DNA from: Haliotis rufescens
Lineage: Eukaryota
NCBI RefSeq assembly: GCF_023055435.1
Contig: NW_025964392.1
Location: 434,001-498,000 of the forward strand
DNA: 64,000 nucleotides
Direction of reading: 5' to 3'
Numbering within the stretch: position 1 is the stretch's first letter; each line of letters begins with the position of its first letter. Positions 1-64,000 of this stretch are shown here, piece by piece. Below the pieces are notes generated by a model. The model had not been told where the DNA came from. It saw only the letters and a program-made list of their open reading frames with translations, and ran no database searches. Both the position numbers and the translations under genes were made by a program.

Positions 1-322
1 CTACAATATACAGGAATCAGAACTGTTATGCTATAGGATAAACAGATATACATTGTCAGGAAGGAAAGAGATGTTTGTTATTGAACTGAATAATTGGGAT
101 GGACACAAGCATGGACAGGACGTGAGAACTTATTGCTCAAAAATTGAAATATGGCAGACAGTGAAGCCATGGTTACTACTTGTATGCTAGTCTTTAACCT
201 TTTTTTTCCCAAACACTGTTCAGTGCTTACAAACACTGCTATTGACCAATGACACTTATATGTCAGCAACTTTCTGCTGGTGTGACACAGAATCTTCTGC
301 TGGTGTGACACAGACATGACGA

Positions 323-610
323 GGGGGCACAGGTGGCCCAGTCGTCTAAGGCGCCGCGAGTTTCGCTGTGCAGAGTTGCGTCCCATGGGCACGCCAGAAA
401 CCTATGATTGTGGGTTCGAATCCCGGTTCGCCCTGATTATGTTTCTAGGTTTGTCAGAACCATACCCGTGCTCGTGGGTTTCACCGAAGAGGTAAACGTC
501 TGAGACCTGCATCACTTCGGGCTTTCCTCCCACATTAAGCTGACACGCCCTGATATGACTGGAATACTGTTAAAAGCGGCGTTAAACCCAACTCACTCAC
601 TTACTCACTC
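323..610 (+). mobile_element. tRNA-derived SINE family 1 with Nimb-type 3' tail (CACT)n
   Basis: A-box-like TGGCCCAGTCGTCTAAGG, B box GGTTCGAATCC, tail GCGGCGTTAAACCCAACTCACTCAC; imperfect TSD agacatga(c/t)gag; two more copies in the window. Confidence 0.88.
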
Positions 611-1025
611 TAAGACATGATGAGGAACTATGAACAATGGAGTACGGAATAGTTTGATTTGACCAAACCTTCAGCTTCTACTTTTGACATATATTTGCAA
701 AAAACTTAAGGTTTTATCAGCTCAGTTTGTAAACATCTCCAATTGGATTTATTTCACTCAGATCTCAGAGAGTTTAATCTGAATTGTGAAATGGTCTTAA
801 ACATCCTGAAACAAAAGGAGTTGTCTGGTAGACAGTTTGATGTAGCAGGGGTTACGCTTAACCACTGCCTCAGCCAAGATGAGTTAATTGAGTTGAATTC
901 ATTGCTAGTATTGGACCATGATTCAGTTGTCTGTGTTTTAACTACACAGATGCGGATCCAGTGTTATTAAAAGGGAGGGGTCCCAAACATTCTCTCAGAT
1001 AGTTTACTCCCTCCAACTTACTCCC

Positions 1026-1928
1026 TGGATCTGCCTGTGGTACATACATGGATCTGCCTGTGGTACATACATGGATCTGCCTGTGGTACATACATGGATC
1101 TGCCTGTTGTACATACATGGATCTGCCTGTGGTACATACATGGATCTGCCTGTTGTACATACATGGATCTGCCTGTGGTACATACATGGATCTGCTTGTG
1201 GTACATACATGGGTCTGCTTGTGGTACATACATGGATCTGCCTGTGGTACATACATGGATCTGCCTGTGGTACATACATGGATCTGCCTGTTGTACATAC
1301 ATGGATCTGCCTGTGGTACATACATGGATCTGCCTGTGGTACACACATGGATCTGTCTGTGGTACATACATGGATCTGCCTGTGGTACACACATGGATCT
1401 GCCTGTGGTACACCATGGATCTGCCTGTGGTACATACATGGATCTGCCTGTGGTACATACATGGATCTGCTTGTGGTACATACATGGATCTGCCTGTGGT
1501 ACACACATGGATCTGTCTGTGGTACATACATGGATCTGCCTGTGGTACACACATGGATCTGCCTGTGGTACACCATGGATCTGCCTGGGGTACATACATG
1601 GATCTGCCTGTGGTACATACATGGATCTGCTTGTGGTACATACATGGATCTGCCTGTGGTAGACACATGGATCTGCCTGTTGTACATACATGGATCTGCC
1701 TGTGGTACATACATGGATCTGCCTGTGGTACACAAATGGATCTGCCTGTGGTACAGACATGGATCTGCCTGTGGTACATACATGGATCTGCCTGTGGTAC
1801 ATACATGGATCTGCCTGTGGTACATACATGGATCTGCCTGTGGTACATACATGGGTCTGCTTGTGGTACATACATGGATCTGCCTGTGGTACATACATGG
1901 ATCTGCCTGTGGTACATACATGGATCCG
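1026..1928. repeat. 23-bp minisatellite (GGATCTGCCTGTGGTACATACAT), ~39 copies
   Basis: Direct tandem periodicity; explains the overlapping ORFs at 942-2005. Confidence 0.97.
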
Positions 1929-2103
1929 CCTATGCTACATAAATTGATCATAGACAGAATCAAGTCAAACAATCTCATGTTGCAGTAAGACGAGACAGAA
2001 CCCAATCAAATTTCTGGATTGATAGTGAAACAATCTCATAGGTAGAGAGTGAATTCAAATTTGTGGCAAATTAAGATTTATTAATAATGTTATGTCTTTT
2101 AAC

Positions 2104-2597
2104 TAGGGGTGTCACGATAAATCGAAATATTGATATATTGCTATTTGTAAGCACTTAGAGTCAATAAATCGATTGTTAAATCAGCTTCCGATCAATAGTA
2201 GCGATTTCAGTTAGGAATAGTGATAGTTTCGATTGTATTTACCATATCAATAAAATGCATGCAATGCTGTACGAATTTGTTTTTCTTTTGATCATGAGTG
2301 GTAGTAATTTACACATGGTAATGTAGAAGTTTCTTTTTCTTAAATTATTAGGATAAAGATATACTACTAAAAACAAATCAGTCATATCTCAAACTTCAGT
2401 TTTTATTTGTTGTTATGGTTATCACATTCAAAGGAAACTTCAGTTTCAAGGTTTAATTCAACTCTAAAATCCATCTAAATTTATATACTGAAAACTATCG
2501 ATATTTATCGCAATAGTTGCTTGCAATATCAATAGTTCTCGCCATAGTTTCGTTCAATATCAATAGTTATTGCAATAGTGATCAATAGTCACCCCTA
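2104..2597. mobile_element. hAT-type MITE (~494 bp)
   Basis: TIRs TAGGGGTG...CACCCCTA; perfect 8-bp TSD CTTTTAAC (2096-2103 / 2598-2605); subterminal CAATAG/ATCGAT motifs. Confidence 0.88.
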
Positions 2598-3005
2598 CTT
2601 TTAACCTTTGTCTCTCCCCTCCCCCTACGGTTTGATCATCCGTACTTCAAACAATTTTATAAAATTATTTGAAAAATGGTGTGATGCTATTGAAGTTTAG
2701 TTATAGATAGGGGAATTAATAAACATAGCATTTGGTAACTGGTTTGGGGAGAGGGTCTGCTCACTACTAACAACACTAACATGTGTTTTGTGTAAACTGT
2801 GATACCTGTTCTTATTTCACATGTATACGGTATATTACTTGTTTTATGCCAAATGACATATTGATAAAATGTTGTATCATTTTCATTGTGTGTCAACTCA
2901 AACTCATAATTGTGAAATTAATTCTTGAACATTGTCTTTGTGATTCATGCATATAGATTGTGTGATGAGTTTTGGTGACTAATATCTTCTGTTTTCTTCT
3001 AACAG

Positions 3006-3088
3006 TGACAGCAGCAGCTCTCAAGCTCTCACTGCCCAAAGTCAGACGTTTCTCCGCCCCGACACACCAAACAATGCAAGTGGGGCAG
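3006..3088 (+). CDS. RYK: RYK exon, juxtamembrane (DSSSSQALTAQSQTFLRPDTPNNASGA)
   Basis: ttttcttctaacAG acceptor and GTAAGG donor; LRxDTPNNA motif as in RYK. Confidence 0.88.
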
Positions 3089-6000
3089 GTAAGGTCACAT
3101 GACACATCACATGATGTCAACTGACATGGGGTCACGACACTCCCCAACATTGTCGTTTGTCTGGTGTTTGAGTTACCTGCCTTGCCTCAACTCCTCACAG
3201 GGGTGACAAACGAGGAAAAAGGTGTCTCGGAGTTCTGAATCAGGATATGTCACACCAGGAATTTATTTGCACTGTGCTGGATTCAGTTGGTTTGCCGCAG
3301 AACAAACAATTGACGTTTTGATAGTTTAATAGTGGCGGTGTAGGAGAGGTGTCACAGCACAAATGTCGTTTTGAGAATGCCTTTACAAATATCATTTTCC
3401 AACAAAACTAGGGCACAAATGGATTTCGTTTACAAGAACTTATGGAGAAATGATTTTGCCATATGTTTGGTCATGCCCTGAGAGAGGTGGCTCTTCTGTT
3501 TCTGAGACGGTATGGAGTTTCTGTGGGTAGCCAGCTTCATTTAGAGATATTGTTTTTAGCGTCCCAGGGCCGATGGAGTAGCCATTGACCCTGGTTCAAT
3601 TCCCCACATGGGTACGATGTGTGAAGCCCATTGCTGGTGTCCCCGCTGTGATATTGCTGGAATATTGCTAAAAGTGGTGCAAAATCATACTCACTCACTC
3701 ACTCACTCACTCACTTCAGTGTGCCAAGTCAAGTAACTGCTTCAATTTAAGTCCACACAAGTTCTGACCAGAGAAAAGCATTAAGCTGGGAAAGACAGTC
3801 AGGAACCTTGCAGAAACCCTTAAGATTTCATACATGGCAGTTAGATTTTTAAGTCTTTTTTGGTTTTGGTGTTGATTTAATATGATAAGATGGATAGTAA
3901 TGCTGGTGTTTATTCTAATTTGTTTAAACTAATTTGTTTATTCTAATTAATTTTTCTAATTTGTTTATTCTAATTTATTTTGTCAGCCTCTTCACAGAAT
4001 ACTTGCAATATCTGTTGTGACAAACACTGGACTGTCGATGAGTGAGGCTGTCCCACATTCCCTCTATATCCTTCCGGGTACCCAGTACACAGGTTGATAG
4101 GCAGGAACAGTGTAGATGAGAACATACACTTGGGGAGGAACTGTGTTTGTCCCCCTTGAGACTTGATCTGTGGGGTATCACAACTGGCTTCTTTATCCTT
4201 CCGGGTACCCAGTACACAGGTTGATAGGCAGGAACAGTGTAGATGGGAACATACACTTGGGGAGGAACTGTGTCCCCCTTGAGACTTGATCTGTAGGGTA
4301 TCACAACTGGCTTCTTTATCCTTCCGGGTACCCAGTACACAGGTTGATAGGCAGGAACAGTGTAGATGAGAACATACACTTGGGGAGGAACTGTGTTTGT
4401 CCCCCTTGAGACTTGATCTGTGGGGTATCACAACTGGCTTCTTTATCCTTCCGGGTACCCAGTACACAGGTTGATAGGCAGGAACAGTGTAGATGAGGAC
4501 ATACACTTGGGGAGGAACTGTGTCCCCCTTGAGACTTGATCTGTGGGGTATCACAACTGCCCTCTATATCCTTCCGGGTACCCAGTACACAGGTTGATAG
4601 GCAGGAACAGTGTAGATGGGAACATACACTTGGGGAGGAACTGTGTCCCCCTTGAGACTTGATCTGCGGGGTATCACAACTGGCTTCTTTATCCTTCCGG
4701 GTACCCAGTACACAGGTTGATAGGCAGGAACAGTGTAGATGGGAACATACACTTGGGGAGGAACTGTGTCCCCCTTGAGACTTGATCTGTGGGGTATCAC
4801 AACTGCCCTCTATATCCTTCCGGGTACCCAGTACACAGGTTGATAGGCAGGAACAGTGTAGATGGAAACATACACTTGGGGAGGAACTGTGTCCCCCTTG
4901 AGACTTGATCTGCGGGGTATCACAACTGGCTTCTTTATCCTTCCGGGTACCCAGTACACAGGTTGATAGGCAGGAACAGTGTAGATGGGAACATAAACTT
5001 GGGGAGGAACTGTGTTTGTCCCCCTTGAGACTTGATCTGTGGGGTATCACAACTGGCTTCTTTATCCTTCCGGGTACCCAGTACACAGGTTGATAGGCAG
5101 GAACAGTGTAGATGGGAACATACACTTGGGGAGGAACTGTGTCCCCCTTGAGACTTGATCTGTAGGGTATCACAACTGACCTCTATATCCTTCCGGGTAC
5201 CCAGTACACAGGTTGATAGGCAGGAACAGTGTAGATGAGAACATACACTTGGGGAGGAACTGTGTCCCCCTTGAGACTTGATCTGTGGGGTATCACAACT
5301 GACCTCTATATCCTTCCGGGTACCCATTTATTGCTCTTCAGTGGAATGGTCCCTCAGCTCTTTTGATTTCCTCAAACTTTCTGCAAATGGTATAATATTC
5401 AGACAGAATGTTACAGAAATTTTGTTTTAATAACAAATACAAAAGTCACACCTCCTTGGCAGAATCTGTGAGCTCTGAAATAAAATCTCTCTGTTTTTAA
5501 TTGTATTTCAAAACTCCGATGTTTTTCTGTGACATGCGTCTCACATGCAACAATGGTACTCGATAATTCCTGACTTAATTAATCATCAAAGATTCATTTT
5601 TGTCCCACTGCAGACCAAATCTATCACAGCCAAACAGCTTCATGGAACCATAAAAATAATAAGAAGCGTCCCCATGTAACGTACTTGGATGCCAGGGATT
5701 ATTGGGTTACAGCTGTTTGAAAGCCCTATATGTTGAGGTCTTCCAAGTATCATGGGAGATTTACAATTTAATTATTCTGAAAATGTTGTGCAGCGGCCAA
5801 GAAGGAATACATGTTCAGAGATATAAATAAATAATGACGTGGGATTATTTTCAGATTCCAGTTCTAGTCCTATAGACCTTTCATCATGCTTGAGTTCCAC
5901 AGGGCATGGCTCGCACCTACCTTCCCACCCAACACCTCAGCGTCTGTGGGAGAAAATCAACTTTTTAACATTTGAATATAGGTTTCAGTTTTTTTCCAAT

Positions 6001-9000
6001 GATGATATTGTCAGTGAATTTTAGATTAGGAAATGTCGACATTCGTCATGAAAGGGTTATTTCCATCCAGAAACGATAGAAGGCATGTTGAATTTTACAT
6101 GGGGAAATTACAGCGTAATCTATCATTAAATCAATTTTGCTGTTACTTGCAGAAGGGATTGGCTGAAAGTTTGTCGACTGATAGATGAGACTTCTGTGAA
6201 AGTGGAATTATACTTATTGCGCTCACTGGACTTTCATTTGTTGAGAAATGTGGAAATTTGAAATGGAAATGCGTACTCAAGGGAAATATGTTCCTTAATA
6301 TTTTAATGTATTGTCAGGGTCCCTGAAGACCAAAAGTCTTTTCTCTAAATTTTGCATTTTCTCGTCAATCATTTACAAATTTTCTTTCCATGTTCTTGAC
6401 AATTTCTCATATTTTAGTCCCTCTCTGAAGGAACAGCTTTACATGTCAGGAACAATATGACAACTTTACATGTCAGGAACAATGTGACAACTTCACATGT
6501 CAGGAACAATATGACAACTTTACATGTCTGTAACATGACAACTTTACATGTCAGGAACAACATGACACTTTACATGTCAGGAACAATATGACAACTTTAC
6601 TTGTCTGGAACAAGATGACAACTTTACATGTCAGGAACAATATGACAACTTTACTTGTCTGGAACAATATGACAACTTTACATGCCTGGAACAATGTGAC
6701 AACTTTACATGTCAGGAACAATGTGACAGCTTTACATGTCAGGAACAATATGACAACTTTACTTGTCTGGAACAATATGACAACTTTACATGCCTGGAAC
6801 AATGTGACAACTTGACATGTCAGGAACAATGTGACAGCTTTACATGTCAGGAACAATATGACAACTTTACATGTCAGGAACAATATGACAACTTTACATG
6901 TCAGGAACAATATGACAACTTTACATGTCAGGAACAATGTGACAACTCTACATGTCAGGAACAATATGACAACTTTACTTGTCTGGAACAATGTGACAAC
7001 TCTACATGTCAGGAACAATGTGACAACTTTACATGTCAGGAACAATATGACAACTTTACATGTCAGGAACAATATGACAACTTTACATGTCTGGAACAAT
7101 GTGACAACTTTACATGTCTGGAACAATGTGACAACTTTACATGTCAGGAACAATGTGACAACTTTACATGTCAGGAACAATGTGACAACTTTACTTGTCT
7201 GGAACAATATGACAACTTTACTTGTCAGGAACAATGTGACAACTTTACATGTCAGGAACAATGTGACAACTTTACTTGTCTGGAACAATATGACAACTTT
7301 ACTTGTCAGGAACAATGTGACAACTTTACATGTCAGGAACAATATGACAACTTTACATGTCTGGAACATGACAACTTTACTTGTCAGGAACAATATGACA
7401 ACTCTACATGTCAGGAACAATGTGACAACTTTACATGTCAGGAACAATGTGACAACTTTACATGTCTGGAACAATATGACAACTTTACATGTCAGGAACA
7501 ATGTGACAACTTTACATGTCAGGAACAATATGACAACTCTACATGTCAGGAACAATATGACAACTCTACATGTCAGGAACAATGTGACAACTTTACATGT
7601 CAGGAACAATGTGACAACTTTACATGTCAGGAACAATCTGACAACATTTTGTGCCCACAATCATAACATGCTTTCTGTTTCTTTGTGAGTTATGTATTCT
7701 GATTAGTGTGTTAGAACGTTTCAATTGAAGTTAAAGAAATGTATCCGTGTTTTCATACATAGAAAAGACAAAGACATACAAAAGACAAAGTCATATTTTG
7801 ACTTTTTGACGTGTTTTGAAAAGAGATGTGTTTTGTTGGTTGTCTTGAGGAGTTCACAGACACATCAGAAGAGGTTTTCGCAGGGATCTGTATACTGCCT
7901 CAACATACCCTCCTTCTTCACAGACTGTTTGTTTGTTGCAGGTCTGCCCAACTTCAGACGAGGTATATCTCCTGTGACGGAGTTGAAGCCCACAGACATC
8001 AAGTCCATGCTCAGTGAGATTGCTGTCGAGAGGAAGAGGATAGCGTTAGGAGATCTTCTCATGGAAGGTCAGTCAGAAGCGACTATTAAGACAGAAGCTG
8101 TGATGATTTGAATAGGGTGAATCTATTGTCCATGCTACTGTATTATAGCATTAGGGGCAGTGGGGTAGTGTAGTGGTTAAAGCTCGTCATGCTGAAGGCC
8201 AGGGTTTGAATACCAACATGGGCACAACCATATTCACTCACTCACTCACTTGCATTAGATAACCTGGAAGGTCCCCGTGGACTTGAAGGCTGGAAGGTCC
8301 CTGTGGACTTGAAGGCTGGAAGGTCCCTGTGGACTTGAAGGCTGGAAGGTCCTGGTGGGCTTGAAGGCTGGAAGGTCTCCTTGGACTTGAAGGCTGGAAG
8401 GTCCCTGTGGACTTGAAGGCTGGAAGGTCCTGGTGGGCTTGAAGGCTGGAAGGTCTCCTTCGACTTGAAGGCTGGAAGGTCTCCGTGGACTTGAAGGCTG
8501 GAAGGTCTCCATGGACTTGAAGGCTGGAATGTCCCCATGGACTTGAAGGCTGGAAGGTCCCCGTGGACTTGAAGGCTGGAAGGTCCTGGTGGGCTTGAAG
8601 GCTGGAAGGTCTCCGTGGACTTGAAGGCTGGAAGGTCTCCGTGGACTTGAAGGCTGGAAGGTCTCCATGGACTTGAAGGCTGGAAGGTCCCCGTGGACTT
8701 GAAGGCTGGAAGGTCTCCGTGGACTTGAAGGCTGGAAGGTCTCCGTGGACTTGAAGGCTGGAAGGTCCCCGTGGACTTGAAGGCTTGAAGGTCCCCGTGG
8801 ACTTGAAGGCTTGAAGGTCCCCGTGGACTTGAAGGCTGGAAGGTCCTGGTGGACTTGAAGGCTGGAAGGTCCCCGTGGACTTGAAGGCTTGAAGGTCCCC
8901 GTGGACTTGAAGGCTGGAAGGTCCCCGTGGACTTGAAGGCTTGAAGGTCCCCGTGGACTTGAAGACTGGAAGGTCCCCGTGGACTTGAAGGCTGGAAGGT

Positions 9001-12000
9001 CCCCGTGGACTTGAAGGCTGGAAGGTCCTGGTGGGCTTGAAGGCTGGAAGGTCTCCGTGGACTTGAAGGCTGAAAGGTCTCCGTGGACTTGAAGGCTTGA
9101 AGGTCCCCGTGGACTTGAAGGCTGGATAGTCTCCCAGCAACCCATTGTTGGTCGTAAGATGCGACTCAGTTTGGACAGGCTCTGTGACTTGTGGATTTCT
9201 TGTCATTGCACCCGATTGGTGTGGATCTTTTCTCCTGTTTTCAGTCACTGTTTTTCCTGGTCCAGACTCGATTATATGTAGGCTGCACATTCGTTCCCAC
9301 GATCACTCTCTAGGCCATGCTGTTGAGAGGGGGTACCAGGGTACGATGTGACATCAGTCCAGGTGTATGCCTTGTGATGCAGGGTTCACCTTCAAGCATA
9401 TATTGCTTGACTGTTTGGAATTTGCAATTGCAAGGGATTCACATTATCAAAGAGTAAATCTGAAAGATCTCTTTTCCCTTGTCAGTGGCCATCTCATCAT
9501 AAATTACTTGAAAGAAATTGGTCTGTATAATAAATTTTGTGAATCATTAAATGCTTGTTTTTCATAATCGATGTAACTATCATCAACCAGTGTTTTTAAG
9601 CCAACTCATTGCTGAGTTTTTTTTAATATTGGCTAGCTTAGTGCACAACCACCAGTGGCTAAAGTGATGATGTAAATCCTGATGGGGTATCATGCAGGAA
9701 GCCGAGGTACTGTAAGTCCCAATGATCCCCAGCGAGGTGGCCTAGCTTTGGTTACTGGTGGCCTAAAGCCCCGTGTTTTATAACCGTATACATCATATTG
9801 TTATGCTCAAATATGGTTCTTGAATTGTTTTTAAATATAACTTTACATAAATGACTCAATTGTAAACATATTAACTTGGTCTCATCGCTATATGGCTGAA
9901 ATAATGCCGATGCGATGTTAATTTTTCACTCACTCACTTAACTCACTCAGTCCTCCATGGGGTCGATAGATGTGACCTCAGTCTCCCACAGGGTGGATAG
10001 ATGTGACTTCTGTCCTCCACAGGGTGGATAGATGTGACCTCAGTCTCCCACAGGGTGGATAGATGTGACCTCTGTCCTCCAGGGGGTAAATAGATGTGAC
10101 CACAGTCCTACAGGAAGTGGTTAGATGTGACTTTTGTCCTCCATGGCTGGATAGATGTGACCTCTGTCCTCCATGGCTGGATAGATGTGACCTCTGTCCT
10201 CCATGGGGTGGATAGATTTGACTTAGTCCTCCATGGTGTGGATAGATGTGACCTTTGTCCCTCCTTGCTGGATAGATGTGTCCTCCATCCTCCAGGGGGT
10301 GGATAGATGTGACTTTGAAGTTATTATTGTGAAAGAGAATTTGTCAAAGCTTGTATATGATATATCTGCATATGATTTATGATATATGGCCATGAGCTCT
10401 ATCAGCAATACACCAGCAATATGACATCCGTTGATTTCCGACCCGCAGTTTTCAAACTGTTGTGTATCGTTGACATTGAAAGTTTGATTCGTGTGGCAGC
10501 CCTGAAGTTGTCCCCACAGTTCATGTGTTCCTCCATGTAATGGTGCATGATCCTGCCTGGAATTAGTCTTTCTAGGCCTTCTTCTTGCGGCCCTAATCTT
10601 ACCTCTGCCCTGTGTCACTATAGTTCAATGAGATGGGAAACCATACTTTTAGCTTTACTAAAATGTCTGGCAGCTTCAATCATGCCTGCTGTACGAAATT
10701 TTCCATTTTCTGTCTGTACACTTTTGGAGGCATTTTCCGTCATTGTACCTGATCAATGAACCACAAGGTTGTGACGTTTGTTGGCAGATGCCAGTAACCT
10801 GGATGTGAAACAATCAACGGATGGTTTACGTGTACAATGTGCAAAGTTTGAGAGTGTTTGCTATCTGCATTCAGTAACTGTATCTTGTGCAACAAAGCTG
10901 GTTATTTCATTCTTATGGGTTCCCTTAAATAATGTTCCTCATATATTTTCAAAGGATATGTGTTATGTTCACATATGATGTATGATATATGATGTATTTA
11001 CATGTGATGTATGATATAAGATGTATTTACATGTGACGTGTGATGTATGGTGTATTTACATGTGACGTGTGATGTATGATATATTTACATGTGCTGTGTG
11101 ATATATGATATATTTACATGTGATGTGTGATATATGATGTATTTACATGTGATGTGTGATATATGATATATTTACATGTGATGTGTGATATATGATGTAT
11201 TTACATGTGATGTGTGATATATGATATATTTACATGTGATGTGTGATATATGATGTATTTACATGTGTTGTGTGATATATGATATATTTACATGTGATGT
11301 GTGATATATGATGTATTTACATGTGATGTGTGATATATGATATATTTACATGTGATGTGTGATATATGATGTATTTACATGTGCTGTGTGATATATGATA
11401 TATTTACATGTGATGTGTGATATATGATGTATTTACATGTGATGTGTGATATATGATATATTTACATGTGATGTGTGATATATGATGTATTTACATGTGC
11501 TGTGTGATATATGATATATTTACATGTGATGTGTGATATATGATGTATTTACATGTGATGTGTGATATATGATATATTTACATGTGATGTGTGATATATG
11601 ATGTATTTACATGTGCTGTGTGATATATGATATATTTACATGTGATGTGTGATATATGATGTATTTACATGTGCTGTGTGATATATGATGTATTTACATG
11701 TGATGTGTGATATATGATATATTTACATGTGATGTGTGATATATGATGTATTTACATGTGATGTGTGATATATGATATATTTACATGTGATGTGTGATAT
11801 ATGATGTATTTACATGTGCTGTGTGATATATGATATATTTACATGTGATGTGTGATATATGATGTATTTACATGTGATGTGTGATATATGATATATTTAC
11901 ATGTGATGTGTGATATATGATGTATTTACATGTGATGTGTGATATATGATATATTTACATGTCATGTGTGATATATGATGTATTTACATGTGCTGTGTGA

Positions 12001-15000
12001 TATATGATATATTTACATGTGATGTGTGATATATGATGTATTTACATGTGATGTGTGATATATGATATATTTACATGTGATGTGTGATATATGATGTATT
12101 TACATGTGCTGTGTGATATATGATATATTTACATGTGATGTGTGATATATGATATATTTACATGTGATGTGTGATATATGATATATTTACATGTGATGTG
12201 TGATATATGATATATTTACATGTGATGTGTGATATATGATGTATTTACATATGATGTGTGATATTGATGTATTTACATATGACTTGTGATATATGATGTA
12301 TTTACATGTGACGTGTGATATGGTTCTAGGTACTTTCGGACGTATCTACTTGGGGACATTAATCGGCGAAGATGAGAATGAGGTCAGCATGGAACAAGAG
12401 GTTTATATAAAAACATTAACAGGTACGTGCCCTCACTTTAAGATGCAGCGTGTTTATATAAAAACATTAACAGGTACGTGTCAACATTTTGAGATGCAGC
12501 ATGTTTATATAGAAACATAAACAGGTATGTGCCAATGCTTTGAGATGCAGTGTGTTTATATAAACACATTAACAGGTACGTGTCAACATTTTGAGATGCA
12601 GCGTGTTAATATAAAAGCATTAACAGGTATGTGCCCTCACTTTGAGATGCTCACTGTTGCACATTGTATGTTGTTCAGATCAGGCGCGAGGTGACCAGTT
12701 GCAGGTGTTCCTCACTGAGAGCTGTATGCTGAAGGGCTTGATCCACCAGAACATCAACCCTGTCGTCGGGGCGTGTGTGGATGGGGAGATTCAGCCCTTT
12801 ATGATTTACCCCTACTCTAACGAGGGCAATCTGAAAAAGTTCCTCCTCAAGTGTCGGATGTCGGAGTGTGGGTCACGCTATGTGAGTACAACTTGTTGGT
12901 TCTCTGTCCTATGACGTATATTATGATAAGTTGTAGCAGCATCACTCGGGTATAAGTGCTTTAATGTATTTCGTGTTAGTCAATATATAGCGAGTCAGAC
13001 ATGAGTGGTATACAACATAGTGAGCGACACATAAAACCACTTATCATACCTCCATGGCAGAATGATAAGATCTGATTGGTCCACATCTACTTGACAAAAT
13101 ACTATGTATCCCGTCTTGGAGGGAAATAAATTTCTCAGTAGGAGAATAAATCCCTTATACCCCATCATGAACAAGACAGGCTGCATGTGGATTTCTGAGA
13201 GTAAAATAAATCCCCTGTACCCTGCTTCGAAGCAAATACCTGCACGCTTTACCCCCGAGTTAATGTAAGTCACGTGACTTAGCACAAGTTACCCTCAGCT
13301 CAATCGAACAGCTGTTTTCTATCAACTTGGAATTTGTTTTAATTCTTTAACAATGTCATATTATTACATGTCGGTAAGATTAATTGGTTGTAGCAGCATC
13401 ACTCGGGGTACAAGTGGTTTTATGGTTATAAAACCACATATACCCCAAGTGATACTGCCACAATGAATTCATCATATTTCAATCCGCCATTGTAAAAGAA
13501 TTATGATAAATTGAAATTGATAGAAAACACCTGTTTGATTTAGCTATGGTTTATTGACTCATAAATAACATGCAGGATTTTGCTTCATAGAAGGGGGCAA
13601 GAGGTTAAATCCAAAAACAGCCTATTTTCTTTGTGGCGGGGTATAAGGGATTTATTCTCCTGCTTAGAAATTTATTTCCCTCCCAGTCGGGGTATGTTCC
13701 TTTTCGTAACATATGAACCAATCAGATCTCACCATTCTTACATGGAGGTACGATATCAATCTGTGTCAAACACTGCTGGCATGGTATTGTCTCCTGGTGT
13801 ATACCAGACCAAACAATAGTTTGCTTGACTCGGGCTTCGGACTGGGGGCTGAATTGTAAAATAAATCACTGGTAGCCTCAATCATGGGCAACACAAAACA
13901 GCATTCACTTCCTGGTTTTAGGAGATAGTTTGCAGATTTCAACTCATCTTTCTCTGTTTCAGACACTTTCAACACAGCAGCTTGTATATATGGCCATACA
14001 AATCATACGCGGCATACAGTACTTACATCGGAAAAAAATAATTCACAAAGATATAGCCACAAGGAATTGTGTGTAAGTATCTGGGAGAACTCCTTACCTC
14101 CTCAGTTAGAACATCTGTGTCAGTCCCAAGATGTGTTTCTTCCCTGATAGAGAAGATGAAGGAGCATCGTCTGGGCAGATCACCATCGTATTTATGTTGT
14201 CACTTGATTGTGTGATGTTATAACACATCTTTGTTGATGTTATGATGTGGTGTATGATGTTATAGTGCCTTTGTATTGATAATGTGCCTTTTTGATGATG
14301 TTATAATGTGATTGTGTTGATGATGGTATTGACTTTTAAATGATGGTGTATATGATATATAACACTATTGACATTGTAACATGAGGGTATGAATGTTATA
14401 TCATGATGGTATTGACTTTATGAATGATGGTATATATGTTATATGACAGTATTGGCATCATGAGATGATGGTTTGAATGTTATATCATGATGGTATTGAC
14501 AAGATTATTGTAGTGACATTATGATATGAGGGTATGAATGTTATATCATGATGGTATAGACGGTTATGTTCATGCTTCAATCTATCAGGTTGGTTACATA
14601 GACAAACTGTTGTTGCTATAAAATATATTTGAGATATTTCTGTTAGTAAACAATCGTGACATGTGTAGAATCTGTTGTTTTCCAGTGTGGACAATGACTT
14701 TGTTGTGAAGCTGACGGACAACTCCCTGTCACGGGATGTGTTCCCCAGTGACTACACATGTCTGGGAGACAACGAGAACCGCCCCGTCAAGTGGCTGGCC
14801 GTGGAGGCGCTGTTGGAGAGGAGGTTCTCGCCAGCCAGCGATGTGGTAGGTTACCGTGGTGATGTGGTAGGTTACCGTGTTGATGTGTCATTTTACTATC
14901 GAGATGTAGGTTACCATGGAGATGTAGGTTACCATGGAGATGTAGGTTACCATGGAGATGTGACTATGTAGCAGGACCAGCCTCCAAAATAACTCACCTG

Positions 15001-18000
15001 TCAACAAGACCATCAGAACAAATGAAATATCTGTTGTTAATTCCAGCAATTATTGTTGGCACATTACTCGACTACTGTTGATGTATGTGTCTGAGTACAG
15101 GATATTCACAGGCCCACCAGGTGACTGACTATGCATAATTGTAAGCCCGTTGCTATTTCTGCTGGACACAGGCCAAAGGAACAGCAGCAATTTTTTTATA
15201 CAAAATCTACTTTCTTGAACGATGAAAGGGAGATAACTGCGAATTCTGCTTTGTCAATACACCAATGTGCCATTCTGAGGCACTCATTTCAGACACCAAC
15301 ATCATGATGTGGACCTGATGTTTCACTGATATTAAGATCAGATGTTCCACACCTAATTTGTCAAATTGACATCATCAACTGTTTCAAATATTTGTGTCAT
15401 TGAAATGTCCATGGATCTGTTTCAAATGTCCATGACCCTGTTTCAAATGTCCATGGCTTTGTTTCAGTGGGCATTCGGGGTGACCTTGTGGGAGATGATG
15501 ACCTTGGGACAGCAGCCCTACGCAGACATTGATCCATTTGAGATGGCTGCCTATCTACAGGAAGGCTACCGGATAGCACAGCCCCACAACTGTCCTGATG
15601 AACTGTAAGTATCTCAATGTACCTCTTAGAAATGGCCACATATCTGAAGGGTGGCTACTTGACAGCCGGCCTCACAACTGTCAAGTCGGTAAGTTTGTCT
15701 GGATAGAAATCGAGAGGTCATCATGGTTTGACTTACATCAAACAGAAATAATAACTTAGATATAAGTTTGACAATTTATATATTTTTATATATTTTTTTT
15801 ATTACTTTGTGTAATTTATTTATGGATTTGCTTTCCTTTAACGTCTGTATTTTGCTCTTTGACATAATCTATATGGACCTGTTGTCGAAGCATGTGTCCG
15901 AGAAGTGCTTTTTTCAATGACAAGCAGGTTAATAAAATTCTATACTATTTGGATGTGACTACGGCCTGGCCAGTGTACCGGCTTGCAGTGTCTGGGGACA
16001 CATGACGTCTTGGTTGGTGTACCAGCCTGCGGTGTCTGGGGACTCATGTCTTGGCTGATGTACCGGCTTGCGGTGTCTGGGGACTCATGACGTCTTGGTT
16101 GGTGTACCGGCTTGCGGTGTCTGGGGACTCATGACGTCTTGGTTGGTGTACGGGCCTGTGGTGTCTGGGGACTCATGGCGTCTTGGTTGGTGTACCGGCC
16201 TGTGGTGTCTGGGGACTCACGGCGTCTTGGTTGGTGTACCAGCCTGTGGTGTCTGGGGACTCATGACGTCTTGGTTGGTGTACCAGCCTGTGGTGTCTGG
16301 GGACTCATGGCGTCTTGGTTGGTGTACCGGCCTGTGGTGTCTGGGGACACATGACGTCTTGGTTGGTGTACCAGCCTGTGGTGTCTGGGGACTCAGGACG
16401 TCTTGGTTGGTGTACCTGCTTGCGGTGTCTGGGGACACATGCAGCTTGGTTGGTGTACCGGCCTGGGGTGTCTGGGGACTCATGGCGTCTTGGTTGGTGT
16501 ACCGGCCTGTGGTGTCTGGGGACTCACGGCGTCTTGGTTGGTGTACCTGCCTGTGGTGTCTGGGGACTCATGGCGTCTTGGTTGGTGTACCGGCCTGTGG
16601 TATCTAGGCACTCATGACGTCTTGGTTGGTGTACTGGCCTGTGGTGTCTGGGGACACATGATGTCTTGGTTGGTGTACCGGCCTGTGGTGTCTGGGGACT
16701 CACGGCGTCTTGGTTGGTGTACCAGCCTGTGGTGTCTGGGGACTCATGACGTCTTGGTTGGTGTACCAGCCTGTGGTGTCTGGGGACTCATGTCTTGGCT
16801 GATGTACCGGCTTGCGGTGTCTGGGGACTCATGACGTCTTGGTTGGTGTACCGGCTTGCGGTGTCTGGGGACTCATGACGTCTTGGTTGGTGTACGGGCC
16901 TGTGGTGTCTGGGGACTCATGGCGTCTTGGTTGGTGTACCGGCCTGTGGTGTCTGGGGACTCACGGCGTCTTGGTTGGTGTACCAGCCTGTGGTGTCTGG
17001 GGACTCATGACGTCTTGGTTGGTGTACCAGCCTGTGGTGTCTGGGGACTCATGGCGTCTTGGTTGGTGTACCGGCCTGTGGTGTCTGGGGACACATGACG
17101 TCTTGGTTGGTGTACCGGCTTGCGGTGTCTGGGGACTCATGACGTCTTGGTTGGTGTACGGGCCTGTGGTGTCTGGGGACTCATGGCGTCTTGGTTGGTG
17201 TACCGGCCTGTGGTGTCTGGGGACTCACGGCGTCTTGGTTGGTGTACCAGCCTGTGGTGTCTGGGGACTCATGACGTCTTGGTTGGTGTACCAGCCTGTG
17301 GTGTCTGGGGACTCATGGCGTCTTGGTTGGTGTACCGGCCTGTGGTGTCTGGGGACACATGACGTCTTGGTTGGTGTACCAGCCTGTGGTGTCTGGGGAC
17401 TCAGGACGTCTTGGTTGGTGTACCGGCCTGTGGTGTCTTGGGACTCATGGCGTCTTGGTTGGTGTACCTGCTTGCGGTGTCTGGGGACTCAGGACGTCTT
17501 GGTTGGTGTACCTGCTTGCGGTGTCTGGGGACACATGCAGCTTGGTTGGTGTACCGGCCTGGGGTGTCTGGGGACTCATGGCGTCTTGGTTGGTGTACCG
17601 GCCTGTGGTGTCTGGGGACTCACGGCGTCTTGGTTGGTGTACCTGCCTGTGGTGTCTGGGGACTCATGGCGTCTTGGTTGGTGTACCGGCCTGTGGTGTC
17701 TGGGGACTCACGGCGTCTTGGTTGGTGTACCAGCCTGTGGTGTCTGGGGACTCATGACGTCTTGGTTGGTGTACCAGCCTGTGGTGTCTGGGGACTCATG
17801 GCGTCTTGGTTGGTGTACCGGCCTGTGGTGTCTGGGGACACATGACGTCTTGGTTGGTGTACCAGCCTGTGGTGTCTGGGGACTCATGGCGTCTTGGTTG
17901 GTGTACCGGCCTGTGGTACCTAGGCACTCATGACGTCTTGGTTGGTGTACTGGCCTGTGGTGTCTGGGGACACATGACGTCTTGGTTGGTGTACTGGCCT

Positions 18001-18707
18001 GTGGTGTCTGGGGACTCATGGCGTCTTGGTTGGTGTACCGGCCTGTTGTGTCTGGGGACTCATGACGTCTTGGTTGGTGTACCGGCCTGTGGTGTCTGGG
18101 GACTCATGGCGTCTTGGTTGGTGTACTGGCCTGTGGTGTCTGGGGACACATGACGTCTTGGTTGGTGTACCTGCCTGTGGTATCTAGGCACTCATGGCGT
18201 CTTGGTTGGTGTACCTGCCTGTGGTATCTAGGCACTCATGGCGTCTTGGTTGGTGTACCGGCCTGTGGTGTCTGGGGACTCATGGCGTCTTGGTTGGTGT
18301 ACCGGCCTGTGGTATCTTGGGACTCATGGCGTCTGGGGGGGTGTACCAGCCTGTCGTGTCTTGGGACTCATGGCGTCTTGGTTGGTGTACCAGCCTGTCG
18401 TGTCTGGGGACTCATGGCGTCTTGGTTGGTGTACCAGCCTGTCGTGTCTGGGGACTCATGGCGTCTGGGCGGGTGTACCAGCCTGTTGTGTCTGGGGACT
18501 CATGACGTCTTGGTTGGTGTACCAGCCTGTGGTGTTGGAATAGTTAACATTACTTCTGTTCTATAATCACTCACTCACTCTCTCTCTCTCTGCAGGTTTG
18601 CTGTCATGGCTTGTTGCTGGGCGATGTCACCTGACGAGAGGCCAAAGTTCACCCAGCTCCTTGTGTGTTTACAAGATTTCTACACAGCACTCGGCAGATT
18701 CATATGA
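3006..18707 (+). CDS. RYK: RYK/Derailed-like receptor tyrosine pseudokinase, 3' part (8 coding exons: 3006-3088, 7942-8067, 12330-12422, 12679-12881, 13963-14072, 14686-14845, 15468-15604, 18596-18707); 5' exons lie outside the window
   Basis: All exons are bounded by AG/GT with consistent phases. The spliced translation (FLRPDTPNNA...LLMEGTFGRIY...VYIK...IHKDIATRNC...KLTDNSLSRDVFPSDYTCLGDNENRPVKW...WAFGVTLWEMMTLGQQPYADIDPFEMAAYL...NCPDELFAVMACCW...ALGRFI*) matches RYK hallmarks. Confidence 0.96.
3567..3713 (+). mobile_element. Short tRNA-derived SINE family 2, degenerate
   Basis: Matches the copies at 25115 and 61912; (CACT)n tail. Confidence 0.8.
4062..5326. repeat. 123/127-bp tandem repeat, ~10 copies
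   Basis: TATCCTTCCGGGTACCCAG recurs every 123 or 127 bp (TTGT indel). Confidence 0.96.
6430..7645. repeat. 27-bp minisatellite (GGAACAATGTGACAACTTTACATGTCA), ~45 copies
   Basis: Direct periodicity; unit is divisible by 3, producing spurious ORFs. Confidence 0.97.
7942..8067 (+). CDS. RYK: RYK exon (GLPNFRRG...IAVERKRIALGDLLME)
   Basis: tgcAG acceptor, GTCAGT donor; leads into the kinase Gly-loop. Confidence 0.92.
8154..8250 (+). mobile_element. SINE family 2, internally deleted
   Basis: tRNA-like head GGGGTAGTGTAGTGGTTAAAG and (CACT)n tail. Confidence 0.65.
8263..9125. repeat. 26-bp minisatellite (GGTCCCCGTGGACTTGAAGGCTGGAA), ~33 copies
   Basis: Direct periodicity. Confidence 0.97.
9105..9290 (+). 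mobile_element. Diverged copy of the short non-tRNA retroposon with a Nimb-5'UTR-like head
   Basis: CAGCAACCCAT...GTCGTAAGATGCGACT...CTGGTCCAGACTCGATTAT is similar to the element at 49930-51426. Confidence 0.6.
9361..9946 (+). mobile_element. 5'-truncated Nimb-like LINE 3' end
   Basis: PC...FKHILLDC...YLKEIGLYNK C-terminal remnant, 3' UTR and (CACT)n tail; candidate TSD TCAGTCC. Confidence 0.85.
9948..10315. repeat. ~30-31-bp minisatellite (GGATAGATGTGACCTCTGTCCTCCA...), ~12 copies
   Basis: Direct periodicity. Confidence 0.9.
10976..12322. repeat. 29-bp AT-rich minisatellite with a 58-bp dimeric higher-order pattern, ~46 copies
   Basis: TTTACATG recurs every 29 bp; GATATA and GATGTA variants alternate. 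Confidence 0.96.
12330..12422 (+). CDS. RYK: RYK exon, kinase subdomains I-II (GTFGRIYLG...VYIKTLT)
   Basis: ctAG acceptor, GTACGT donor; phase-compatible with both neighbours. Confidence 0.93.
12401..12650. repeat. 51-bp tandem repeat x5 containing the RYK exon end and splice donor
   Basis: AACAG|GTAYGTG at 12422, 12473, 12524, 12575 and 12626. Confidence 0.93.
12679..12881 (+). CDS. RYK: RYK exon, subdomains III-V (DQARGDQ...GNLKKFLLKC...SRY)
   Basis: ttcAG acceptor, GTGAGT donor. Confidence 0.94.
13040..13755. repeat. Large imperfect inverted repeat (foldback) in a RYK intron
   Basis: Arms ~13043-13165 vs ~13638-13755 and ~13308-13355 vs ~13488-13535 are reverse complements; central palindrome at ~13388-13462. 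Confidence 0.8.
13963..14072 (+). CDS. RYK: RYK exon, catalytic loop (QQLVYMAIQI...IHKDIATRNC)
   Basis: tttcAG acceptor, GTAAGT donor; HKD loop. Missed by the ORF track. Confidence 0.95.
14686..14845 (+). CDS. RYK: RYK exon, activation loop (KLTDNSLSRD...CLGDNENRPVKW...SDV)
   Basis: tccAG acceptor, GTAGGT donor; DNS in place of DFG, as expected for the RYK family. Confidence 0.96.
15468..15604 (+). CDS. RYK: RYK exon (WAFGVTLWEMMTLG...NCPDE)
   Basis: tttcAG acceptor, GTAAGT donor. Confidence 0.96.
15972..18535. repeat. 44-bp GC-rich minisatellite, ~58 copies, with block duplications
   Basis: GTGTACCGGCCTGTGGTGTCTGGGGACTCATGGCGTCTTGGTTG periodicity; identical blocks offset by 744 and 264 bp. 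Confidence 0.97.
18596..18707 (+). CDS. RYK: RYK last coding exon (FAVMACCW...ALGRFI*)
   Basis: (TC)n-tgcAG acceptor; TGA at 18705-18707; hydrophobic PDZ-type C-terminus. Confidence 0.95.
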
Positions 18708-20310
18708 TGAAGGTCAAGGTCACCACATTGATGTTACCATAGTGATAGGCAGATTTAGACTCAAGCTCTCACCAGTTTTCTTACTAACAGAGATTGGACT
18801 ATGCCGAAACCTGGTAGGAATATTTTGTGGTCTGTTTCATGACAACGGAATGAAGACTTGCAGATTTAAGTGGCTATTGTGATGGGATACCACCTCGAGT
18901 GGACTACATCTGAGTACAGATTGAAATGGGATGACATGGTCAGCTTGATCTGACTTGGTGAAGGTTGAGTGCCATTAATAGGATATTGGCATATTTGTTG
19001 GAGTCACCTCACCATACAGCAGTGTGGAGCAGATGCTAGAGATGTACCAGTCAGATTGGTGGCAGCCCTCACCACGCAGAGGGACAGCACGTGCAGGACT
19101 TTACTCCCCATCCTCACAAGAGTCACTGACCGTCTTCAGAGTTCCAGAAGTCAATGAATGAGCAGAGCGATCAAGGTGTGCTAAGACTGGCCATCTACAT
19201 TATGTATGTGTTAAGTGCTTTAACGGACAGATGCAAGCATAGCTATAGTAGAGTGGGCAGAGAGAGTCATCACACAGACCAAGTCTGTGGGCAAAGCACT
19301 GATTCAACTTGAAACTTAACCAGTATGGCCAGGAGTCGTAGGTGGAAATTGATGTTTCACCGAGTAGTGAGTACTTACATGTTTGTCTGCAATAGAACTT
19401 GATGTGTTGTCAGATGCACCAGCGGAGTTGGTTCTGAGTCATGGTGTGGGAGTGAGGATTGTTAAGAAAGTCAACTCGGAGATGGCACCTCCAGACGACC
19501 TGGAAGTGTTTCTTCACGGAATATAGGACGACTGACGCTTGTGCTTTCCTGGAGAAATGGAATTACTGAAAGCTTAGGTCTTTGTAAACAACGTGGGGCA
19601 TTTCATGTCCAGATTGTGTGTTGGACCTGATGTGCTCATTTCAAGAGATAATAGACTCTCATGGAACCTTTGAAGACATTGAACAAGTACGTTGTTCATG
19701 AGTTTGAATGGCAATTGTTCTGCGTGCAACATTGACTCATGATCCAGGAACACTGAGAACAATTCCCAGGATGCATGTCACCCTGACCCTGAGGATTTGT
19801 GTCCAGTAAGGGACAAAGAGCACAGTGTTTTCATCCCGTAATTTCTCAACATAATACCATTTGGGGAAGACTCCATACACAGATTGTATCATTAGTTACA
19901 ATGTTTTAATTTTACCGTTGAGGTAATGCAGGAAATAAACACACATGTTTTGGGTAACATGCTGTTGGACATGGTATGGTTTCAACAATGGGGAAACAAG
20001 AAAGTCCCATGTGGACATTTGCCAGGAGATATGTGTGTTATACCCCTGTATGATAGCCTCCTGTTTGGTCACAGCAATCTGTGTATTATACCATAGAGTG
20101 TACATAATAGACAAAAGTAGTTGTGAGGACCTGTTAGGGTGTTGCAACAAAACCCCTACAGGGCCCCAGCTTCTGGGTGTTGCTGTGTTTAGCTGACAAT
20201 CAAATATAGCTGCTTGAACATACTCACACCCCTTACACACTGGTAGGGGTCGGGAAAGTAGGCAGGGGAGATAACTCAGTATATTGATCAACTTTCCTAA
20301 TGCACTGTTA

Positions 20311-20642
20311 GGCCACACGTTTTTAATCTTATGTTTCTCGGATTTATTCCAGCTTTGCCACCCAAGGTTGGACAAAATAAAAATAAATAGCTATTTCAAT
20401 TATTTATTTACTTTAAGAAAATCATTCTGCTGTGGATTTCCAGGTGGCCTCATGAATCACTGATAGTGATGTATACATGGGATTTATGGAGTACATTATA
20501 TATTATATAAGAGGGTCTATATTACTAGTGGGAGACATAATAAAAATAAATATTTTTATGTTTAATTTATTTCTTGGACCGGCTGTTTTTTAGTTAGGAT
20601 AGACGGGGCCAGTGAAACGAAAAATAAAAAAAATGTGTGGCC
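20311..20642. mobile_element. PIF/Harbinger-type MITE (~332 bp)
   Basis: TIRs GGCCACAC...GTGTGGCC flanked by TTA on both sides. Confidence 0.72.
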
Positions 20643-21079
20643 TTAGGTACCGTCATGTTCAGTTCTTCAGTCTCTGAACTCTAAAAACATGTTTATGAAA
20701 TCTTTTTTAAATGAACAAATCATGTAGTTTCATATCTTGTTAGTTCTCTGTTATTTTTGTATGAAAAACAGAGAATTTAACTCTTTGTTAACATCTGGGC
20801 TGTATGTTTGTCCTTGGAGGCAAGATAATCCATTTTAATTATTTTGTTCGAAACCTATGTTTTGTGAAGAATTTACCATAGAATCTCGTTATAACTTTTG
20901 TTAATAAGTACTTACAAAGGTACATGTGCACATATTGCACAGATAGCAAAAGTGGTTGTGCCCAAGTTATGATTTTCGCTGAACTGTGAGAGGTGTAAAT
21001 CTCGCAAGACACGCTGATCATTGAACAGAAAACTGATGCACATTTTCAAAGTGCACATTCCCTGTACAGGAACCACCAT

Positions 21080-21290
21080 GTGAATGTCTTCTGACAGTAG
21101 ACACGTTTATATACTGTGACGTCTTCTCTCATCATGGGCAACTGGACTAGTGAATGTCTTCTTACGGTAGACAGTTTTATACACCGTGACTTCTCTCATC
21201 ATGGGCAACTGACTAGTGAATATCTTCTGACGGTAGACACTTTTATATACTGTGACCTCTTCTCTCATCATTGGCCACTGACTAGTGAAT
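21080..21290. repeat. ~66-bp tandem repeat x3
   Basis: GTGAATGTCTTCTGACGGTAGACA...CTCTCATCAT...GACTA recurs. Confidence 0.85.
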
Positions 21291-24200
21291 TATGCAACAC
21301 AAGATAACCCAGGTCTGCTATGCAAATCTTTCTCACTGCTGAAAGTGCTGTGTTACTATTTCTGTTGTGAAATCTGGTAGTGATTGCTTTACCATGGATC
21401 CAACCTTCTGAGGGAAGCACAAAGGACACATGTTTGTTTTTCCATCTGTGTTCGGTGTCACACATTCTGTATTCTCCACAATCCCAGTGTTGTTATTCAC
21501 TTATTGCAGTGTTACACTTTTGTTCCCCGAGTTCTTCATTTTAAAGGTGCTTGTTTATTAGGTTATTAGGTTTAACAAACCTATACTCACCGCAAAAAGA
21601 AACGCGAACCATAGAAACACATGATGAGACCCACTTTGGACTTAAACTGTAACAGGACATATTTATTCTTGAAGTCGCCTTTGGTAGACATTGTTATGGA
21701 AGTCACCAGTTGTTGTTCATTTGTTTGTTGGAGGCTGTCTTAAGATTCTGTTCGACTGATCAAATCAGGAATGAGCAGGTTATTCGGGGCTTATTGTAAG
21801 CCAATCTAATCAAATATATTTTCATGCAAGTCTGATATTGTTTAAGTCCAGAGTAAAGCAGCTCCTGTGTCTTATTCCTGCCTGTGTCACTGTCAGTCCA
21901 GTGTCCGGGGTTTTGTCAAAATATACATACACAACAAAATGGGCTTGCCCGAACCAGAAGATGAGAATCATCACACGTTTTATTTCTTTCAGGCTAAGAT
22001 TGAATTTAAGAAATGGTTCTGCTGTAGAGTTGATCAGACTTGGGAACATGTGCCGATACTCATTTGATGCTAAATCTGTTATTTTGCAAGGCTTGATATT
22101 TTTAATTGTGTTCACAAAGTTCACCATGTTTCAGCTCACATACTGTGAGAATCTGCTCACTTCGTCATGTTATCTCATATCCATGCATTGAGAAAGAAAA
22201 ACCTGGGCATTGTGATTTTTAAAATATGTCAAATTGTTTTTGTTGGATTTAATAATGCAAGATGACTGTACTTAAGTTTGCTACTATGATACTGAAGTGT
22301 TAACATGATGAGATACTGCAAAGAATGTACTGATATAGTTGATGTGTTGACATGAGTATACTTAATTAAGACATTATTGGGCTGCGAGATGCCCCTGCAT
22401 CAGTAACATGGATGATGGTACATTGATGAAGAGAAGACCCCTTTGCCTTATAGCACAGCTGTGTGGCGGTGAAGTGACTGCAGACTCCATCAGCCACAAG
22501 AACCACCAGGAGGAACAGCGGACATGTTGTTTTGTCTGTATCTGCATCATTCTGTGTAACCATTTTAGTCCTCTCCTCATCAGTCCCTAATTAATTGTGT
22601 GTGCCAAATTAGTCACTAGCATGATGCATTATATCAACTCCATCTTGAATTTGTTTAACCCTGTGGGTCAGGTTGGTCGTAGGACACAACTGTATCAAGA
22701 AGAAATTCAAGATCAATCTGGTTAAGCCACATATTTCTTATACCTTGGTTTGCAGCTTTTCATGAGGGATGGACAGAGTGTCGGAAAGAAATAAGAAGTC
22801 TCTTTACAATCTGGTTCAAAAGAACTGTATATTCAGGTGTCTGTGTGAATTTGAATGATTATGATTTCATCAAATGTAAACCAAGAGGTGTGGCCTCATG
22901 CATCGTGCATGCATTAAACAGTGTAACTGTGGATGTGACAGGGGATAGGGCAGCAGAGATCATCCACCCTGTCTAAACTGTATTTCAGGGAGGGTTGTCC
23001 TTGTGTTAATAATATATAATGTTAACATTTCTAGGAGTTCACAGAGGTACCGGACATCATGCAGCTGTTCTGAGAGGGATCTCTGGATCAGGTGCACTCA
23101 GTGTTTTATTTTTAGGGGGTATGTCAAAAGTTCTCATGGCATTGTAGTTTGACTTTTCATCACAGCTTCATTTTCCCTTTTAGTAAGCATGCGCGACCCT
23201 GACAGTCTTCAAACCTGGCCTTTGTGTATTGCCAGTGTCTACAAAAGTAAGAGAAGGGCCTGCAAGTTGTTGAAAGGCCAGGTTTGTGCTGACTCCTGAT
23301 GATAGGAGTTATTGCCAAGATGGAGTTTGTTCCTTTGTGAAAAAGAACATTTTGTCTTGAGGATTCCGAAATTGTGTGCCAACTTTGGACAAAGCCCCTA
23401 TGACCAGCTATGTCCATATATGGTAGTTTAGTCTTGGGGAACACTCCTTGTTGGGTTAAAAAGATTTTGGTTCCTTTGATAACAACTTACAAGCGTAAGA
23501 CAAATTTTGTTTTCTGATCATGAATCAAAATTGAAATCGTTAGGATTCTTTTCATGTTTGTCATTGATCAATGACTCTTTTTACTTTCATGATCATTCGG
23601 ACAAAGGAGTTATCATAAATGTCACAGGAATCCAGTCCTAGGTTCCCCTATGGGTATTGCTTGACTTCAGGTTGTCAAACAATGAATTCATCATATCTCG
23701 ACACAGGGTACTGTACATACATATACATATATAGCTATCTGTCAGTGTTCAGCCCCCTCCATCCTGCTGTACAGCATTGTGTATGATAGCCTCCCTTGCT
23801 TCTGTACAGCCAATCACATCCATGCTTTATGTTAGGGGAGGAGAGAGTTCAGTGTCCCATGAAGATTTATGTTGAGACTTTCACTGACTGAAATACGATA
23901 CTGTACTTATATTTACGTTAATGGTCACAATTTTCTTGAAAATTATTTAGTTAACGATATTTCAATTGTCAGTTTTATTAATTTGATTGTGGATCTGAAC
24001 TTCATGTGTTTAAAAAGGATTCCAGTCAAACTCTGGGACGACAATCAAGAGATGAGAAGGATGAAGTGTATTTTATTTGCATGAAGTGTATATGTCTACT
24101 GCCAGCTTCTCGGCTTGCTGTCAGTTTCCTGCATACAGCAGAGGTAGAGATTTACTGCACAAACTTGGCAACTCCTGCTGATATCTACTTGTCAATAACA

Positions 24201-24757
24201 GTTGATGTTGTCGTGACTTTGTTTCCGAAGCCAAACAACAACTTCATCATGTCAGGAAGGAATTATATACTTGCTTGTTAGAGATGTGTCTTCTATTAAG
24301 TCGAAGGCGAATTTGGAAAGTCACATCTGGGGACATTCATTATAAGGAAGGTGGGACCAAGAGTTGTGTGAGTGATTGGAGTTAACTCCCCTTACCTTCA
24401 TTCAGAGTTGTTTCCCCTTGGTGTATGTAATGGCCACCCTCTGCTGTATGTAGCTACCTAGAACGCTGCCTCTAAAGAGAGACGCTTCCATCCAGTGCTA
24501 AAGTGCTCACACATCCATGTACAGTGGCAGGTTATTTATACTGTTGTGTAAATTAAAAATATACAAACATGAGTCTGTTGTTCTTGTTTTTACCTTACCA
24601 AAACCATGTGCTCTGTTGGACAGATAATGGTGATTATGTGCCTTAAGTTTTTTACTTTTCTTGAGCCTTGGTGAGACAAACCAATGGTCAAAGGTGAGCA
24701 CCAATCAGTTATTTACTGTGTTGTTATCAGCGCAAAGAGCTGATCATATGTGGTGTT

Positions 24758-25369
24758 CCACCAAGGAGATACTGTTTGTAGTCATGGAGCAAGATGCCTG
24801 TCTCATGACGGCTTAAAACATCACGCAGAGAAGGAGCTTGTGACTTCGTCTACCAAGGAGATACTGTCTGTAGTCATGGAGCAAGATGCCTGTCTCATGA
24901 CGGCTTAAAAACATCACGCAGAGAAGGAGCTTGTGACTTCGTCCACCAAGGAGATACTGTCTGTAGTCATGGAGCAAGATGCCTGTCTCATGACGGCTTA
25001 AAAACATCACGCAGAGAAGGAGCTTGTGACTTAGTCCGCCAAGGAGATACTGTTTGTAGTCATGGAGCAAGATGCCTGTCTCATGACGGCTTAATACATG
25101 GCTCAGAGAAGGAGTGAGTGAGTAAGTATGGTTTTACGCCGCTTTTAGCAATATTCCAGCAAAATCACGGCGGGGGACACCAGAATTGGGCTTCACGCAT
25201 TGTACCCATGTCGGGATTCGAACCCGGGTCTTCAGCGTGACGAGAGAACGCTTTAACCACTAGGCTACCCGACCACCCCCGCAGAGAAGGAGCTTTTGAC
25301 TTACTCCGCCAAGGCGATACTGTTTGTAGTCATGGAGCAAGATGCCTGTCTCATGACCCCTTAAAACAT
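24758..25369. repeat. ~93-bp tandem repeat (~5 copies) interrupted by a SINE
   Basis: CCAAGGAGATACTG...CATGGAGCAAGATGCCTGTCTCATGAC recurs. Confidence 0.9.
25115..25280 (-). mobile_element. SINE family 2, full length
   Basis: tRNA head (GGTAGCCTAGTGGTTAAAG; GGTTCGAATCC), Nimb-type tail; TSD CAGAGAAGGAG. Confidence 0.9.
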
Positions 25370-28051
25370 GAGTGAGTGAGTTAATATTTAAAGTCACATC
25401 GGTAATATTTCAGCCATATAGTGACTACATCAAATTATACAATACATCAATTTAGAATACAAACCTGTCGACAAAGGACAGTAAAAGAACTAGATTATCA
25501 CAGATGTAGGTTTAAAACTAGTAAATCACAATAAAACTTGACTGTTCATACAATACCATGCAAGGTAAAACTGGGCTATATATCACCAGCAACCTAAAGG
25601 TAGACCACCATGCTGAGGACCATGGGGACTTATAGTACCTTTGCTACCTGCATAGACCCTGGCAGGATTAACACCATCCCTTCAGTTGCTGGTGATTATG
25701 GAGAAGTTTAGCCAAAATTAAAACAAACAGATATTCTATGTTTAAAAACCTGGTATATATTAAATACTTTGACTACGCACCCTCTCTGGGGGACAATAAT
25801 TTTTACGCTGCTTCAACCCCCATCAAGGGTACAACCACTAACAGTCTCAGTTCATAATCATATACTACAAATTTATAAAATAATTCACTAAATACATCAA
25901 AATTTATGAATAAGTTCAATTTCTTTTAAAAAACATATTAAATGAGAACTATCATCATTAAAAAGGTCCTTAATTGTTTTAACACTGAAATATTTATCCC
26001 TTGTGATGGGAAAAAGCAACTGCGCCACCATCCTTGGATCCATCTGTAAATAAAGATTTATAAGTGTCGTATGTGTTTCGCAATTGATTGTATTCTTGTT
26101 TATAAATTAGTGGATTAGTATCAGATATCTTAAGTCTCATTAATGTGAGGTCTACATTTGGCCTTACCATTTGCCAAGAAGGCCATGAAAACAGTTGTAT
26201 GGCAGCTTTATCATGAAACTTAATCTTAGCAGCAGAAACAGAAATGACAGATTTAATTCTTATTCCAACTGTTGGAACAAGAGATGATTTCTTATTGTAA
26301 ATATCTTCATAAAGAGGATTAAACACACAATTAAAGGTGGATTTGACTGATTAGAATATAATTTAGTGATGTATTGTAAAGATAATTCCAGATGGCATTG
26401 TATAAGAGAAAGCTCATCCGCTTCAACAGAGAGACTTGGAATAGGAGAAGTACGAAAGGCTCTCAGGCCTTGGTGATGGACAGTATCCAGTTTTTGTAAG
26501 TTACTTTTACATGCTCCACCATAAACGATGGAGCAGTAATCAAGTTAAAGAACAGGTTAATGACCTGTATAAGTGTAAGAGTGTTGTCTGATCTCCTCCC
26601 CACTTTGATTTAGATACAACTTTCAACAATTCGAGTGCCTTCAGACATCTTGCTTTAAGTGCCTTAATATGTGGTAGGAACGTTAAATGGCTATCAAAGA
26701 TGAGTCCCAAGAATTTGGCCTCCTTTAAACTTCAAAAATAATTCAGGGTCTTTATGCGGCTTATATTTTCTGCCGAAGTGTATACAGTTACTTTCTGATG
26801 TAGAAAATTTAAACCCGTTTTGAAGAGACCACTTGTGAATTTTTAGACAGATTTGTAACTGTCTCTCATTGCACGCATATTTTTACCACGAGATTTATTA
26901 AAATCATCCACGAAAAGTGATCCATCCACTGACTGAATCACTTATAACCTTCGAAAGACTATTTATTTTTATACTAAATAAAGTGACAGACAAAATACTG
27001 CCTTGCGGGACACCCTGATCCTGATTTTAATGATCAGACTTGAAATTGCCTGTCAGATAAAAATTGTGATATGAAATGAGGTAAACGACCTCGCAAGCCC
27101 AAATCATTTAAGTCCTTTATAATGCCATGCTTCCAGGTAGCATCATATGCTTTCTCAAGATCAAAGAAAATGGATACTACGTGTTGTTTATTAACTATGG
27201 CATTTTTAACAAAGGATTCCAATCGTACTAAATGATCAGTAGTACTTCGATTTTTGCGGAAACCACATTGAATATTGGTAAGATCATTACTTTCCAGATA
27301 CCAAACTAATCTATTGTTCACCAGTCGTTCCATAGTTCTGCAAACGCAACTGGATAAAGAGATAGGGCGGTTATTTGAAGGATCCGCGTGATTCCGGCCA
27401 GGTGTTCGTATGGGGACTACAATGGCAACATACCACAAAGGTGGAAAATTCCCCGACGTCCATATTTGGTAAAGAATATCTAGAAGTGTCTCAAGACATG
27501 ATTCAGGCAAATGCTTTAATAACTGATAGTGAATATTATTATCCCCTGCTGCAGTATCATGAGCTTGCTCAAGAGCAATATGCAGCTCATGCAATGAAAA
27601 TACTTCATTGTAATCTTCACCATCACTGGAATCAAAATTAACCTTTTATTTTCCTGTTGTTTCTGATGTCTCTGAAACTCAGGGACATGATCTGTTGATG
27701 AAGAATGTTTGGCAAGAGTTTCGCCAAGTTTATTTGCAATGGCAGATTGATCAGTTATTAATGTGTCACCATCTTTGAGGTGGTTAACAGACGATTTGGA
27801 ACCTTTGCCTTTTATTTTTTTAACCATGTTCCACATCTTTGACATGGGTGTGCGTGAGTTAATTTTTGAGACAAAATTCCTCCATGATTGACGCTTATTT
27901 TGTTTATAAGCCCGTCGTGCTTTGGCACAAGTAAATTGAACATTATTTAGGTTGTGAACTGTAGGATGTTTGCGGAATTCTGTTTCTGCTTTCTTCCTAC
28001 TCTTCCTTGTTGTTTGCATTCATTGGTAAACCATGGTTTACGAACATGAGG
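25369..28051 (-). mobile_element. Older degenerate Nimb-like LINE (RT/RNase H remnants); continues at 33840-33920
   Basis: Frameshifted RPISLSSC, FFDLEKAYD and FTDGSK motifs; 3' UTR and (CACT)n tail; the reading frame resumes beyond the nested insertion (IADKTIPKSSANPHVRKPW). Confidence 0.9.
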
Positions 28052-28227
28052 TGAGTGAGTGAATATTGCTTAACGCCGCATCAGCAATTTTGCAGCTATT
28101 CGCGGCGAGAAATGTCTTTTTTGTAATCAGATATCAACCAATAGAATAAAAGTGATGTTGAAAATCACTAAAATCTCAGTCATATATCACATTCAGAGGT
28201 AAAAGACTGACTGTTCAGGTAAAAAAT

Positions 28228-31200
28228 CTATATTTTATCATAGAGCTTGATTTCCTTTAAATACGCTAAAATCAAGTGATTAGAAACTGTGGTAAAAAGT
28301 TCAGATAAGGTACGAACATTATCATAAAAACGTTGCCTGACAAGTGCAAAATCAACACATTCCAGCAGAATGTGCTTCATAGTAAGAGGGCTATGGCAAG
28401 GTATACAAAAAGGTGGATCTTCACCCTTCAATAAAAATGAATGTGTACAATAACTGTGGCCAATGCGGCACCGCTGCAAAACAACTTCATCATGACGATA
28501 TAAACCAGAATGGGCGTGACCACCAATCAGTGGTTTGATAGCATGAAGTTTGTTCATAGTCTTGGTATTCCAACTTTTTTGCCAATGGTCATTCACATAT
28601 TGTCTGATGGAAGGTTTTAGATCAGAATATGGGAAGTTTGTGTTGGAAATTGGTTTATTAAGAGCAGCTTTTGCCGAAGAATCTGCTTTACAGTTACCAC
28701 TGATGCCAACATGACTGGGCAGCCAACAAAAAATTATATCTTTTCCAGCTACGGATAAATTGAGATGACACCTTAAAATTTCAGCTAAAAATGGATGATC
28801 CACTTTTCGATTTTTGATGGCCTGTAAACAGGACAAACTATCAGATAATATGAGAAAACTGCTTTTAGAAGACTGTTCAATATATTGCAAAGCTAATAAT
28901 ATAGCCTGAGCTTCTGCCGTAAATATCGAACTTCCGTCAGTTATACGCATAGACACTGTATAATTGTTAGCAACAGCTGCAGCAGACACCTTTTCATCAT
29001 CTTTTGAACCATCAGTGTAAATACTTGTATAAGAGGAATATCGGTTCTTCAGTTCATGAAATTCTTGTTGATAAAATAATTGATTAGTGTCAGACTTCTT
29101 CAGGTTCGCTAATTCTAAATTAACAGCAGGTTGTATCGATTGCCAAGGAGGCATTTCTGAGATTTTGTATTCAGCAATGGCAGAGAGATTTAAATGAGCA
29201 TCCTTGATATGGGATTGCATGCGAATTCCAAGTGGTGGGATTGTGTTTGGATTTCTTATATATAAATGCTGGTATGGAGCATTGAAGATATTGTTAAATG
29301 CTGGATTAGAAGGATGAGAGCAGAGTTTAGTGATATATTGTAATGCCAGTTTTATTCGTCTTAAGCAAAGACTGGGTTCATTGGCTTCCACATATAGACT
29401 TTCAATTGGCGATGTCCTAAATGCTCCAAGACACAACCGAAGACCCTGATTGTGAATAGTGTCAAGGACTTGAATGTATGATTTACGAGCTGAGCCATAA
29501 ATGAAGCAGCCGTAATCAAGTTTAGACCTTATCAAAGTTCTATAGAGATGTAATAGTGTTTCTCTATCACCACCCCACCTAGTATTTGACACTACCTTTA
29601 AAATGTCAAGCGCCTTCAAACATCTAGCTTTAAGATTTTTAATGTGGGGTATAAATGATAACTTTTGATCAAAGGTAATACCTAAAAACTTGGTTTCTTT
29701 GACCACTTTTATTGGAGTATTATTTAAAGTCAATTCAGGATCTTTATGCAGTTTCCGTTTATTGCAAAAATGAACACAGCAGGTTTTAGTTTTGGAAAAC
29801 TTAAAACCATTTTCTAAGGCCCATTTCTGTATTTTATTGAGACAAAGCTGTAACTGTCTCTCAATGCTATTCATATTTGCACCACAGCATGAAACATTAA
29901 AATCGTCAACAAACAACGAACCATCAATATTTTCATTTAAAACTTGAGCAAGACTGTTGATTTTAATGCTAAAAAGTGTCACTGATAAAATACTGCCCTG
30001 AGGGACCCCCATTTCCTGATCATATATCTCGGACAATGTGGATCCAACTCTAACTTTAAATTTTCTATCTTCTAAAAAGCGAGTGATGAAATCAGGCATA
30101 CGGCCACGTATACCCATGTCGTGGAGATCTTTTAATATACCATACTTCCACGTGGTATCGTAAGCCTTCTCAAGATCAAAAAAGATCGACACAACATGTT
30201 GCTTGTTTACAAAGCCATTCCGTACAAATGATTCCAATCGGACAAGATGATCGATGGTGCTCCTGTTGTGTCTAAAACCACACTGAATGTCTGTGATCAG
30301 ATTATTTGATTCAAGAAACCAAACGAGACGCCGGTTAATCATCCGTTCCATGGTTTTACAGAGACAACTTGTCAGAGCAATAGGTCTGTAATTAGAAGAA
30401 TCTGTGTGATCTTTACCAGGTTTAGGCACAGGTATTACAGTAGCCTCATGCCAGGAAGGAGGGAAGTTACCATTTTCCCATATACTATTAAATATGGATA
30501 AAAGGGTTAAAAGAGAAGTCTCAGGAAGATGTTTCAAAAATTGATAATGTACGTCATTTGGACCAGAAGCTGTATCATGAGCCTTGTTCAAAGCCTCTTG
30601 TAACTCAGTCAACGAAAAGGATTCATTATAATCCTCTGCATTATCAGACCGAAAATTCAGAGTTTTCCTTTCCTGCTGATTTTGAAATTTTTGAAATTTT
30701 GGGTCATAGTTGCTAGAGGAGGAATTTTGGCTGAACGTTTCTGCCAACTTATTAGCAATATCCTGTTTTGATGTCAATACATCATGATTAGATTGTAGAT
30801 GCTGAATATTGCTCTGTGACCCCTTTCCTTTTATCTTTCTTATCATATTCCATACTTTATTAAGGGGTGTACGAGAATTTATTTTTGAAACAAACTTTTT
30901 CCAGCTTGAACGTCTATTTTGTTTAATTGTTCTACGAGCCTTTGCTCTTGACATTCTTAAGCAGTTTAAATTATTGGCAGTTGGGTGTTTATTAAACACT
31001 CTTTCAGACTTTTTCCTATTTTTCCGAGCTTTTCTACAATCGTCATTATACCATGGTGTTTTTACATGTGGATTTGTCGAGGTCTTAGGAATAGTTTCTG
31101 TGGCAATGTTGATTAATTTATCCGAAAATGATCTGATCTGATCAGGATCATCAATAAAATTTTCAAAGGTTAATTTATCACTGCACATTGTACTAAAGGT

Positions 31201-31914
31201 TTGCCAATCTGCCTTGTTGAGTTTCCATTTAGTAATGGGTGGGTCCTGACAAGGAACGATAGTTTTGAGTAAGGTTGGGAAATGATCACTCCCACAAAGG
31301 TCATCATGTACTGACCATGAGAACTCATCTAAAAGAGACGGATCAGCAAAGGCTAAATCAAGAGCTGAGTAAGTACCAGTCGCTGGATGTAAATACGTGT
31401 TGCTACCATCATTAAATAGACAGAGATCATGCTTCTGGAGCAACTCTTCGAGTATTTTCCCTTTATGATTTTGATCACCCGAACCCCATAATGGGTTGTG
31501 ACCATTTAGATCGCCCATAAGCAAAAATGGCTTAGGAAGTTGGGTGATAAGAGTATCTAAATCTTTTATCTGAAGTGCAGTGGATGGAGGTAAATACAGA
31601 GAACATAAAGTAATAGCAATATGCAGAGTTAATCGTACTGCAACTGCCTGTAGGTTGGTATTTAGCGGTATAGCACTGTGTAATGTTCCTTGTCGAACGA
31701 GTACACTGGCACCACCCGTTCTTTTACTATTGGTAACCCTTGCATATGAATGAAACATATGATATTGACGGAAGTCAATATTATCGCAATCTCTTAAATA
31801 TGTTTCTTGAAGACTAAAAGCCACAGGATTAAATTCCTTAGATAGAAGTTTAACCTCATCAAAATTCGCCCTAAGCCCTCGACAGTTCCATTGTATAATA
31901 GTGTTATTATGCAT
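28228..31914 (-). CDS. LINE ORF2: AP endonuclease - reverse transcriptase - RNase H - C-terminal Cys/His motif (1228 aa)
   Basis: QWNCRGL, LQET, GDLN, SDHFP; GVPQGSILS, FVDD; YTDGSK...AE...SDS...WLPSHVGISGN. Confidence 0.96.
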   Translation of the reverse strand: MHNNTIIQWNCRGLRANFDEVKLLSKEFNPVAFSLQETYLRDCDNIDFRQYHMFHSYARVTNSKRTGGASVLVRQGTLHSAIPLNTNLQAVAVRLTLHIAITLCSLYLPPSTALQIKDLDTLITQLPKPFLLMGDLNGHNPLWGSGDQNHKGKILEELLQKHDLCLFNDGSNTYLHPATGTYSALDLAFADPSLLDEFSWSVHDDLCGSDHFPTLLKTIVPCQDPPITKWKLNKADWQTFSTMCSDKLTFENFIDDPDQIRSFSDKLINIATETIPKTSTNPHVKTPWYNDDCRKARKNRKKSERVFNKHPTANNLNCLRMSRAKARRTIKQNRRSSWKKFVSKINSRTPLNKVWNMIRKIKGKGSQSNIQHLQSNHDVLTSKQDIANKLAETFSQNSSSSNYDPKFQKFQNQQERKTLNFRSDNAEDYNESFSLTELQEALNKAHDTASGPNDVHYQFLKHLPETSLLTLLSIFNSIWENGNFPPSWHEATVIPVPKPGKDHTDSSNYRPIALTSCLCKTMERMINRRLVWFLESNNLITDIQCGFRHNRSTIDHLVRLESFVRNGFVNKQHVVSIFFDLEKAYDTTWKYGILKDLHDMGIRGRMPDFITRFLEDRKFKVRVGSTLSEIYDQEMGVPQGSILSVTLFSIKINSLAQVLNENIDGSLFVDDFNVSCCGANMNSIERQLQLCLNKIQKWALENGFKFSKTKTCCVHFCNKRKLHKDPELTLNNTPIKVVKETKFLGITFDQKLSFIPHIKNLKARCLKALDILKVVSNTRWGGDRETLLHLYRTLIRSKLDYGCFIYGSARKSYIQVLDTIHNQGLRLCLGAFRTSPIESLYVEANEPSLCLRRIKLALQYITKLCSHPSNPAFNNIFNAPYQHLYIRNPNTIPPLGIRMQSHIKDAHLNLSAIAEYKISEMPPWQSIQPAVNLELANLKKSDTNQLFYQQEFHELKNRYSSYTSIYTDGSKDDEKVSAAAVANNYTVSMRITDGSSIFTAEAQAILLALQYIEQSSKSSFLILSDSLSCLQAIKNRKVDHPFLAEILRCHLNLSVAGKDIIFCWLPSHVGISGNCKADSSAKAALNKPISNTNFPYSDLKPSIRQYVNDHWQKSWNTKTMNKLHAIKPLIGGHAHSGLYRHDEVVLQRCRIGHSYCTHSFLLKGEDPPFCIPCHSPLTMKHILLECVDFALVRQRFYDNVRTLSELFTTVSNHLILAYLKEIKLYDKI

Positions 31915-33140
31915 TATGGTGCACTGACAGGAGACCTTTCACGGCCTTTTTTCCTAGGGGAATGGCTTCTTGATCGTGTGTTTTGTGGAGAAGACACATC
32001 CATGTCCTCGAACACACCAAACCTATTAAACATAGTAACAGGATCTCTTTGACCCTTAGGGAGACGATCTGATTTGCCTTTGTTTTTTGAGTAATCAACA
32101 TTTGGATTTGATTTCTTAGCTGGTTTTTGGGTAGGTGTTTGAGAACTGGCAGTTTCTAAGACAATTGCTGAATTAGCAGAAAGTGAAAGTATTTCAGGTG
32201 ATTCCGTTGAGGTCCATGTGTAATCTGTCTGACATCCGACAGTTGTGTGTGAAACAGGCTGGGGAACAGGCCGTGTACTTGGTCGTGAAACAGCTGCAGA
32301 GTAAGAATTTCGAACACACTGTTCTTCATCTAAAACAATTTTCTTAGCATCTTGAAAAGAGATGTTCCGCTCATGTTTGACTTTGACAACCTTTGACTCG
32401 CGTTTCCATACTGGACATTCTTTTGAGGAGGAAACATGGTTACCGCCACAATTCACACATGAGGGATCTTTATCACACTCAGAACCATCTGCACAATTGC
32501 CACCACAGCGATGACAAGCAGCCTGTTTGTCGCATGCTCTGGAACCATGTCCATAGTGTTGACATTTGTAGCATCTCAATGGATTTGGTATGTACATATC
32601 AACCTTGATACTACAATATCCTGCTCGAATTGAAGTTGGAAGAGTCGGAGTACCAAAAGTAAACAGGTACGTATTGGTCTTGGTGACCTCACCATTTCTC
32701 TTTGAAGTAAACCGTTTCACAGAGAGAACATGTTGGCTTTTGAGTTCTTCAAGGATATCTTCTTCACTCATATCAGCCAGGAATCTACCTCTGTCTCGTA
32801 CTATTCCCTTGCTGCTATTTAGTGACCTATGCGGAGAAACCACAACGGGAACATTTGCCAGTGACTTTATGGACAGAAGGCTAACTGCTTGTTTGTGTCT
32901 CTTACATTTTATCAGCAAACACCCACTACGTAGTCTTTTGGCATCTTCGACATCTCCAGCTATGCCTTGTATAGCCTTCTCAACGGCAAATGGGTTAAGC
33001 TTAAGAGGTGAACCATCCAAAGCAGAAATGACTAGAAATCTGGGCCAGTTTTCAAAAGTGACAGTAGCCTGCGGACGAACGTCCTCAGTACCAAACGAAT
33101 CATCTGAATCATGGGAACGTTTTTTCATAGGGGGTTCCAT
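31914..33140 (-). CDS. LINE ORF1, gag-like nucleic-acid-binding protein (408 aa)
   Basis: YIPNPLRCYKCQHYGHGSRAC and CVNCGGNHVSSSKECP zinc knuckles; stop codon overlaps the ORF2 start (TAATG). Confidence 0.94.
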   Translation of the reverse strand: MEPPMKKRSHDSDDSFGTEDVRPQATVTFENWPRFLVISALDGSPLKLNPFAVEKAIQGIAGDVEDAKRLRSGCLLIKCKRHKQAVSLLSIKSLANVPVVVSPHRSLNSSKGIVRDRGRFLADMSEEDILEELKSQHVLSVKRFTSKRNGEVTKTNTYLFTFGTPTLPTSIRAGYCSIKVDMYIPNPLRCYKCQHYGHGSRACDKQAACHRCGGNCADGSECDKDPSCVNCGGNHVSSSKECPVWKRESKVVKVKHERNISFQDAKKIVLDEEQCVRNSYSAAVSRPSTRPVPQPVSHTTVGCQTDYTWTSTESPEILSLSANSAIVLETASSQTPTQKPAKKSNPNVDYSKNKGKSDRLPKGQRDPVTMFNRFGVFEDMDVSSPQNTRSRSHSPRKKGRERSPVSAP

Positions 33141-33768
33141 GGTGGTAGTGATTATGTTTCACCCTCTTGGCTCCCCACCCACCATGGAGTATCAACAAGG
33201 ACGATGCCATACACCTGTGGGCCTCCGACAGGTGACACCAAGGATACCAAGAGGGTATACTCAAGCAGAAGCATCAAAAAATGTTCCACCGGATTGGCCC
33301 ATGAGCCACCGCCTTCTGGGCATTATGACTCTAGGCAAACATAGCAATGTTCAAGTAATTCTTGATTTTATAATTTCAAACAATAGATGTCTACACGAAA
33401 ATGAGTGTAACAGGAGATGGTTCTATTAGTTAAAGAACATCTGAAGTCAAATTGATCAGTACAATAAATTGAAATATAGCTCATGACCACCGAAATTGTG
33501 CAAATGAAATTAAACGCACAGGGCATGGCATGACCAGCCGATTGATAGGACCGGGCCCATCCTACCACCCGTCTAGGCGAAGTAAGGGTCGAAGTGGTGT
33601 ATTGGGCAAAGGAACGCTATTCCTGGAACCATTGCCCTCAACCACCAGACTCCCGTCCTCCGCCGACACAGGGACGCAACCCACGGCAAACAGGTTGCCC
33701 ATTTTAGTCGCCTCATACGACCAGCAATGGGAGGCTGTGGAAATATTCTGCCCCGGTTCCACACGGGG

Positions 33769-33826
33769 GAAGAGCGATTAGCGTTACCCAGCACTCACCA
33801 CGAGGAGGTTGCTCTTCACGAGTGCC
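33769..33826 (-). ncRNA. Minimal HDV-like self-cleaving ribozyme at the LINE 5' end
   Basis: GGCACUC-GU-GAAGAGC-A-ACC-UCCUCGU-GGU-GAGUGCU-GG-GUAAC-GCUAAUC-GCUCUUC gives P1 (with G1-U wobble), P2, P3, L3, P1.1 and a J4/2 C; G1 abuts the TSD. Confidence 0.88.
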
Positions 33827-33924
33827 TACGAACATGAGGATTTGCAGAGGACTTTGGAATTGTTTTGTCAGCAATACTATTTAGTTGACCCGAAAACAAC
33901 TGTATTGGATCTGAAATGTCCGTC

Positions 33925-36900
33925 GGAAACAAAACTTTAACAAGGCTGATTTACTGGCTGTGTTTTGTTCACAACACCCTGATTTCAACGTCAGAAACAT
34001 CAGAGATATTTTGGAAAACTGACTGACATGGTGTGTGGTTTGCCACATATAAGGACAATACCTTTGTTAAAATGTTAAAAATATGCAAATGGGCTACAAG
34101 TCCACCAGCTTTAATTCTTATGACAGACAAGTCATAACCTGAAGCATTCCTTGGTTGCATGCAACTGTGAAAAACCAGTATGTGTCCCGCTTCTTTTCCA
34201 ATTATGGGAAAGTGCTAAGCGTGGAGTTTGTAATTGAAGACATGGATGGAGTTGCCATGTTCACAGGAGTAAGAAACGTGACAATGGAGAAAGACGAGAG
34301 CGCCAAGAAGATTAAGCCATACATAAAATTTGGAGGGAATTCTTATCACGCTTCTTTCCTGATTATGGGAAAGTTCTGAGTGTTGAATATGAACTGAAGA
34401 CGTGGAGGGAGTTCCCATGGTCACTGGAGTGCGAAATGTAACCATGGAAATTGATGAAAACTCAAAAGAAATCATGCCCTACTTTGTCAAATTGGGAGGG
34501 AAGGCAATGAGTGAGTGAGTATGCTCCATAGGGAGTCACTTTGCCTTAAATGTTATCGGAAAGGTCACACAAGGGCACAATAGAATAGAATGAGAGAACT
34601 GCAAATGGCTGAGGAAAGGTTGATGGAATTGTGTTTGAAATGTTATAGGAAAGGTCACACAAGGGCACAATGTGCAGGGGTTTGGAATAGGAATAAAGTC
34701 AGAAATGGCTGAGGAAAGGTTAAAGGAAATGAGGGTGAGGGAGGAAAGGGAGAAAAAAGAAAGGGAACAGAAGGAGATGGAGAGCGTGGAGAGAGAAACT
34801 TTGGACGAGAGTGACGATTCATTAGATATTAATTACAGTGAAAATGCTAAGGGGGAGATGGATTATACGGGTGGTGAAAAGGAGGGGAGGGAGTGTGTGG
34901 CACCAGCAGTCCCAGGAGTTCTTTGCTGACATCAGTCAGACTGATTTTCCAAATCTAGAAAGGGGCAGGTCTCAACAAAAAAAAGGAAAGAAGGGGAGGA
35001 AAAATAGTGGGTCACCGGTGAATGGGAAAAGACCAAGGCAATCCAGTCATGTTTCCCAGAGCGTGTCTGAGGCTGCCCGAGCAGCCATCTTGCCAGCCTC
35101 CCAGTCAAGGTCAAGGGAATCCAGCACGGCACGGCTCAATGACACCTGAGTTGGGTCAATCAACAGAGCCAAACGATAACGAACTATGCTACGCCCCCGG
35201 ACTATGAGACTGAATTGCAAATCAAATTTTGCTACTTATTTATAAGGAGTGCTTTTGTGTATACATTGTTTTACATTAGCTGTATTTCTTTTAAAAAAAC
35301 CAAGCAACAACAACAAACATGTTTAATTTTGTAACAATTAATTGTAATGGGCTTATTGAACAGCAAACTAAAAGTAATATATTGTCTAAAAAATTTAATT
35401 CAGGCATTGATTTTCTATTTCTGCAGGAGACTGACATATATAATTTGAATTTAGCAAAATTTTATGAACTAAATTTCAGGGAAATGGGTTTTGGGCCTTT
35501 GGTACCAATGTCAGTAGAGGAGTTGGTATCATTATTAATTCAAGAATTGATTTTAAGGTAGAGTATTTAATTTCGATAAAGAAGGAAGATATGTTGTAAT
35601 AGATGGAAAGATAAATGAAACAAAAATAAGATTAATAAATATTTATGCACCTAATTTCAAGACATATCTTAATATTTAGTAACTAACAAATTAATGGTTT
35701 TAGGGGCTGATTTTAACTGTATTTGTAATTTGAAATTTGATAAAATAGGAGGTAATTAAAAAAAAGCAATCAACAAGGGGCTAATATTATTGACAAGTGG
35801 GTCTCCGTTGCCTGGCGTAGTTCTACTAGTGGTGGGTCCCGGCTTGACTGGTTCTATCTCTCCTCCAACCTCCTATCTGCTGTCGACTCTATGACAATTA
35901 CCCCATGCTGTTTTTCTGATCACGATTACGTAGTGGTAAGTCTTAGAGATTTTGAAGGCATAAATTTTGGGCCATCATATTGGAAGTGTAATAACTCTAT
36001 TTTGGATATAGCTTTTAAAAAATTATTTGCGTCATTTTGTACCAGTAACGTCCCTGCTTTAAAAGAAATAACTCTAGACTGGTGGGACGATTTTAAAATT
36101 AAAATTCAGAATTTTATTAAACTTATACTCAAAATGCGTAATGAATCTCGGTCAGCCCACCGCAAAAAAATAGAATTCCAATATAAAAATTTATGTCATG
36201 CTGAAATCTTGCCGTCCTGGGTTGTATATTGATCAAACTGTAGAAATCAAAAAACAAATTTAAGATTTGGAATTGAACAAATGTATCCGATCTCAGGATA
36301 AGGAGTTAGAATTAGGAGAAAAACCTTCTAGTTATTTTTTCCGTAAGGAAGTAAAGAGAGGACAATTAAAATCAATTAATGCAATTTCGGACTCTTCTTG
36401 AAAAATAGTCAAAACCTCTCAAGATATCATTGTGGTTTTCGTTAAATACTATTCAGAACTTTTGGCAGCCGATCCCATTGATGAAGAAATTAGCAATTTC
36501 TTGATGATTTACCTGTTTCGGACTCACAAGAAGGTGACATTACAAAAGACGAAATTTTAGGCGCCCTTAAGGCAATGGGGACTGATAAGTGACCAGGTCC
36601 AGACGGTCTTACCAAGAAGTTTTATGTGTTTACTTTTGATGTTGTCGGTGCTGTCTTACTTCGTCTTGTCAATCTGTTTTTCGGAAGGCTCTTTGCCTAA
36701 TTCGTCAAACAAATCTTATATTACTCTTCTATGTAAGGATGTCAAAAATGCCACTAATGTACGTAATTGGCACCCAATATCTTTACTAAACGTCGATGTA
36801 AAAATGATTTCCAAATTATTATGCACTCGTTTGGGCAATGTCATAGGTGAAGTGGTCCATCAAGATCAGACTTGTGCTGTTCCCGGAAGGTCTATTCATG

Positions 36901-37335
36901 ATAATTGCCATTTACATCGTAATGTGCTTGATTACGTGGAGGAAAAAAATCTCCCGTGTGCCCTAATTAGTTTAGACCAAGAGAAAGCCTTTGATCGAGT
37001 TTCTCACCAGTTTTTGTTTAAACTTTTACACACTTTTGGCTTCGGTCCAAATTTAAAAAAATGGGTCAAAATTTTATATACGGACATATCCAGCTCAGTC
37101 ATAGTTAATCAGCACATTTCTCTTCCTCTTCCAGAGGGAAACTTTTCGATTTTGGCAGTCCACTGCTGAGCTTATTAGGCGCTCCGTTTTATACAAATCT
37201 GTTTTGAAGGGTGGCCTTGGTGAGATACATATCAAGTCGAAATGACAGTCTTTTCAGTTAAAACATATACAAAAACTTGTTAATGGTTGCTCAGAAACGT
37301 GGACGTTTTTAGCAAAATATTGGTTAGGATTATCC
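33925..37335 (+). mobile_element. Degenerate Tx1-clade LINE (element D)
   Basis: ORF1 remnants (FFSNYGKVLSV...TGVR, CLKCYRKGHTRAQC); ORF2 remnants MFNFVTINCNGL, LQET, FSDH, DQEKAFDRVSH, KGGLG. Confidence 0.85.
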
Positions 37336-38240
37336 TTTCCCCGTGGGGACCTGGGGAAGATGAACAAGAATGTGTCCTCAGCACCCAATTGCTGTCGTAA
37401 AAGGCGACCGATTTGGGCAGCCTGTTTGCTGTGGGCTGCGACCCTGTGTCGGCAGAGGAAGGGATTCTTGTGGTTGAGGGCGACGGAGCCGGCAATAGTG
37501 CTCCTTAGTCCAACACACCACTTCGACCCTAACTTTGCCTAGACGGGTGGTAGGGTGGGCCCGGTCCTATCAATCGGCTGGTCATGTCATGCCCTGTGCA
37601 TACACTTTATTTGCACAAACATTTGGTATTAATGAAATATATTATATTCTAAATGTTTCTACTGTATCTATCAATGTATAAAACCTGCTTAGAGCCCTAT
37701 GCCCAGAAGGCGGTGGCTCATGGGCCAATCTGGTGATGCTTAGCTCCGAATTCTGTACGTCTCCAATTGATGGTCATGGGCAGAACCAGCCTGTCCTGTA
37801 ATTTGGTAGATAGTTCCAGCTTTTCGTGTCTAATTTGCTGGAGTATACCACCCCTTTATCCCCGGTCTTTGCACCCGGGGGATCCGCTGCAGCATAATTT
37901 ACTGTACTTGTTGACACTCCATGGTGGGTGGGGAAAAGGGGTACCGAATCTTTTTCCTTTTGACATGGCTTCCCAACACCCTAGTTCAAAACGAAGATAC
38001 AAAGAATCTGACAATTCACCTGAAGAAAATACCCCCAACTGATCTGACCATGTTTTTCGAAGCTTGTGACAAAGAACCCATCAAACTGAATCCGTTTGCA
38101 ATCTCAAAAGGTATCGCTGGTATCTGAAGAGAGGTTACACATGTCACCAAGCTTTGATCCGGTTCTCTCCTTGTGGAATGTGCACAGAGACAGCAATCCA
38201 TCAACCTTCTGAAATTGAAAGAGTTTGTTATTATCAAATC
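37336..38240 (+). mobile_element. Nimb-like LINE 5' UTR and ORF1 start, degenerate, lacking the ribozyme
   Basis: Colinear with the reverse complement of ~32900-33770; KLNPFAISKGIAG. Confidence 0.82.
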
Positions 38241-39088
38241 ATTGATGTGTGCAGAGACACAATGACCCTCCCAGATAAAATGATAATCCGTACGGGAGTA
38301 CGCACTGTTCCTATCAGTCTAAATAAAGGGTTATTGATGAGGTGCCACACATTGTAAGGCTAGGGGATGGCATGACCATGCTGCTGCCCCTATGTGCTTG
38401 CGCTGTGGGTTCAAAGGTCACATGAGGAATTCATGCATGGCACACCCAAGTGAATTCTTTAATAAAATACTTCAGTAATACGGGATGCAAAACAAAGCAG
38501 GTGTTGACAAGAGGTCAGAACAGGAGAATAGGGAGGAGTGATTGAATGTGTGAGTTGGGTTTAACGCCGCTTTTAACAGTATTACAGTTATATCGCGGTG
38601 TGTCAGCTTAATGTGGGAGGAAAGCCCGAAGTGATGCAGGTCTAAGACGTTTACCACTTCGGTGAAACCCACGAGCACGGGTATGGTGCTGACAAACCTA
38701 GAAACGTAATCGGTGTGAACCGGGATTCGAACCCACAATCATAGGTTTCTGGCGTGCCCAAGGAACGCAACTCTGCACAGCGAATCGCGGCGCCGTAGAC
38801 GACTGGGCCACACGTTCCCCAGAGAAGAGGGATGACATGTGGCATGATGACAATGAGCCAACAGTGAATGAGGAGGTGATGAATGAGGATGAGGGGGACA
38901 AAGAAAATAAGGTTACTAATGTAAGCGTTCCTGGGGATGTATTTAATCCTGTTCCTAGCACTTCAAGTTTACCTGATTCTCCGGATATTAACAAAGTGGT
39001 TTCAGGGATGAGTAAGGAAGATTCCCAAAATGTGCTTGTAATCCATACTATTGTGGACACCAGCGATGACTCCAGTATCAGAACCATC
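38240..39088 (+). mobile_element. Degenerate Tx1-clade ORF1 fragment (element E), interrupted by a SINE
   Basis: TGVR, DEVPHIVRLGDGMTMLL and the PMCLRCGFKGHMRNSC knuckle align with ORF1 at 48458-49330; acidic tail. Confidence 0.7.
38537..38820 (-). mobile_element. SINE family 1
   Basis: Reverse-complement match to 323-610. Confidence 0.88.
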
Positions 39089-39130
39089 ATCGCTTCTTGG
39101 CCTTTTGGCTAAGATCAAAGTGTAGTATCT
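39089..39130 (+). ncRNA. U2: U2 snRNA 5' fragment (first ~42 nt), non-functional
   Basis: ATCGCTTCTTGGCCTTTTGGCTAAGATCAAAGTGTAGTATCT matches the conserved U2 5' end, including the branch-point recognition sequence GTAGTA. Confidence 0.95.
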
Positions 39131-39768
39131 TGACCGAATTCTCAGGGGATGACGGTGGACTTTTGTGTTGACTCTTGGATTCGTGGATTTGCGGAGGTGA
39201 TTTTATTGTGTGCTCACTTTTTGCAGGTCTTCCAGCTGGTACTGTCACTTTTTAAGTCAGATTAGATTTGACGACAAAACCCCACTGGGACAGGGCTGGC
39301 AGTGATGCGGAGAGTGTGGCGAGTGAGAAGAAACATTTGGAGATTGAAAAAGAGTACCAGAGACAGGAGGGGAGAGAGAACGACATGAGAGAGAGAAAGA
39401 GGTTACCCTCGGGGTAAGGGGATGTCCGGTTACCCTCGGGGTAAGGGGACGTCACGGAAAAGTAGGGGCCTGGTCCAGGGACTCTGGAGATAGGAAGAAA
39501 CGGCGTTCATATTCCTCGCAGACAGTGTCCCCGGAGTCGGAAAGGTGTCCACCAGTGTGAGAGGTGTTGCCCCCATTGATCCCGGCATTGATCACCATCA
39601 CTCTTTTTATGTATAATTTCGTTTCATCACAACCAGGATATGAGCTTTTCCTGGAAGGTGACTATTTATTGTGTGTTTTTCCCCCTCAGGTCTACGGGTG
39701 GGTACAGGTACCTTGAGTACCCGAGGACCTCTAGTGGTCACCCGGCCCTCACATTTCCAGTATGGCAG

Positions 39769-40063
39769 GGGGGCACGGGTGGCCCAGTCGTCTAAGGCGC
39801 CGCGATTCGCTGTGCAGAGTTGCGCCCCTTTGGTACGCTAGAAACCTATGATTGTGGTGGGTTCGAATCCCGGTTCGCCCAAATTATGTTTCTAGGTTTT
39901 TCAGCACCATACCCGTGCTCGTGGGTTTCACCGAAGTGGTAAGACCTGCATCACATCGGGCTTTCCTCTCACATTAAGCTGACACGCCGTGATATAACTG
40001 GAATACTGTTGAAAGCGGCGTTAAACCCAACTCACTCACTCACTCACTCACTCACTCACTCAC
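39769..40063 (+). mobile_element. SINE family 1 inserted at the ORF1 start codon of element A
   Basis: TSD GTATGGCAG (39760-39768 / 40064-40072); long (CACT)n tail. Confidence 0.92.
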
Positions 40064-40789
40064 GTATGGCAGAGACAGCAGCTACTTCAACTGGCGCTGT
40101 CCCAGAAGAATTTTTTGACAATGAGGTCATTGAGAAGACATTGAAGATCACAACACGGTTGAGAGGACTGACTAAAGACCAAGTGTTTTAGGTTCTTTTA
40201 ACCCCAATCAGCTAAAGACAGCATCTGGAAGTAAAAAAATGGGAATGAATACTTTGTAACCTTCAAAGAAAGGAAATATCCGCATTTGTTTTGCAGTGAA
40301 AAGAGTGTGAGGTGTAATGGTGAACTGTATTCTTTCTCGCCTTATGACAGGCAGATAGTAGAACTAAAAATACATTGGCTGCATGGCACCATTGCCGACC
40401 AGTACCTCGTTCATTTCTTTTCCAAATATGGAAAGGTGCTGGGAGTCAGAAGACACCACGAATTCCTAGAAACGGAAAAAATTGAAACAGGTGTTCGATA
40501 TGTTGATCTTCAACTCCACAGTTATGATATGGAAGTCCCCTACATCGTTAAAACGTGGAACAGAACGCTTATTTCAACGGCTGGCAGGCTCTCAATCTGC
40601 TTCAGCTGCAATCGTATTGGACATTTGAGGAGTAGCTGTCCTGATAGGCAACCACAATCTAGGTTTGTAGACCTGGCACCATCTTATGCGAATGCCACTA
40701 GAAACACTTGCAACATCATGATAAGCCATCAATTTCAAGCATTAGTTATGGTGAAGGGCATTTCATTGGTTCCCTTTAGAAAGATGCAT

Positions 40790-40826
<37 letters not shown>

Positions 40827-40834
40827 CGATGATG
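40790..40834. repeat. (GAT)n microsatellite in the acidic region of Tx1 ORF1
   Basis: Seen directly in the sequence. Confidence 0.9.
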
Positions 40835-41096
40835 AAATTGGGTCAGGAGTTGAAAGGAAGGGTGAAGATGATGTGGAAGGGGGAACGGAGGAGGGTGACG
40901 TAGAAAAGGTGGTGTCTCCTGACAAAGAGGTGTCCCGTGACATTGGTGGGTGCAGACGTTCAGTTTTCATAGGATGGTGATGATGCTCTTGCAGGCATGA
41001 GTGAATCCGAGTTACCTCCCCATAACCTTTTAGTAGAGCACTACGCAAAGCCAGAGGTAAATCAAAGGGTAAGGACTCTTCATTGGGGAGCGAGAG

Positions 41097-44000
41097 TGAG
41101 TGAGTGAGTGAGTTAAAGCTTTACATCACATCGGCAATATTTCAGCCATATCGTGACGAGAACATTTATAATACTGACATAGAATAAAACACCTGTCATC
41201 GACGGACAGTAGAACAACTAGCATATCACAGTTTATAAATAAAACTAGTCTAGAACAATTAAAAGAATAACCTATTATTCAACAATACATTATAAAAAAC
41301 GGGCTAGAGATCGCCAGCAACCAAAGTTAGGCCACCTAACTGGGGCCTGTGGGGACTTACAATACTTCTGCTACCTGCATGGCTCCCCAGCAGGATTTAC
41401 ACCATCCCTTCAGCAGCTGGCGATGGTACGCAATTAAGCCATAATTAAAACAAAACAAATATACTACGTTTAAAAACAGTGGTATGAATAAACGTACTTT
41501 CAGGACGTGGTCTTACATATCCTCTCAGGGGGACAATAATTTTACACTACTTCAACCCCCTTTGAGGATACAGCCACTAACCATCTATGTTACTCATTAA
41601 ACACTACCAATATTATAAAAATCAACTATGTACACAATCAAAATTTATCAATAAGTTCTATTTCTTTTAAAAATCCAACAATTAAATGACAACTGATACT
41701 ATTAAAAAGATCCTTTAGAGATGAAGATTTGAAATAGTTATCCCTTGTGATCGCAAAATCAACACAGTCAAGCAGGACATGCTGGACTGTGATTCTTTCA
41801 TCACAAGGGATGCAAAACGGTGGATCCTCACCTTTCAATAGATACTCATGTGTATATCTTGAATGGCCAATACGACATCGTCGGACAATGACCTCTTCAA
41901 ACCTGGACTGACAACCCAAGTAGGTATAACCGATATTTGGTTTTATTGCATGTAATTTATTTATACCCACTTGGGTGTCCCACTTCTTCTGCATTAGATT
42001 TCTGATGTAAGAACGGATAACAGGTTTATAGTCACTGTAGGGAAGAAGAAGTGGTGTCACAGATTTGTTGAGTGCTGCTTTAGCTGCAGCATCAGCCATT
42101 GTGTTGCCTTTTATGCCCACATGACTGGGCAACCAACAAAAGACGATGTCGTATTGGCCAGTTGAAAGATCATTATAAAGTTCTAAAATGTTTAAAATAA
42201 TTGGATGTTTAGAGGAGACTTTTTTCAGTGCCTGAAGGCAAGACAAAGAATCCGAAAAGATGATAAATTGTTTATATGCAGACTGTCGTTGAATGTATTT
42301 TAAGGCTGTAAGAAGAGCATTGGCCTCAGCAGTGAAAATAGAGCTAGTGTCTGGTATTCTAGATGAGATATGTTTTGATCCAACAACAGTGGCACATGCC
42401 ACCTTGCCACCATCCTTGGATCCATCAGTAAAGATTGAACGGTGGGTGTCATATTTATTTCTTAGTTCTACATATTCCTGTTGATATATAAGTTGATTGG
42501 TGTCAGATTTAATAAAACGGGTTAGAGAAACATCTACTTCTGGCCTCACCAGCTGCCAGGGAGGAGAAGACAAGAGACGATATGGTGAGATAATATCAAG
42601 ATCTATATTTGCAGCAATAATATGTGATTTCATCCGAATTCCAAGTGGTGGAATCAGCTTTGTTTTTTTCTGAAACAGCTCTTCATATAGGGGTTGAAAA
42701 ACGGAGTCATAAGCAGGATTAGAGTGTAATTTAGTGATATATTGAAGAGACAATTTAACACGGCGTTGTTTCAAAGGGAGTTCATCAGCCTCGACATAGA
42801 GGCTGTCAACAGGAGAAGTTCTAAAAGCACCAAGACACAGTCTGAGTCCTTGGTGGTGGATTGAATCTAGCTTTTTTAAATTGCTCTCGCAAGCTCCAGC
42901 ATATACAATGGAGCCATAATCTAATTTAGAACGAATCAATGATCTATAAAGGTGAAGGAGGGTTGTCTGATCCCCTCCCCACTTAGAATGCGAGACGACT
43001 TTTAACAGATCTAGGGCCTTCAGGCATTTAGTCTTTAAATATTTGATATGTGGCAAAAACGTCAAATGGTGGTCGAAAATTAATCCCAAAAATTTGGCTT
43101 CTTTAACAACCTTAATTGGAGTGCCATCTAAAGAGAGTTCTGGATCGTTATGGAGTTTATATTTCCGACAGAAATGAATACAATTTGTTTTGGTCTGTGA
43201 AAACTTAAATCCATTCTCAAGACACCATTTAGTAATTTTATTAAGACACAACTGTAACTGTCTTTCAATGGTATGCATATTTTGACCACGACATGAAATA
43301 TTAAAATCATCCACAAACAATGACCCATCTATTGAGTCATTTAATACTTTAGATAAACTATTTATTTTGATGCTAAACAAAGTGACAGACAAAATACTGC
43401 CCTGTGGAACCCCCTGATCCTGATTATAATGATCAGACAGGGTTGATCCAAAACGAACTTGAAATTGTCTGTCAGTTAAAAACTGTGATACAAATTGAGG
43501 CAAGCGGCCTCTTAAACCAAAGTCATGTAAATCTTTTAAAATACCATGCTTCCAAGTGGTATCATAAGCTTTTTCAAGATCGAAAAAGATAGATACAGCA
43601 TGCTGTTTATTTACAAAAGCACTTTTAACAAATGATTCTAAACGAACCAAATGGTCAATTGTACTTCGGTTTTTACGGAAACCACATTGGATGTTACTAA
43701 TCAGATTATTGGTTTCTAAAAACCAAACTAATCGATTATTTACCATGTGTTCCATGGTTTTACAAACACAGCTAGTTAATGAAATAGGTCGATAATTTGA
43801 TGGATCGGTATGATCCCTGCCAGGTTTTGGTATGGGTACAACTATCGCATTTCTCCATGAAGGAGGAAAATGTCCAGTTGTCCATATATGATCAAAAATA
43901 TTCAGTAGCGTTGTAAGACAAGAATCAGGCAAGTGTTTTAAGAGCTGATAATGAATATCATCAGCACCAGTCGCAGTATCATGAGCTTGTGCTAAAGCAG

Positions 44001-44615
44001 TGTGTAGTTCATTTAGTGAAAAAACTTCATTATAATCTTCGCCGTTGTCAGAATTAAAATTAACGTTTTTCTTCTCTTGTTGTTGTTGATACTTCTGAAA
44101 CTTTGGATTATAATTTGACGAAGAAGAATGTTTAGCTAAAGTTTCGCCCAATTTATTAGCAATATCTGATTTTTCCGTCAATAAATTATTGTCATCTTTA
44201 AGATGACGAATGCAAGATTTAGAACCCTTGCCTTTGATTCTTTGGATCATGTTCCATACCTTTGACATAGGCGTGCGTGAATTTATTTTAGAAACATATT
44301 TCTTCCAAGACTGACGTTTATTGTGTTTAAATGTTCGTCGAGCCTTGGCAGAGTTAATTTTCACAGTGTTTAAATTATGTACAGTAGGATGGCGTCGAAA
44401 GTATTTCTCTGCCTTCTTCCTACGCTTCCTAGCTTGTTTGCATTCGTCATTAAACCATGGTTTCCGAATATGTGAGTTCATAGAGGACTTAGGAATAGAT
44501 TCATCAGCTATGTTCTTCAGTATGTCAGAGAATGATTGAATTGGATCAGTGACATCCATGAAAAGGTTTGGTTTCAATTTGTCAATACACATAGTCTGAA
44601 ATAATGGCCAATTAG
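41097..44615 (-). mobile_element. 5'-truncated Nimb-like LINE (second family) with an open RT-RNase H frame (41638-~44615)
   Basis: TSD GGGGAGCGAGAG (41085-41096 / 44616-44627); FVDD, FTDGSK; long 3' UTR and (CACT)n tail. Confidence 0.94.
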
Positions 44616-45049
44616 GGGGAGCGAGAGAGGGCAAGAGGTCGAGTCCCCTTTTCGTAGACACCCATTTTCTCAATCGGGACTAGGGCAAGCCACAGTTATT
44701 TCTGAAAGACACAGAATTTCTCCCAGGGGTGCCCTTAATAAGTTGAGGCCCGAATTACTTAATTCAAAGGTGCCGTCAACCCACCCCAAAATGACGACGC
44801 TATGCCCCCGACTATGAGCAAAGATCAATGGATTCAAACACTCCCTCTTAGGGAGTATTATTTGTGTTTTTTGTTGTTTAAAATGTGTTTTATCTCAATT
44901 GTTTTCTATTACTTTTAGTCACAAACAAACCTCAAATGTTTAATTTTACTTCTATAAATTGTAATGGTTTACTAGATTCTGCAGCCAAAATCAATAATTT
45001 ATCATATAAATTGAAATGCTGGTATTGACTTTCTCTTCCTTCAAGAAAC

Positions 45050-45395
45050 GACCGCCTCCGTGGTCTAGTGGTAGAGCGTCCGCCCGGAGAGCGGTTCGAT
45101 CCCCGGACGCGTCATACTAAAAGACGTTAAAAGATGGTACTTGTTGTTACCCTGTCTGGCGCTCCGCATGAAGGGGCTAAAGCAAGGACTGGTCGGCTAG
45201 GAGTCAGTATACTGTGTCTGAGTGGGGTATTCATGTTAAACTGTGGCATGGTATCTCAGTGGGCTAGTACTATAAATCGGCATCAGTCCGGACTAGTACA
45301 AGCAACCACACACACACACACACGTGCATACACGTCGCTTTATAAGTGCAATAATCTTGGACGCGACGTTAAACCCAATTTCACCTCACCTCACC
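45050..45395 (+). mobile_element. tRNA-derived SINE family 3 (V-domain-like) with (TCACC)n tail
   Basis: A/B boxes, AAAGACGTTAAAAGATGGTACTTG body, (CA)n; TSD TCCTTCAAGAAAC; inserted in the LQET motif of element A ORF2. Confidence 0.85.
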
Positions 45396-46570
45396 TCCTT
45401 CAAGAAACCCATGAAATTTGTAAAGACTTCCTTGTTGATAGACCTAAATTACATTCGGAACGTTCGCCTTTACGAGAAGGTGAAATCACAAAAGTGGAAA
45501 TTCTCAATGCCCTTAAGGCCATGTGTGATAATAAGTCTCCAGGTTCGGACGGGCTTACCGAGGCGTTTTATTTGTATTCTTTTGATGTTCTTGGTGATGT
45601 TCTCTTTGTCTAGGTGCACTTGAAACCACAGACCATCGTTGTGTTTCTTGTCCTTGTGTTATTGTACTGTGGAATATCATTTTTCCTTGGTTACACCAAC
45701 TTTATGAAGTTTGGTCTCAAAAGTGTTATTCTGCAGTAAAGTTGTTTGAGTCTATTGTTACAGACCCTTCAGGTTATCTATCGAAATTTAGTTCTAAACA
45801 ATTTTATAACGCACTTCTTCAAACAGTTGTTGAAAATAAAGTGGAGAGACTATATCCACAATTGAATTTTGGACTTGTTTTGCCTAACCTTCAACACTCC
45901 GTGTGTTAATGTACTGTGGGATACCTTTTTTCCATGGTTGCATCAACTTTCTTCAGGGCTAATAAAAAAATCACATGAAATTATAAAGTTTGGTCTCGCA
46001 CCAAACATCCCAAATTCATATAAAATTTGCTGTTTGTGTATATTTGGTGTCTTTGGCAAAATACAGTATTTGGTAGATTCGGAACATTAATAAATATGAA
46101 CACAAACAGTTAAAAGGGAATGATATTGTGTTGCGTTTTTTGTCACTTCTAAAAGTACGTATTCGGGTCGACTTCTTTCGTCTATCCAGTTCTACATTTG
46201 CCAACTACTGGCTTTCCTCTTCAATTTTCTGTAAAGTCAATGCGGGTGTTTTAACCTTCTTGTTCTAATAACACTGTATTATTATCAATTATTGATTTAT
46301 CAATTATTGTATTATCATGTTACCATTAATAATTATTAAAATAATTAAAGCATATTATGTCCATGTTTAGTTTATGACCCAATGATTGACCCACATTATT
46401 ATAATTTTAGTTCTCAGTTTAGGCATATACATTACATAATATACAAATTCTCTGTTCATCCAAATTAGACCCCCATCTGATGACCCCATTTGCCCTATAT
46501 TTAAATGCTTGTATATATGAATATGTAATGTTGTGTATATATATGTTAACATATAATAGTTTTATTTTAG

Positions 46571-46613
<43 letters not shown>

Positions 46614-46904
46614 TATTAATATAAAGTGTACATAAAATCAACATTATTGTACATTTTTACCAGTATATATATATGTCCCCTACTTTGTCTCCCCATTCCC
46701 ACTTTATTAAATTTGTGTATATATATAATTGTGGTTCTACGTTTTACGTTTGTGACATTTCCTCTTTACTTTGAATTGTTATGGCCACTACTCCGACCAC
46801 TGTGAGACTTTATTTTATTTAGGAGTAGTGGCCCTACTGCTGTCCAAATGTGTAGTTTCTTTTCCATGTGAATAAATTTATTACAAAAAAAAGAGTATCT
46901 GTTC

Positions 46905-48005
46905 CTGGAGCTACATTGGAGGACAACTCTGGATTGATCTTGTGTTTCTGTTCCCTGGATTCTTGGAGGAAGTGGTAACTATATTGTGTGACTGACTAAC
47001 TTTCTTCTCTTTACAGATCGACGGGTGGGCCTACCACAGTTGTAAAACTGTGGTAGTAGACCTTCAGTGGTCACCCCCCATTTATTCCTGTCTTTTCGCC
47101 GCCATGGCACTCGCTGTGGACCAGTGCGACAGGGACCCAGGCATCGCCCCACGTACCATATCAGAGCGCAATCAAAGGTGAGAGGATTCTCAAGAGAGGC
47201 CTTATTTTATGCCATTCAGAAAGCTTATCGCTGGCATTTCCGTTAAAAACATTTTTTCAATCTGGAATACTGAACAGAACGGAACATGGTTTATAACGTT
47301 TCATGATCAAAGGAGAGTCAAAGCTTTGTTAGATGCAGGATCAGTTCCTTTTATAGATGGTTTCATTCAATTCAGCCATTACACAAAAAAGGTAACATTG
47401 TTACGAGTTCATTGGCTACATGAAGACGTCAGAGACAGTTTCGTTGCAAAACATTTCAGCAGGTATTTTTGTCACGTTGTCATTAATATCTATTATAATA
47501 ATTAAAGCATCATATGTCCTTTTTTAGTGTACCGACCCAATGATTGACCCCAATTGCCCCACATTATTATCTATTAATTCACAGTTTTGATATAGTACGT
47601 AAAACAATCTTTGTACATCAAAATTAGGCCCCCTCTGATGACCCCATTTGCCCTGTATTTAAATGCTTGTATATATGGATATGTAATGTTGTATATATAT
47701 ATATATATTGACATATAATGGTTATTTTAGAATTGTATATATATCAAGATAAAGTGTAAATAAAATCAACATTTGTACATGATTACAAGTATGTCCCTAA
47801 CTTTGTCTCCCCATCCCCACTTTATTTAACTAGTATTTACGTTTTACTTGTTTGTGACGTTTCCTCTTCATTTTGAACTGACATGGCCACTACTCCGACC
47901 ACTGTGATACTTTATTTTATTTAGGAGTAGTGGTCTTATTGCTGTCCAAATCTGTATTATATTTTCCATTTTCATGTGAATAAATTTATTATATATATAC
48001 AAAAA
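46905..48005 (+). mobile_element. Keno-like element B, ~1.1 kb internally deleted copy
   Basis: 5' leader, then ORF1 5' part (RVHWLHEDV) joined to a 3' UTR similar to element A; bounded by AGTATCTGTTC and AGTATC. Confidence 0.82.
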
Positions 48006-48010
48006 GTATC

Positions 48011-49830
48011 GACTTCAAGAAAGCAGTTGGATTACAGTGGATATACATGTGTATGTGCTTTTTCTTGGACCCAGGGTGACGAGTCATTGTGTGATTTTAC
48101 TCTTTTCCCTTCAGGTATACGAGTGGGTGCAGGTACCTTGTGTACCTGAAGACCTTCAGTGGTCGCCCCTCACCTTCCGAGCATGGCAGAGGCAGGAGCG
48201 ATGTGTACTGGCGCTGTACCGCAGCACTTCTTTGACAAGGAGGCTATCCACAACACCCTGAGGATCTCTTCCCGTATGCGAGGACTAACGAATGAACAAG
48301 TGTTTCAGGTACTTTTGACATCCATTGAAACGGTTACTGCCAAAGATATTAGTTCAATCTGGAAATCTAAAAATGGGAATGACTATTTCGTCACCTTCAA
48401 GGAACATAAATATGTTCATCTGTTCAGCTGTATGAATAGTGTAAACTTTTATGGGCAGTGGTATACTTTCTCCCCCCCTATGACAGTCAAATCATTGAAC
48501 TTAAAATCCATTGGTTGCATGGCACCATTGGTAACCAGTACTTGGTGCACTTCTTCTCAAAATATGGGAAAGTGTTAGGAGTGCGTAGGCACAAAGAATT
48601 CCTAGACAATGAACCAATTGAAACTGGTATTCGATACGTTGATCTACAACTCCAAAGCTATGACACTGACCTCCCATACATTGTCAAGATGGGTAAGCGC
48701 ATGTCAATGCTCATTTCTACTTCTGGCAGATTGCCAATATGTTTCAACTGCAATCGTATTGGACACTTGCGGAGTGCCTGTCCTGACAGACAGCCACCTT
48801 CCAGGTTCACAGTCGTGTCAGACACATATGCAAAAGCTGCAAACATTGGGTTGCGAGACCAGGACGCAGCATCCATTACAAGCATGAGTGAGGTAGAGGG
48901 CGTGGCGCCTTTTATTGGCCCGCTTCCTAAAGAAGCATTTGATGACAATGAAATGGAGGTCAAAGGTGAAGGGAAGGGTGAAGGTGTTTTCGAAGGGAGA
49001 GGAGAGAATCCTTCTGTGGAAAAGGAGGTTTCAACAAACAATGAGGTACCCTGTGACATTGGAGATGGAGAGGTTCAATTCTCACAAGATGGCGATGATG
49101 CTATAAGTGTAATTAGTGATCATGATTTTTCTCCCCCTTACCCTTTACCACAGTCCAAAGGAAATCCAGAGGCAAGTCTAACGGTAAAGACACTTCAAGG
49201 GGTAGTAAAAGAGGCTCCGAGGTGGAATCCCCTTCTAGGAGGCACCCCTTTTCCCAGTGTGGTCCAGGACAAGCTGCAGTTATTTCAGAAAGTCAGAGAA
49301 CGTCTCCCAGGGGTGCACTTAAAAAGTTGAGAGCTGGTGAAGAGGCCCCAATGACCTAATTTAAAGGTGCCTTTCAAATTACTCCCAAAATGACGACGCT
49401 ACGCCCCAGACTATGAATATAGAACAACAGAATCAAACACTCTCCCTGGCAGTAATAATCAAGGATCGTGTACATTTTATTTTAGATCAATTTAGGTTTG
49501 ATGTAGATGTGAGGTATTTATTATTAGATTGTAGTATAAATGAGACTAGGATTCGATTAATATTTATGCTCCTAACAATTCGGTAGATAGGGTGATATTT
49601 TTCCAAAATATTTCAAAACATTTTGTGACTAATGGACTTTTAATTATGGGAGGGGATTTTAATTGTGTTTGTGATATCCAACTTGATAAAGTAAGTGGGA
49701 ACGTGAGAGGTAATCAACAAGGCGCGGTTCTTATTGGACAATGGGTTTCTGACAATTCTCTTACTGACATATTTCGTTCTTTATTTCCAGACTTGGTGAT
49801 GGTGTCTCGGCGTAATGCTGCTTTGACAAG
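48011..49830 (+). mobile_element. Keno-like element C: 5' leader, frameshifted ORF1 (48183-49330) and endonuclease remnant
   Basis: ORF1 with CFNCNRIGHLRSAC knuckle; NIYAPN and MGGDFNC endonuclease motifs. Confidence 0.87.
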
Positions 49831-49929
49831 TGAGCAACTTCTGGTGTGTCAGTAATTGGCTCAGCCTGAACCTGGTTTTAACAGGCTGATCTGAGTTTAC
49901 CCATGTTAAGTTAGTCTGACACGTTTGTC

Positions 49930-51426
49930 TGTTTGTTCGTTTGTTGATTAACGCCGCACTCCAGCTATATGACGGCGGTCTGTAAATGACCGAGTCTGGA
50001 CCAGACAATCCAGTGATTGACATCCTGAGCATCGATCCACGCAATTGAGTGAGTGAGTTAAGCTTTAACGTCACATCGGCAATATTTTAGCCATATTGTG
50101 ACGAGAAGTACATTAATAATACTTATACTGAGTCAAATTAAAAACTTCACATTTTTAAAAGTAATCCCATATATGATATACAATGGACAAATGTATCAGA
50201 GAAGGTAATTTTAAACATTAATGTCCAAAGAAGGATTTTAATTAACGGTGGTAACCATTGTTTGTTCCAAGCACCTATGGTATTCGCTAATAACATCAAC
50301 AGTTTAAATCATAAGTCCCAAGCACGAGAATCTGATGGCACACAAGTTCAGTAGCGTGTATGGCCACCATGTGCGTTGACAACTGCCTCCGCATGGACCT
50401 TGTGATGCTTGTGAACACATGATTGGGAAGACGACGCCATTGTTGCTGCTAAATGGTGCCAAGATCTTGCAAATTCTGTGGTTGGTTCTGGAGAGTGCGC
50501 AGGGAGACCTTGACAGCCAGTCCAGTCCATGGAAGATCAAACCAGGTCCATGTGCTGCCATAAAAGCAGAAGTTCTGGTGCCAGTACCTGGTTGCGGTAA
50601 GCAGTAGCGTTGAGGTTGCCACGGATGACAAGAAGCCTGGAACGTGCATTGCCACAGAATGCACCCCGCACCATGACACTTCCGCCTCGAAATCTGTCAA
50701 CTTCCTGTACACTGGGAGTAACGTTCATGACGGCGCCTCCACAACCTCGCCCTTCCATCAGCAAATTGAAGATTAAATCGGGATTCATCACTGAAGACGA
50801 CTTGATTCCAATTCCTCTGAGTCCATCGTAAGTGTCGCTGTGCCCACAATTGACGTTGACGTTGACGTTGAATTAGAATCGGCCCGCAGTACGGCCGTCG
50901 TGCTTGAAGGTGAGCAGTTCTCAGACGGTTTCGAACAGTTTGCGCACTCAGTCTACCCCTTAACAGTTCATTTCTGATTGACGTAGCCGCCAAAAATCGG
51001 TTACGGAGGTGACATAAGACAATCTGCCGATCCTCTACATGTGACGTCACACGTGGTCGACCTGCCGAGCGGTGGTACCCGTTTGCCGTAGACGCGTCTG
51101 TAAATCATAAACAGTCCGTTGACTACAACCCATCGTCCTTGCGATTTCAGCTACGGATGGTCCCGTCAGCAACATGCCGATGGCACGTTCACGTTGGACA
51201 TTTGACAGGCGTGGCATGACAAATGGCCGTAAAGACTTTTGTTTTCTTGTGTTTTTCTTTTTTTGTTGAGGAAGATCTCCACGCAATTGGGATCAATGAC
51301 ATGCATCAACCAAGTCAGCGAGCCTGACCACCCAATCCCGTTAGTAGCCTTTCACGACAAGCATAGTCACCTTAACGCAAGCATGGGTTGCTGAAGACCT
51401 ATTCTACCCCGGATCTTCACGGGTCA
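49930..51426 (-). mobile_element. Short non-tRNA retroposon (Nimb-5'UTR-like head, (AAAC)n tail), split by an insertion at 50048-51277
   Basis: Head GACCCGTGAAGATCCGGGGTAGAATAGG; tail GCGGCGTTAATCAACAAAC; other copies at ~58905-59180 and ~61057-61160. Confidence 0.78.
50348..51217 (-). pseudogene. Tc1/mariner transposase pseudogene (frameshifted), no recognisable TIRs
   Basis: MPRLS...RAIGML, TVRNRL, VVFSDESRF, GGSVMV, AHGGHTRY* motifs. Confidence 0.9.
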
Positions 51427-51639
51427 AGTCTGACACGTGATAGATTTAATTGTGACAGGTCGACTGACCACAGCTGAGCAAGTTAGAGTTGAGGGAGCTT
51501 TTGTCTGGTTGAGATAGTGTTTCTTTGCTTCTGAAAATGAAACATTATTTTGAACTTTATTTTAACAATTTCTGATTGGCGATGCCATTCAGGACAAGAC
51601 TTTGATGAGGCACCATTTTAACATTCTATTATGATTGTC

Positions 51640-52986
51640 ACCACATCGATGACACACCACAGAGCTGCGACACGATTAAGAACCCTGGCCAAACTGTTGA
51701 CATACACCTCCACCCTGATGTTAAAATATCCACCGTGGAATTGATGTGCAGGCAAAAGTTAGCAAGTAAGTACTTGTTTGGCTGATAACACCTTCCACTT
51801 TTTTGGTGAAATGCTTAACAGCTGTTACACCCTGATCCTCTAGTTCAGGTTGAATCTCTTGTTCGGACATATCAGAAAGGCAACATGCTCGGTCTCGAAC
51901 AATGCCCCGACATGAGTTTAGTGTCCTGTGAGCAGACACAACAACCTCAACTGTGTTACTGACAAAAGATTTAGAGATTGCTGTCTGTGGTCACACTCCA
52001 CAAGAAGAGAGCTAGTCCGAAGACGAGTTACATTTCTCACCTCTCCACAAATTCTTGATACAGCAAAAGTATTTTATTTAATTGGTTCATGATCAGAAGC
52101 CTCAATCACCAAGAACTGAGACCAGGAATCTATATTTTGTGATTTTGTGTTAGTGTTTTCATTTGAACTGTCGCGTTCAAGATGTCTCTTTTTTCGTTTC
52201 GAATTGAACCAGAGTGCGTGAGTGACATGGTGAAATATATAGGTTCAACACCCCTGGTCCTCACCCGCCATCGAGTGTCAACAAGGACAGTGTTACATTG
52301 CACCGGATATCTAAGATGCAAACACCAGGGATACAGGGATGTTATACTCTAGCAAATATGACACAAATAGCAATATTTGTATACCAAATTAAATGCCAGG
52401 CCGGTTCGGCCGATGACAAGTAATTGGATACATACTGAATTTGGAGGTCAACATTACCAGATTGGCCCATGAGCCACCGCCTTCTGGCATAAGACCCAAG
52501 GGAAACTTTTACATAATAATTTGGGAAGTCTAACAAGTAACACATGACCAAGACCAAACAATACATTCATATAAATCACGTTTGTGCATACACAATATTA
52601 TGCACAGGGCTTGGCATGACCAGCCGATTGATAAGAGCGGGCCCATCCTACCACCCACATACAACTTTTGATCCTTTCCATAATCATTTTGTGGAATATA
52701 AGTACATATATATTCAAAATCAAAGTTGACCAGCCGATTGATAGAACTGGGCCCATTCTACCAGCCGTCTAGGTGAAGTCGGGGTCAAAGTGGTTTGTTG
52801 GGCAAAAGGAACACCACCAGAATCCCTTCCTCCATCGACACGCAACCCACGGCAAACAGGTTGCCCAATTTAGTCGCCTCATACAACCAGGGGTGCTGTG
52901 GACACATTCACCCCGGGTCCACACAGGGGAAGAGCTATTAGCATTACCCAGCACTCACCACGTGGAGGTTGCTCTTTACGGGTGCC
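51640..52986 (-). mobile_element. Degenerate Nimb-like LINE 5' portion (ribozyme, 5' UTR, ORF1 remnant)
   Basis: HRTLNSCRGIVRDR; 5' UTR colinear with 33150-33826. Confidence 0.85.
52929..52986 (-). ncRNA. Second, diverged HDV-like ribozyme copy
   Basis: GGCACCC-GU-AAAGAGC-A-ACC-UCCACGU-GGU-GAGUGCU-GG-GUAAU-GCUAAUA-GCUCUUC; one P1 mismatch. Confidence 0.75.
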
Positions 52987-53518
52987 CCATGATGATACAG
53001 GACTTAGGGAGCTGGTCAAATAAATCCTGAAGATCAGACTGCTGAAGATGTGACGATGGAGAAATATATAATGAACAAAGTGTGAAAGTTATGTGTAAGG
53101 TGAGATGGACAGCAATAGCTTAAAGATTGCAGTTAAGAGGTACAGGGCTGTGCATAATGCCCTGCCTCACCACAACTGAAGCACCACCAGTGGCTTTATC
53201 ATCTGGTGGTGTAAAAGAATGAAGTGAGTGAGTGAGTTAAAGCTTTACGTCACATCGGCAATATTTCAGCCATATCGTGACGTAAAAGAATGAAGAGTTG
53301 TACTGACGCATTTCAAATTTATCAGTATGCTTGAGATAGGTTTCTTGCAAACTAAACGCTGATGGTTTGTAATCTTGTGCTAATAACTGTACTTCATTAA
53401 AATTATTCCTAAGTCCTCTGCAATTCCACTGAACTAAATAAGGAAATTGGCTCATGGAGGTTCTATGGGGGATCTCTCGCGTGCACGTGAGGAAGATGGA
53501 CTCCTGTGTCTGTGTTCT
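52987..53518 (-). mobile_element. Fragment of another Nimb-like LINE (ORF1 end / ORF2 endonuclease start) containing a 57-bp LINE-tail insertion (53225-53281)
   Basis: RERSPIEPP* overlapping MSQFPYLVQWNCRGL; the small insertion has TSD GTAAAAGAATGAAG. Confidence 0.85.
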
Positions 53519-53697
53519 GAGTGAGTGAGTGAATATTGCTTAACGCCGCATCAGCAATTTTGCAGCTATTCGCGGCGAGAAATGTCTTTTTTGTAAACAG
53601 ATATCAACCAATAGAATAAAAGTGATGTTGAAAATCACTAAAATCTCAGTCATATATCACATTCAGAGGTAAAAGACTGACTGTTCAGGTAAAAAAT

Positions 53698-56600
53698 CTA
53701 TATTTTATCATAGAGCTTGATTTCCTTTAAATACGCTAAAATCAAGTGATTAGAAACTGTGGTAAAAAGTTCAGATAAGGTACGAACATTATCATAAAAA
53801 CGTTGCCTGACAAGTGCAAAATCAACACATTCCAGCAGAATGTGCTTCATAGTAAGAGGGCTATGGCAAGGTATACAAAAAGGTGGATCTTCACCCTTCA
53901 ATAAAAATGAATGTGTACAATAACTGTGGCCAATGCGGCACCGCTGCAAAACAACTTCATCATGACGATATAAACCAGAATGGGCGTGACCACCAATCAG
54001 TGGTTTGATAGCATGAAGTTTGTTCATAGTCTTGGTATTCCAACTTTTTTGCCAATGGTCATTCACATATTGTCTGATGGAAGGTTTTAGATCAGAATAT
54101 GGGAAGTTTGTGTTGGAAATTGGTTTATTAAGAGCAGCTTTTGCCGAAGAATCTGCTTTACAGTTACCACTGATGCCAACATGACTGGGCAGCCAACAAA
54201 AAATTATATCTTTTCCAGCTACGGATAAATTGAGATGACACCTTAAAATTTCAGCTAAAAATGGATGATCCACTTTTCGATTTTTGATGGCCTGTAAACA
54301 GGACAAACTATCAGATAATATGAGAAAACTGCTTTTAGAAGACTGTTCAATATATTGCAAAGCTAATAATATAGCCTGAGCTTCTGCCGTAAATATCGAA
54401 CTTCCGTCAGTTATACGCATAGACACTGTATAATTGTTAGCAACAGCTGCAGCAGACACCTTTTCATCATCTTTTGAACCATCAGTGTAAATACTTGTAT
54501 AAGAGGAATATCGGTTCTTCAGTTCATGAAATTCTTGTTGATAAAATAATTGATTAGTGTCAGACTTCTTCAGGTTCGCTAATTCTAAATTAACAGCAGG
54601 TTGTATCGATTGCCAAGGAGGCATTTCTGAGATTTTGTATTCAGCAATGGCAGAGAGATTTAAATGAGCATCCTTGATATGGGATTGCATGCGAATTCCA
54701 AGTGGTGGGATTGTGTTTGGATTTCTTATATATAAATGCTGGTATGGAGCATTGAAGATATTGTTAAATGCTGGATTAGAAGGATGAGAGCAGAGTTTAG
54801 TGATATATTGTAATGCCAGTTTTATTCGTCTTAAGCAAAGACTGGGTTCATTGGCTTCCACATATAGACTTTCAATTGGCGATGTCCTAAATGCTCCAAG
54901 ACACAACCGAAGACCCTGATTGTGAATAGTGTCAAGGACTTGAATGTATGATTTACGAGCTGAGCCATAAATGAAGCAGCCGTAATCAAGTTTAGACCTT
55001 ATCAAAGTTCTATAGAGATGTAATAGTGTTTCTCTATCACCACCCCACCTAGTATTTGACACTACCTTTAAAATGTCAAGCGCTTTCAAACATCTAGCTT
55101 TAAGATTTTTAATGTGGGGTATAAATGATAACTTTTGATCAAAGGTAATACCTAAAAACTTGGTTTCTTTGACCACTTTTATTGGAGTATTATTTAAAGT
55201 CAATTCAGGATCTTTATGCAGTTTCCGTTTATTGCAAAAATGAACACAGCAGGTTTTAGTTTTGGAAAACTTAAAACCATTTTCTAAGGCCCATTTCTGT
55301 ATTTTATTGAGACAAAGCTGTAACTGTCTCTCAATGCTATTCATATTTGCACCACAGCATGAAACATTAAAATCGTCAACAAACAAGGAACCATCAATAT
55401 TTTCATTTAAAACTTGAGCAAGACTGTTGATTTTAATGCTAAAAAGTGTCACTGATAAAATACTGCCCTGAGGGACCCCCATTTCCTGATCATATATCTC
55501 GGACAATGTGGATCCAACTCTAACTTTAAATTTTCTATCTTCTAAAAAGCGAGTGATGAAATCAGGCATACGGCCACGTATACCCATGTCGTGGAGATCT
55601 TTTAATATACCATACTTCCACGTGGTATCGTAAGCCTTCTCAAGATCAAAAAAGATCGACACAACATGTTGCTTGTTTACAAAGCCATTCCGTACAAATG
55701 ATTCCAATCGGACAAGATGATCGATGGTGCTCCTGTTGTGTCTAAAACCACACTGAATGTCTGTGATCAGATTATTTGATTCAAGAAACCAAACGAGACG
55801 CCGGTTAATCATCCGTTCCATGGTTTTACAGAGACAACTTGTCAGAGCAATAGGTCTGTAATTAGAAGAATCTGTGTGATCTTTACCAGGTTTAGGCACA
55901 GGTATTACAGTAGCCTCATGCCAGGAAGGAGGGAAGTTACCATTTTCCCATATACTATTAAATATGGATAAAAGGGTTAAAAGAGAAGTCTCAGGAAGAT
56001 GTTTCAAAAATTGATAATGTACGTCATCTGGACCAGAAGCTGTATCATGAGCCTTGTTCAAAGCCTCTTGTAACTCAGTCAAGGAAAAGGATTCATTATA
56101 ATCCTCTGCATTATCAGACCGAAAATTCAGAGTTTTCCTTTCCTGCTGATTTTGAAATTTTTGAAATTTTGGGTCATAGTTGCTAGAGGAGGAATTTTGG
56201 CTGAACGTTTCTGCCAACTTATTAGCAATATCCTGTTTTGATGTCAATACATCATGATTAGATTGTAGATGCTGAATATTGCTCTGTGACCCCTTTCCTT
56301 TTATCTTTCTTATCATATTCCATACTTTATTAAGGGGTGTACGAGAATTTATTTTTGAAACAAACTTTTTCCAGCTTGAACGTCTATTTTGTTTAATTGT
56401 TCTACGAGCCTTTGCTCTTGACATTCTTAAGCAGTTTAAATTATTGGCAGTTGGGTGTTTATTAAACACTCTTTCAGACTTTTTCCTATTTTTCCGAGCT
56501 TTTCTACAATCGTCATTATACCATGGTGTTTTTACATGTGGATTTGTCGAGGTCTTAGGAATAGTTTCTGTGGCAATGTTGATTAATTTATCCGAAAATG

Positions 56601-57384
56601 ATCTGATCTGATCAGGATCATCAATAAAATTTTCAAAGGTTAATTTATCACTGCACATTGTACTAAAGGTTTGCCAATCTGCCTTGTTGAGTTTCCATTT
56701 AGTAATGGGTGGGTCCTGACAAGGAACGATAGTTTTGAGTAAGGTTGGGAAATGATCACTCCCACAAAGGTCATCATGTACTGACCATGAGAACTCATCT
56801 AAAAGAGACGGATCAGCAAAGGCTAAATCAAGAGCTGAGTAAGTACCAGTCGCTGGATGTAAATACGTGTTGCTACCATCATTAAATAGACAGAGATCAT
56901 GCTTCTGGAGCAACTCTTCAAGTATTTTCCCTTTATGATTTTGATCACCCGAACCCCATAATGGGTTGTGACCATTTAGATCGCCCATAAGCAAAAATGG
57001 CTTAGGAAGTTGGGTGATAAGAGTATCTAAATCTTTTATCTGAAGTGCAGTGGATGGAGGTAAATACAGAGAACATAAAGTAATAGCAATATGCAGAGTT
57101 AATCGTACTGCAACTGCCTGTAGGTTGGTATTTAGCGGTATAGCACTGTGTAATGTTCCTTGTCGAACGAGTACACTGGCACCACCCGTTCTTTTACTAT
57201 TGGTAACCCTTGCATATGAATGAAACATATGATATTGACGGAAGTCAATATTATCGCAATCTCTTAAATATGTTTCTTGAAGACTAAAAGCCACAGGATT
57301 AAATTCCTTAGATAGAAGTTTAACCTCATCAAAATTCGCCCTAAGCCCTCGACAGTTCCATTGTATAATAGTGTTATTATGCAT
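53698..57384 (-). CDS. LINE ORF2 (APE-RT-RNase H), intact, 1228 aa
   Basis: Same motifs as 28228-31914. Confidence 0.95.
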   Translation of the reverse strand: MHNNTIIQWNCRGLRANFDEVKLLSKEFNPVAFSLQETYLRDCDNIDFRQYHMFHSYARVTNSKRTGGASVLVRQGTLHSAIPLNTNLQAVAVRLTLHIAITLCSLYLPPSTALQIKDLDTLITQLPKPFLLMGDLNGHNPLWGSGDQNHKGKILEELLQKHDLCLFNDGSNTYLHPATGTYSALDLAFADPSLLDEFSWSVHDDLCGSDHFPTLLKTIVPCQDPPITKWKLNKADWQTFSTMCSDKLTFENFIDDPDQIRSFSDKLINIATETIPKTSTNPHVKTPWYNDDCRKARKNRKKSERVFNKHPTANNLNCLRMSRAKARRTIKQNRRSSWKKFVSKINSRTPLNKVWNMIRKIKGKGSQSNIQHLQSNHDVLTSKQDIANKLAETFSQNSSSSNYDPKFQKFQNQQERKTLNFRSDNAEDYNESFSLTELQEALNKAHDTASGPDDVHYQFLKHLPETSLLTLLSIFNSIWENGNFPPSWHEATVIPVPKPGKDHTDSSNYRPIALTSCLCKTMERMINRRLVWFLESNNLITDIQCGFRHNRSTIDHLVRLESFVRNGFVNKQHVVSIFFDLEKAYDTTWKYGILKDLHDMGIRGRMPDFITRFLEDRKFKVRVGSTLSEIYDQEMGVPQGSILSVTLFSIKINSLAQVLNENIDGSLFVDDFNVSCCGANMNSIERQLQLCLNKIQKWALENGFKFSKTKTCCVHFCNKRKLHKDPELTLNNTPIKVVKETKFLGITFDQKLSFIPHIKNLKARCLKALDILKVVSNTRWGGDRETLLHLYRTLIRSKLDYGCFIYGSARKSYIQVLDTIHNQGLRLCLGAFRTSPIESLYVEANEPSLCLRRIKLALQYITKLCSHPSNPAFNNIFNAPYQHLYIRNPNTIPPLGIRMQSHIKDAHLNLSAIAEYKISEMPPWQSIQPAVNLELANLKKSDTNQLFYQQEFHELKNRYSSYTSIYTDGSKDDEKVSAAAVANNYTVSMRITDGSSIFTAEAQAILLALQYIEQSSKSSFLILSDSLSCLQAIKNRKVDHPFLAEILRCHLNLSVAGKDIIFCWLPSHVGISGNCKADSSAKAALNKPISNTNFPYSDLKPSIRQYVNDHWQKSWNTKTMNKLHAIKPLIGGHAHSGLYRHDEVVLQRCRIGHSYCTHSFLLKGEDPPFCIPCHSPLTMKHILLECVDFALVRQRFYDNVRTLSELFTTVSNHLILAYLKEIKLYDKI

Positions 57385-58588
57385 TATGGTGCACTGACAG
57401 GAGACCTTTCACGGCCTTTTTTCCTAGGGGAATGGCTTCTTGATCGTGTGTTTTGTGGAGAAGACACATCCATGTCCTCGAACACACCAAACCTATTAAA
57501 CATAGTAACAGGATCTCTTTGACCCTTAGGGAGACGATCTGATTAACATTTGGATTTGATTTCTTAGCTGGTTTTTGGGTAGGTGTTTGAGAACTGGCAG
57601 TTTCTAAGACAATTGCTGAATTAGCAGAAAGTGAAAGTATTTCAGGTGATTCCGTTGAGGTCCATGTGTAATCTGTCTGACATCCGACAGTTGTGTGTGA
57701 AACAGGCTGGGGAACAGGCCGTGTACTTGGTCGTGAAACAGCTGCAGAGTAAGAATTTCGAACACACTGTTCTTCATCTAAAACAATTTTCTTAGCATCT
57801 TGAAAAGAGATGTTCCGCTCATGTTTGACTTTGACAACCTTTGACTCGCGTTTCCATACTGGACATTCTTTTGAGGAGGAAACATGGTTACCGCCACAAT
57901 TCACACATGAGGGATCTTTATCACACTCAGAACCATCTGCACAATTGCCACCACAGCGATGACAAGCAGCCTGTTTGTCGCATGCTCTGGAACCATGTCC
58001 ATAGTGTTGACATTTGTAGCATCTCAATGGATTTGGTATGTACATATCAACCTTGATACTACAATATCCTGCTCGAATTGAAGTTGGAAGAGTCGGAGTA
58101 CCAAAAGTAAACAGGTACGTATTGGTCTTGGTGACCTCACCATTTCTCTTTGAAGTAAACCGTTTCACAGAGAGAACATGTTGGCTTTTGAGTTCTTCAA
58201 GGATATCTTCTTCACTCATATCAGCCAGGAATCTACCTCTGTCTCGTACTATTCCCTTGCTGCTATTTAGTGACCTATGCGGAGAAACCACAACGGGAAC
58301 ATTTGCCAGTGACTTTATGGACAGAAGGCTAACTGCTCGTTTGTGTCTCTTACATTTTATCAGCAAACACCCACTACGTAGTCTTTTGGCATCATCGACG
58401 TCTCCAGCTATGCCTTGTATAGCCTTCTCAACGGCAAATGGGTTAAGCTTAAGAGGTGAACCATCCAAAGCAGAAATGACTAGAAATCTGGGCCAGTTTT
58501 CAAAAGTGACAGTAGCCTGCGGACGAACGTCCTCAGTACCAAACGAATCATCTGAATCATGGGAACGTTTTTTCATAGGGGGTTCCAT
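57377..58588 (-). CDS. LINE ORF1 with frameshifted C-terminus (403 aa)
   Basis: Nearly identical to 31914-33140 up to the deletion near 57543. Confidence 0.85.
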   Translation of the reverse strand: MEPPMKKRSHDSDDSFGTEDVRPQATVTFENWPRFLVISALDGSPLKLNPFAVEKAIQGIAGDVDDAKRLRSGCLLIKCKRHKRAVSLLSIKSLANVPVVVSPHRSLNSSKGIVRDRGRFLADMSEEDILEELKSQHVLSVKRFTSKRNGEVTKTNTYLFTFGTPTLPTSIRAGYCSIKVDMYIPNPLRCYKCQHYGHGSRACDKQAACHRCGGNCADGSECDKDPSCVNCGGNHVSSSKECPVWKRESKVVKVKHERNISFQDAKKIVLDEEQCVRNSYSAAVSRPSTRPVPQPVSHTTVGCQTDYTWTSTESPEILSLSANSAIVLETASSQTPTQKPAKKSNPNVNQIVSLRVKEILLLCLIGLVCSRTWMCLLHKTHDQEAIPLGKKAVKGLLSVHHNA

Positions 58589-59195
58589 GGTGGTAGTGAT
58601 TATGTTTCACCCTCTTGGCTCCCCACCCACCATGGAGTATGAACAAGGACGATGCCATACATCTACTGCCGCGTGTAGTTGGAAGAAACGTGTACTGTAA
58701 CTGCGCGTTTGCCATATCGAGAATGATGACAGACCACCATGTTTCGGAGATATATAATAGAGTAACTGTTGAGTCAATCAGTTGAGTAAATGGTACTCAC
58801 TAGATTATCGAAATCAGAGTTCACCAATGCAGTGAACAAATTTCATTTTTCCTGTACATATTTCATAGTCTAAGTATATCTAATTTGAATATAGTACTTT
58901 GTTCATGCATGTCATTGATCCCAATTGCGTGGATCAATTCTCATGATATTAATCACTGGATTGTCTGGTCCAGACTTGATTATTTACAGACCGCCGTCTT
59001 ATAGCTGGGTGCGGCGTTAAACAACAAACAAACCAAATAATCGAGTCCGGACCAGACAATCCAGTGATTGATTTCTTGAGCATCGAACCACGCAATTGAG
59101 ATCGATGGCATGCATCAACGAAGTCAGCTAGCCTAACCACCCAATCCCGTTAGTCACCTCTTATGACAAGCATGGGTTGTCTATGATGTTTTAGA

Positions 59196-60566
59196 TCCTG
59201 CAGGAAGCTAAGGTACTGTACGTCCCAATGATCCCCAGCGAGGTGGCCTAGCTGGGGTATTCGCAGGACGACGACCTGCCGGTACGCCTTTGATGTGTGG
59301 TGTTGTTTTTGGAGGGGATTAACTCCTTGGTAAGTGTCAAAAACTGAAATATGTACAGGAAAAATGAAATTTGTTCACTGCATTGGTGAACTCTGATTTC
59401 GATAATCTAGTGAGTACCATTTACTCAACTGATTGACTCAACAGTTACTCTATTATATATCTCCGAAACATGGTGGTCTGTCATCATTCTCGATATGGCA
59501 AACGCGCAGTTACAGTACACGTTTCTTCCAACTACACGCGGCAGTAGATTACCTTTGTATTGGTGGCTACACCTACCGAGTTGTAAAAAGGAAGAGGAAT
59601 GACTGGATCTCTTGGAAGTGCACCAACAAAGACTGTCGTTCCACAGTATCGACAGTCAATGACATCATGACGAAAGAGTCAAGTCCTCATAACCATAACC
59701 ATAACAATACAGGTAGTCCAAATGTGTACAATTTATTGTTTTTCGTCACCACAACCTGGATTGAGACAGAGAAGGAGCCTTGGAACCATTTTAACGACGG
59801 CCCTCGCACCAATAACCACCTGGAGGGATGGCATGGACGCTTAAAGAAAGTAATCGGCAAAGACCATCCCAACATCTTTGAGCTGATAAGATTTCTAGGA
59901 GCTTAACAGCAGAAGACAGAGTGTAATCTGCTACAGTACCAGGCCGGCCAGCGTCCAAAAAAGAAGAACGCAGAATCGATCAACTGAAGACCAGACAGAT
60001 CCAGAATGAAGTCAGCGTAATTTTCTTTGCTGACTCAGTGTCTCATCTTCTCAAACTGCCTTAATTGCCCATGACTTTTGTGAATCTTATATGTACGTCA
60101 TCTTGTACATATACGTTCAAATTTTTTGTAAAAAAATCAATATTCCACCCTTATTGTCTTTCTTTCGTTCGTTTCAAACCCAGTTCCACTTTTTTACTTG
60201 CTCGAGTTGTTAAAATAACACTCGATACCCATTGTTTAACTAGATTGGCGGATTAAAATATTCGCAGGACGACGACCTCACTTTTTGCTAGTTTGTTTTC
60301 ATACGACACTGGGGGTCGTCGTCCTGCGAATGAACCGCCTAGCTTTGGTTACTAGTGGCCTATAGCCCGTGTTTTAAAAACTGTATTATATGGTTATGCT
60401 CAAATATGTTTCATAAATTGTTTTTAAAAACAGCATGCATGAATTGAATTGATTATAAATATTTCTTTGCATAGATGACTCAATTGTTAACATATTAAAC
60501 TTGGTCTCGTCGCTATATGGCTGGAATAATGCCGATGCGATGTTAAATTTTTAACTCACTCACTAA
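59196..60566 (+). mobile_element. Nimb-like 3' UTR fragment hosting a MULE insertion
   Basis: TSD CTATGATGTTTTAGA (59181-59195 / 60567-60581); same family as 9361-9946. Confidence 0.82.
59254..60336 (+). mobile_element. Internally deleted Mutator-like (FLYWCH-MULE) DNA transposon
   Basis: TIRs with core ATTCGCAGGACGACGACC; TSD GCCTAGCT; remnants GGYTY...WKC...C...HNH and RTNNHLEGWHGRLK...HPNIF. Confidence 0.86.
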
Positions 60567-61164
60567 CTATGATGTTTTAGAATTTTTTTCGCAGGAAGGG
60601 AACGAGGCACTTGCTGTGTTGCCACCTTTGCAGCAGATTCATGTGTAATCCGATGCCCTCTACACAAAGGCTTAACTTTCTTATTTGCGCGGTGTATAAA
60701 AAAAGAGAACCGCGTTCCGGACATCGTAAATAACAGCTTAATATGAAATAGGTTCTGAATATGGTTATGCATGAACAACGACATCTTAAATTATATGTAA
60801 TTCCACATTATACATACCACACTTTTGATTGTTTAGATGCTCGTGTTCACTGGAAATATTTGGAATAGTCATATTCAGTATTTTGAATTAACCCAGTTCC
60901 CGGTGTTTTTTTTAACAGTACTAGTGCACCGCACACAGCCACATGTGAAACGTTGGTAGCAAAGTCATAGCAAAATGCTGAGTAGTGTGTCAGCTGTACC
61001 GAGTTCCACTGACCTTAATAATCTGTGGCATGAAAACCCGTAAAAAGATCGCTTGCATGTATCAACCAAGTCAGCGAGCCTGACCACCCGATCCCGTTAG
61101 TCGCCTTTAACGGCAAGTATGGGTTGCTGAACCTGAAGACCTATTCTACCCCGGAATTTACAAC

Positions 61165-62220
61165 GATGTATTAGCCATAGTAGATACACACATGAATATT
61201 TGTTGAGAGGTGAGGATACTACGTTTTGTATCCCTTGTGATGAGAGAACCACGGCCAAGCATGTTCTTCTTGCCTGTATTGATTTTGCCATTACAAGGGA
61301 ATCAATATTTCAAATCATCATCTCTCAAGGATTTTTTTTATAATAGTAAATTCTCCATTAGTTATTGGGTTTTTAAAATAAATAGAATTGTACAATCAAT
61401 TTTGATAATGTCTTACATAAATTATGTCTGGCTTTGTTACTGGCTGTATCCTAAAAGGGGGTTGACGTTGTGTAAAATTATTGTCCGCCTGGGAGGATAT
61501 CGTAAGTCCATGTCATTCAGAGAATATTTCTTATTACTACTCTTTTAAACGTAGAATATTTGTATTTTTACTTGTGGCTAACTTTGCATACAATCGCCAG
61601 TTGGGGAAGGGATGATGTAAATCCTGCTGGGGTCCATGCTGGTAGCAAAGGTACTTTAAGTTACGGAAGCGTAGTAGGGCCACGGTGAATTTTGTTTGTC
61701 TAAATATCTCCGACGATAGTAATTCTAGGAATTTAATTTAACTCACTCACTCATTCAAAGTTTCATCAGTCAAGGATCTTTTAAACATAAACTCGCAATT
61801 CATGCTCGGATTTGTAAAATAAATTGATCATTTTTTATGTAGATCGGAGTATGTGATTATGAACTGAGGTTGTTAGTGGCTGTACCCTTGATCGCGGATG
61901 AAGTAGCGTAATGAGTGAGTGAGTGAATATGGTTTTACGCCGCTTTTAGCAATATTCCAGCCATATCACGGCGGGGGACACCAGAAATGGGCTTCACACA
62001 TTGTACCCATGTCGGGAATCGAACCGAGGTCTTCGGCGTGACGAGCAAACGCTTTAACCACTAAGCTACCCGACCGCCCCTGAAGTAGCGTAAAATTATT
62101 GTCGCCCTGAGAGGGTGCGTCAGCCCACTTCATACAAAGTATTTAATGTATACCAGTGTTGTAATCGTAGAATATGTGCATGTTTTAATCTTTGGGTAAC
62201 CTTCTTATAAACTTACTGGC
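61165..62220 (+). mobile_element. Two adjacent degenerate Nimb-like 3' fragments
   Basis: RYTHEYLL...FCIPCDER...KHVLL remnant, 3' UTR motifs and CACT tail at ~61741-61753; second fragment starts at ~61755. Confidence 0.75.
61912..62080 (-). mobile_element. SINE family 2, full length
   Basis: TSD TGAAGTAGCGTAA (61899-61911 / 62081-62093). Confidence 0.9.
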
Positions 62221-62596
62221 TGTTTGTGTAACTCGATATGGAGTTTTTGAAATTGTGGTAACATCTCGCAGGAAGGCTTACAATCATTGTAAACATACGA
62301 AAGCCTATTTGGGCCAAATTCATTGATAACATTTTTTATTTATGAGTTGTAATAACAAGTTGTAATTACAAGTTGTAAAGGTGTATTTACAAGTTTTAAA
62401 GGTGTAATTACGACTTATAAAAAGTTGTAGTTACATGTTTATAAGGTGTTAGTCAAGTTTAAAAGATGAAAATACAAGTTTAGAAATGGAAATAACAAGT
62501 TTTGAAAGGTGTAATTATGAGTTAGAAATGTGAAATTTCACTGAATGATCGAAACATTTGAAGTTCTGTATTGCCTGGAAGGACAGACGTACAAGT

Positions 62597-64000
62597 ATGG
62601 ACGAGGACAATCAATTTTGGATGTTTGTAGATGAATTGGGCATTAAAAAGTCTGTAACTGACAAAATGAAAGAAGAGAAGGTAAGTAATATATGTTTAAG
62701 AAGAATTGACATTATGAATTCAAATTTATCTTTAATAAGGAACTAAAATTTCGTAAATGAGATGGCATAGAATTATTTTGAAAATAATTAATGAAAATAC
62801 TATTTTCTGTGTTTCTGAAAAATATTCCACCAAGGAGAAGGTTTTCAAATAAATTGCGGTAATTCTCAATGAAGTTTTGCTCTTTTTTGACAAAGAACAA
62901 GCTACTTGCCATTCTGAGAGACAAGATTGAAAACAAGAGACGAAGATCCAAAAGACAGTCAGGTTCTAAATCTACTTCAACTGTGTCAAAAGAAGTATCC
63001 TCAGAAGACAACATGCGAACCCCCAAAAAACACTTCGGAAACAGGCACACGGAAAGAATTACTAGGAAAGTAAAGTTAGGATGGATACACCGTTCGGATA
63101 AGAAAAGCATTCAGGTCAGAGAGAAAAAAGGTGGAGGTACACGTGAAATCGACGAAAGTAAAGACGCAAAACGCTCAGATATCAATGAGGTGGCAAAGAA
63201 ACTGTTTTTTCATGAAGATTCACCGCAGTTCAAACAACTGAAGAAGTATGAATGCTCTCTGTGTGACTTCAGCGAGAGAGAGCTCAGAGGCGACAAAACA
63301 ATAGAGGAGATGAACCAGGAAACAAAACTTCCTAGACCCAGATTTTACCTATTGACCACAGATCTTTCAGACTCTGCCCCTGAAACACAAGAGGACTCTG
63401 ATGACACGCTTCCTTCAATACTTCCTCCTCGAAATCCCAGCGAAATTCATCAACCACCTTTGCAATGTCATATGCTCCCCCTGAAACGTCCATGGCAACA
63501 TTATTTGGTTCTCAATCTGACACATATTTACCACCAGATAGGCATCATTCTGACCTCATCACCGCAACCCTGGAACAAAATGAAGCAGGTTATACCTCTA
63601 TGACAACCCCTTTTGTCACAAGAGACTGTGTTAAATTTTCAGACGACACATTCACCATGCAGCCAGTCCCCTTACTTCATTTGGAAGATGACAGTGACTT
63701 CAACCAGCATCAACTCCAGCATCAGGACTTTGGAAATGACCTAATGCAAGCTGCCACGAGCATCACTGGAATTTATGAAAATAGGATGGGTGCATCTGCA
63801 TGGAGTCAACCCAACGTTATTCAAGAAAAAATCGTTGTCTAAATGTTCTAAAGATTCAAGTTATAGATCCACATGGCAAAGAGGAAGCTGCAGAGGATGG
63901 TGGTCGGGTTACAAGGGACATTTTAAGCGAGTTTTGGCCGTCATTTTACCATGAATGTACTGAAGGAAAACAGTTCCATGCCTGCGACATGCCTTTGGAG
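62597..64000 (+). pseudogene. Frameshifted HECT-domain-like gene fragment, running off the window
   Basis: Putative exon MDEDNQ...MKEEK|GTAAGT; VKLGW...QVREKKGGGTR; EEAAEDGGRVTRDILSEFW...VPCLRH resembles a HECT N-lobe; frameshifts and a stop codon. Confidence 0.5.

What the first reader, a model, noticed from the sequence alone, without database searches (positions are those of the whole stretch)
33769..33826. Minimal (P4-less) HDV-like ribozyme defines the exact 5' end of an intact Nimb/I-group LINE
Seen: the first 58 nt of the element (minus strand) form the complete HDV nested double pseudoknot. P1 is GGCACUC/GAGUGCU with the G1-U wobble, P2 is GAAGAGC/GCUCUUC, P3 is ACC/GGU, L3 is UCCUCGU, P1.1 is CC/GG, and J4/2 is GCUAA with the candidate catalytic C. 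P4 is reduced to GUAAC. The predicted cleavage site (5' of G1) coincides to the base with the boundary of the 13-bp TSD. Known: HDV-like ribozymes process the 5' ends of R2, RTE and L1Tc/ingi-type elements, and P4-less forms are known mainly from microbial/phage sequence. Inference: this LINE cuts itself out of read-through transcripts, which would let it be expressed from inside nested TE clusters. I do not know whether it has been described for this clade.
Basis: partly seen in the sequence, partly recalled or inferred. Interest (0 to 1): 0.92.

Follow-up and report, generated by a model that had tools for sequence, protein, structure and literature searches.

The report
Minimal HDV-like ribozyme heading abalone LINE
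The first 58 bases of an intact jumping gene (a LINE) fold into a stripped-down copy of the hepatitis-delta self-cutting RNA. It very probably trims the element's RNA to its exact first base. This is a well-supported example of a mechanism already known from other LINEs, and apparently already noted in abalone.

Summary
Minus strand 33826-33769 has every element of the HDV nested double pseudoknot, with 5 nt in place of P4. G1 abuts a 13-bp target-site duplication of an intact 5.8-kb LINE that encodes endonuclease, reverse transcriptase and RNase H.

Chance is excluded. Shuffles give 0.03 such minimal hits per window, and this one sits on the element's first base.

About 75 other copies in the same 1.33-Gb genome start at the same G with unrelated flanks. 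At least 12 LINE families with diverged ORF1 share the same head.

Related LINEs from metagenomes (48-56% ORF2 identity) carry HDV-like ribozymes at the matching position. Their P1, P2 and P3 sequences are entirely different but still pair, and the core nucleotides are conserved. One more is P4-less.

Self-cleavage is inferred, not shown; the public read data did not decide it.

Novelty is modest. HDV-like ribozymes at LINE 5' ends are established for R2, R4, RTE, Baggins and L1Tc. P4-less forms are reported in silkmoth R2. [quoted passage not shown] An earlier scan note calls this genome red abalone. First readers of this scan flagged the same motif on at least eight other pieces of this genome.

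The parts
33769..33826 (-). 58-nt P4-less HDV-like ribozyme. Predicted cleavage is 5' of G at 33826.
   Evidence: Sequence; RF02682 full-model alignment at 28.5 bits; descriptor hit and shuffle control
33820..33826 (-). P1 5' strand GGCACUC; pairs with 33790-33796 (GAGUGCU), with a G1-U wobble
   Evidence: invariant in the copies examined
33811..33817 (-). P2 5' strand GAAGAGC; pairs with 33769-33775 (GCUCUUC)
   Evidence: P2 differs completely but still pairs in relatives
33797..33809 (-). P3 (ACC/GGU) closing L3 UCCUCGU. The two Cs at 33804-33805 pair with the GG at 33788-33789 to form P1.1.
   Evidence: UCC in L3 and the GG are invariant in all six relatives' ribozymes
33776..33787 (-). GUAAC in place of P4, then J4/2 GCUAA (candidate catalytic C at 33781) and a UC linker
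   Evidence: J4/2 reads CUAA or CUGA in relatives; variation among copies sits in the linker and at J4/2 position 3
33827..33839 (-). 5' copy of the 13-bp target-site duplication CCTCATGTTCGTA
28039..28051 (-). 3' copy of the target-site duplication
28052..33826 (-). Full-length LINE of about 5775 bp, ending in a short (CACT)n tail at about 28052-28061. It is inserted in sense orientation inside the ORF2 of another LINE.
31914..33140 (-). ORF1, 408 aa, intact, no Pfam match
28228..31914 (-). ORF2, 1228 aa, intact: AP endonuclease, reverse transcriptase, a weak RNase H-like match, and a C-terminal CCHC motif
   Evidence: Pfam; homologues carry PF00075 RNase H; conserved C/H columns
33497..33826 (-). 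Roughly 330-nt 5' head (ribozyme plus downstream leader). It is 91.5-96% identical between LINE families whose remaining 5' UTR is 70-88% identical or unalignable.
   Evidence: Positions about 90-307 are also 68-74% identical to relatives found in bivalve-associated contigs.
33751..33768 (-). Hairpin CCCCG-loop-CGGGG immediately 3' of P2; the stem is kept in relative L145

Best explanation
The first 58 nt of this LINE's RNA are a minimal (P4-less) HDV-like self-cleaving ribozyme. When the element is transcribed as part of a longer RNA, the ribozyme folds and cuts 5' of G1. Here the element sits in sense inside another LINE; other copies sit directly behind another copy's tail. Cleavage releases a LINE RNA whose 5'-OH end is the element's first base. 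Full-length reverse transcripts therefore all begin at that G.

Shown: the fold; its exact position at the 5' end; the uniform 5' end of copies; conservation across families; covariation in relatives.

Inferred: catalysis, co-transcriptional timing, and any added role in translation or in the roughly 330-nt conserved head.
For: (1) All HDV core features are present, including an L3 that nearly matches HDV's own. Rfam HDV models align end to end from G1.

(2) The shuffle control expects 0.029 minimal hits per window; one is observed, on the first base after the TSD.

(3) About 75 copies from many contigs begin at GGCACUC with unrelated flanks. Only 2 of 28 copies have a G just before G1, so there is no sign of a cap-derived extra G.

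(4) In 12 of 16 sampled LINE families with diverged ORF1, the same ribozyme heads the element at 95-100% identity. In an older, diverged copy (L037), the six differences fall in J1/2, the outermost P2 pair, L3 position 4, J4/2 (CUAA to CUGA) and the linker.

(5) Relatives with 48-56% ORF2 identity carry HDV-like ribozymes on the coding strand 1.65-2.06 kb upstream of ORF2: L076, L064, L073, L082, L087 and L080. P1, P2 and P3 sequences are different but pair. UCC in L3, the GG, and CU(A/G)A are kept.

(6) Contig L076 starts at G1 and contig L080 at nt 2 of their ribozymes. The flanks of L082 and L114 diverge exactly at P1.

(7) L073 and L080, about 85% identical, differ by a compensatory A-U to G-C change in P3. 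This was found by homology, not by the descriptor.

(8) Rfam independently flags L073:1070 and L087:819.
Against: - No cleavage data exist for this sequence.
- Rfam scores are below gathering thresholds (28.5 against 44; 23.6 against 50).
- The relatives' ribozymes were found with a descriptor that demands pairing, so "all pairs standard" is partly by construction.
- Some relatives reaching that region show no ribozyme. L145 is homologous only from position 59 onward, with nothing recognisable upstream.
- Conservation extends about 270 nt beyond the ribozyme, so part of the head's constraint is something else, possibly a promoter.
- Read data cannot separate cleavage from many DNA copies with different flanks. 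Contigs running past G1 into varied sequence exist in run X10.
Confidence: 0.8

Rival explanations
1. The conserved 5' head is mainly an internal RNA polymerase II promoter that starts transcription at G1. The HDV-like fold is then secondary or inactive. The uniform 5' end would come from initiation, not cleavage.
For: - Conservation covers about 330 nt, not just 58.
- Positions 90-307 are kept in bivalve-associated relatives.
- Matetovici et al. 2016 (PMC4758252) interpreted a roughly 70-bp head shared by Nimb LINEs and mollusc SINEs as a "LINE promoter".
- I-like LINEs generally have internal promoters (textbook knowledge).
- The L1Tc head is both promoter and ribozyme (PMC3383444).
Against: A DNA-level promoter does not explain relatives with unrelated primary sequence that keep P1, P2 and P3 pairing and the catalytic-core nucleotides at the same position. 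A promoter and a ribozyme can coexist, so this is more a complement than an exclusive rival.
Confidence: 0.12
2. The fold is a real, selected RNA structure but is catalytically dead without P4. It would serve as a 5' structural cap, a translation element or a protein-binding site.
For: P4 stabilises HDV-like ribozymes (PMC3774820). There is no activity data for this sequence. HDV-like ribozymes have been proposed to promote translation of uncapped LINE RNA (PMC6765202).
Against: [quoted passage not shown] The J4/2 C and the L3 core would not need to be kept in a mere scaffold.
Confidence: 0.06
3. Chance resemblance to the HDV fold.
For: Sub-threshold Rfam scores. The nested-only MFE z-score is not significant.
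Against: The shuffle expectation is 0.029 per window, before requiring the exact terminal position. The fold also recurs in relatives. MFE tools cannot score pseudoknots.
Confidence: 0.02

Closest known systems
HDV-like ribozymes at the 5' ends of non-LTR retrotransposons (R2, R4/Dong, RTE, Baggins/LOA, L1Tc/ingi)
   Same: The nested double-pseudoknot core is the same. The cleavage site coincides with the element's first nucleotide. The presumed role is release from co-transcripts (PMC3774820, PMC6765202, PMC3185411).
   Different: Here the host is an I-like, probably Nimb-type, LINE of a mollusc. One nearly invariant 58-nt ribozyme heads many ORF1-divergent families. P4 is replaced by 5 nt.
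[quoted passage not shown]
   Same: The description fits exactly, since GUAAC replaces P4. An earlier scan note identifies this genome as red abalone, and six organism labels in public runs hold this 5' region.
   Different: I could not read the review or see its sequence. Identity with that ribozyme, and whether it was linked to a LINE, are therefore unverified.
P4-less R2 ribozymes of silkmoths (Bombycoidea)
   Same: They are HDV-like ribozymes of a LINE that lack P4 (PMC3774820).
   Different: They have very long J1/2 loops and cut inside the 28S rRNA co-transcript. The R2 clade has a different endonuclease and a site-specific lifestyle.
Minimal HDV-like ribozymes from metagenomes (drz-Mtgn) and phage theta ribozymes
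   Same: Both have the P4-less architecture and a size of about 55-65 nt.
   Different: Those are of microbial, phage or unknown origin, and theta ribozymes process tRNA trailers (10.1101/2023.06.13.544163). This one is in an animal LINE.
The "LINE promoter" head of Nimb-17_LMi, I-3_DR, RTE-9_CPB and the mollusc LP-SINEs (Matetovici et al. 2016, PMC4758252)
   Same: It is a roughly 68-70-bp module at the extreme 5' end of Nimb-clade LINEs, shared across otherwise unrelated elements and present in Haliotis.
   Different: It was interpreted as a promoter; a ribozyme was mentioned only by analogy with L1Tc. I could not obtain the sequences, so sequence identity with the module here is untested.

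Membership tests
HDV-like self-cleaving ribozymes | Nested double pseudoknot: P1 (6-7 bp) starting at the cleavage site, P2, a 3-bp P3, and a 2-bp P1.1 | tested here: met
   7 + 7 + 3 + 2 pairs, all standard, with one G-U at position 1
HDV-like self-cleaving ribozymes | Catalytic cytosine in J4/2 and a conserved L3 core (U-C-C..C-G) | tested here: met
   C at 33781 in GCUAA; L3 is UCCUCGU. Both are kept in six relatives' ribozymes and in the family masters.
HDV-like self-cleaving ribozymes | Score above the Rfam gathering threshold (RF00094, RF02682, RF01787) | tested here: not met
   28.5 against 44, 23.6 against 50, and 12.5 against 37 bits. The shortfall comes mainly from the absent P4. No hit in the gathering-threshold scan.
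HDV-like self-cleaving ribozymes | Covariation supporting the helices | tested here: met
   Double-sided changes occur in nearly all P1, P2 and P3 columns among six ribozymes. There is a homology-found A-U to G-C change between L073 and L080. Caveat: five of the six were found with a pairing-based descriptor.
HDV-like self-cleaving ribozymes | P4 helix | tested here: not met
   Only GUAAC lies between P1.1 and J4/2. P4 is known to be dispensable (PMC3774820), so this defines the minimal subtype rather than excluding membership.
HDV-like self-cleaving ribozymes | [quoted passage not shown] | not testable with these tools
   Needs an in vitro assay or 5'-OH-specific RNA sequencing.
LINE 5'-processing ribozymes | The cleavage site coincides with the 5' end of full-length copies, with varying upstream flanks | tested here: met
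   covering about 75 copies. There is one exception, with a variant first 9 nt (L030).
LINE 5'-processing ribozymes | Evidence of processed RNA in vivo | tested here: inconclusive
   depth drops at G1 in three runs guessed to be RNA. In X10 it peaks about 100-fold over the first ~90 nt. The run kinds are guesses, and many DNA copies would give the same drop. The raw miRNA-seq reads laid none.
Nimb clade / I-like LINEs | ORF2 with AP endonuclease, RT and RNase H; a separate ORF1 | tested here: met
Nimb clade / I-like LINEs | Phylogenetic placement with reference Nimb elements (Repbase) | not testable with these tools
   No reference LINE sequences are available. The tree contains only unnamed relatives.

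The most novel reading that the evidence does not exclude
This 58-nt ribozyme is the unexplained roughly 70-bp "LINE promoter" head that Matetovici et al. (2016) found shared by Nimb LINEs of locust and zebrafish, a turtle RTE, and the LP-SINEs of abalone, oysters and scallops. If so, it is a portable self-cleaving head. Unrelated LINEs and SINEs would capture it by template switching, which would make LP-SINEs the first SINE class headed by a ribozyme. It would also explain why many ORF1-divergent families in this genome share one head. Some "metagenomic" minimal HDV-like ribozymes of unknown origin could likewise come from animal LINEs.
Probability: 0.4. Interest if true: 0.55.

Novelty: new member of a known kind. 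Interest (0 to 1): 0.32.

Why it matters
The finding adds a well-documented case of ribozyme-defined LINE 5' ends in an I-like clade of molluscs. It shows that P4-bearing and P4-less forms alternate within one LINE lineage. It also offers a concrete, testable explanation for a conserved 5' head previously read as a promoter. It does not change the known picture of how HDV-like ribozymes serve retrotransposons.

Tried and rejected
- A covariance model built from the genome's own copies (R1) was too sequence-specific. It found only this copy and a second, degenerate one in the window (52929-52986).
- The Rfam gathering-threshold scan finds no ribozyme. Rfam E-value scans of relatives flag only two of the six ribozymes.
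- Nested-only MFE folding gives non-significant z-scores. This says nothing about a pseudoknot.
I used the search for related loci instead.
- The viral-contig scan found no relatives.
- Relatives from symbiont or MAG assemblies show no canonical ribozyme. Contigs L062, L143 and L155 start at about positions 85-91 of the leader. L145 is homologous from position 59 and has nothing recognisable upstream.
- Raw miRNA-seq reads laid none.
- I looked for ribozyme-headed SINEs among 38 further genomic hits. All were LINE 5' ends or deletion derivatives.
- Webb & Luptak 2011, Ruminski et al. 2011 and Webb et al. 2009 are not held in the library.
- MAFFT could not place the P1 5' strands in register, so I tabulated pairs by script instead of with the count of structure pairs.

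Full report
**Observation.**
- P1 is GGCACUC/GAGUGCU with a G1-U wobble.
- J1/2 is GU.
- P2 is GAAGAGC/GCUCUUC.
- P3 is ACC/GGU, closing L3 UCCUCGU.
- The GG of P1.1 faces the two L3 cytosines.
- GUAAC stands where P4 would be.
- J4/2 is GCUAA, with the candidate catalytic C at 33781.

The 13-bp duplication CCTCATGTTCGTA lies at 33839-33827 and 28051-28039. Joining the two flanks restores the reading frame of a host LINE ORF2, so the boundaries are genuine.

The element (28052-33826, minus strand) has an intact 408-aa ORF1. Its intact 1228-aa ORF2 carries AP endonuclease, reverse transcriptase and a weak RNase H-like match. Its homologues carry Pfam RNase H.

**Is it more than chance?** At gathering thresholds Rfam reports only a U2 snRNA in the window. 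On 201 nt, the HDV-F-prausnitzii model aligns end to end from G1, at 28.5 bits and E=9e-4, with P4 deleted. The HDV model gives 23.6 bits. Both are below threshold.

I wrote a structure descriptor covering P1, P2, P3, P1.1, an L3 cytosine and a J4/2 cytosine. Run on 753 dinucleotide shuffles of the window, it expects 0.29 hits of this quality per window (both strands) and 0.029 of the P4-less kind. The real window has one, and it sits on the first base after the TSD.

**Copies in the same genome.** The assembly has 1.33 Gb in 615 contigs. The first 267 nt recur at 97-100% identity on many contigs. In about 75 copies that I read, the element begins at the same GGCACUC with unrelated upstream sequence. 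There is one exception with a variant first 9 nt.

Only 2 of 28 copies have a G just before G1. This is weak evidence against a cap-derived extra G.

Differences among young copies fall in L3 position 4, J4/2 position 3 and the linker.

**Many families, one head.** I searched the genome with a relative's ORF1 and fetched the upstream regions of 16 hits with different ORF1 lengths. Twelve carry the same ribozyme at their 5' end.
- The first roughly 330 nt are 91.5-96% identical between these families.
- The rest of the leader is 70-88% identical or unalignable.

The head is therefore either strongly constrained or exchanged between families. The conserved part is larger than the ribozyme.

An older, diverged copy (L037) differs from ours at six of 58 positions. 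All six lie in J1/2, the outermost P2 pair, L3 position 4, J4/2 (CUAA to CUGA) or the linker.

**Relatives elsewhere.** ORF2 homologues of 50-65% identity are numerous. Named ones come from a limpet and a sea spider, and many are animal DNA inside metagenomes or symbiont assemblies of bivalves.

Where metagenome contigs reach far enough upstream, my descriptor finds HDV-like ribozymes on the coding strand, 1.65-2.06 kb before ORF2:
- L076:1-64, which is P4-less and whose contig begins at G1;
- L064:149-232, with a short P4;
- L073:1070-1208, L082:425-558 (identical in L114) and L087:819-956, with long P4.

By homology, L080 begins at nt 2 of an L073-like ribozyme. The flanks of L082 and L114 diverge exactly at P1. 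Rfam independently flags L073:1070 and L087:819.

Across the six distinct ribozymes, every P1, P2 and P3 pair is standard and nearly every column shows double-sided changes. UCC in L3, the GG of P1.1, and CUAA or CUGA in J4/2 are invariant.

The caveat is that the descriptor demands pairing. The independent evidence is:
- the position and strand of the hits;
- conserved unpaired bases beyond what the descriptor required;
- the contig and flank boundaries;
- an A-U to G-C exchange in P3 between L073 and L080, which are 85% identical.

A quick ORF2 tree puts our element next to L061 and then next to the pair L062 plus L064 (which has P4). L076 (P4-less) sits beside the P4-bearing L087, L082 and L073 group. 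P4 was therefore probably lost more than once, or heads were swapped. The careful tree search did not finish, so this is tentative.

Not all relatives show a ribozyme. L062, L143 and L155 start at about positions 85-91 of the leader. L145 is homologous from position 59 onward with nothing recognisable upstream.

**RNA evidence.** Six organism labels in public runs hold this 5' region. In three runs guessed to be RNA, depth ends at G1. In X10, a run of very short contigs, depth over the first ~90 nt is about 100 times that of the leader downstream and of the flank. Contigs running past G1 into heterogeneous sequence also exist in that run. Many DNA copies with different flanks would give the same picture, and the raw small-RNA reads laid none. 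This is inconclusive.

**Mechanism.** The best reading (confidence 0.8) is that the RNA folds into the double pseudoknot as it is made, the J4/2 cytosine catalyses scission 5' of G1, and the LINE RNA is freed from whatever transcript it rode in on. This copy lies in sense inside another LINE's ORF2, and several copies lie directly after another copy's CACT-repeat tail. Such contexts make read-through plausible.

An internal promoter in the roughly 330-nt head may coexist, as in L1Tc (PMC3383444). It is the main rival for what sets the 5' end. It cannot explain the covarying fold.

**Comparison with the literature.**
- HDV-like ribozymes that cut at the 5' end of non-LTR elements are established for R2, R4/Dong, RTE, Baggins and L1Tc (PMC3774820, PMC6765202, PMC3185411).
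[quoted passage not shown] I could not read that review.
- An earlier follow-up note of this scan calls this genome red abalone. I did not verify that, but the assembly size and the mollusc relatives fit. The motif here is therefore very likely the orthologue of a published one.
- Matetovici et al. 2016 (PMC4758252) described a roughly 70-bp head shared by Nimb LINEs of locust and zebrafish, a turtle RTE, and "LP-SINEs" of Haliotis and bivalves. They read it as a promoter. If that head is this ribozyme, their puzzle has a different answer. I could not obtain the sequences, and I found no ribozyme-headed SINE among the hits I inspected.
- No held paper combines HDV-like ribozymes with Nimb.

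**Verdict.** First readers of this scan flagged the same motif on at least eight other pieces of this genome.

Noticed in passing
window 52929-52986 (-): A second, older copy of the same ribozyme head, with a P1 mismatch and a degenerate leader behind it. No long ORF follows.
   Followed up: partly
window 33497-33826 (-); L174-L189: The first roughly 330 nt of the leader are 91.5-96% identical across LINE families whose remaining 5' UTR and ORF1 are strongly diverged. Positions about 90-307 are also 68-74% identical to relatives in bivalve-associated contigs (L062, L143, L145, L155). Such deep conservation of a LINE leader suggests a promoter, a translation element or a protein-binding RNA.
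   Followed up: partly
L183 (G000:C112:26375380-26376700, minus strand), ribozymes at 266-323 and 510-567: The first 244 nt of the head are tandemly duplicated, giving two ribozymes in one leader. The inner one has a P1 mismatch (GGCCCUC).
   Followed up: no
window 33320-33515: Contigs from three public runs skip about 192-200 nt here. This family's leader therefore carries an insertion relative to sister families or species. It coincides with the point where inter-family identity collapses.
   Followed up: no
window 39089-39233 (+): U2 snRNA match above the Rfam gathering score (49.4 bits). It is the only gathering-level RNA hit in the window.
   Followed up: no
run X10 laid on window 33737-33828: Summed contig depth is about 3e5-1e6 over the ribozyme and the following hairpin, against about 1e4 further into the leader. 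This may be a stable ribozyme-derived RNA fragment or a small-RNA hotspot. The kind of run is not on record.
   Followed up: no
L114:2814-2947: A copy of the L082-type element, beginning with its ribozyme, is inserted inside the ORF2 of another related LINE. This is the same nesting pattern as in the window.
   Followed up: no
L040 and L055 upstream flanks (own genome): Some copies start directly after a (CACT)n tail of another copy. This is a head-to-tail arrangement in which read-through from the upstream element would need the ribozyme.
   Followed up: no

What the first reader, a model, noticed from the sequence alone, without database searches (positions are those of the whole stretch)
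38240..39130. The U2 head is promoterless and sits inside another Tx1 ORF1: a possible self-seeded landing pad
Seen: the fragment starts exactly at U2 nucleotide +1. The upstream DNA is not an snRNA promoter region but the zinc-knuckle/acidic part of a Tx1-like ORF1 (element E), and the rest of U2 is absent from the window. Inference: the 42 nt arrived as RNA, either as the 5' end of a U2-promoter-driven U2-Keno chimeric transcript or as a truncated U2 retrocopy. It created an ectopic target that then recruited more insertions. An element that carries its own target site could spread without destroying further U2 genes.
Basis: partly seen in the sequence, partly recalled or inferred. Interest (0 to 1): 0.8.

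Follow-up and report, generated by a model that had tools for sequence, protein, structure and literature searches.

The report
Promoterless U2 head on Keno-like LINE
A 42-base start of the U2 spliceosomal RNA gene, with no promoter, sits between two copies of a jumping gene that normally lands only in U2 genes; it almost certainly arrived as RNA, which is a neat but not unprecedented by-product of how such elements are transcribed.

Summary
Window 39089-39130 is U2 nt 1-42 (41/42 identical to this genome's U2). It starts at U2 +1 and ends at the canonical insertion site of a U2-specific Keno-like LINE. The DNA upstream is not a U2 promoter. It is the zinc-knuckle and acidic tail of another Keno-like ORF1 (E, 38238-39088), split by a later SINE.

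Genome-wide I found 16 exact U2-head/element junctions. Fourteen keep the U2 promoter. Two lack it: this one and one on contig C35. The C35 copy is a single retrocopy flanked by an 11-bp target duplication: extra G, then U2 nt 1-42 plus Keno, then a 5'-truncated Nimb LINE. It shows that a U2::Keno RNA starting at U2 +1 exists and gets reverse-transcribed. RNA origin of the window head is therefore well supported (about 0.7).

How the head came to abut E is unresolved, about even between insertion into a resident E copy and template switching.

The "self-seeded landing pad" idea is not shown:
- Two more Keno-like elements (D, E) lie upstream of the head.
- The array's right end is missing.
- The locus lies in the 1.09-Mb contig that holds nearly all Keno copies.

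The scan's note s1-805573 covers the same array on this window. This is a new member of known kinds, of moderate interest.

The parts
34000..37336 (+). Element D: Keno-like LINE fragment. ORF1 remnant ~34077-34673, ORF2 APE/RT remnant ~35319-37336. Its 5' part is cut by a young Nimb LINE ending at 33826, and its 3' part is missing.
   Evidence: tblastx to elements A, C and E. RVT_1 in 36624-37169. 86% identical relative at C614:694-696 kb.
37337..38237 (+). First ~900 nt of a Nimb-like LINE, starting at the family's exact 5' end. The rest of the element is absent. Junctions J1 (37336/37337) and J2 (38237/38238).
   Evidence: Eleven genomic copies checked, most sharing the same 5' end with unrelated upstream flanks. 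All continue past the equivalent of 38237, whereas the window does not.
38238..38535 (+). Element E, part 1: middle of a Keno-like ORF1 with the CCHC zinc knuckle (38397-38438). Decayed, with stops and frameshifts.
   Evidence: 77% aa identity, 6e-20, to L079 ORF1.
38536..38820 (-). tRNA-derived SINE inserted into E after E was in place.
   Evidence: 88-90% identical to SINE copies at 323-610 and 39769-40049.
38821..39088 (+). Element E, part 2: acidic Ser/Asp-rich ORF1 tail. The frame is open up to the junction. Homology to relatives runs to the last base (J3 = 39088/39089). This stretch is unique in the genome at DNA level.
   Evidence: 59% aa identity, 2e-23.
39089..39130 (+). U2 snRNA nt 1-42 (the promoterless 'head'), with one C->T change at nt 10.
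39131..46892 (+). Element A: Keno-like LINE starting at the canonical junction. It carries a SINE (39769-40049) and a nested minus-strand Nimb LINE (~41091-44613). ORF2 is largely deleted. Its 3' UTR ends in poly(A) at 46885-46892.
   Evidence: 5' end aligns with the 5' ends of array copies..
46893..46900 (+). Linker: one G plus the 7-nt U2 nt 36-42 motif. Its length and sequence match the target duplication of canonical insertions.
46901..48004 (+). Element B: internally deleted Keno-like copy (5' UTR, start of ORF1, 3' UTR).
48005..48010 (+). Second linker: 6 nt of the U2 nt 36-41 motif.
48011..49830 (+). Element C: Keno-like 5' UTR, ORF1 (48458-49330) and start of ORF2 (APE). It breaks off at ~49830, so the right end of the array is missing.

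Best explanation
The 42 nt are an RNA-derived copy of the U2 5' end.

In this genome a Keno-like (APE + RT) LINE inserts after U2 nt 42 and duplicates nt 36-42. An inserted copy is then transcribed from the U2 gene's own external promoter. Its RNA therefore starts at U2 +1 and runs U2(1-42) followed by the element.

At the window locus such an RNA was reverse-transcribed to its first base. It became fixed, without a promoter, next to the ORF1 tail of an older Keno-like copy (E), inside an old cluster of five co-oriented Keno-like elements (D, E, A, B, C).

Shown:
- the anatomy
- the canonical junction
- absence of a promoter
- existence of a U2::Keno RNA with its 5' end at +1 (from the C35 retrocopy)

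Inferred: that this particular head arrived that way.

Two routes to the E junction remain about equally likely. (a) Endonuclease-mediated insertion into a resident E copy at a target-like motif. (b) A jump of the reverse transcriptase from the 5' end of the U2::Keno RNA onto an E RNA, and further onto a Nimb RNA, within one retrotransposition event.

The head-to-tail elements to its right are joined by the 7-nt duplicated core. That is expected from repeated use of a regenerated target. Whether the head was that target is open.
For: - Head = U2 nt 1-42, starting at +1.
- Canonical insertion in real genes: U2 1-42 | element | poly(A) | U2 36-192.
- 16 exact junctions genome-wide: 14 with the array promoter, 2 without.
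- C35 composite. TSD of 11 bp at L081rc 2033-2043 and 8317-8327. Between them: one extra G, U2 1-42, 1157 nt of a Keno copy 99.5% identical to an array copy, then a 5'-truncated Nimb with its own (ACTC)n tail. This is one retrotransposition event that copied a U2::Keno RNA to its +1 end. The extra G is the kind left by a copied cap (cap reading from general L1 knowledge).
- No spacer or promoter DNA in the window.
- E is homologous to Keno-like ORF1 up to the last base before the head.
- For route (a): the 4-nt target core lies 2, 2 and 9 nt left of J1, J2 and J3. Random expectation is 0.011, 0.011 and 0.039.
- For route (b): three co-linear left-hand fragments have no right-hand halves in the window or in the next ~77 kb. 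Keno copies are otherwise almost confined to U2 loci. The C35 copy proves Nimb/Keno template switching occurs.
Against: - No RNA data.
- The E|U2 junction is unique to this locus, so a DNA-level breakpoint cannot be formally excluded.
- No target duplication can be checked here because the right end of the array is missing.
- There is no extra G at this junction.
- A U2 snRNA retrocopy later hit by Keno would look the same from the left side.
- The target-core statistic was noticed after the fact.
Confidence: 0.68

Rival explanations
1. A U2(1-42)::Keno retrocopy inserted into a resident E copy. Its 42-nt head then acted as an ectopic half-target that recruited the later elements (A and B in front of C). 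The element thus seeds its own landing pads away from functional U2 genes.
For: - The RNA origin is supported as above.
- E carries a 6-of-7 match to the target core 9 nt left of the junction, and J2 has the core 2 nt left. Core-like sites therefore seem able to be hit, and a perfect 42-nt left half would be a better target.
- The A|B and B|C linkers equal the 7-nt duplication expected if each newcomer entered between the head and the previous element.
- Five Keno-like elements cluster here without any U2 spacer.
Against: - D and E lie left of the head and cannot be explained by it.
- The same linkers arise from re-use of the right-hand half-target in a real U2 gene, and L079 shows such a linker elsewhere.
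- The right end of the array and the right half of E are missing.
- The only other promoterless head (C35) has recruited nothing, though it is young.
- The order of arrival of A, B and C cannot be determined.
Confidence: 0.25
2. A U2 snRNA itself was retrocopied here (full length or 3'-truncated, hence starting at +1 and promoterless). It was later hit by Keno-like elements at nt 42/43. Its 3' part was lost with the right end of the array.
For: - It would give the same left side.
- snRNA retrocopies and snRNA-headed SINEs mobilised with Tx1-type LINEs are documented (PMC4494074).
- The array's right end is missing, so U2 nt 36-192 could once have been there.
Against: - Dispersed intact U2 copies are few in this genome. 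The pattern hits outside the arrays number about seven, and the two I examined (L001, L002) are U2 variants with TATA-like motifs upstream.
- A U2::Keno RNA is directly evidenced.
- This model needs one more event: the retrocopy, then the targeting.
Confidence: 0.13
3. The head is what is left of a real U2 gene of an old array. A DNA-level deletion or rearrangement (or an assembly error) joined E to it and happened to end at +1.
For: - The locus lies in contig C614, which holds U2 arrays and U2 spacer remnants at 580 kb and 700 kb on the same strand.
- All three junctions J1-J3 are unique to this locus.
- A deletion is needed anyway to explain the truncated element C.
Against: - A breakpoint landing on +1 exactly has a chance of roughly 1 in 1,000 per 1,169-bp unit.
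- No spacer remnant survives in 64 kb although the head is 98% intact.
- RNA ends give +1 for free, and the C35 copy shows the mechanism at work.
Confidence: 0.09

Closest known systems
Keno, the U2 snRNA gene-specific LINE of the Tx1 clade (Kojima & Fujiwara 2004, as cited in PMC4494074, PMC4640811, PMC6136364)
   Same: APE + RT ORF2. ORF1 with a CCHC knuckle. Insertion at one fixed site in the first ~40 nt of U2, in the same orientation as the gene, which destroys the gene.
   Different: The host is a mollusc; the papers list frogs, fish, lancelet and hydra. The junction here is after nt 42 with a 7-bp duplication of nt 36-42. The papers give the site as 37 nt into U2, with the 3' flank starting a few nt later than here. 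Clade placement by RT phylogeny was not done.
5' transduction / upstream-promoter-driven retrocopies (L1 5' transduction; SVA with a MAST2 exon, cited in PMC4494074)
   Same: Host sequence between an upstream promoter's start site and the element is carried at the 5' end of new copies. The carried piece starts at the transcription start.
   Different: Here the promoter is the target gene's own snRNA-type promoter. The carried piece is the left half of the element's own target site.
Template-switch chimeric retrocopies (U6-L1 and snRNA-Alu/L1 chimeras, Buzdin 2002, Garcia-Perez 2007; R2 end-to-end template jumping, Bibillo & Eickbush 2004; all as cited in PMC4494074)
   Same: Co-linear pieces of different RNAs joined on one strand, with the whole flanked by one target duplication. 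This is shown here for the C35 composite.
   Different: The partners are two LINE RNAs (Nimb and U2::Keno), not a free snRNA. For the window locus the flanking duplication cannot be checked.
SINEU, SINEs with U1/U2-derived heads mobilised with Tx1-type LINEs in crocodilians (PMC4494074)
   Same: snRNA 5' sequence at the head of a retroposed unit linked to Tx1-type machinery. Promoterless snRNA heads.
   Different: SINEU heads are longer snRNA pieces ascribed to template switching onto free snRNA. Here the head stops exactly at the LINE's insertion site, which points to read-through from an occupied U2 gene. No SINE family is formed.
Tandem insertions of U2-targeting Utopia, and its insertions at U2-like sites (PMC4640811)
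   Same: Occasional tandem insertion in U2 genes. Off-target copies flanked by short U2-target-like sequences.
   Different: Utopia has a restriction-like endonuclease and is unrelated to Keno. No carried U2 head is described in the passages I read.

Membership tests
Keno / Tx1-clade U2-specific LINE (elements A-E and the array copies) | ORF2 with an apurinic-type endonuclease followed by reverse transcriptase | tested here: met
   An intact 1170-aa ORF2 of a young array copy has Exo_endo_phos (2e-12), RVT_1 (9e-34) and zf-RVT (4e-8). The window's D fragment has RVT_1.
Keno / Tx1-clade U2-specific LINE (elements A-E and the array copies) | Site- and orientation-specific insertion into U2 snRNA genes | tested here: met
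   14 promoter-bearing U2 genes are occupied at exactly nt 42/43 with the 7-bp duplication. Nearly all ORF2 copies lie in U2-bearing contig C614.
Keno / Tx1-clade U2-specific LINE (elements A-E and the array copies) | Same nucleotide position in U2 as published Keno | tested here: inconclusive
   The papers give '37 nt downstream' with a 3' flank starting a few nt later than here (PMC6136364, PMC4640811). Here the 3' flank starts at nt 36 and the 5' flank ends at nt 42. This U2 has one extra A near nt 30, so numbering differs slightly.
Keno / Tx1-clade U2-specific LINE (elements A-E and the array copies) | RT phylogeny places it in the Tx1 clade with Keno | not tested
   No reference RT set was available without typing sequence from memory. 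The large protein search was not spent on this.
Read-through (5'-transduced) retrocopy | Carried host sequence starts at the host promoter's transcription start and ends at the element's genuine 5' junction; no promoter upstream | tested here: met
Read-through (5'-transduced) retrocopy | Target-site duplication flanking head plus element | tested here: inconclusive
   Window: the right end is missing. C35 copy: met, 11 bp.
Template-switch chimeric retrocopy | Same-strand pieces of different RNAs joined abruptly, with the whole flanked by one duplication | tested here: inconclusive
   Window: three co-linear pieces with unique junctions and no right halves, but the flanking duplication is not checkable. 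C35: met.
Functional U2 snRNA gene | Full-length ~192-nt coding region with upstream snRNA promoter | tested here: not met
   Only nt 1-42 are present. The upstream DNA is ORF1-derived, and there is no match to any of three U2 upstream regions.

The most novel reading that the evidence does not exclude
Keno-like LINEs are transcribed from the U2 promoter, so every full-length RNA carries the left half of its own target. Copies that land off target, at core-like motifs that occur in Keno ORF1 and RT sequence itself, then create high-quality half-targets. Later copies pile up at these sites. The family can thereby build and live in U2-gene-free arrays ('safe harbours') instead of destroying more U2 genes.
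Probability: 0.2. Interest if true: 0.7.

Novelty: new member of a known kind. Interest (0 to 1): 0.4.

Why it matters
U2-targeting LINEs live in a small, essential gene family. How they are transcribed, and how they persist without exhausting their targets, is an open point raised in PMC4640811.

The two promoterless heads, and above all the TSD-flanked C35 composite, give sequence-level evidence for two things. The element's RNA starts at U2 +1, so the element borrows the snRNA promoter. And that RNA takes part in template switching with an unrelated LINE.

If the carried half-target can be re-used, it would offer a simple route to target-independent arrays. As it stands, the window locus is an old, decayed example whose history cannot be fully reconstructed.

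Tried and rejected
1. Promoter test. BLAST of three U2 locus types (tandem-array unit with its 977-bp spacer, and two variant genes) against the window found nothing beside the head, even at E<=10. The real-gene remnant reading was therefore put low.

2. Search for the right-hand halves of the Nimb-like element, D, E and C.
- None is in the window.
- No Keno-like ORF2 lies between C614:471.3 and 574 kb.
- The genome search for the Nimb-like remainder was swamped by 1,552 candidates and is uninformative.

- One slip to disclose: a local script classified already-stored loci with a short suffix that overlaps that stretch by 7 nt.
- One search took the 4-nt core by window coordinate instead.

4. 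Looked for tandem (linker-type) junctions among the young array loci already fetched. None were found, but those loci had been chosen for having heads, so this is uninformative.

5. I first thought the C35 Keno part ended at the ORF1 stop. Translation showed the last 14 codons are Nimb ORF1, and the true break is 41 nt earlier.

I could not fetch the region right of the window or more junction loci.

7. Tx1-clade placement by phylogeny was not attempted.

Full report
**What is there**

Rfam reports a single U2 hit in the window, starting at 39089. By sequence only 39089-39130 is U2. It is nt 1-42, 41/42 identical to the U2 genes of this genome, with one C-to-T change at nt 10.

Real U2 genes here form 1,169-bp tandem arrays on contigs C181, C603 and C614, the window's own contig. 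There are also a few variant genes.

The head starts at the first base of the gene. The next base, 39131, is the 5' end of a LINE (element A). A's first bases align with the 5' ends of elements that sit after nt 42 in promoter-bearing U2 genes.

In a real array unit the arrangement is U2 1-42 | element | poly(A) | U2 36-192. The element therefore makes a 7-bp duplication of nt 36-42.

A young array copy encodes an intact 1170-aa ORF2 with apurinic-type endonuclease, RVT_1 and zf-RVT domains. Its ORF1 has a single CCHC knuckle. This is the make-up and behaviour described for Keno, the U2-specific Tx1-clade LINE (PMC4494074, PMC4640811, PMC6136364). I did not place it by phylogeny.

**Upstream of the head**

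No part of the array spacer/promoter or of two other U2 upstream regions is found in the window, even at E<=10.

Window 38238-39088 is the decayed C-terminal half of a Keno-like ORF1 (element E):
- a perfect CX2CX4HX4C knuckle at 38397-38438
- an acidic Ser/Asp tail
- 77% (6e-20) and 59% (2e-23) protein identity to the ORF1 of a Keno-like element at C614:716-717 kb

A SINE (38536-38820, minus strand) was inserted later. Homology to relatives runs to the last base before the head. In relatives the sequence continues into the ORF1-ORF2 spacer and ORF2. Relatives' ORF1s run on for tens of codons, so the break is inside or at the very end of ORF1.

**The wider anatomy changes the picture**

To the left of E lie two more fragments on the same strand:
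- The first ~900 nt of a Nimb-like LINE, starting at that family's exact 5' end (37337-38237).
- Before it, another Keno-like element, D (34000-37336), with ORF1 and APE/RT remnants.

This gives three unique junctions in 1.75 kb:

| Junction | Position | Left side | Right side |
|---|---|---|---|
| J1 | 37336/37337 | D, in the RT region | Nimb-like LINE, exact 5' end |
| J2 | 38237/38238 | Nimb-like LINE, ~nt 900 | E, mid-ORF1 |
| J3 | 39088/39089 | E, ORF1 tail | U2 +1 |

To the right, A ends in poly(A) at 46892. It is followed by G plus the 7-nt U2 36-42 motif, then by an internally deleted element B. After B come 6 nt of the same motif and then element C, which breaks off at ~49830 in its endonuclease region.

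None of the right-hand halves (rest of the Nimb-like element, D, E or C) is in the window. No Keno-like ORF2 lies between C614:471.3 and 574 kb.

Nearly every Keno-like ORF2 in the 1.33-Gb genome lies in contig C614. They are on the plus strand from 469 to 718 kb and on the minus strand from 743 to 1064 kb. U2 spacer remnants lie at 580 and 700 kb, and a live array at 925-1084 kb. So the window cluster is the outermost member of the genome's one Keno/U2 domain.

An exact search for the last 18 nt of the head followed by an element-type start gives 16 junctions. Fourteen have the array promoter directly upstream; the one at 700 kb has a diverged version of it. Two are promoterless: the window and C35:6,980,4xx.

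**The C35 copy**

The C35 copy is decisive for mechanism. Its target site was duplicated over 11 bp (L081rc 2033-2043 and 8317-8327). Between the duplicates lie, in order:
- one extra G
- U2 nt 1-42
- 1,157 nt of a Keno copy, 99.5% identical to an array copy
- without a break, a 5'-truncated Nimb LINE running to its own (ACTC)n tail

This is shown.

It is one retrotransposition event by Nimb machinery. The reverse transcriptase switched from Nimb RNA onto a U2::Keno RNA and copied it to its 5' end. That end is U2 +1. From general L1 knowledge, the extra G is the kind of base left by a copied cap. So a U2-promoter-driven chimeric RNA exists and is reverse-transcribed.

**Reading of the window head**

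An RNA end explains the exact +1 boundary for free. A DNA breakpoint would hit it about once in a thousand. I put RNA origin from a U2::Keno read-through transcript at about 0.7. A U2 snRNA retrocopy later hit by Keno gets about 0.13. A DNA-level truncation or assembly error gets about 0.09.

How the head came to touch E is unresolved.

- The 4-nt core of the target lies 2, 2 and 9 nt left of J1, J2 and J3.
- Random positions in the window show this with probability 0.011, 0.011 and 0.039.
- This was noticed after the fact, but it is striking. PMC4640811 reports similar U2-like sites for off-target Utopia.

For a single chimeric cDNA (A's RNA copied to +1, then a jump onto E RNA, then onto Nimb RNA up to its exact 5' end):
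- Three co-linear left halves have no right halves.
- Keno is otherwise strictly confined to U2 loci, so two nested off-target hits within 1 kb are surprising.
- The C35 copy is a precedent.

Under this second reading the head arrived with A, after B and C. It seeded nothing.

**The landing-pad idea**

The 7-nt linkers are what repeated insertion into a regenerated target gives. The same linkers arise whether newcomers use the left half-target (head plus element 5' end) or the right half-target (poly(A) plus U2 36-192). A like linker occurs at C614:716 kb. D and E lie left of the head, where the head cannot have attracted them. The array's right end is lost. The young C35 head has recruited nothing. 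I give the seeding idea about 0.2-0.25.

**Limits**

- No RNA evidence could be obtained. The run search returned only guessed-RNA contig runs and small-RNA raw runs.
- A local script used a short suffix overlapping it by 7 nt on stored loci, which I disclose. One search took the core by coordinate.

**Comparison with the known, and verdict**

The locus combines known things:
- a Keno-type U2-specific LINE, in a mollusc, a host not listed in the papers read
- promoter-proximal 5' transduction
- template-switch chimeras
- tandem re-insertion

The new points are modest. One is sequence-level evidence that the element's RNA starts at U2 +1. The other is two promoterless heads out of 16 junctions. 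This is a new member of known kinds, with interest about 0.4. The scan's note s1-805573 describes the same array on this window. Note s1-805540 (a ribozyme at Nimb 5' ends) fits the exact 5' end seen at J1, but I did not test it.

Noticed in passing
L081 (G000:C35:6974000-6982500), minus strand; rc coordinates 2033-8327: A 6.3-kb composite retrocopy flanked by an 11-bp target duplication: extra G, U2 nt 1-42, 1,157 nt of a young Keno copy, then a 5'-truncated Nimb LINE with an (ACTC)n tail. It is a clean template-switch chimera between two LINE RNAs. An older SINE with its own 9-bp duplication lies just upstream.
   Followed up: yes
Contig G000:C614 (1.09 Mb; the window is 434-498 kb of it): Almost all Keno-like ORF2 copies of the genome lie in this one contig. 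They are on the plus strand from 469 to 718 kb and on the minus strand from 743 to 1064 kb, with live U2 arrays at 925-1084 kb. This looks like one large, partly inverted U2/Keno domain.
   Followed up: partly
Window junctions 37336/7, 38237/8, 39088/9: The 4-nt core of the Keno target lies 2, 2 and 9 nt left of three successive unique junctions (random expectation 0.011, 0.011, 0.039). At J1 the inserted piece starts with a Nimb-like 5' end, which a Keno-type cut does not obviously explain.
   Followed up: partly
L080 (C614:957000-966000), rc 1520-3343 and a twin 3 kb away: A 1.8-kb Keno derivative with an intact 470-aa ORF1 ending in poly-Asp, no ORF2 and a normal 3' end. It sits in at least two neighbouring U2 units. 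It looks like an ORF1-only non-autonomous form, comparable to half-L1 elements.
   Followed up: no
5' UTRs of young Keno copies (L032-L042, first ~50 nt after the U2 head), compared by eye with U2 nt ~58-90 printed: The first ~45 nt of the young elements look like a diverged copy of the U2 stretch that follows the insertion site, including a stem-loop-IIa-like hairpin. Head plus element start may therefore mimic a longer U2 5' region. This may also explain why Rfam extended the window hit to 39233.
   Followed up: no
Window 39060-39088 and L081rc ~3230-3243: In both promoterless loci the retained Keno piece ends in the Ser/Asp-rich ORF1 tail, within roughly 10 codons of each other on a loose alignment. 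With two cases in low-complexity sequence, this may be chance.
   Followed up: partly
L086:657-4169 (C614:1033856-1037368, minus strand): An intact 1170-aa Keno-like ORF2. One search gives the same score and query span at three array positions (about 1035-1037, 1045-1047 and 1062-1064 kb), so the family may still be active.
   Followed up: partly
Window 41091-44613 (minus strand) inside element A: A nested Nimb LINE with a 1011-aa open ORF2. About 7 bp of element A sequence appears to be duplicated at its two ends.
   Followed up: no

What the first reader, a model, noticed from the sequence alone, without database searches (positions are those of the whole stretch)
39089..49830. Head-to-tail array of U2-targeting Tx1 (Keno-like) LINEs punctuated by the U2 target motif
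Seen: U2(1-42) ending AGTATCT, then elements A0/A, polyA + AGTATCTGTTC (46894-46904, the continuation of U2), element B, A-tail + AGTATC (48005-48010), then element C. All are on the + strand and mutually diverged. Known: Keno elements of the Tx1 clade insert specifically into U2 genes near this position. Inference: different subfamilies hit the same site in succession, each new copy landing next to the U2 head and pushing older ones downstream, which leaves a chronological record of insertions.
Basis: partly seen in the sequence, partly recalled or inferred. Interest (0 to 1): 0.85.

Follow-up and report, generated by a model that had tools for sequence, protein, structure and literature searches.

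The report
U2-gene-targeting LINE cluster in abalone
This stretch is a decayed head-to-tail cluster of jumping genes (LINEs) that insert at one exact spot in the U2 spliceosomal RNA gene, a known lifestyle now documented in a mollusc; the claimed record of insertion order cannot be read from it.

Summary
Window 39089-39130 is native U2 nt 1-42. Four + strand copies of one LINE family follow (A0, A, B, C). They are separated by A-tail + U2 nt 36-46 (46894-46904) and A-tail + U2 nt 36-41 (48005-48010).

The family has a CCHC ORF1 and an ORF2 with APE endonuclease, RT and zf-RVT. It is strictly U2-specific:
- All 13 independent 3' ends I could read join at U2 nt 35/36.
- Eight run on through the rest of U2. 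One more (L064) follows U2 only to about nt 70.
- The A-tail/U2 junction occurs 44 times in the 1.33-Gb genome: 43 on the contig that holds the U2 array and 1 beside another U2 gene.
- Relatives at 28-43% identity in metagenome contigs carry the same U2 flanks.

So "Keno-like, U2-targeting" is supported. Formal placement in the Tx1 clade could not be tested, because no named reference sequences were available.

The claimed chronological stacking is not supported. The spacer logic fits growth in either direction, and a codon-position age test shows no gradient. A0 and A are joined without a target motif, and C is truncated. The U2 head is promoterless: it starts exactly at +1 against another LINE's ORF1, so it is probably an RNA-borne leader rather than a resident gene.

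This is a new member of a known kind. First-stage notes on this same window had already flagged the head, the 5' leader and the RNA junction.

The parts
34074..37340 (+). Further copy (Y) of the same U2-targeting family: ORF1 remnant, then ORF2 APE and RT. It is cut upstream by a young antisense LINE and downstream by other repeats.
   Evidence: tblastn with ORF1/ORF2 of intact genomic copies; RVT_1 hit on 36624-37169
37730..39088 (+). 3'-truncated, ORF1-bearing LINE fragment (Z) that abuts U2 nt +1. Its 5' part resembles the RNase H-bearing (Nimb/I-like) LINEs of the window. It has a CCHC knuckle at about 38386-38436 and an antisense SINE at about 38550-38815. Its last 273 nt are unique in the genome and end with AGTATCAGAACCATC.
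   Evidence: similarities; unique in genome; sequence at the junction
39089..39130 (+). U2 snRNA nt 1-42 (head). It is promoterless, with one mismatch to the native gene.
   Evidence: Rfam alignment; native U2 and its upstream spacer differ from the window's flank
39131..39245 (+). A0: a 5' UTR fragment of one family copy. Its start is a degenerate version of the TAGCCAAA-type start.
   Evidence: comparison with the 5' UTRs of L057/L052, L062, L065, L072
39246..39619 (.). Unassigned filler between A0 and A, containing a 27-nt tandem duplication. There is no A-tail or U2 motif here.
39620..46893 (+). Element A: partial 5' UTR, ORF1 (from 40066, with stops and frameshifts), start of APE, start of RT, ORF2 C-terminal remnant, 3' UTR (about 46100-46884) and A-tail. 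Most of APE and RT is deleted.
39770..40063 (+). SINE nested in A just after its ORF1 start codon, flanked by a GTATGGCAG duplication.
   Evidence: read directly from the sequence
41086..44625 (-). 5'-truncated RNase H-bearing LINE (Nimb/I-like) nested in A.
   Evidence: Pfam RVT_1 + RNase_H; 62% identity to the ORF2 of the intact LINE at 53698-57384
45051..45399 (+). Second SINE nested in A (in the APE start), flanked by a CTTCAAGAAAC duplication.
   Evidence: read directly from the sequence; tblastn gap
46894..46904 (+). U2 nt 36-46 (AGTATCTGTTC): target-site remnant between A and B.
46905..48004 (+). Element B: internally deleted copy with 5' UTR, ORF1 start (ATG 47104, to about 47470), 3' UTR and a short A-tail.
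48005..48010 (+). U2 nt 36-41 (AGTATC): target-site remnant between B and C.
48011..49825 (+). Element C: 5' UTR, ORF1 (ATG 48184; CCHC; one frameshift) and the first part of the ORF2 APE domain. It is then truncated.
47014..47085 (+). Conserved 5' UTR module: a polypyrimidine-CAG motif followed by a predicted three-way junction, just upstream of the ORF1 start. It is also present at 39687-39750 (A) and 48112-48172 (C).
   Evidence: The fold is predicted in at least 5 of 10 copies whose hairpin sequences differ.

Best explanation
The stretch is a decayed, rearranged head-to-tail cluster of an abalone LINE family that integrates by target-primed reverse transcription at a single site in the U2 snRNA gene.

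How each copy inserts (inferred from the junctions):
- The element's APE-type endonuclease nicks the antisense strand between U2 nt 35 and 36.
- The A-rich tail of the RNA is reverse-transcribed from that nick, so every 3' end reads A-tail + AGTATCTG....
- The second-strand break falls a few bases downstream, so the 5' junction varies (nt 41, 42, 43, 46).
- This duplicates U2 nt 36-4x. The AGTATC(TGTTC) motifs between copies are these duplicated target bases.

How clusters arise: both half-sites left by an insertion keep AGTATC and can be hit again. Recombination within the U2 array also reshuffles occupied units.

How the elements are transcribed (inferred): probably as read-through from the U2 promoter, so their RNA starts with U2 nt 1-4x. 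The 42-nt head in this window begins exactly at +1 against another LINE's ORF1 and has no promoter. It is most likely such an RNA-borne leader, placed here by an off-target or template-switch event, not a resident U2 gene.

Shown: the target specificity, the junction anatomy, the domain content and the genome-wide confinement. Inferred: the nick position, co-transcription and the origin of the head. The order of the insertions is not recoverable.
For: - 3' junctions: all 13 independent copies I could read have an A-tail joined to (A)GTATCT. 8 continue through native U2 to about nt 192, 1 (L064) follows U2 only to about nt 70, and 4 continue into the next element's 5' UTR after U2 nt 36-41/42/43/46.
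- Two copies have the native U2 head, with the native upstream spacer, at their 5' end.
- Genome-wide, every hit of the element's 5' part and of its 3' UTR lies on contig C614 (470-1021 kb) or at C588:963 kb.
- The A-tail + U2(36-57) pattern has 44 hits. 43 are on C614 and 1 is beside a U2 on C594. The reversed control has 0.
- C614 holds the 1169-bp U2 tandem array.
- Domains: APE + RVT_1, zf-RVT and a CCHC ORF1. The best solved relative is human L1 ORF2p at E = 1.7e-86, against 1e-22 for R2.
- Conservation: 9 of 80 metagenome loci encoding relatives (30-43% identity) are flanked by U2 on the element's strand. Their 3' junction is at nt 36-39 and their 5' junction is variable. They fall in at least 4 deep lineages of the tree, including the starred clade that holds the abalone copies.
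- Head origin: the flank differs from the native spacer, the junction is exactly at +1, and AGTATC lies 15 nt upstream.
- Published precedent: Keno-related Tx1 families carry U2 heads at their 5' ends, and co-transcription with the target is discussed for such elements (PMC4494074).
Against:
- No second copy of the putative 15-nt off-target duplication exists after an A-tail anywhere in the genome. The array's 3' end is missing from the window.
- The published Keno 3' flank begins TCTGTTC (nt 39; PMC6136364, PMC4640811). That is 3-4 nt downstream of the junction seen here.
- Much of the copy number in the live array is a roughly 3.0-kb [U2 + 1.84-kb deleted element] unit repeated periodically. 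Recombination, not only reinsertion, therefore shapes these clusters.
Confidence: 0.8

Rival explanations
1. One reading: every new copy inserts at the nick site in the U2 head (the upstream half-site). The youngest copy therefore lies next to the head, older ones are pushed downstream, and the array is a chronological record.
For: - The head (nt 1-42) keeps 35 nt of genuine U2 upstream of the nick, which makes it the better-preserved half-site at this ectopic place.
- If each RNA carries its own U2 leader, the spacers 36-46 and 36-41 are the remnants of earlier heads, which fits the order C, then B, then A (reasoning).
Against: - Without the leader assumption, the genuine U2 nt 42-46 upstream of B cannot arise from a head that ended at nt 41 before C.
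- The copy next to the head (A0) is the most destroyed one, and A carries three nested insertions and large deletions, while B and C carry none.
- The estimated neutral decay of A and C is alike, about 2.5% against 2.8%.
- A0|A lacks any junction motif, so the series is interrupted.
Confidence: 0.3
2. Opposite polarity: new copies insert into the downstream half-site (A-tail + U2 nt 36 onward). The oldest copy then lies next to the head and the youngest next to the U2 tail.
For: - Every spacer (36-46, 36-41, and elsewhere 36-42 and 36-43) is genuine U2 sequence, as simple target-site duplication in an intact downstream remnant would give. No extra assumption is needed.
- Visible damage decreases from A0 to A to B and C.
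Against: - At this locus no U2 tail exists, and the head looks RNA-borne, so an intact downstream U2 remnant may never have been present here.
- The damage gradient rests on four copies and on deletions that can happen at any age.
- The substitution test shows no gradient.
Confidence: 0.3
3. The juxtapositions were made by DNA recombination rather than by reinsertion. Unequal crossing-over, or deletion between the short AGTATC repeats of neighbouring occupied U2 units, removed the U2 body and spacer between elements that had originally inserted into separate units.
For: - The live array shows strong recombinational amplification: A-tail/U2 junctions recur at about 2.9-3.1 kb spacing, which is a composite unit repeated many times.
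- Four loci carry identical ORF layouts about 7-10 kb apart.
- The window's block is clearly rearranged.
Against: - It needs precise deletions on only 6-11 bp of homology, at least twice in this block and again at three other loci (L057, L062, L068).
- Tandem insertion is already documented for the other U2-specific LINE, Utopia-1_NVit (PMC4640811).
Confidence: 0.15

Closest known systems
Keno (U2 snRNA gene-specific LINEs of the Tx1 clade; Kojima & Fujiwara 2004, as cited in PMC4640811, PMC4494074 and PMC6136364)
   Same: - An APE-type endonuclease upstream of RT.
- Sense-orientation insertion into the 5' third of U2, with a precise 3' junction.
- Several lineages within animals.
- Relatives that left U2 still carry U2 heads (PMC4494074).
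   Different: - The 3' flank here starts at (A)GTATCTGTTC, 3-4 nt upstream of the TCTGTTC reported for KenoDr1. One metagenome relative, L091, has the published junction.
- The papers I could search report Keno from vertebrates, lancelet and hydra, not from molluscs.
- Clustering with Keno reference RTs is untested.
Utopia (U2-specific LINEs with a restriction-like endonuclease; PMC4640811)
   Same: - Essentially the same target site in U2.
- A precise 3' boundary and a variable 5' boundary.
- Occasional tandem insertions, and several lineages kept in one U2 array.
   Different: Utopia has a PD-(D/E)xK endonuclease downstream of RT and no APE. Here APE is present and the ORF2 resembles L1 ORF2p.
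R1/R2 of 28S rDNA (target co-transcribed, site-specific LINEs)
   Same: - They live inside a tandem multicopy RNA gene.
- They probably depend on the host gene's promoter.
- Occupied units accumulate and decay at the array's edge.
   Different: - The target here is a Pol II snRNA gene.
- Rfam finds no HDV-like ribozyme in this family's 5' UTR. A different conserved junction structure is present instead.

Membership tests
Keno / U2-specific Tx1-clade LINE | Specific insertion into U2 snRNA genes at one site in sense orientation, with a precise 3' junction | tested here: met
   - 13 of 13 readable 3' ends join at U2 nt 35/36.
- The junction pattern has 44 genome-wide hits, all at U2 loci.
- The junction is offset 3-4 nt from the published KenoDr1 flank (PMC6136364).
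Keno / U2-specific Tx1-clade LINE | Apurinic/apyrimidinic-like endonuclease N-terminal to the reverse transcriptase | tested here: met
   Pfam Exo_endo_phos at residues 14-237 and RVT_1 from residue 528 in open frames of intact genomic copies. The same order is seen in the 69%-identical full-length P0001.
Keno / U2-specific Tx1-clade LINE | RT phylogeny places the element inside the Tx1 clade, with the Keno reference families | not testable with these tools
   - No Repbase or named Tx1/Keno sequences were available.
- Indirect only: the nearest solved protein is L1 ORF2p.
- Relatives with U2, U5 and U1 neighbours occur, as published for Tx1.
- L1-Tx1 is reported as ubiquitous in molluscs (PMC10294476).
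Utopia (RLE-type U2-specific LINE) | Restriction-like (PD-(D/E)xK) endonuclease C-terminal to RT, and no APE domain | tested here: not met
   An APE domain is present at the N-terminus. The C-terminal region carries zf-RVT only.
Co-transcribed LINEs processed by an HDV-like ribozyme (R2 type) | An HDV-like self-cleaving ribozyme at the 5' end of the element | tested here: not met
   Rfam at E up to 5 finds no ribozyme family in 38900-50200 or at the 5' ends in L057, L062, L065 and L072. The only weak HDV-like hit (L039, 27.5 bits) lies about 450 nt upstream of a Nimb-like 5' region, so I take it to belong to that unrelated LINE.
L1 clade in the strict sense | No sequence-specific target; ORF1 of the coiled-coil/RRM/CTD type without a CCHC knuckle | tested here: not met
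   The target is strictly U2. ORF1 carries a zf-CCHC motif with borderline Pfam scores.

The most novel reading that the evidence does not exclude
The U2 leader carried by read-through transcripts works as a portable landing pad. An off-target or template-switched insertion plants U2 nt 1-42, which includes the nick site, in non-U2 DNA. Later copies of several sublineages then home to it, so a target-specific LINE seeds its own new target and builds arrays outside the gene family it depends on.
Probability: 0.3. Interest if true: 0.6.

Novelty: new member of a known kind. Interest (0 to 1): 0.4.

Why it matters
- It extends U2-specific, APE-type LINEs to a mollusc. Metagenome relatives suggest that this target choice is old and spread over several deep lineages.
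- It gives a well-resolved natural example of a site-specific LINE interacting with a small tandem Pol II gene family. The genome holds 92 intact targets and at least 44 occupied ones. An internally deleted derivative is amplified together with its U2 unit, and decayed copies stretch over about 450 kb beside the live array.
- Practically, it warns against reading insertion order from the position of copies in such arrays.

Tried and rejected
I used only the loci already held and coordinate-only searches.
- The first metagenome scan, with a single protein, found nothing. The second, with an alignment, worked.
Expression, RNA 5' ends and splicing of the intron-like motif therefore remain untested.
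- The idea that the 5' UTR is a diverged U2 body (Sm site, stem-loops IIa and IV) is rejected for now. The U2 covariance model gives only head-level scores on the chimeric junctions (37.5-49.4 bits).
- A canonical HDV-like or hammerhead ribozyme in the 5' UTR is not found by Rfam.
- The off-target model predicts a second copy of AGTATCAGAACCATC after an A-tail. None was found.
- The Atlas search returned no clade names.
- The mixture-model tree did not finish in time. The tree I report uses LG+G4 with a quick search, so its starred branches deserve less trust.
- The age test by unique substitutions per codon position was underpowered and showed no difference between A and C.
Full report
**What is in the window.**

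The Rfam U2 model hits 39089-39233 at 49.4 bits. The alignment shows that only positions 1-42 are real U2. The genome's own U2 genes read the same through nt 42, including an extra A before GTGTAGT, with one mismatch.

After nt 42 the sequence becomes the 5' UTR of a LINE.
- A0 (39131-39245) is only a 5' UTR fragment.
- About 375 nt of unassigned sequence follow it. There is no A-tail and no target motif before A.
- A (39620-46893) has ORF1 with stops and frameshifts. It keeps only the first residues of the APE domain, a short piece of early RT, a C-terminal remnant and the 3' UTR.
- Three nested insertions sit in A: two SINEs with visible duplications, and an antisense RNase H-bearing LINE.
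- After A's tail come U2 nt 36-46 (46894-46904).
- B follows. It is a 1.1-kb internally deleted copy.
- Then come U2 nt 36-41 (48005-48010).
- C follows, with 5' UTR, ORF1 and part of APE. It breaks off at about 49825.

No U2 tail occurs anywhere in the window. These are the only two junctions of this kind in the array.

A and C are 68-77% identical in ORF1. A and B are about 74% identical in the 3' UTR. One more + strand copy of the family lies at 34074-37340.

**Is the motif target sequence or part of the element?**

I read the 3' ends of 13 independent copies: two in the window and 11 in other loci of the same genome. Every one is an A-rich tail joined to (A)GTATCT.
- In eight copies the sequence runs on through the rest of native U2.
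- In one more (L064) it follows U2 only to about nt 70.
- In four it runs on for U2 nt 36-41, 36-42, 36-43 or 36-46 and then into the 5' UTR of another copy.

Two copies show the other side: the native U2 upstream spacer, the U2 head, then the element's 5' UTR.

**Genome-wide picture.**

The window is C614:434001-498000 of a 1.33-Gb assembly. Earlier notes of this scan call the organism an abalone.
- All matches to C's first 1.8 kb and to A's 3' UTR lie on C614 between 470 and 1021 kb, plus one place on C588.
- C614 carries the 1169-bp U2 tandem array on the minus strand from about 925 kb onward, with interruptions. Two plus-strand heads lie at 473 and 701 kb.
- The pattern A-tail + U2 nt 36-57 has 44 matches in the genome and none for its reversed control. 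43 are on C614 (579-1075 kb) and one is on C594, 2.9 kb from an intact U2.
- Intact target sites number 92 and heads 111.
- Many occupied units recur at 2.9-3.1 kb spacing. This is a U2 unit plus a 1.84-kb internally deleted element (loci L065, L066), evidently amplified as a composite repeat.
- Long open frames in the live array (for example 696 and 338 residues in L046) show that some copies are still intact.

**What the element is.**

Open frames of intact copies carry Exo_endo_phos (APE), then RVT_1. The last 300 residues before the 3' UTR carry zf-RVT. ORF1 has a CCHC knuckle.

The nearest solved protein is human L1 ORF2p, at E = 1.7e-86 over residues 4-855. R2 proteins reach 1e-22 on the RT alone.

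Database relatives are ORF2 proteins of about 1150 residues. They include hits from the limpet Patella caerulea, a land snail and a characiform fish.

**Is U2 targeting conserved in relatives?**

A profile scan of metagenome contigs returned 80 loci. Nine of them carry U2 sequence on the element's strand.
- Both flanks: L076, L091, L109, L111.
- Head only: L077, L085, L100.
- Tail only: L079.
- An intact U2 just upstream: L087.

The 3' junction always lies at nt 36-39. It reads as an A-tail or ...AGGA followed by GTATCTGTTC, and in L091 as an A-tail followed by TCTGTTC, which is the published Keno flank. The 5' junction varies (nt 26, 27, 42, 51).

In a quick LG+G4 tree rooted on the window's unrelated LINEs, these loci fall in at least four deep lineages. 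One is the starred 19-row clade that holds the abalone copies and the Patella protein. Other lineages sit beside U5 (L080) or U1 (L074) genes. The literature lists such targets for the Tx1 clade (PMC4494074).

I could not place the family against named Tx1, Keno or L1 reference RTs, so clade membership stays inferred.

**Comparison with the literature.**
- Keno is the APE-type, U2-specific Tx1 lineage, known from vertebrates, lancelet and hydra.
- Utopia is an RLE-type lineage that hits the same site and is occasionally found in tandem (PMC4640811).
- KenoDr1's 3' flank is given as TCTGTTCTTATCAG... (PMC6136364). That is 3-4 nt downstream of the junction here.
- Tx1-type LINEs are reported as ubiquitous in molluscs (PMC10294476).
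- I found no paper describing a U2-specific one in molluscs.

**The U2 head is not a resident gene.**

Native heads are preceded by the array spacer. Here the head is preceded, exactly at nt +1, by a + strand, 3'-truncated, ORF1-bearing LINE fragment. The last 273 nt of that fragment are unique in the genome.

A breakpoint exactly at the transcription start points to an RNA end. There are two ways to get this:
- an off-target insertion of a U2-promoter read-through transcript. AGTATC lies 15 nt upstream of the junction, as a pseudo-target with a 15-nt duplication would give;
- a template switch at the 5' end of such a transcript.

Neither is proven. No second copy of that 15-mer follows an A-tail anywhere, and the array's 3' end is lost. 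Keno-related Tx1 families with U2 heads at their 5' ends are on record (PMC4494074).

**Order of insertion.**

After one insertion, two half-sites keep AGTATC.
- If new copies use the downstream half-site, every spacer is a plain duplication of genuine U2 bases, and the oldest copy lies next to the head.
- If they use the head, the genuine nt 42-46 before B must come from B's own U2 leader, and the youngest copy lies next to the head.

Both schemes reproduce the observed 1-42 | 36-46 | 36-41 series.

Visible damage is greatest at the head end (A0, A). For substitutions, I used A's sister copy L035 and C's sister copy L032.
- A has 13 unique changes in 353 sites: 7 at codon positions 1+2 and 6 at position 3.
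- C has 52 unique changes in 604 sites: 20 at positions 1+2 and 32 at position 3.
- After allowing for selected changes, this gives similar neutral decay of roughly 2.5% and 2.8%.

With four copies, one missing junction and a truncated end, no chronology can be read. Recombination, which is clearly active in this array, is a further way to juxtapose copies.

**Other features of the elements.**

All 5' UTRs share a polypyrimidine-CAG motif followed by GTCTACG. A predicted three-way junction sits just before the ORF1 start, and its central hairpin differs in sequence between copies while still pairing. RNAalifold proposes an alternative conserved helix, so a pseudoknot is possible. Rfam sees no known ribozyme there.

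In one sublineage the element begins TAGCCAAA. Together with the last U2 bases, this is the exact reverse complement of U2 nt 16-27, which would form a 12-bp hairpin in a read-through transcript. A relative at 33% identity (L085) has the same start with one G-U change.

**Limits.**

**Verdict.**

This is a real and well-supported U2-specific LINE cluster: a new member of a known kind, of moderate interest. The chronological reading is not supported.

Noticed in passing
L065:335-345(-), L072:2405-2420, L062 and L057 internal junctions; metagenome locus L085:50-65: In one sublineage the element starts TAGCCAAA. With the last four U2 bases this is the exact reverse complement of U2 nt 16-27, which would give a 12-bp hairpin in a U2 read-through transcript. 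A relative at 33% identity keeps the pairing with one G-U change. Window A0 has a degenerate version.
   Followed up: partly
window 39687-39750, 47014-47085, 48112-48172; L052:1102-1165, L059:150-213(-), L070:52-185(-): A conserved polyY-CAG + GTCTACG motif, followed by a three-way junction, lies 10-25 nt before the ORF1 start. The central hairpin differs in sequence between copies but stays paired. L070 has the module in three tandem copies. An alternative helix (AGGTCTACG with CGTGTGACCT) suggests a pseudoknot. No Rfam family matches.
   Followed up: partly
G000:C614 about 909-1075 kb (coordinates): A-tail/U2 junctions recur at 2.9-3.1 kb spacing. This is a composite unit (U2 unit + 1.84-kb internally deleted element with a 463-residue open frame) that has apparently been amplified as a higher-order repeat inside the U2 array.
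   Followed up: partly
window 28228-33140(-) and 53698-58588(-): Two nearly identical (99-100% at protein level), intact copies of an RNase H-bearing LINE (ORF1 403 residues, ORF2 1228 residues) flank the cluster. A third, 62%-identical, 5'-truncated copy is nested in element A.
   Followed up: no
metagenome loci L080:2067-2639, L074:47-210, L087:72-263: Relatives of the ORF2 lie just downstream of U5 genes (two copies), a U1 gene and an intact U2 gene. These may be other snRNA-associated target preferences in the same superfamily.
   Followed up: no
metagenome locus L086:10-54: A type I hammerhead ribozyme (43.3 bits, above the gathering score) lies near the start of a contig that encodes a relative from the clade without U2 flanks.
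   Followed up: no
window 33300-33780 and 37340-37720: Two copies of the same repeat in inverted orientation bracket the upstream family copy Y. Their nature (SINE pair or transposon ends) was not determined.
   Followed up: no

Follow-up and report, generated by a model that had tools for sequence, protein, structure and literature searches.

The question raised by this locus is whether a small RNA fold, proposed as a conserved three-way junction just upstream of ORF1 in three Keno-like elements of Haliotis rufescens, is a genuine cis-acting RNA and what it might do for the elements that carry it. The window, the whole 64,000-nucleotide stretch of contig NW_025964392.1 that was analyzed (C614:434001-498000), is part of the decayed flanking region of a U2 snRNA array whose unit is 1169 bp. 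Along C614 (676 kb), elements follow a U2 5′ head, end in AATAAA and a poly(A) tract, and are succeeded by the rest of U2; some encode ORF1 and a 1150-amino acid ORF2, and many encode ORF1 only. An intact copy of the same array has APE endonuclease, RT and zf-RVT domains in ORF2 by Pfam, ORF1 carries a zinc knuckle, and the tails are poly(A). The combination of APE and RT in ORF2, a zinc knuckle in ORF1 and a poly(A) tail is that of non-LTR retrotransposons of the Tx1 clade. Two ORF1 matches are named, from Haliotis asinina and Mya arenaria.

The specific insertion into U2, with the order of head, element, poly(A) and rest of U2 repeated along C614, is that of Keno, a U2 snRNA-specific family of the Tx1 clade according to passages of PMC4494074 and PMC4640811. 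The elements resemble Keno in the APE, RT and zf-RVT domains of ORF2, the gag-like ORF1, the poly(A) tail and insertion beside the U2 branch-recognition region, but differ in that sister families here target U1 and U4 and that many families are ORF1-only. Their 3′ junction appears to lie approximately 3 nt upstream of the Utopia/Keno flank given in a passage of PMC4640811, with three more U2-matching bases before the flank, and the Keno passages of PMC4494074 and PMC4640811 describe neither a 5′ RNA structure nor a splice site.

The junction is present at all three places proposed in the window (39696-39743, 47023-47079 and 48121-48170; Table 1), where the core pattern GACC-N6-GGTC-RCCC occurs three times against 0.24 expected, a count reached by 1 of 100 shuffles. 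When folded alone, the segments at 47017-47082 (-32.2 kcal/mol, z -4.75) and 48115-48173 (z -2.76) adopt the junction as predicted, whereas that at 39690-39750 has a different minimum free energy structure (z -1.47). The variable hairpin of the 47023 copy is, as described, an 11-bp helix with a GUAA cap. The carriers are Keno-like, and two of the three, those at 39696 and 48121, are akin to one another (67% over ~1 kb). The elements of all three copies are broken and survive as fragments; a zf-CCHC domain was found in the ORF1 piece 3′ of the 48121 junction, an unrelated repeat has inserted at 39770-40049 after the ATG of the third copy, and a possible fourth copy at 39211-39288 gave a model match that is not significant (E 0.43).

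Table 1. Features of the junction-bearing elements in the window.
Feature	Position	Strand	Basis or detail
U2 target-site remnant, start of the 47023 element	46895..46904	+	3′ of the upstream element's poly(A); sequence, same boundary recurs along the array
Predicted "anti-head" leader segment complementary to U2 nt 1-9	46968..46976	+	U2-head helix score 9.0 vs U1 5.0, U4 6.5
Branch-point-like CTGACTAAC	46992..47000	+	Sequence; YTRAY in 32/39 leaders vs 31% of shuffles
Candidate polypyrimidine tract and CAG acceptor	47000..47016	+	Sequence; CAG/TAG/AAG in 99/101 copies
Six unpaired nt from AG to P1; family pattern R-U-C-N-A-C	47017..47022	+	
Three-way junction	47023..47079	+	P1 47023-29/47074-79 (U bulge), P2 47031-41/47046-56, P3 47059-62/47069-72; model 57.1 bits
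ORF1 ATG of the 47023 element	47104..47106	+	Frame broken after 25 codons; internal deletion
Second copy	48100..48171	+	Pyrimidine tract, CAG 48112-14, GTATAC, junction 48121-48171, ORF1 ATG 48183; 58.1 bits
Third copy	39674..39749	+	Pyrimidine tract, CAG 39687-89, GTCTAC, junction from 39696, ATG 39762; 49.9 bits
U2 5′ head (39089-39130; Rfam U2 match), leader, CAG 39224-26, possible decayed fourth copy	39089..39288	+	Anti-head segment at 39193
3′ end of upstream element: stem-loop, AATAAA, poly(A)	46782..46892	+	
Second such 3′ end	~47884-48006	+	

Among the features of the 3′ ends is a conserved stem-loop of the 3′ UTR whose loop contains CTGTGATA (46782-46835 and 47884-47940 in the window, and in all arrays); it is common to autonomous and ORF1-only families and is likely the recognition signal of ORF2p. 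Pairing of this loop with loop 3 of the junction was considered and rejected, as it fits the window family only and loop 3 varies. At C614:925000-1077000 (L018-L074) lie many ORF1-only elements of ~1.7 kb with open ORFs of 420-500 amino acids and Keno-type 3′ stem-loops; the three tested had no Pfam match, and we take these elements to resemble half-L1 elements. On the minus strand of the window, near-identical intact non-LTR elements are nested in the decayed array flank (28228-33140, 53698-58588 and 41638-44592), with a C-terminal RNase H-like region judged by eye, and are presumably of I/Nimb type.

A first covariance model, built from 13 copies, gave 101 matches at E ≤ 0.05 in 1.02 Mb, and a second model gave 9 further matches in 200 kb, which together make approximately 110 junction copies, carried by Tx1/Keno-like elements that sit in the snRNA arrays of U2, U1 and U4. 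The layout in 51 parsed copies is an AG, six unpaired nucleotides (R-U-C-N-A-C), P1, P2, P3, one nucleotide, the P1 partner, a pyrimidine-rich stretch and the AUG. P1 is the outer helix of the earlier note, present but corrected to 6 bp with an optional bulge; P2 is variable, and P3 has 3-4 bp with a 4- or 6-nt loop. The P3 hairpin had been called invariant in both loop and stem, and it is neither across the family: UUCG replaces the 6-nt AGT loop in 15 of 51 copies, that loop being invariant only within the families of the window, and GACU/AGUC, GGCU/AGCC or GUC/GAC occur as well as the GACC/GGTC stem.

Covariation on this wider alignment is extensive. Among 63 distinct rows, which are related and whose alignment was fitted to the structure, 93.3% of cells are paired compared to 77.7% when shuffled, two-sided changes occur at 15 of 19 pairs, and 0 of 500 shuffles reach any of the measures; shifting the partner by 1-3 columns lowers pairing to 30-56%. 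On an ORF1 protein tree of 30 copies, which is independent of the motif, P1 and P3 together need at least 13 two-sided events, with the register picked by pairing score and one mis-parsed row of 51 excluded. The model pairs contain 54 G-U against 11 A-C, an excess suggesting that the sense-strand RNA is the folded molecule. Adding 54 nt of leader to the fold lowered the number of copies with a predicted P1 from 35 to 24 of 51. A search of Rfam 15 over the junction returned no match at gathering score and only chance-level overlaps at E up to 10, the sole Rfam match in the window being the U2 fragment at 39089. The suggestion of an undescribed cis-acting RNA has held up, in the form of a sense-strand, covarying fold of Keno-like Tx1 elements that has no Rfam match.

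The earlier note had missed two parts, an acceptor site with six unpaired nucleotides ahead of P1, and the larger module of which the junction is one component. CAG, TAG or AAG stands six nucleotides ahead of P1 in 99 of 101 copies, the other two being point changes with the tract intact, and the spacing from AG to P1 is exactly 6 nt in every parsed copy. Across 39 distinct leaders (27 U2 and 12 U1, several closely related), the median length of the AG-free zone is 51 nt, compared to 13 nt in shuffles, and 32 leaders carry a branch-like word (YTRAY) 10-45 nt upstream of the AG, against 31% of shuffles. The features of a U2-type 3′ splice site are thus all present: branch word, pyrimidine tract, AG-free zone and YAG/R. 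The AG lies 116-158 nt from the head in U2 elements, 66-109 nt in U1 elements and 91 nt in U4 elements.

The position just before the ORF1 ATG holds in the window (24, 11 and ~18 nt) and widens to 0-34 nt across the 51 parsed copies. Translation initiation, processing and packaging had been offered as functions with none chosen; the fixed AG spacing, set against the variable AUG distance, favors a nuclear role involving splicing factors over ribosome entry of fixed geometry. A translation element for ORF1, acting by internal entry or shunting and leaving the acceptor a separate purpose, would account for a junction that always lies just before the ORF1 AUG with a pyrimidine-rich stretch next to it, for the common upstream AUGs (31 of 39 leaders have upstream ATGs) and for retention of the junction in ORF1-only families. 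The geometry described above argues against it, as does the repetition of tract, AG and junction together, as one unit, two or three times in several autonomous families, and this explanation is quite unlikely.

In the 39 leaders every candidate donor falls below a score of 4, against 8.9 for the consensus, and none is better than its own shuffles, using a matrix that is not species-specific. Neither the 101 model matches nor the 9 outlying matches from two exact searches of the genome include a leader-less or spliced-out copy. A short 5′ UTR intron with a weak donor, spliced inefficiently in cis to give a spliced message and an unspliced template in a ratio set by the junction and alternative pairings, is nevertheless suggested by a GT kept near nt 31, or ~60-70 nt before the AG, in many U2 families, and by good leader donors in 5 of 22 relatives of other animals. 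Plain MAFFT with RNAalifold, which did not recover the junction because the 4- and 6-nt loops misalign, also gave a candidate alternative pairing, a helix that hides AG-GUC by pairing it with the 5′ strand of P3. As the main fold, however, this helix was rejected, as it shows no two-sided change and exceeds a population of 0.2 in a single copy of 51; best donors at chance level and, in several U1 families, GT-type sites found only 29-45 nt from the AG also count against cis-splicing, which we consider unlikely.

The unpaired strand itself raises the possibility of a 5S rRNA relic or mimic, in which the module descends from a 5S-headed ancestor or binds a 5S-binding protein. Its common form after the AG, GUCUACG, equals nt 1-7 of the host 5S rRNA, and four families also have the partner of 5S helix I ahead of P3. 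Beyond 7 nt, however, the similarity is no more than that of shuffles, 116 of 150 of which match 5S equally well, the first two nucleotides are expected from the acceptor consensus, and 200 kb of 5S array held no close Tx1 relative or model match, making this very unlikely. A 5S origin of the whole fold, as a SINE3-like head, was rejected, since the match is confined to the first 7 nt and does not extend to the internal promoter boxes. In a 5S array at C445:49.38-49.73 Mb (L268:1501-1619), 5S genes alternate with an opposite-strand histone H1-like gene in a 3-kb repeat.

R2, L1Tc and further non-LTR elements carry HDV-like ribozymes at their 5′ ends. The junction occupies the same position, and a new self-cleaving ribozyme or exonuclease-resistant RNA (xrRNA), making or guarding a 5′ end at the AG, would suit its compact form, its conserved unpaired 5′ strand and tandem repeats like those of viral xrRNAs. 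The core words sought were CUGANGA and GAAA for the hammerhead, a conserved L3 and a catalytic C-R-A-A junction for HDV-like ribozymes, and conserved L4 or junction words for twister and pistol. As the earlier note had judged for hammerhead, HDV and twister, these words are absent or rare in the 51 copies (0-3), and pistol fares no better: CUGANGA occurs in 3 and the GAAA core in 1, HDV-like L3 words in 3 and C-R-A-A in 0, with both hairpin loops varying freely, and the twister and pistol words in 0 each. A class 1 xrRNA was likewise rejected, as the pseudoknot complement of loop 3 downstream is 3.7 nt versus 3.6 nt in shuffles and the loop is UUCG in 15 of 51 copies. Few bases of the junction are invariant, and cleavage at the AG would discard a leader that is kept in all copies, so this is the least probable of the readings. 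An HDV-like ribozyme is described at the 5′ end of L1Tc in a passage of PMC4758252. The likeness to those of R2 and L1Tc is that a structured 5′ UTR RNA lets the element live off the promoter of its target gene; the differences are another fold, no catalytic core words, a position 66-158 nt inside the transcript behind an acceptor, and a host RNA head that is kept rather than cut off.

That head is part of the module. The snRNA heads carry family-specific changes after ~nt 20, indicating that they travel with the element, and a leader segment upstream of the acceptor complements the snRNA 5′ end of the element's own head, tracking the target (U1, U2 or U4). The excess over shuffles is largest with the matching head for U1 leaders (2.7, against 0.7 and -0.2 for the other two heads) and for U2 leaders (2.0, against 0.1 and -0.2). 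The U4 leaders, four near-identical copies, have an excess of 3.5 with the U4 head but 4.1 with the U2 head, a pattern compatible with newly gained U4 pairing as well as with a retained U2-type word; the U4 case came up after the anti-head idea had been noted. Judged by duplex energy, an anti-head helix stands out in U1 leaders (10 of 12, p ≤ 0.05) and is weak per copy in those of U2 (7 of 27).

The explanation that we place first, tentatively, is that the acceptor may act as a decoy that recruits early spliceosome factors, so that a transcript from an snRNA promoter is elongated and polyadenylated. The transcript presumably begins at snRNA +1 from the U1, U2 or U4 promoter, and its snRNA end would be paired away in cis by the leader complement. 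The branch point, pyrimidine tract and donor-less AG would bind U2AF, SF1 and U2 snRNP without a cut, and the RNA would be handled as one terminal exon, leading to elongation, polyadenylation and export. The junction, as the downstream half of this 5′ module, might bind a protein, cover the exon start, or both. Remaining unspliced and full length, the RNA would be usable as message and as template. This reading is drawn from the acceptor features, the fixed 6-nt spacing, the lack of a leader donor, the 3′ poly(A) signals (AATAAA or ATTAAA near the 3′ end in all 16 elements examined) and the lack of a spliced-out copy; the module was found in U1, U2 and U4 elements, whose targets are Pol II genes. 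PMC3737548 indicates that the terminal acceptor, rather than intron excision, couples to 3′ end formation, and passages of PMC11610936 that transcription, both of snRNA genes and close to promoters, can stop at T-rich tracts. The resemblance to the terminal exon definition treated in PMC3737548 is that an acceptor acts on 3′ end formation without excision of an intron, but there the acceptor ends a real gene intron, and here there is no donor, an snRNA promoter and a conserved fold after the AG.

Several observations weigh against a decoy acceptor. It explains the acceptor better than the junction, a relative in a tRNA array that lacks the module also has AATAAA, and the missing spliced copies could also be explained if spliced RNA fails to integrate. 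Among 22 foreign snRNA-headed leaders, an acceptor-like site is present in 12 and absent from 10, and 5 have a good donor. Depletion of donors or poly(A) signals in element bodies was sought and rejected, as counts are not below shuffles (donors 11 vs 10.6 shuffled and 14 antisense; internal AATAAA 20 vs 15). In 6 of 7 autonomous elements of C614 a strong internal donor lies 360-930 nt after the acceptor, mostly inside ORF1, a poor fit to one terminal exon; 1 of 9 ORF1-only elements has such a donor. A second acceptor ahead of ORF2 was also rejected, with a candidate in 4 of 9 own spacers and none near the ATG.

Trans-splicing fits the anatomy of the module equally well, but needs a spliced leader (SL) system. 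The snRNA-headed leader would be an outron, a spliced leader or other capped exon would be joined at the AG, with the junction serving to mark or adjust the exon start. A donor-less acceptor at a set distance from the transcript start is the signature of an outron, as in SL trans-spliced genes and elements of the NeSL-1 and SLACS type, and removal of a leader with upstream ATGs and a predicted paired capped end would aid translation. Here, however, the targets are U snRNA genes rather than SL exons, and a mollusc SL system is not established: the passages of PMC3795323 and PMC12460157 listing phyla with proven SL trans-splicing do not include molluscs. PMC7986045 likewise contains no mollusc passage. 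No SL-like gene was found in the three repeat units examined (5S, U2 and U1), and no copy among the 101 matches begins at the AG, making trans-splicing unlikely. The readings are not all mutually exclusive; weak cis-splicing, a translation element, a 5S relic and a ribozyme or xrRNA rank below a decoy acceptor and trans-splicing.

The same motif precedes ORF1 in elements of U1 genes and, within a U4/U6 array, in elements of U4 genes. One site in U1 stem-loop I is occupied by autonomous and ORF1-only Tx1 elements at C46:10.79-11.28 Mb, C64 and C105 (L076-L086, L102-L115 and L328-L331), and in a 1477-bp U4/U6 tandem array at C112:12.75-12.79 Mb (L321-L325) the U4 genes carry an intact Tx1 family near nt 32. 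The ORF2 RT regions of the U1, U2 and U4 families are ~51% identical. In a quick RT tree of unnamed relatives, with no named Keno or Tx1L reference, the motif-bearing elements form two well-supported groups, U2 and U1 plus U4, within one clade that also holds six foreign elements; in the ORF1 tree, U1 targeting appears in two places. Judged from these sequences, the module is older than the split of its U1, U2 and U4 families.

As far as seen, the module is also lineage-restricted. Two exact genome-wide patterns matched almost entirely in these arrays, with a few dispersed copies, and nine outlying matches proved on checking to be chance. The module had no match in three tRNA-array and two dispersed relatives, nor, below E 0.6, in 139 foreign loci (80 from a second metagenome scan and 59 from a genome scan), many of which lack a 5′ end. 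A first metagenome scan found nothing, and viral contigs gave one chance match and no relatives. The 10 of 22 foreign snRNA-headed elements with no acceptor-like site indicate that the module is not required for an snRNA-targeting life.

The foreign elements have features of their own. Tx1 elements lie behind U1 heads in L118, L145, L149, L156, L197, L198, L205, L208 and L209, and behind a U5-U4 head in L134, in animal DNA within metagenomes and bacterial genome bins; such bins are contaminated with host DNA, and U1 targeting looks widespread. One Tx1-like family occurs in different tRNA gene arrays (L332, L333 and L336). Long leaders at L149:1450-2000, L206:680-1230 and L216:4450-4730 contain tandem repeats in which TTGTAG precedes a small G-rich/C-rich hairpin. 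These leaders also have donors close to the 5′ end and may parallel the repeats of acceptor plus fold. Two other GC-rich leader motifs are shared among foreign snRNA-targeting elements, one in the leaders of L134, L143, L144, L161, L207 and L211 and one in the first 200 nt of L149, L205 and L206; they had no Rfam match in L134, L149, L205 or L206 and are possibly ribozyme-like RNAs.

In literature on Keno, Tx1, snRNA targeting, three-way junctions, ribozymes and Haliotis, the passages of PMC4640811, PMC4494074, PMC3706591, PMC8869645 and PMC4758252 describe neither the fold nor the leader acceptor; Tx1 families that target U1 or U4 could be on record in Repbase or in Kojima and Fujiwara (2004). 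A passage of a 2015 paper gives Keno and Utopia (U2), Dada-U1 and Dada-U6 as the only elements of snRNA genes. A further likeness is to SINEU and crocodilian Tx1-Mar, which in passages of PMC4494074 also have snRNA 5′ heads (U1- or U2-derived) on Tx1-type RNAs and whose mode of transcription is called an open question there; those insert into a Mariner element, whereas the elements here lie in snRNA arrays, are under an snRNA promoter and have a leader of their own that pairs with the head. The module is real, and apparently an undescribed cis-RNA of a known element class.

Tx1 elements are now shown in U1 and U4 arrays, and a strongly covarying RNA fold is added that Rfam lacks. A leader complement that follows the target from U2 to U1 to U4 amounts to covariation of the element with a host gene. 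A bolder reading, which is possible but doubtful, is that one portable device serves in three snRNA genes, a re-tunable head-hiding helix joined to a junction-locked decoy acceptor on which a half-spliceosome would stall, turning an snRNA-type transcript into an mRNA; if true, the snRNA and mRNA pathways would be linked by a minimal switch of natural origin. As to how elements that borrow snRNA promoters make long polyadenylated RNA, the module is a concrete, mutable candidate answer of 150 nt, and if the decoy acceptor is confirmed it would be a tool to study and use the mRNA output of snRNA promoters.
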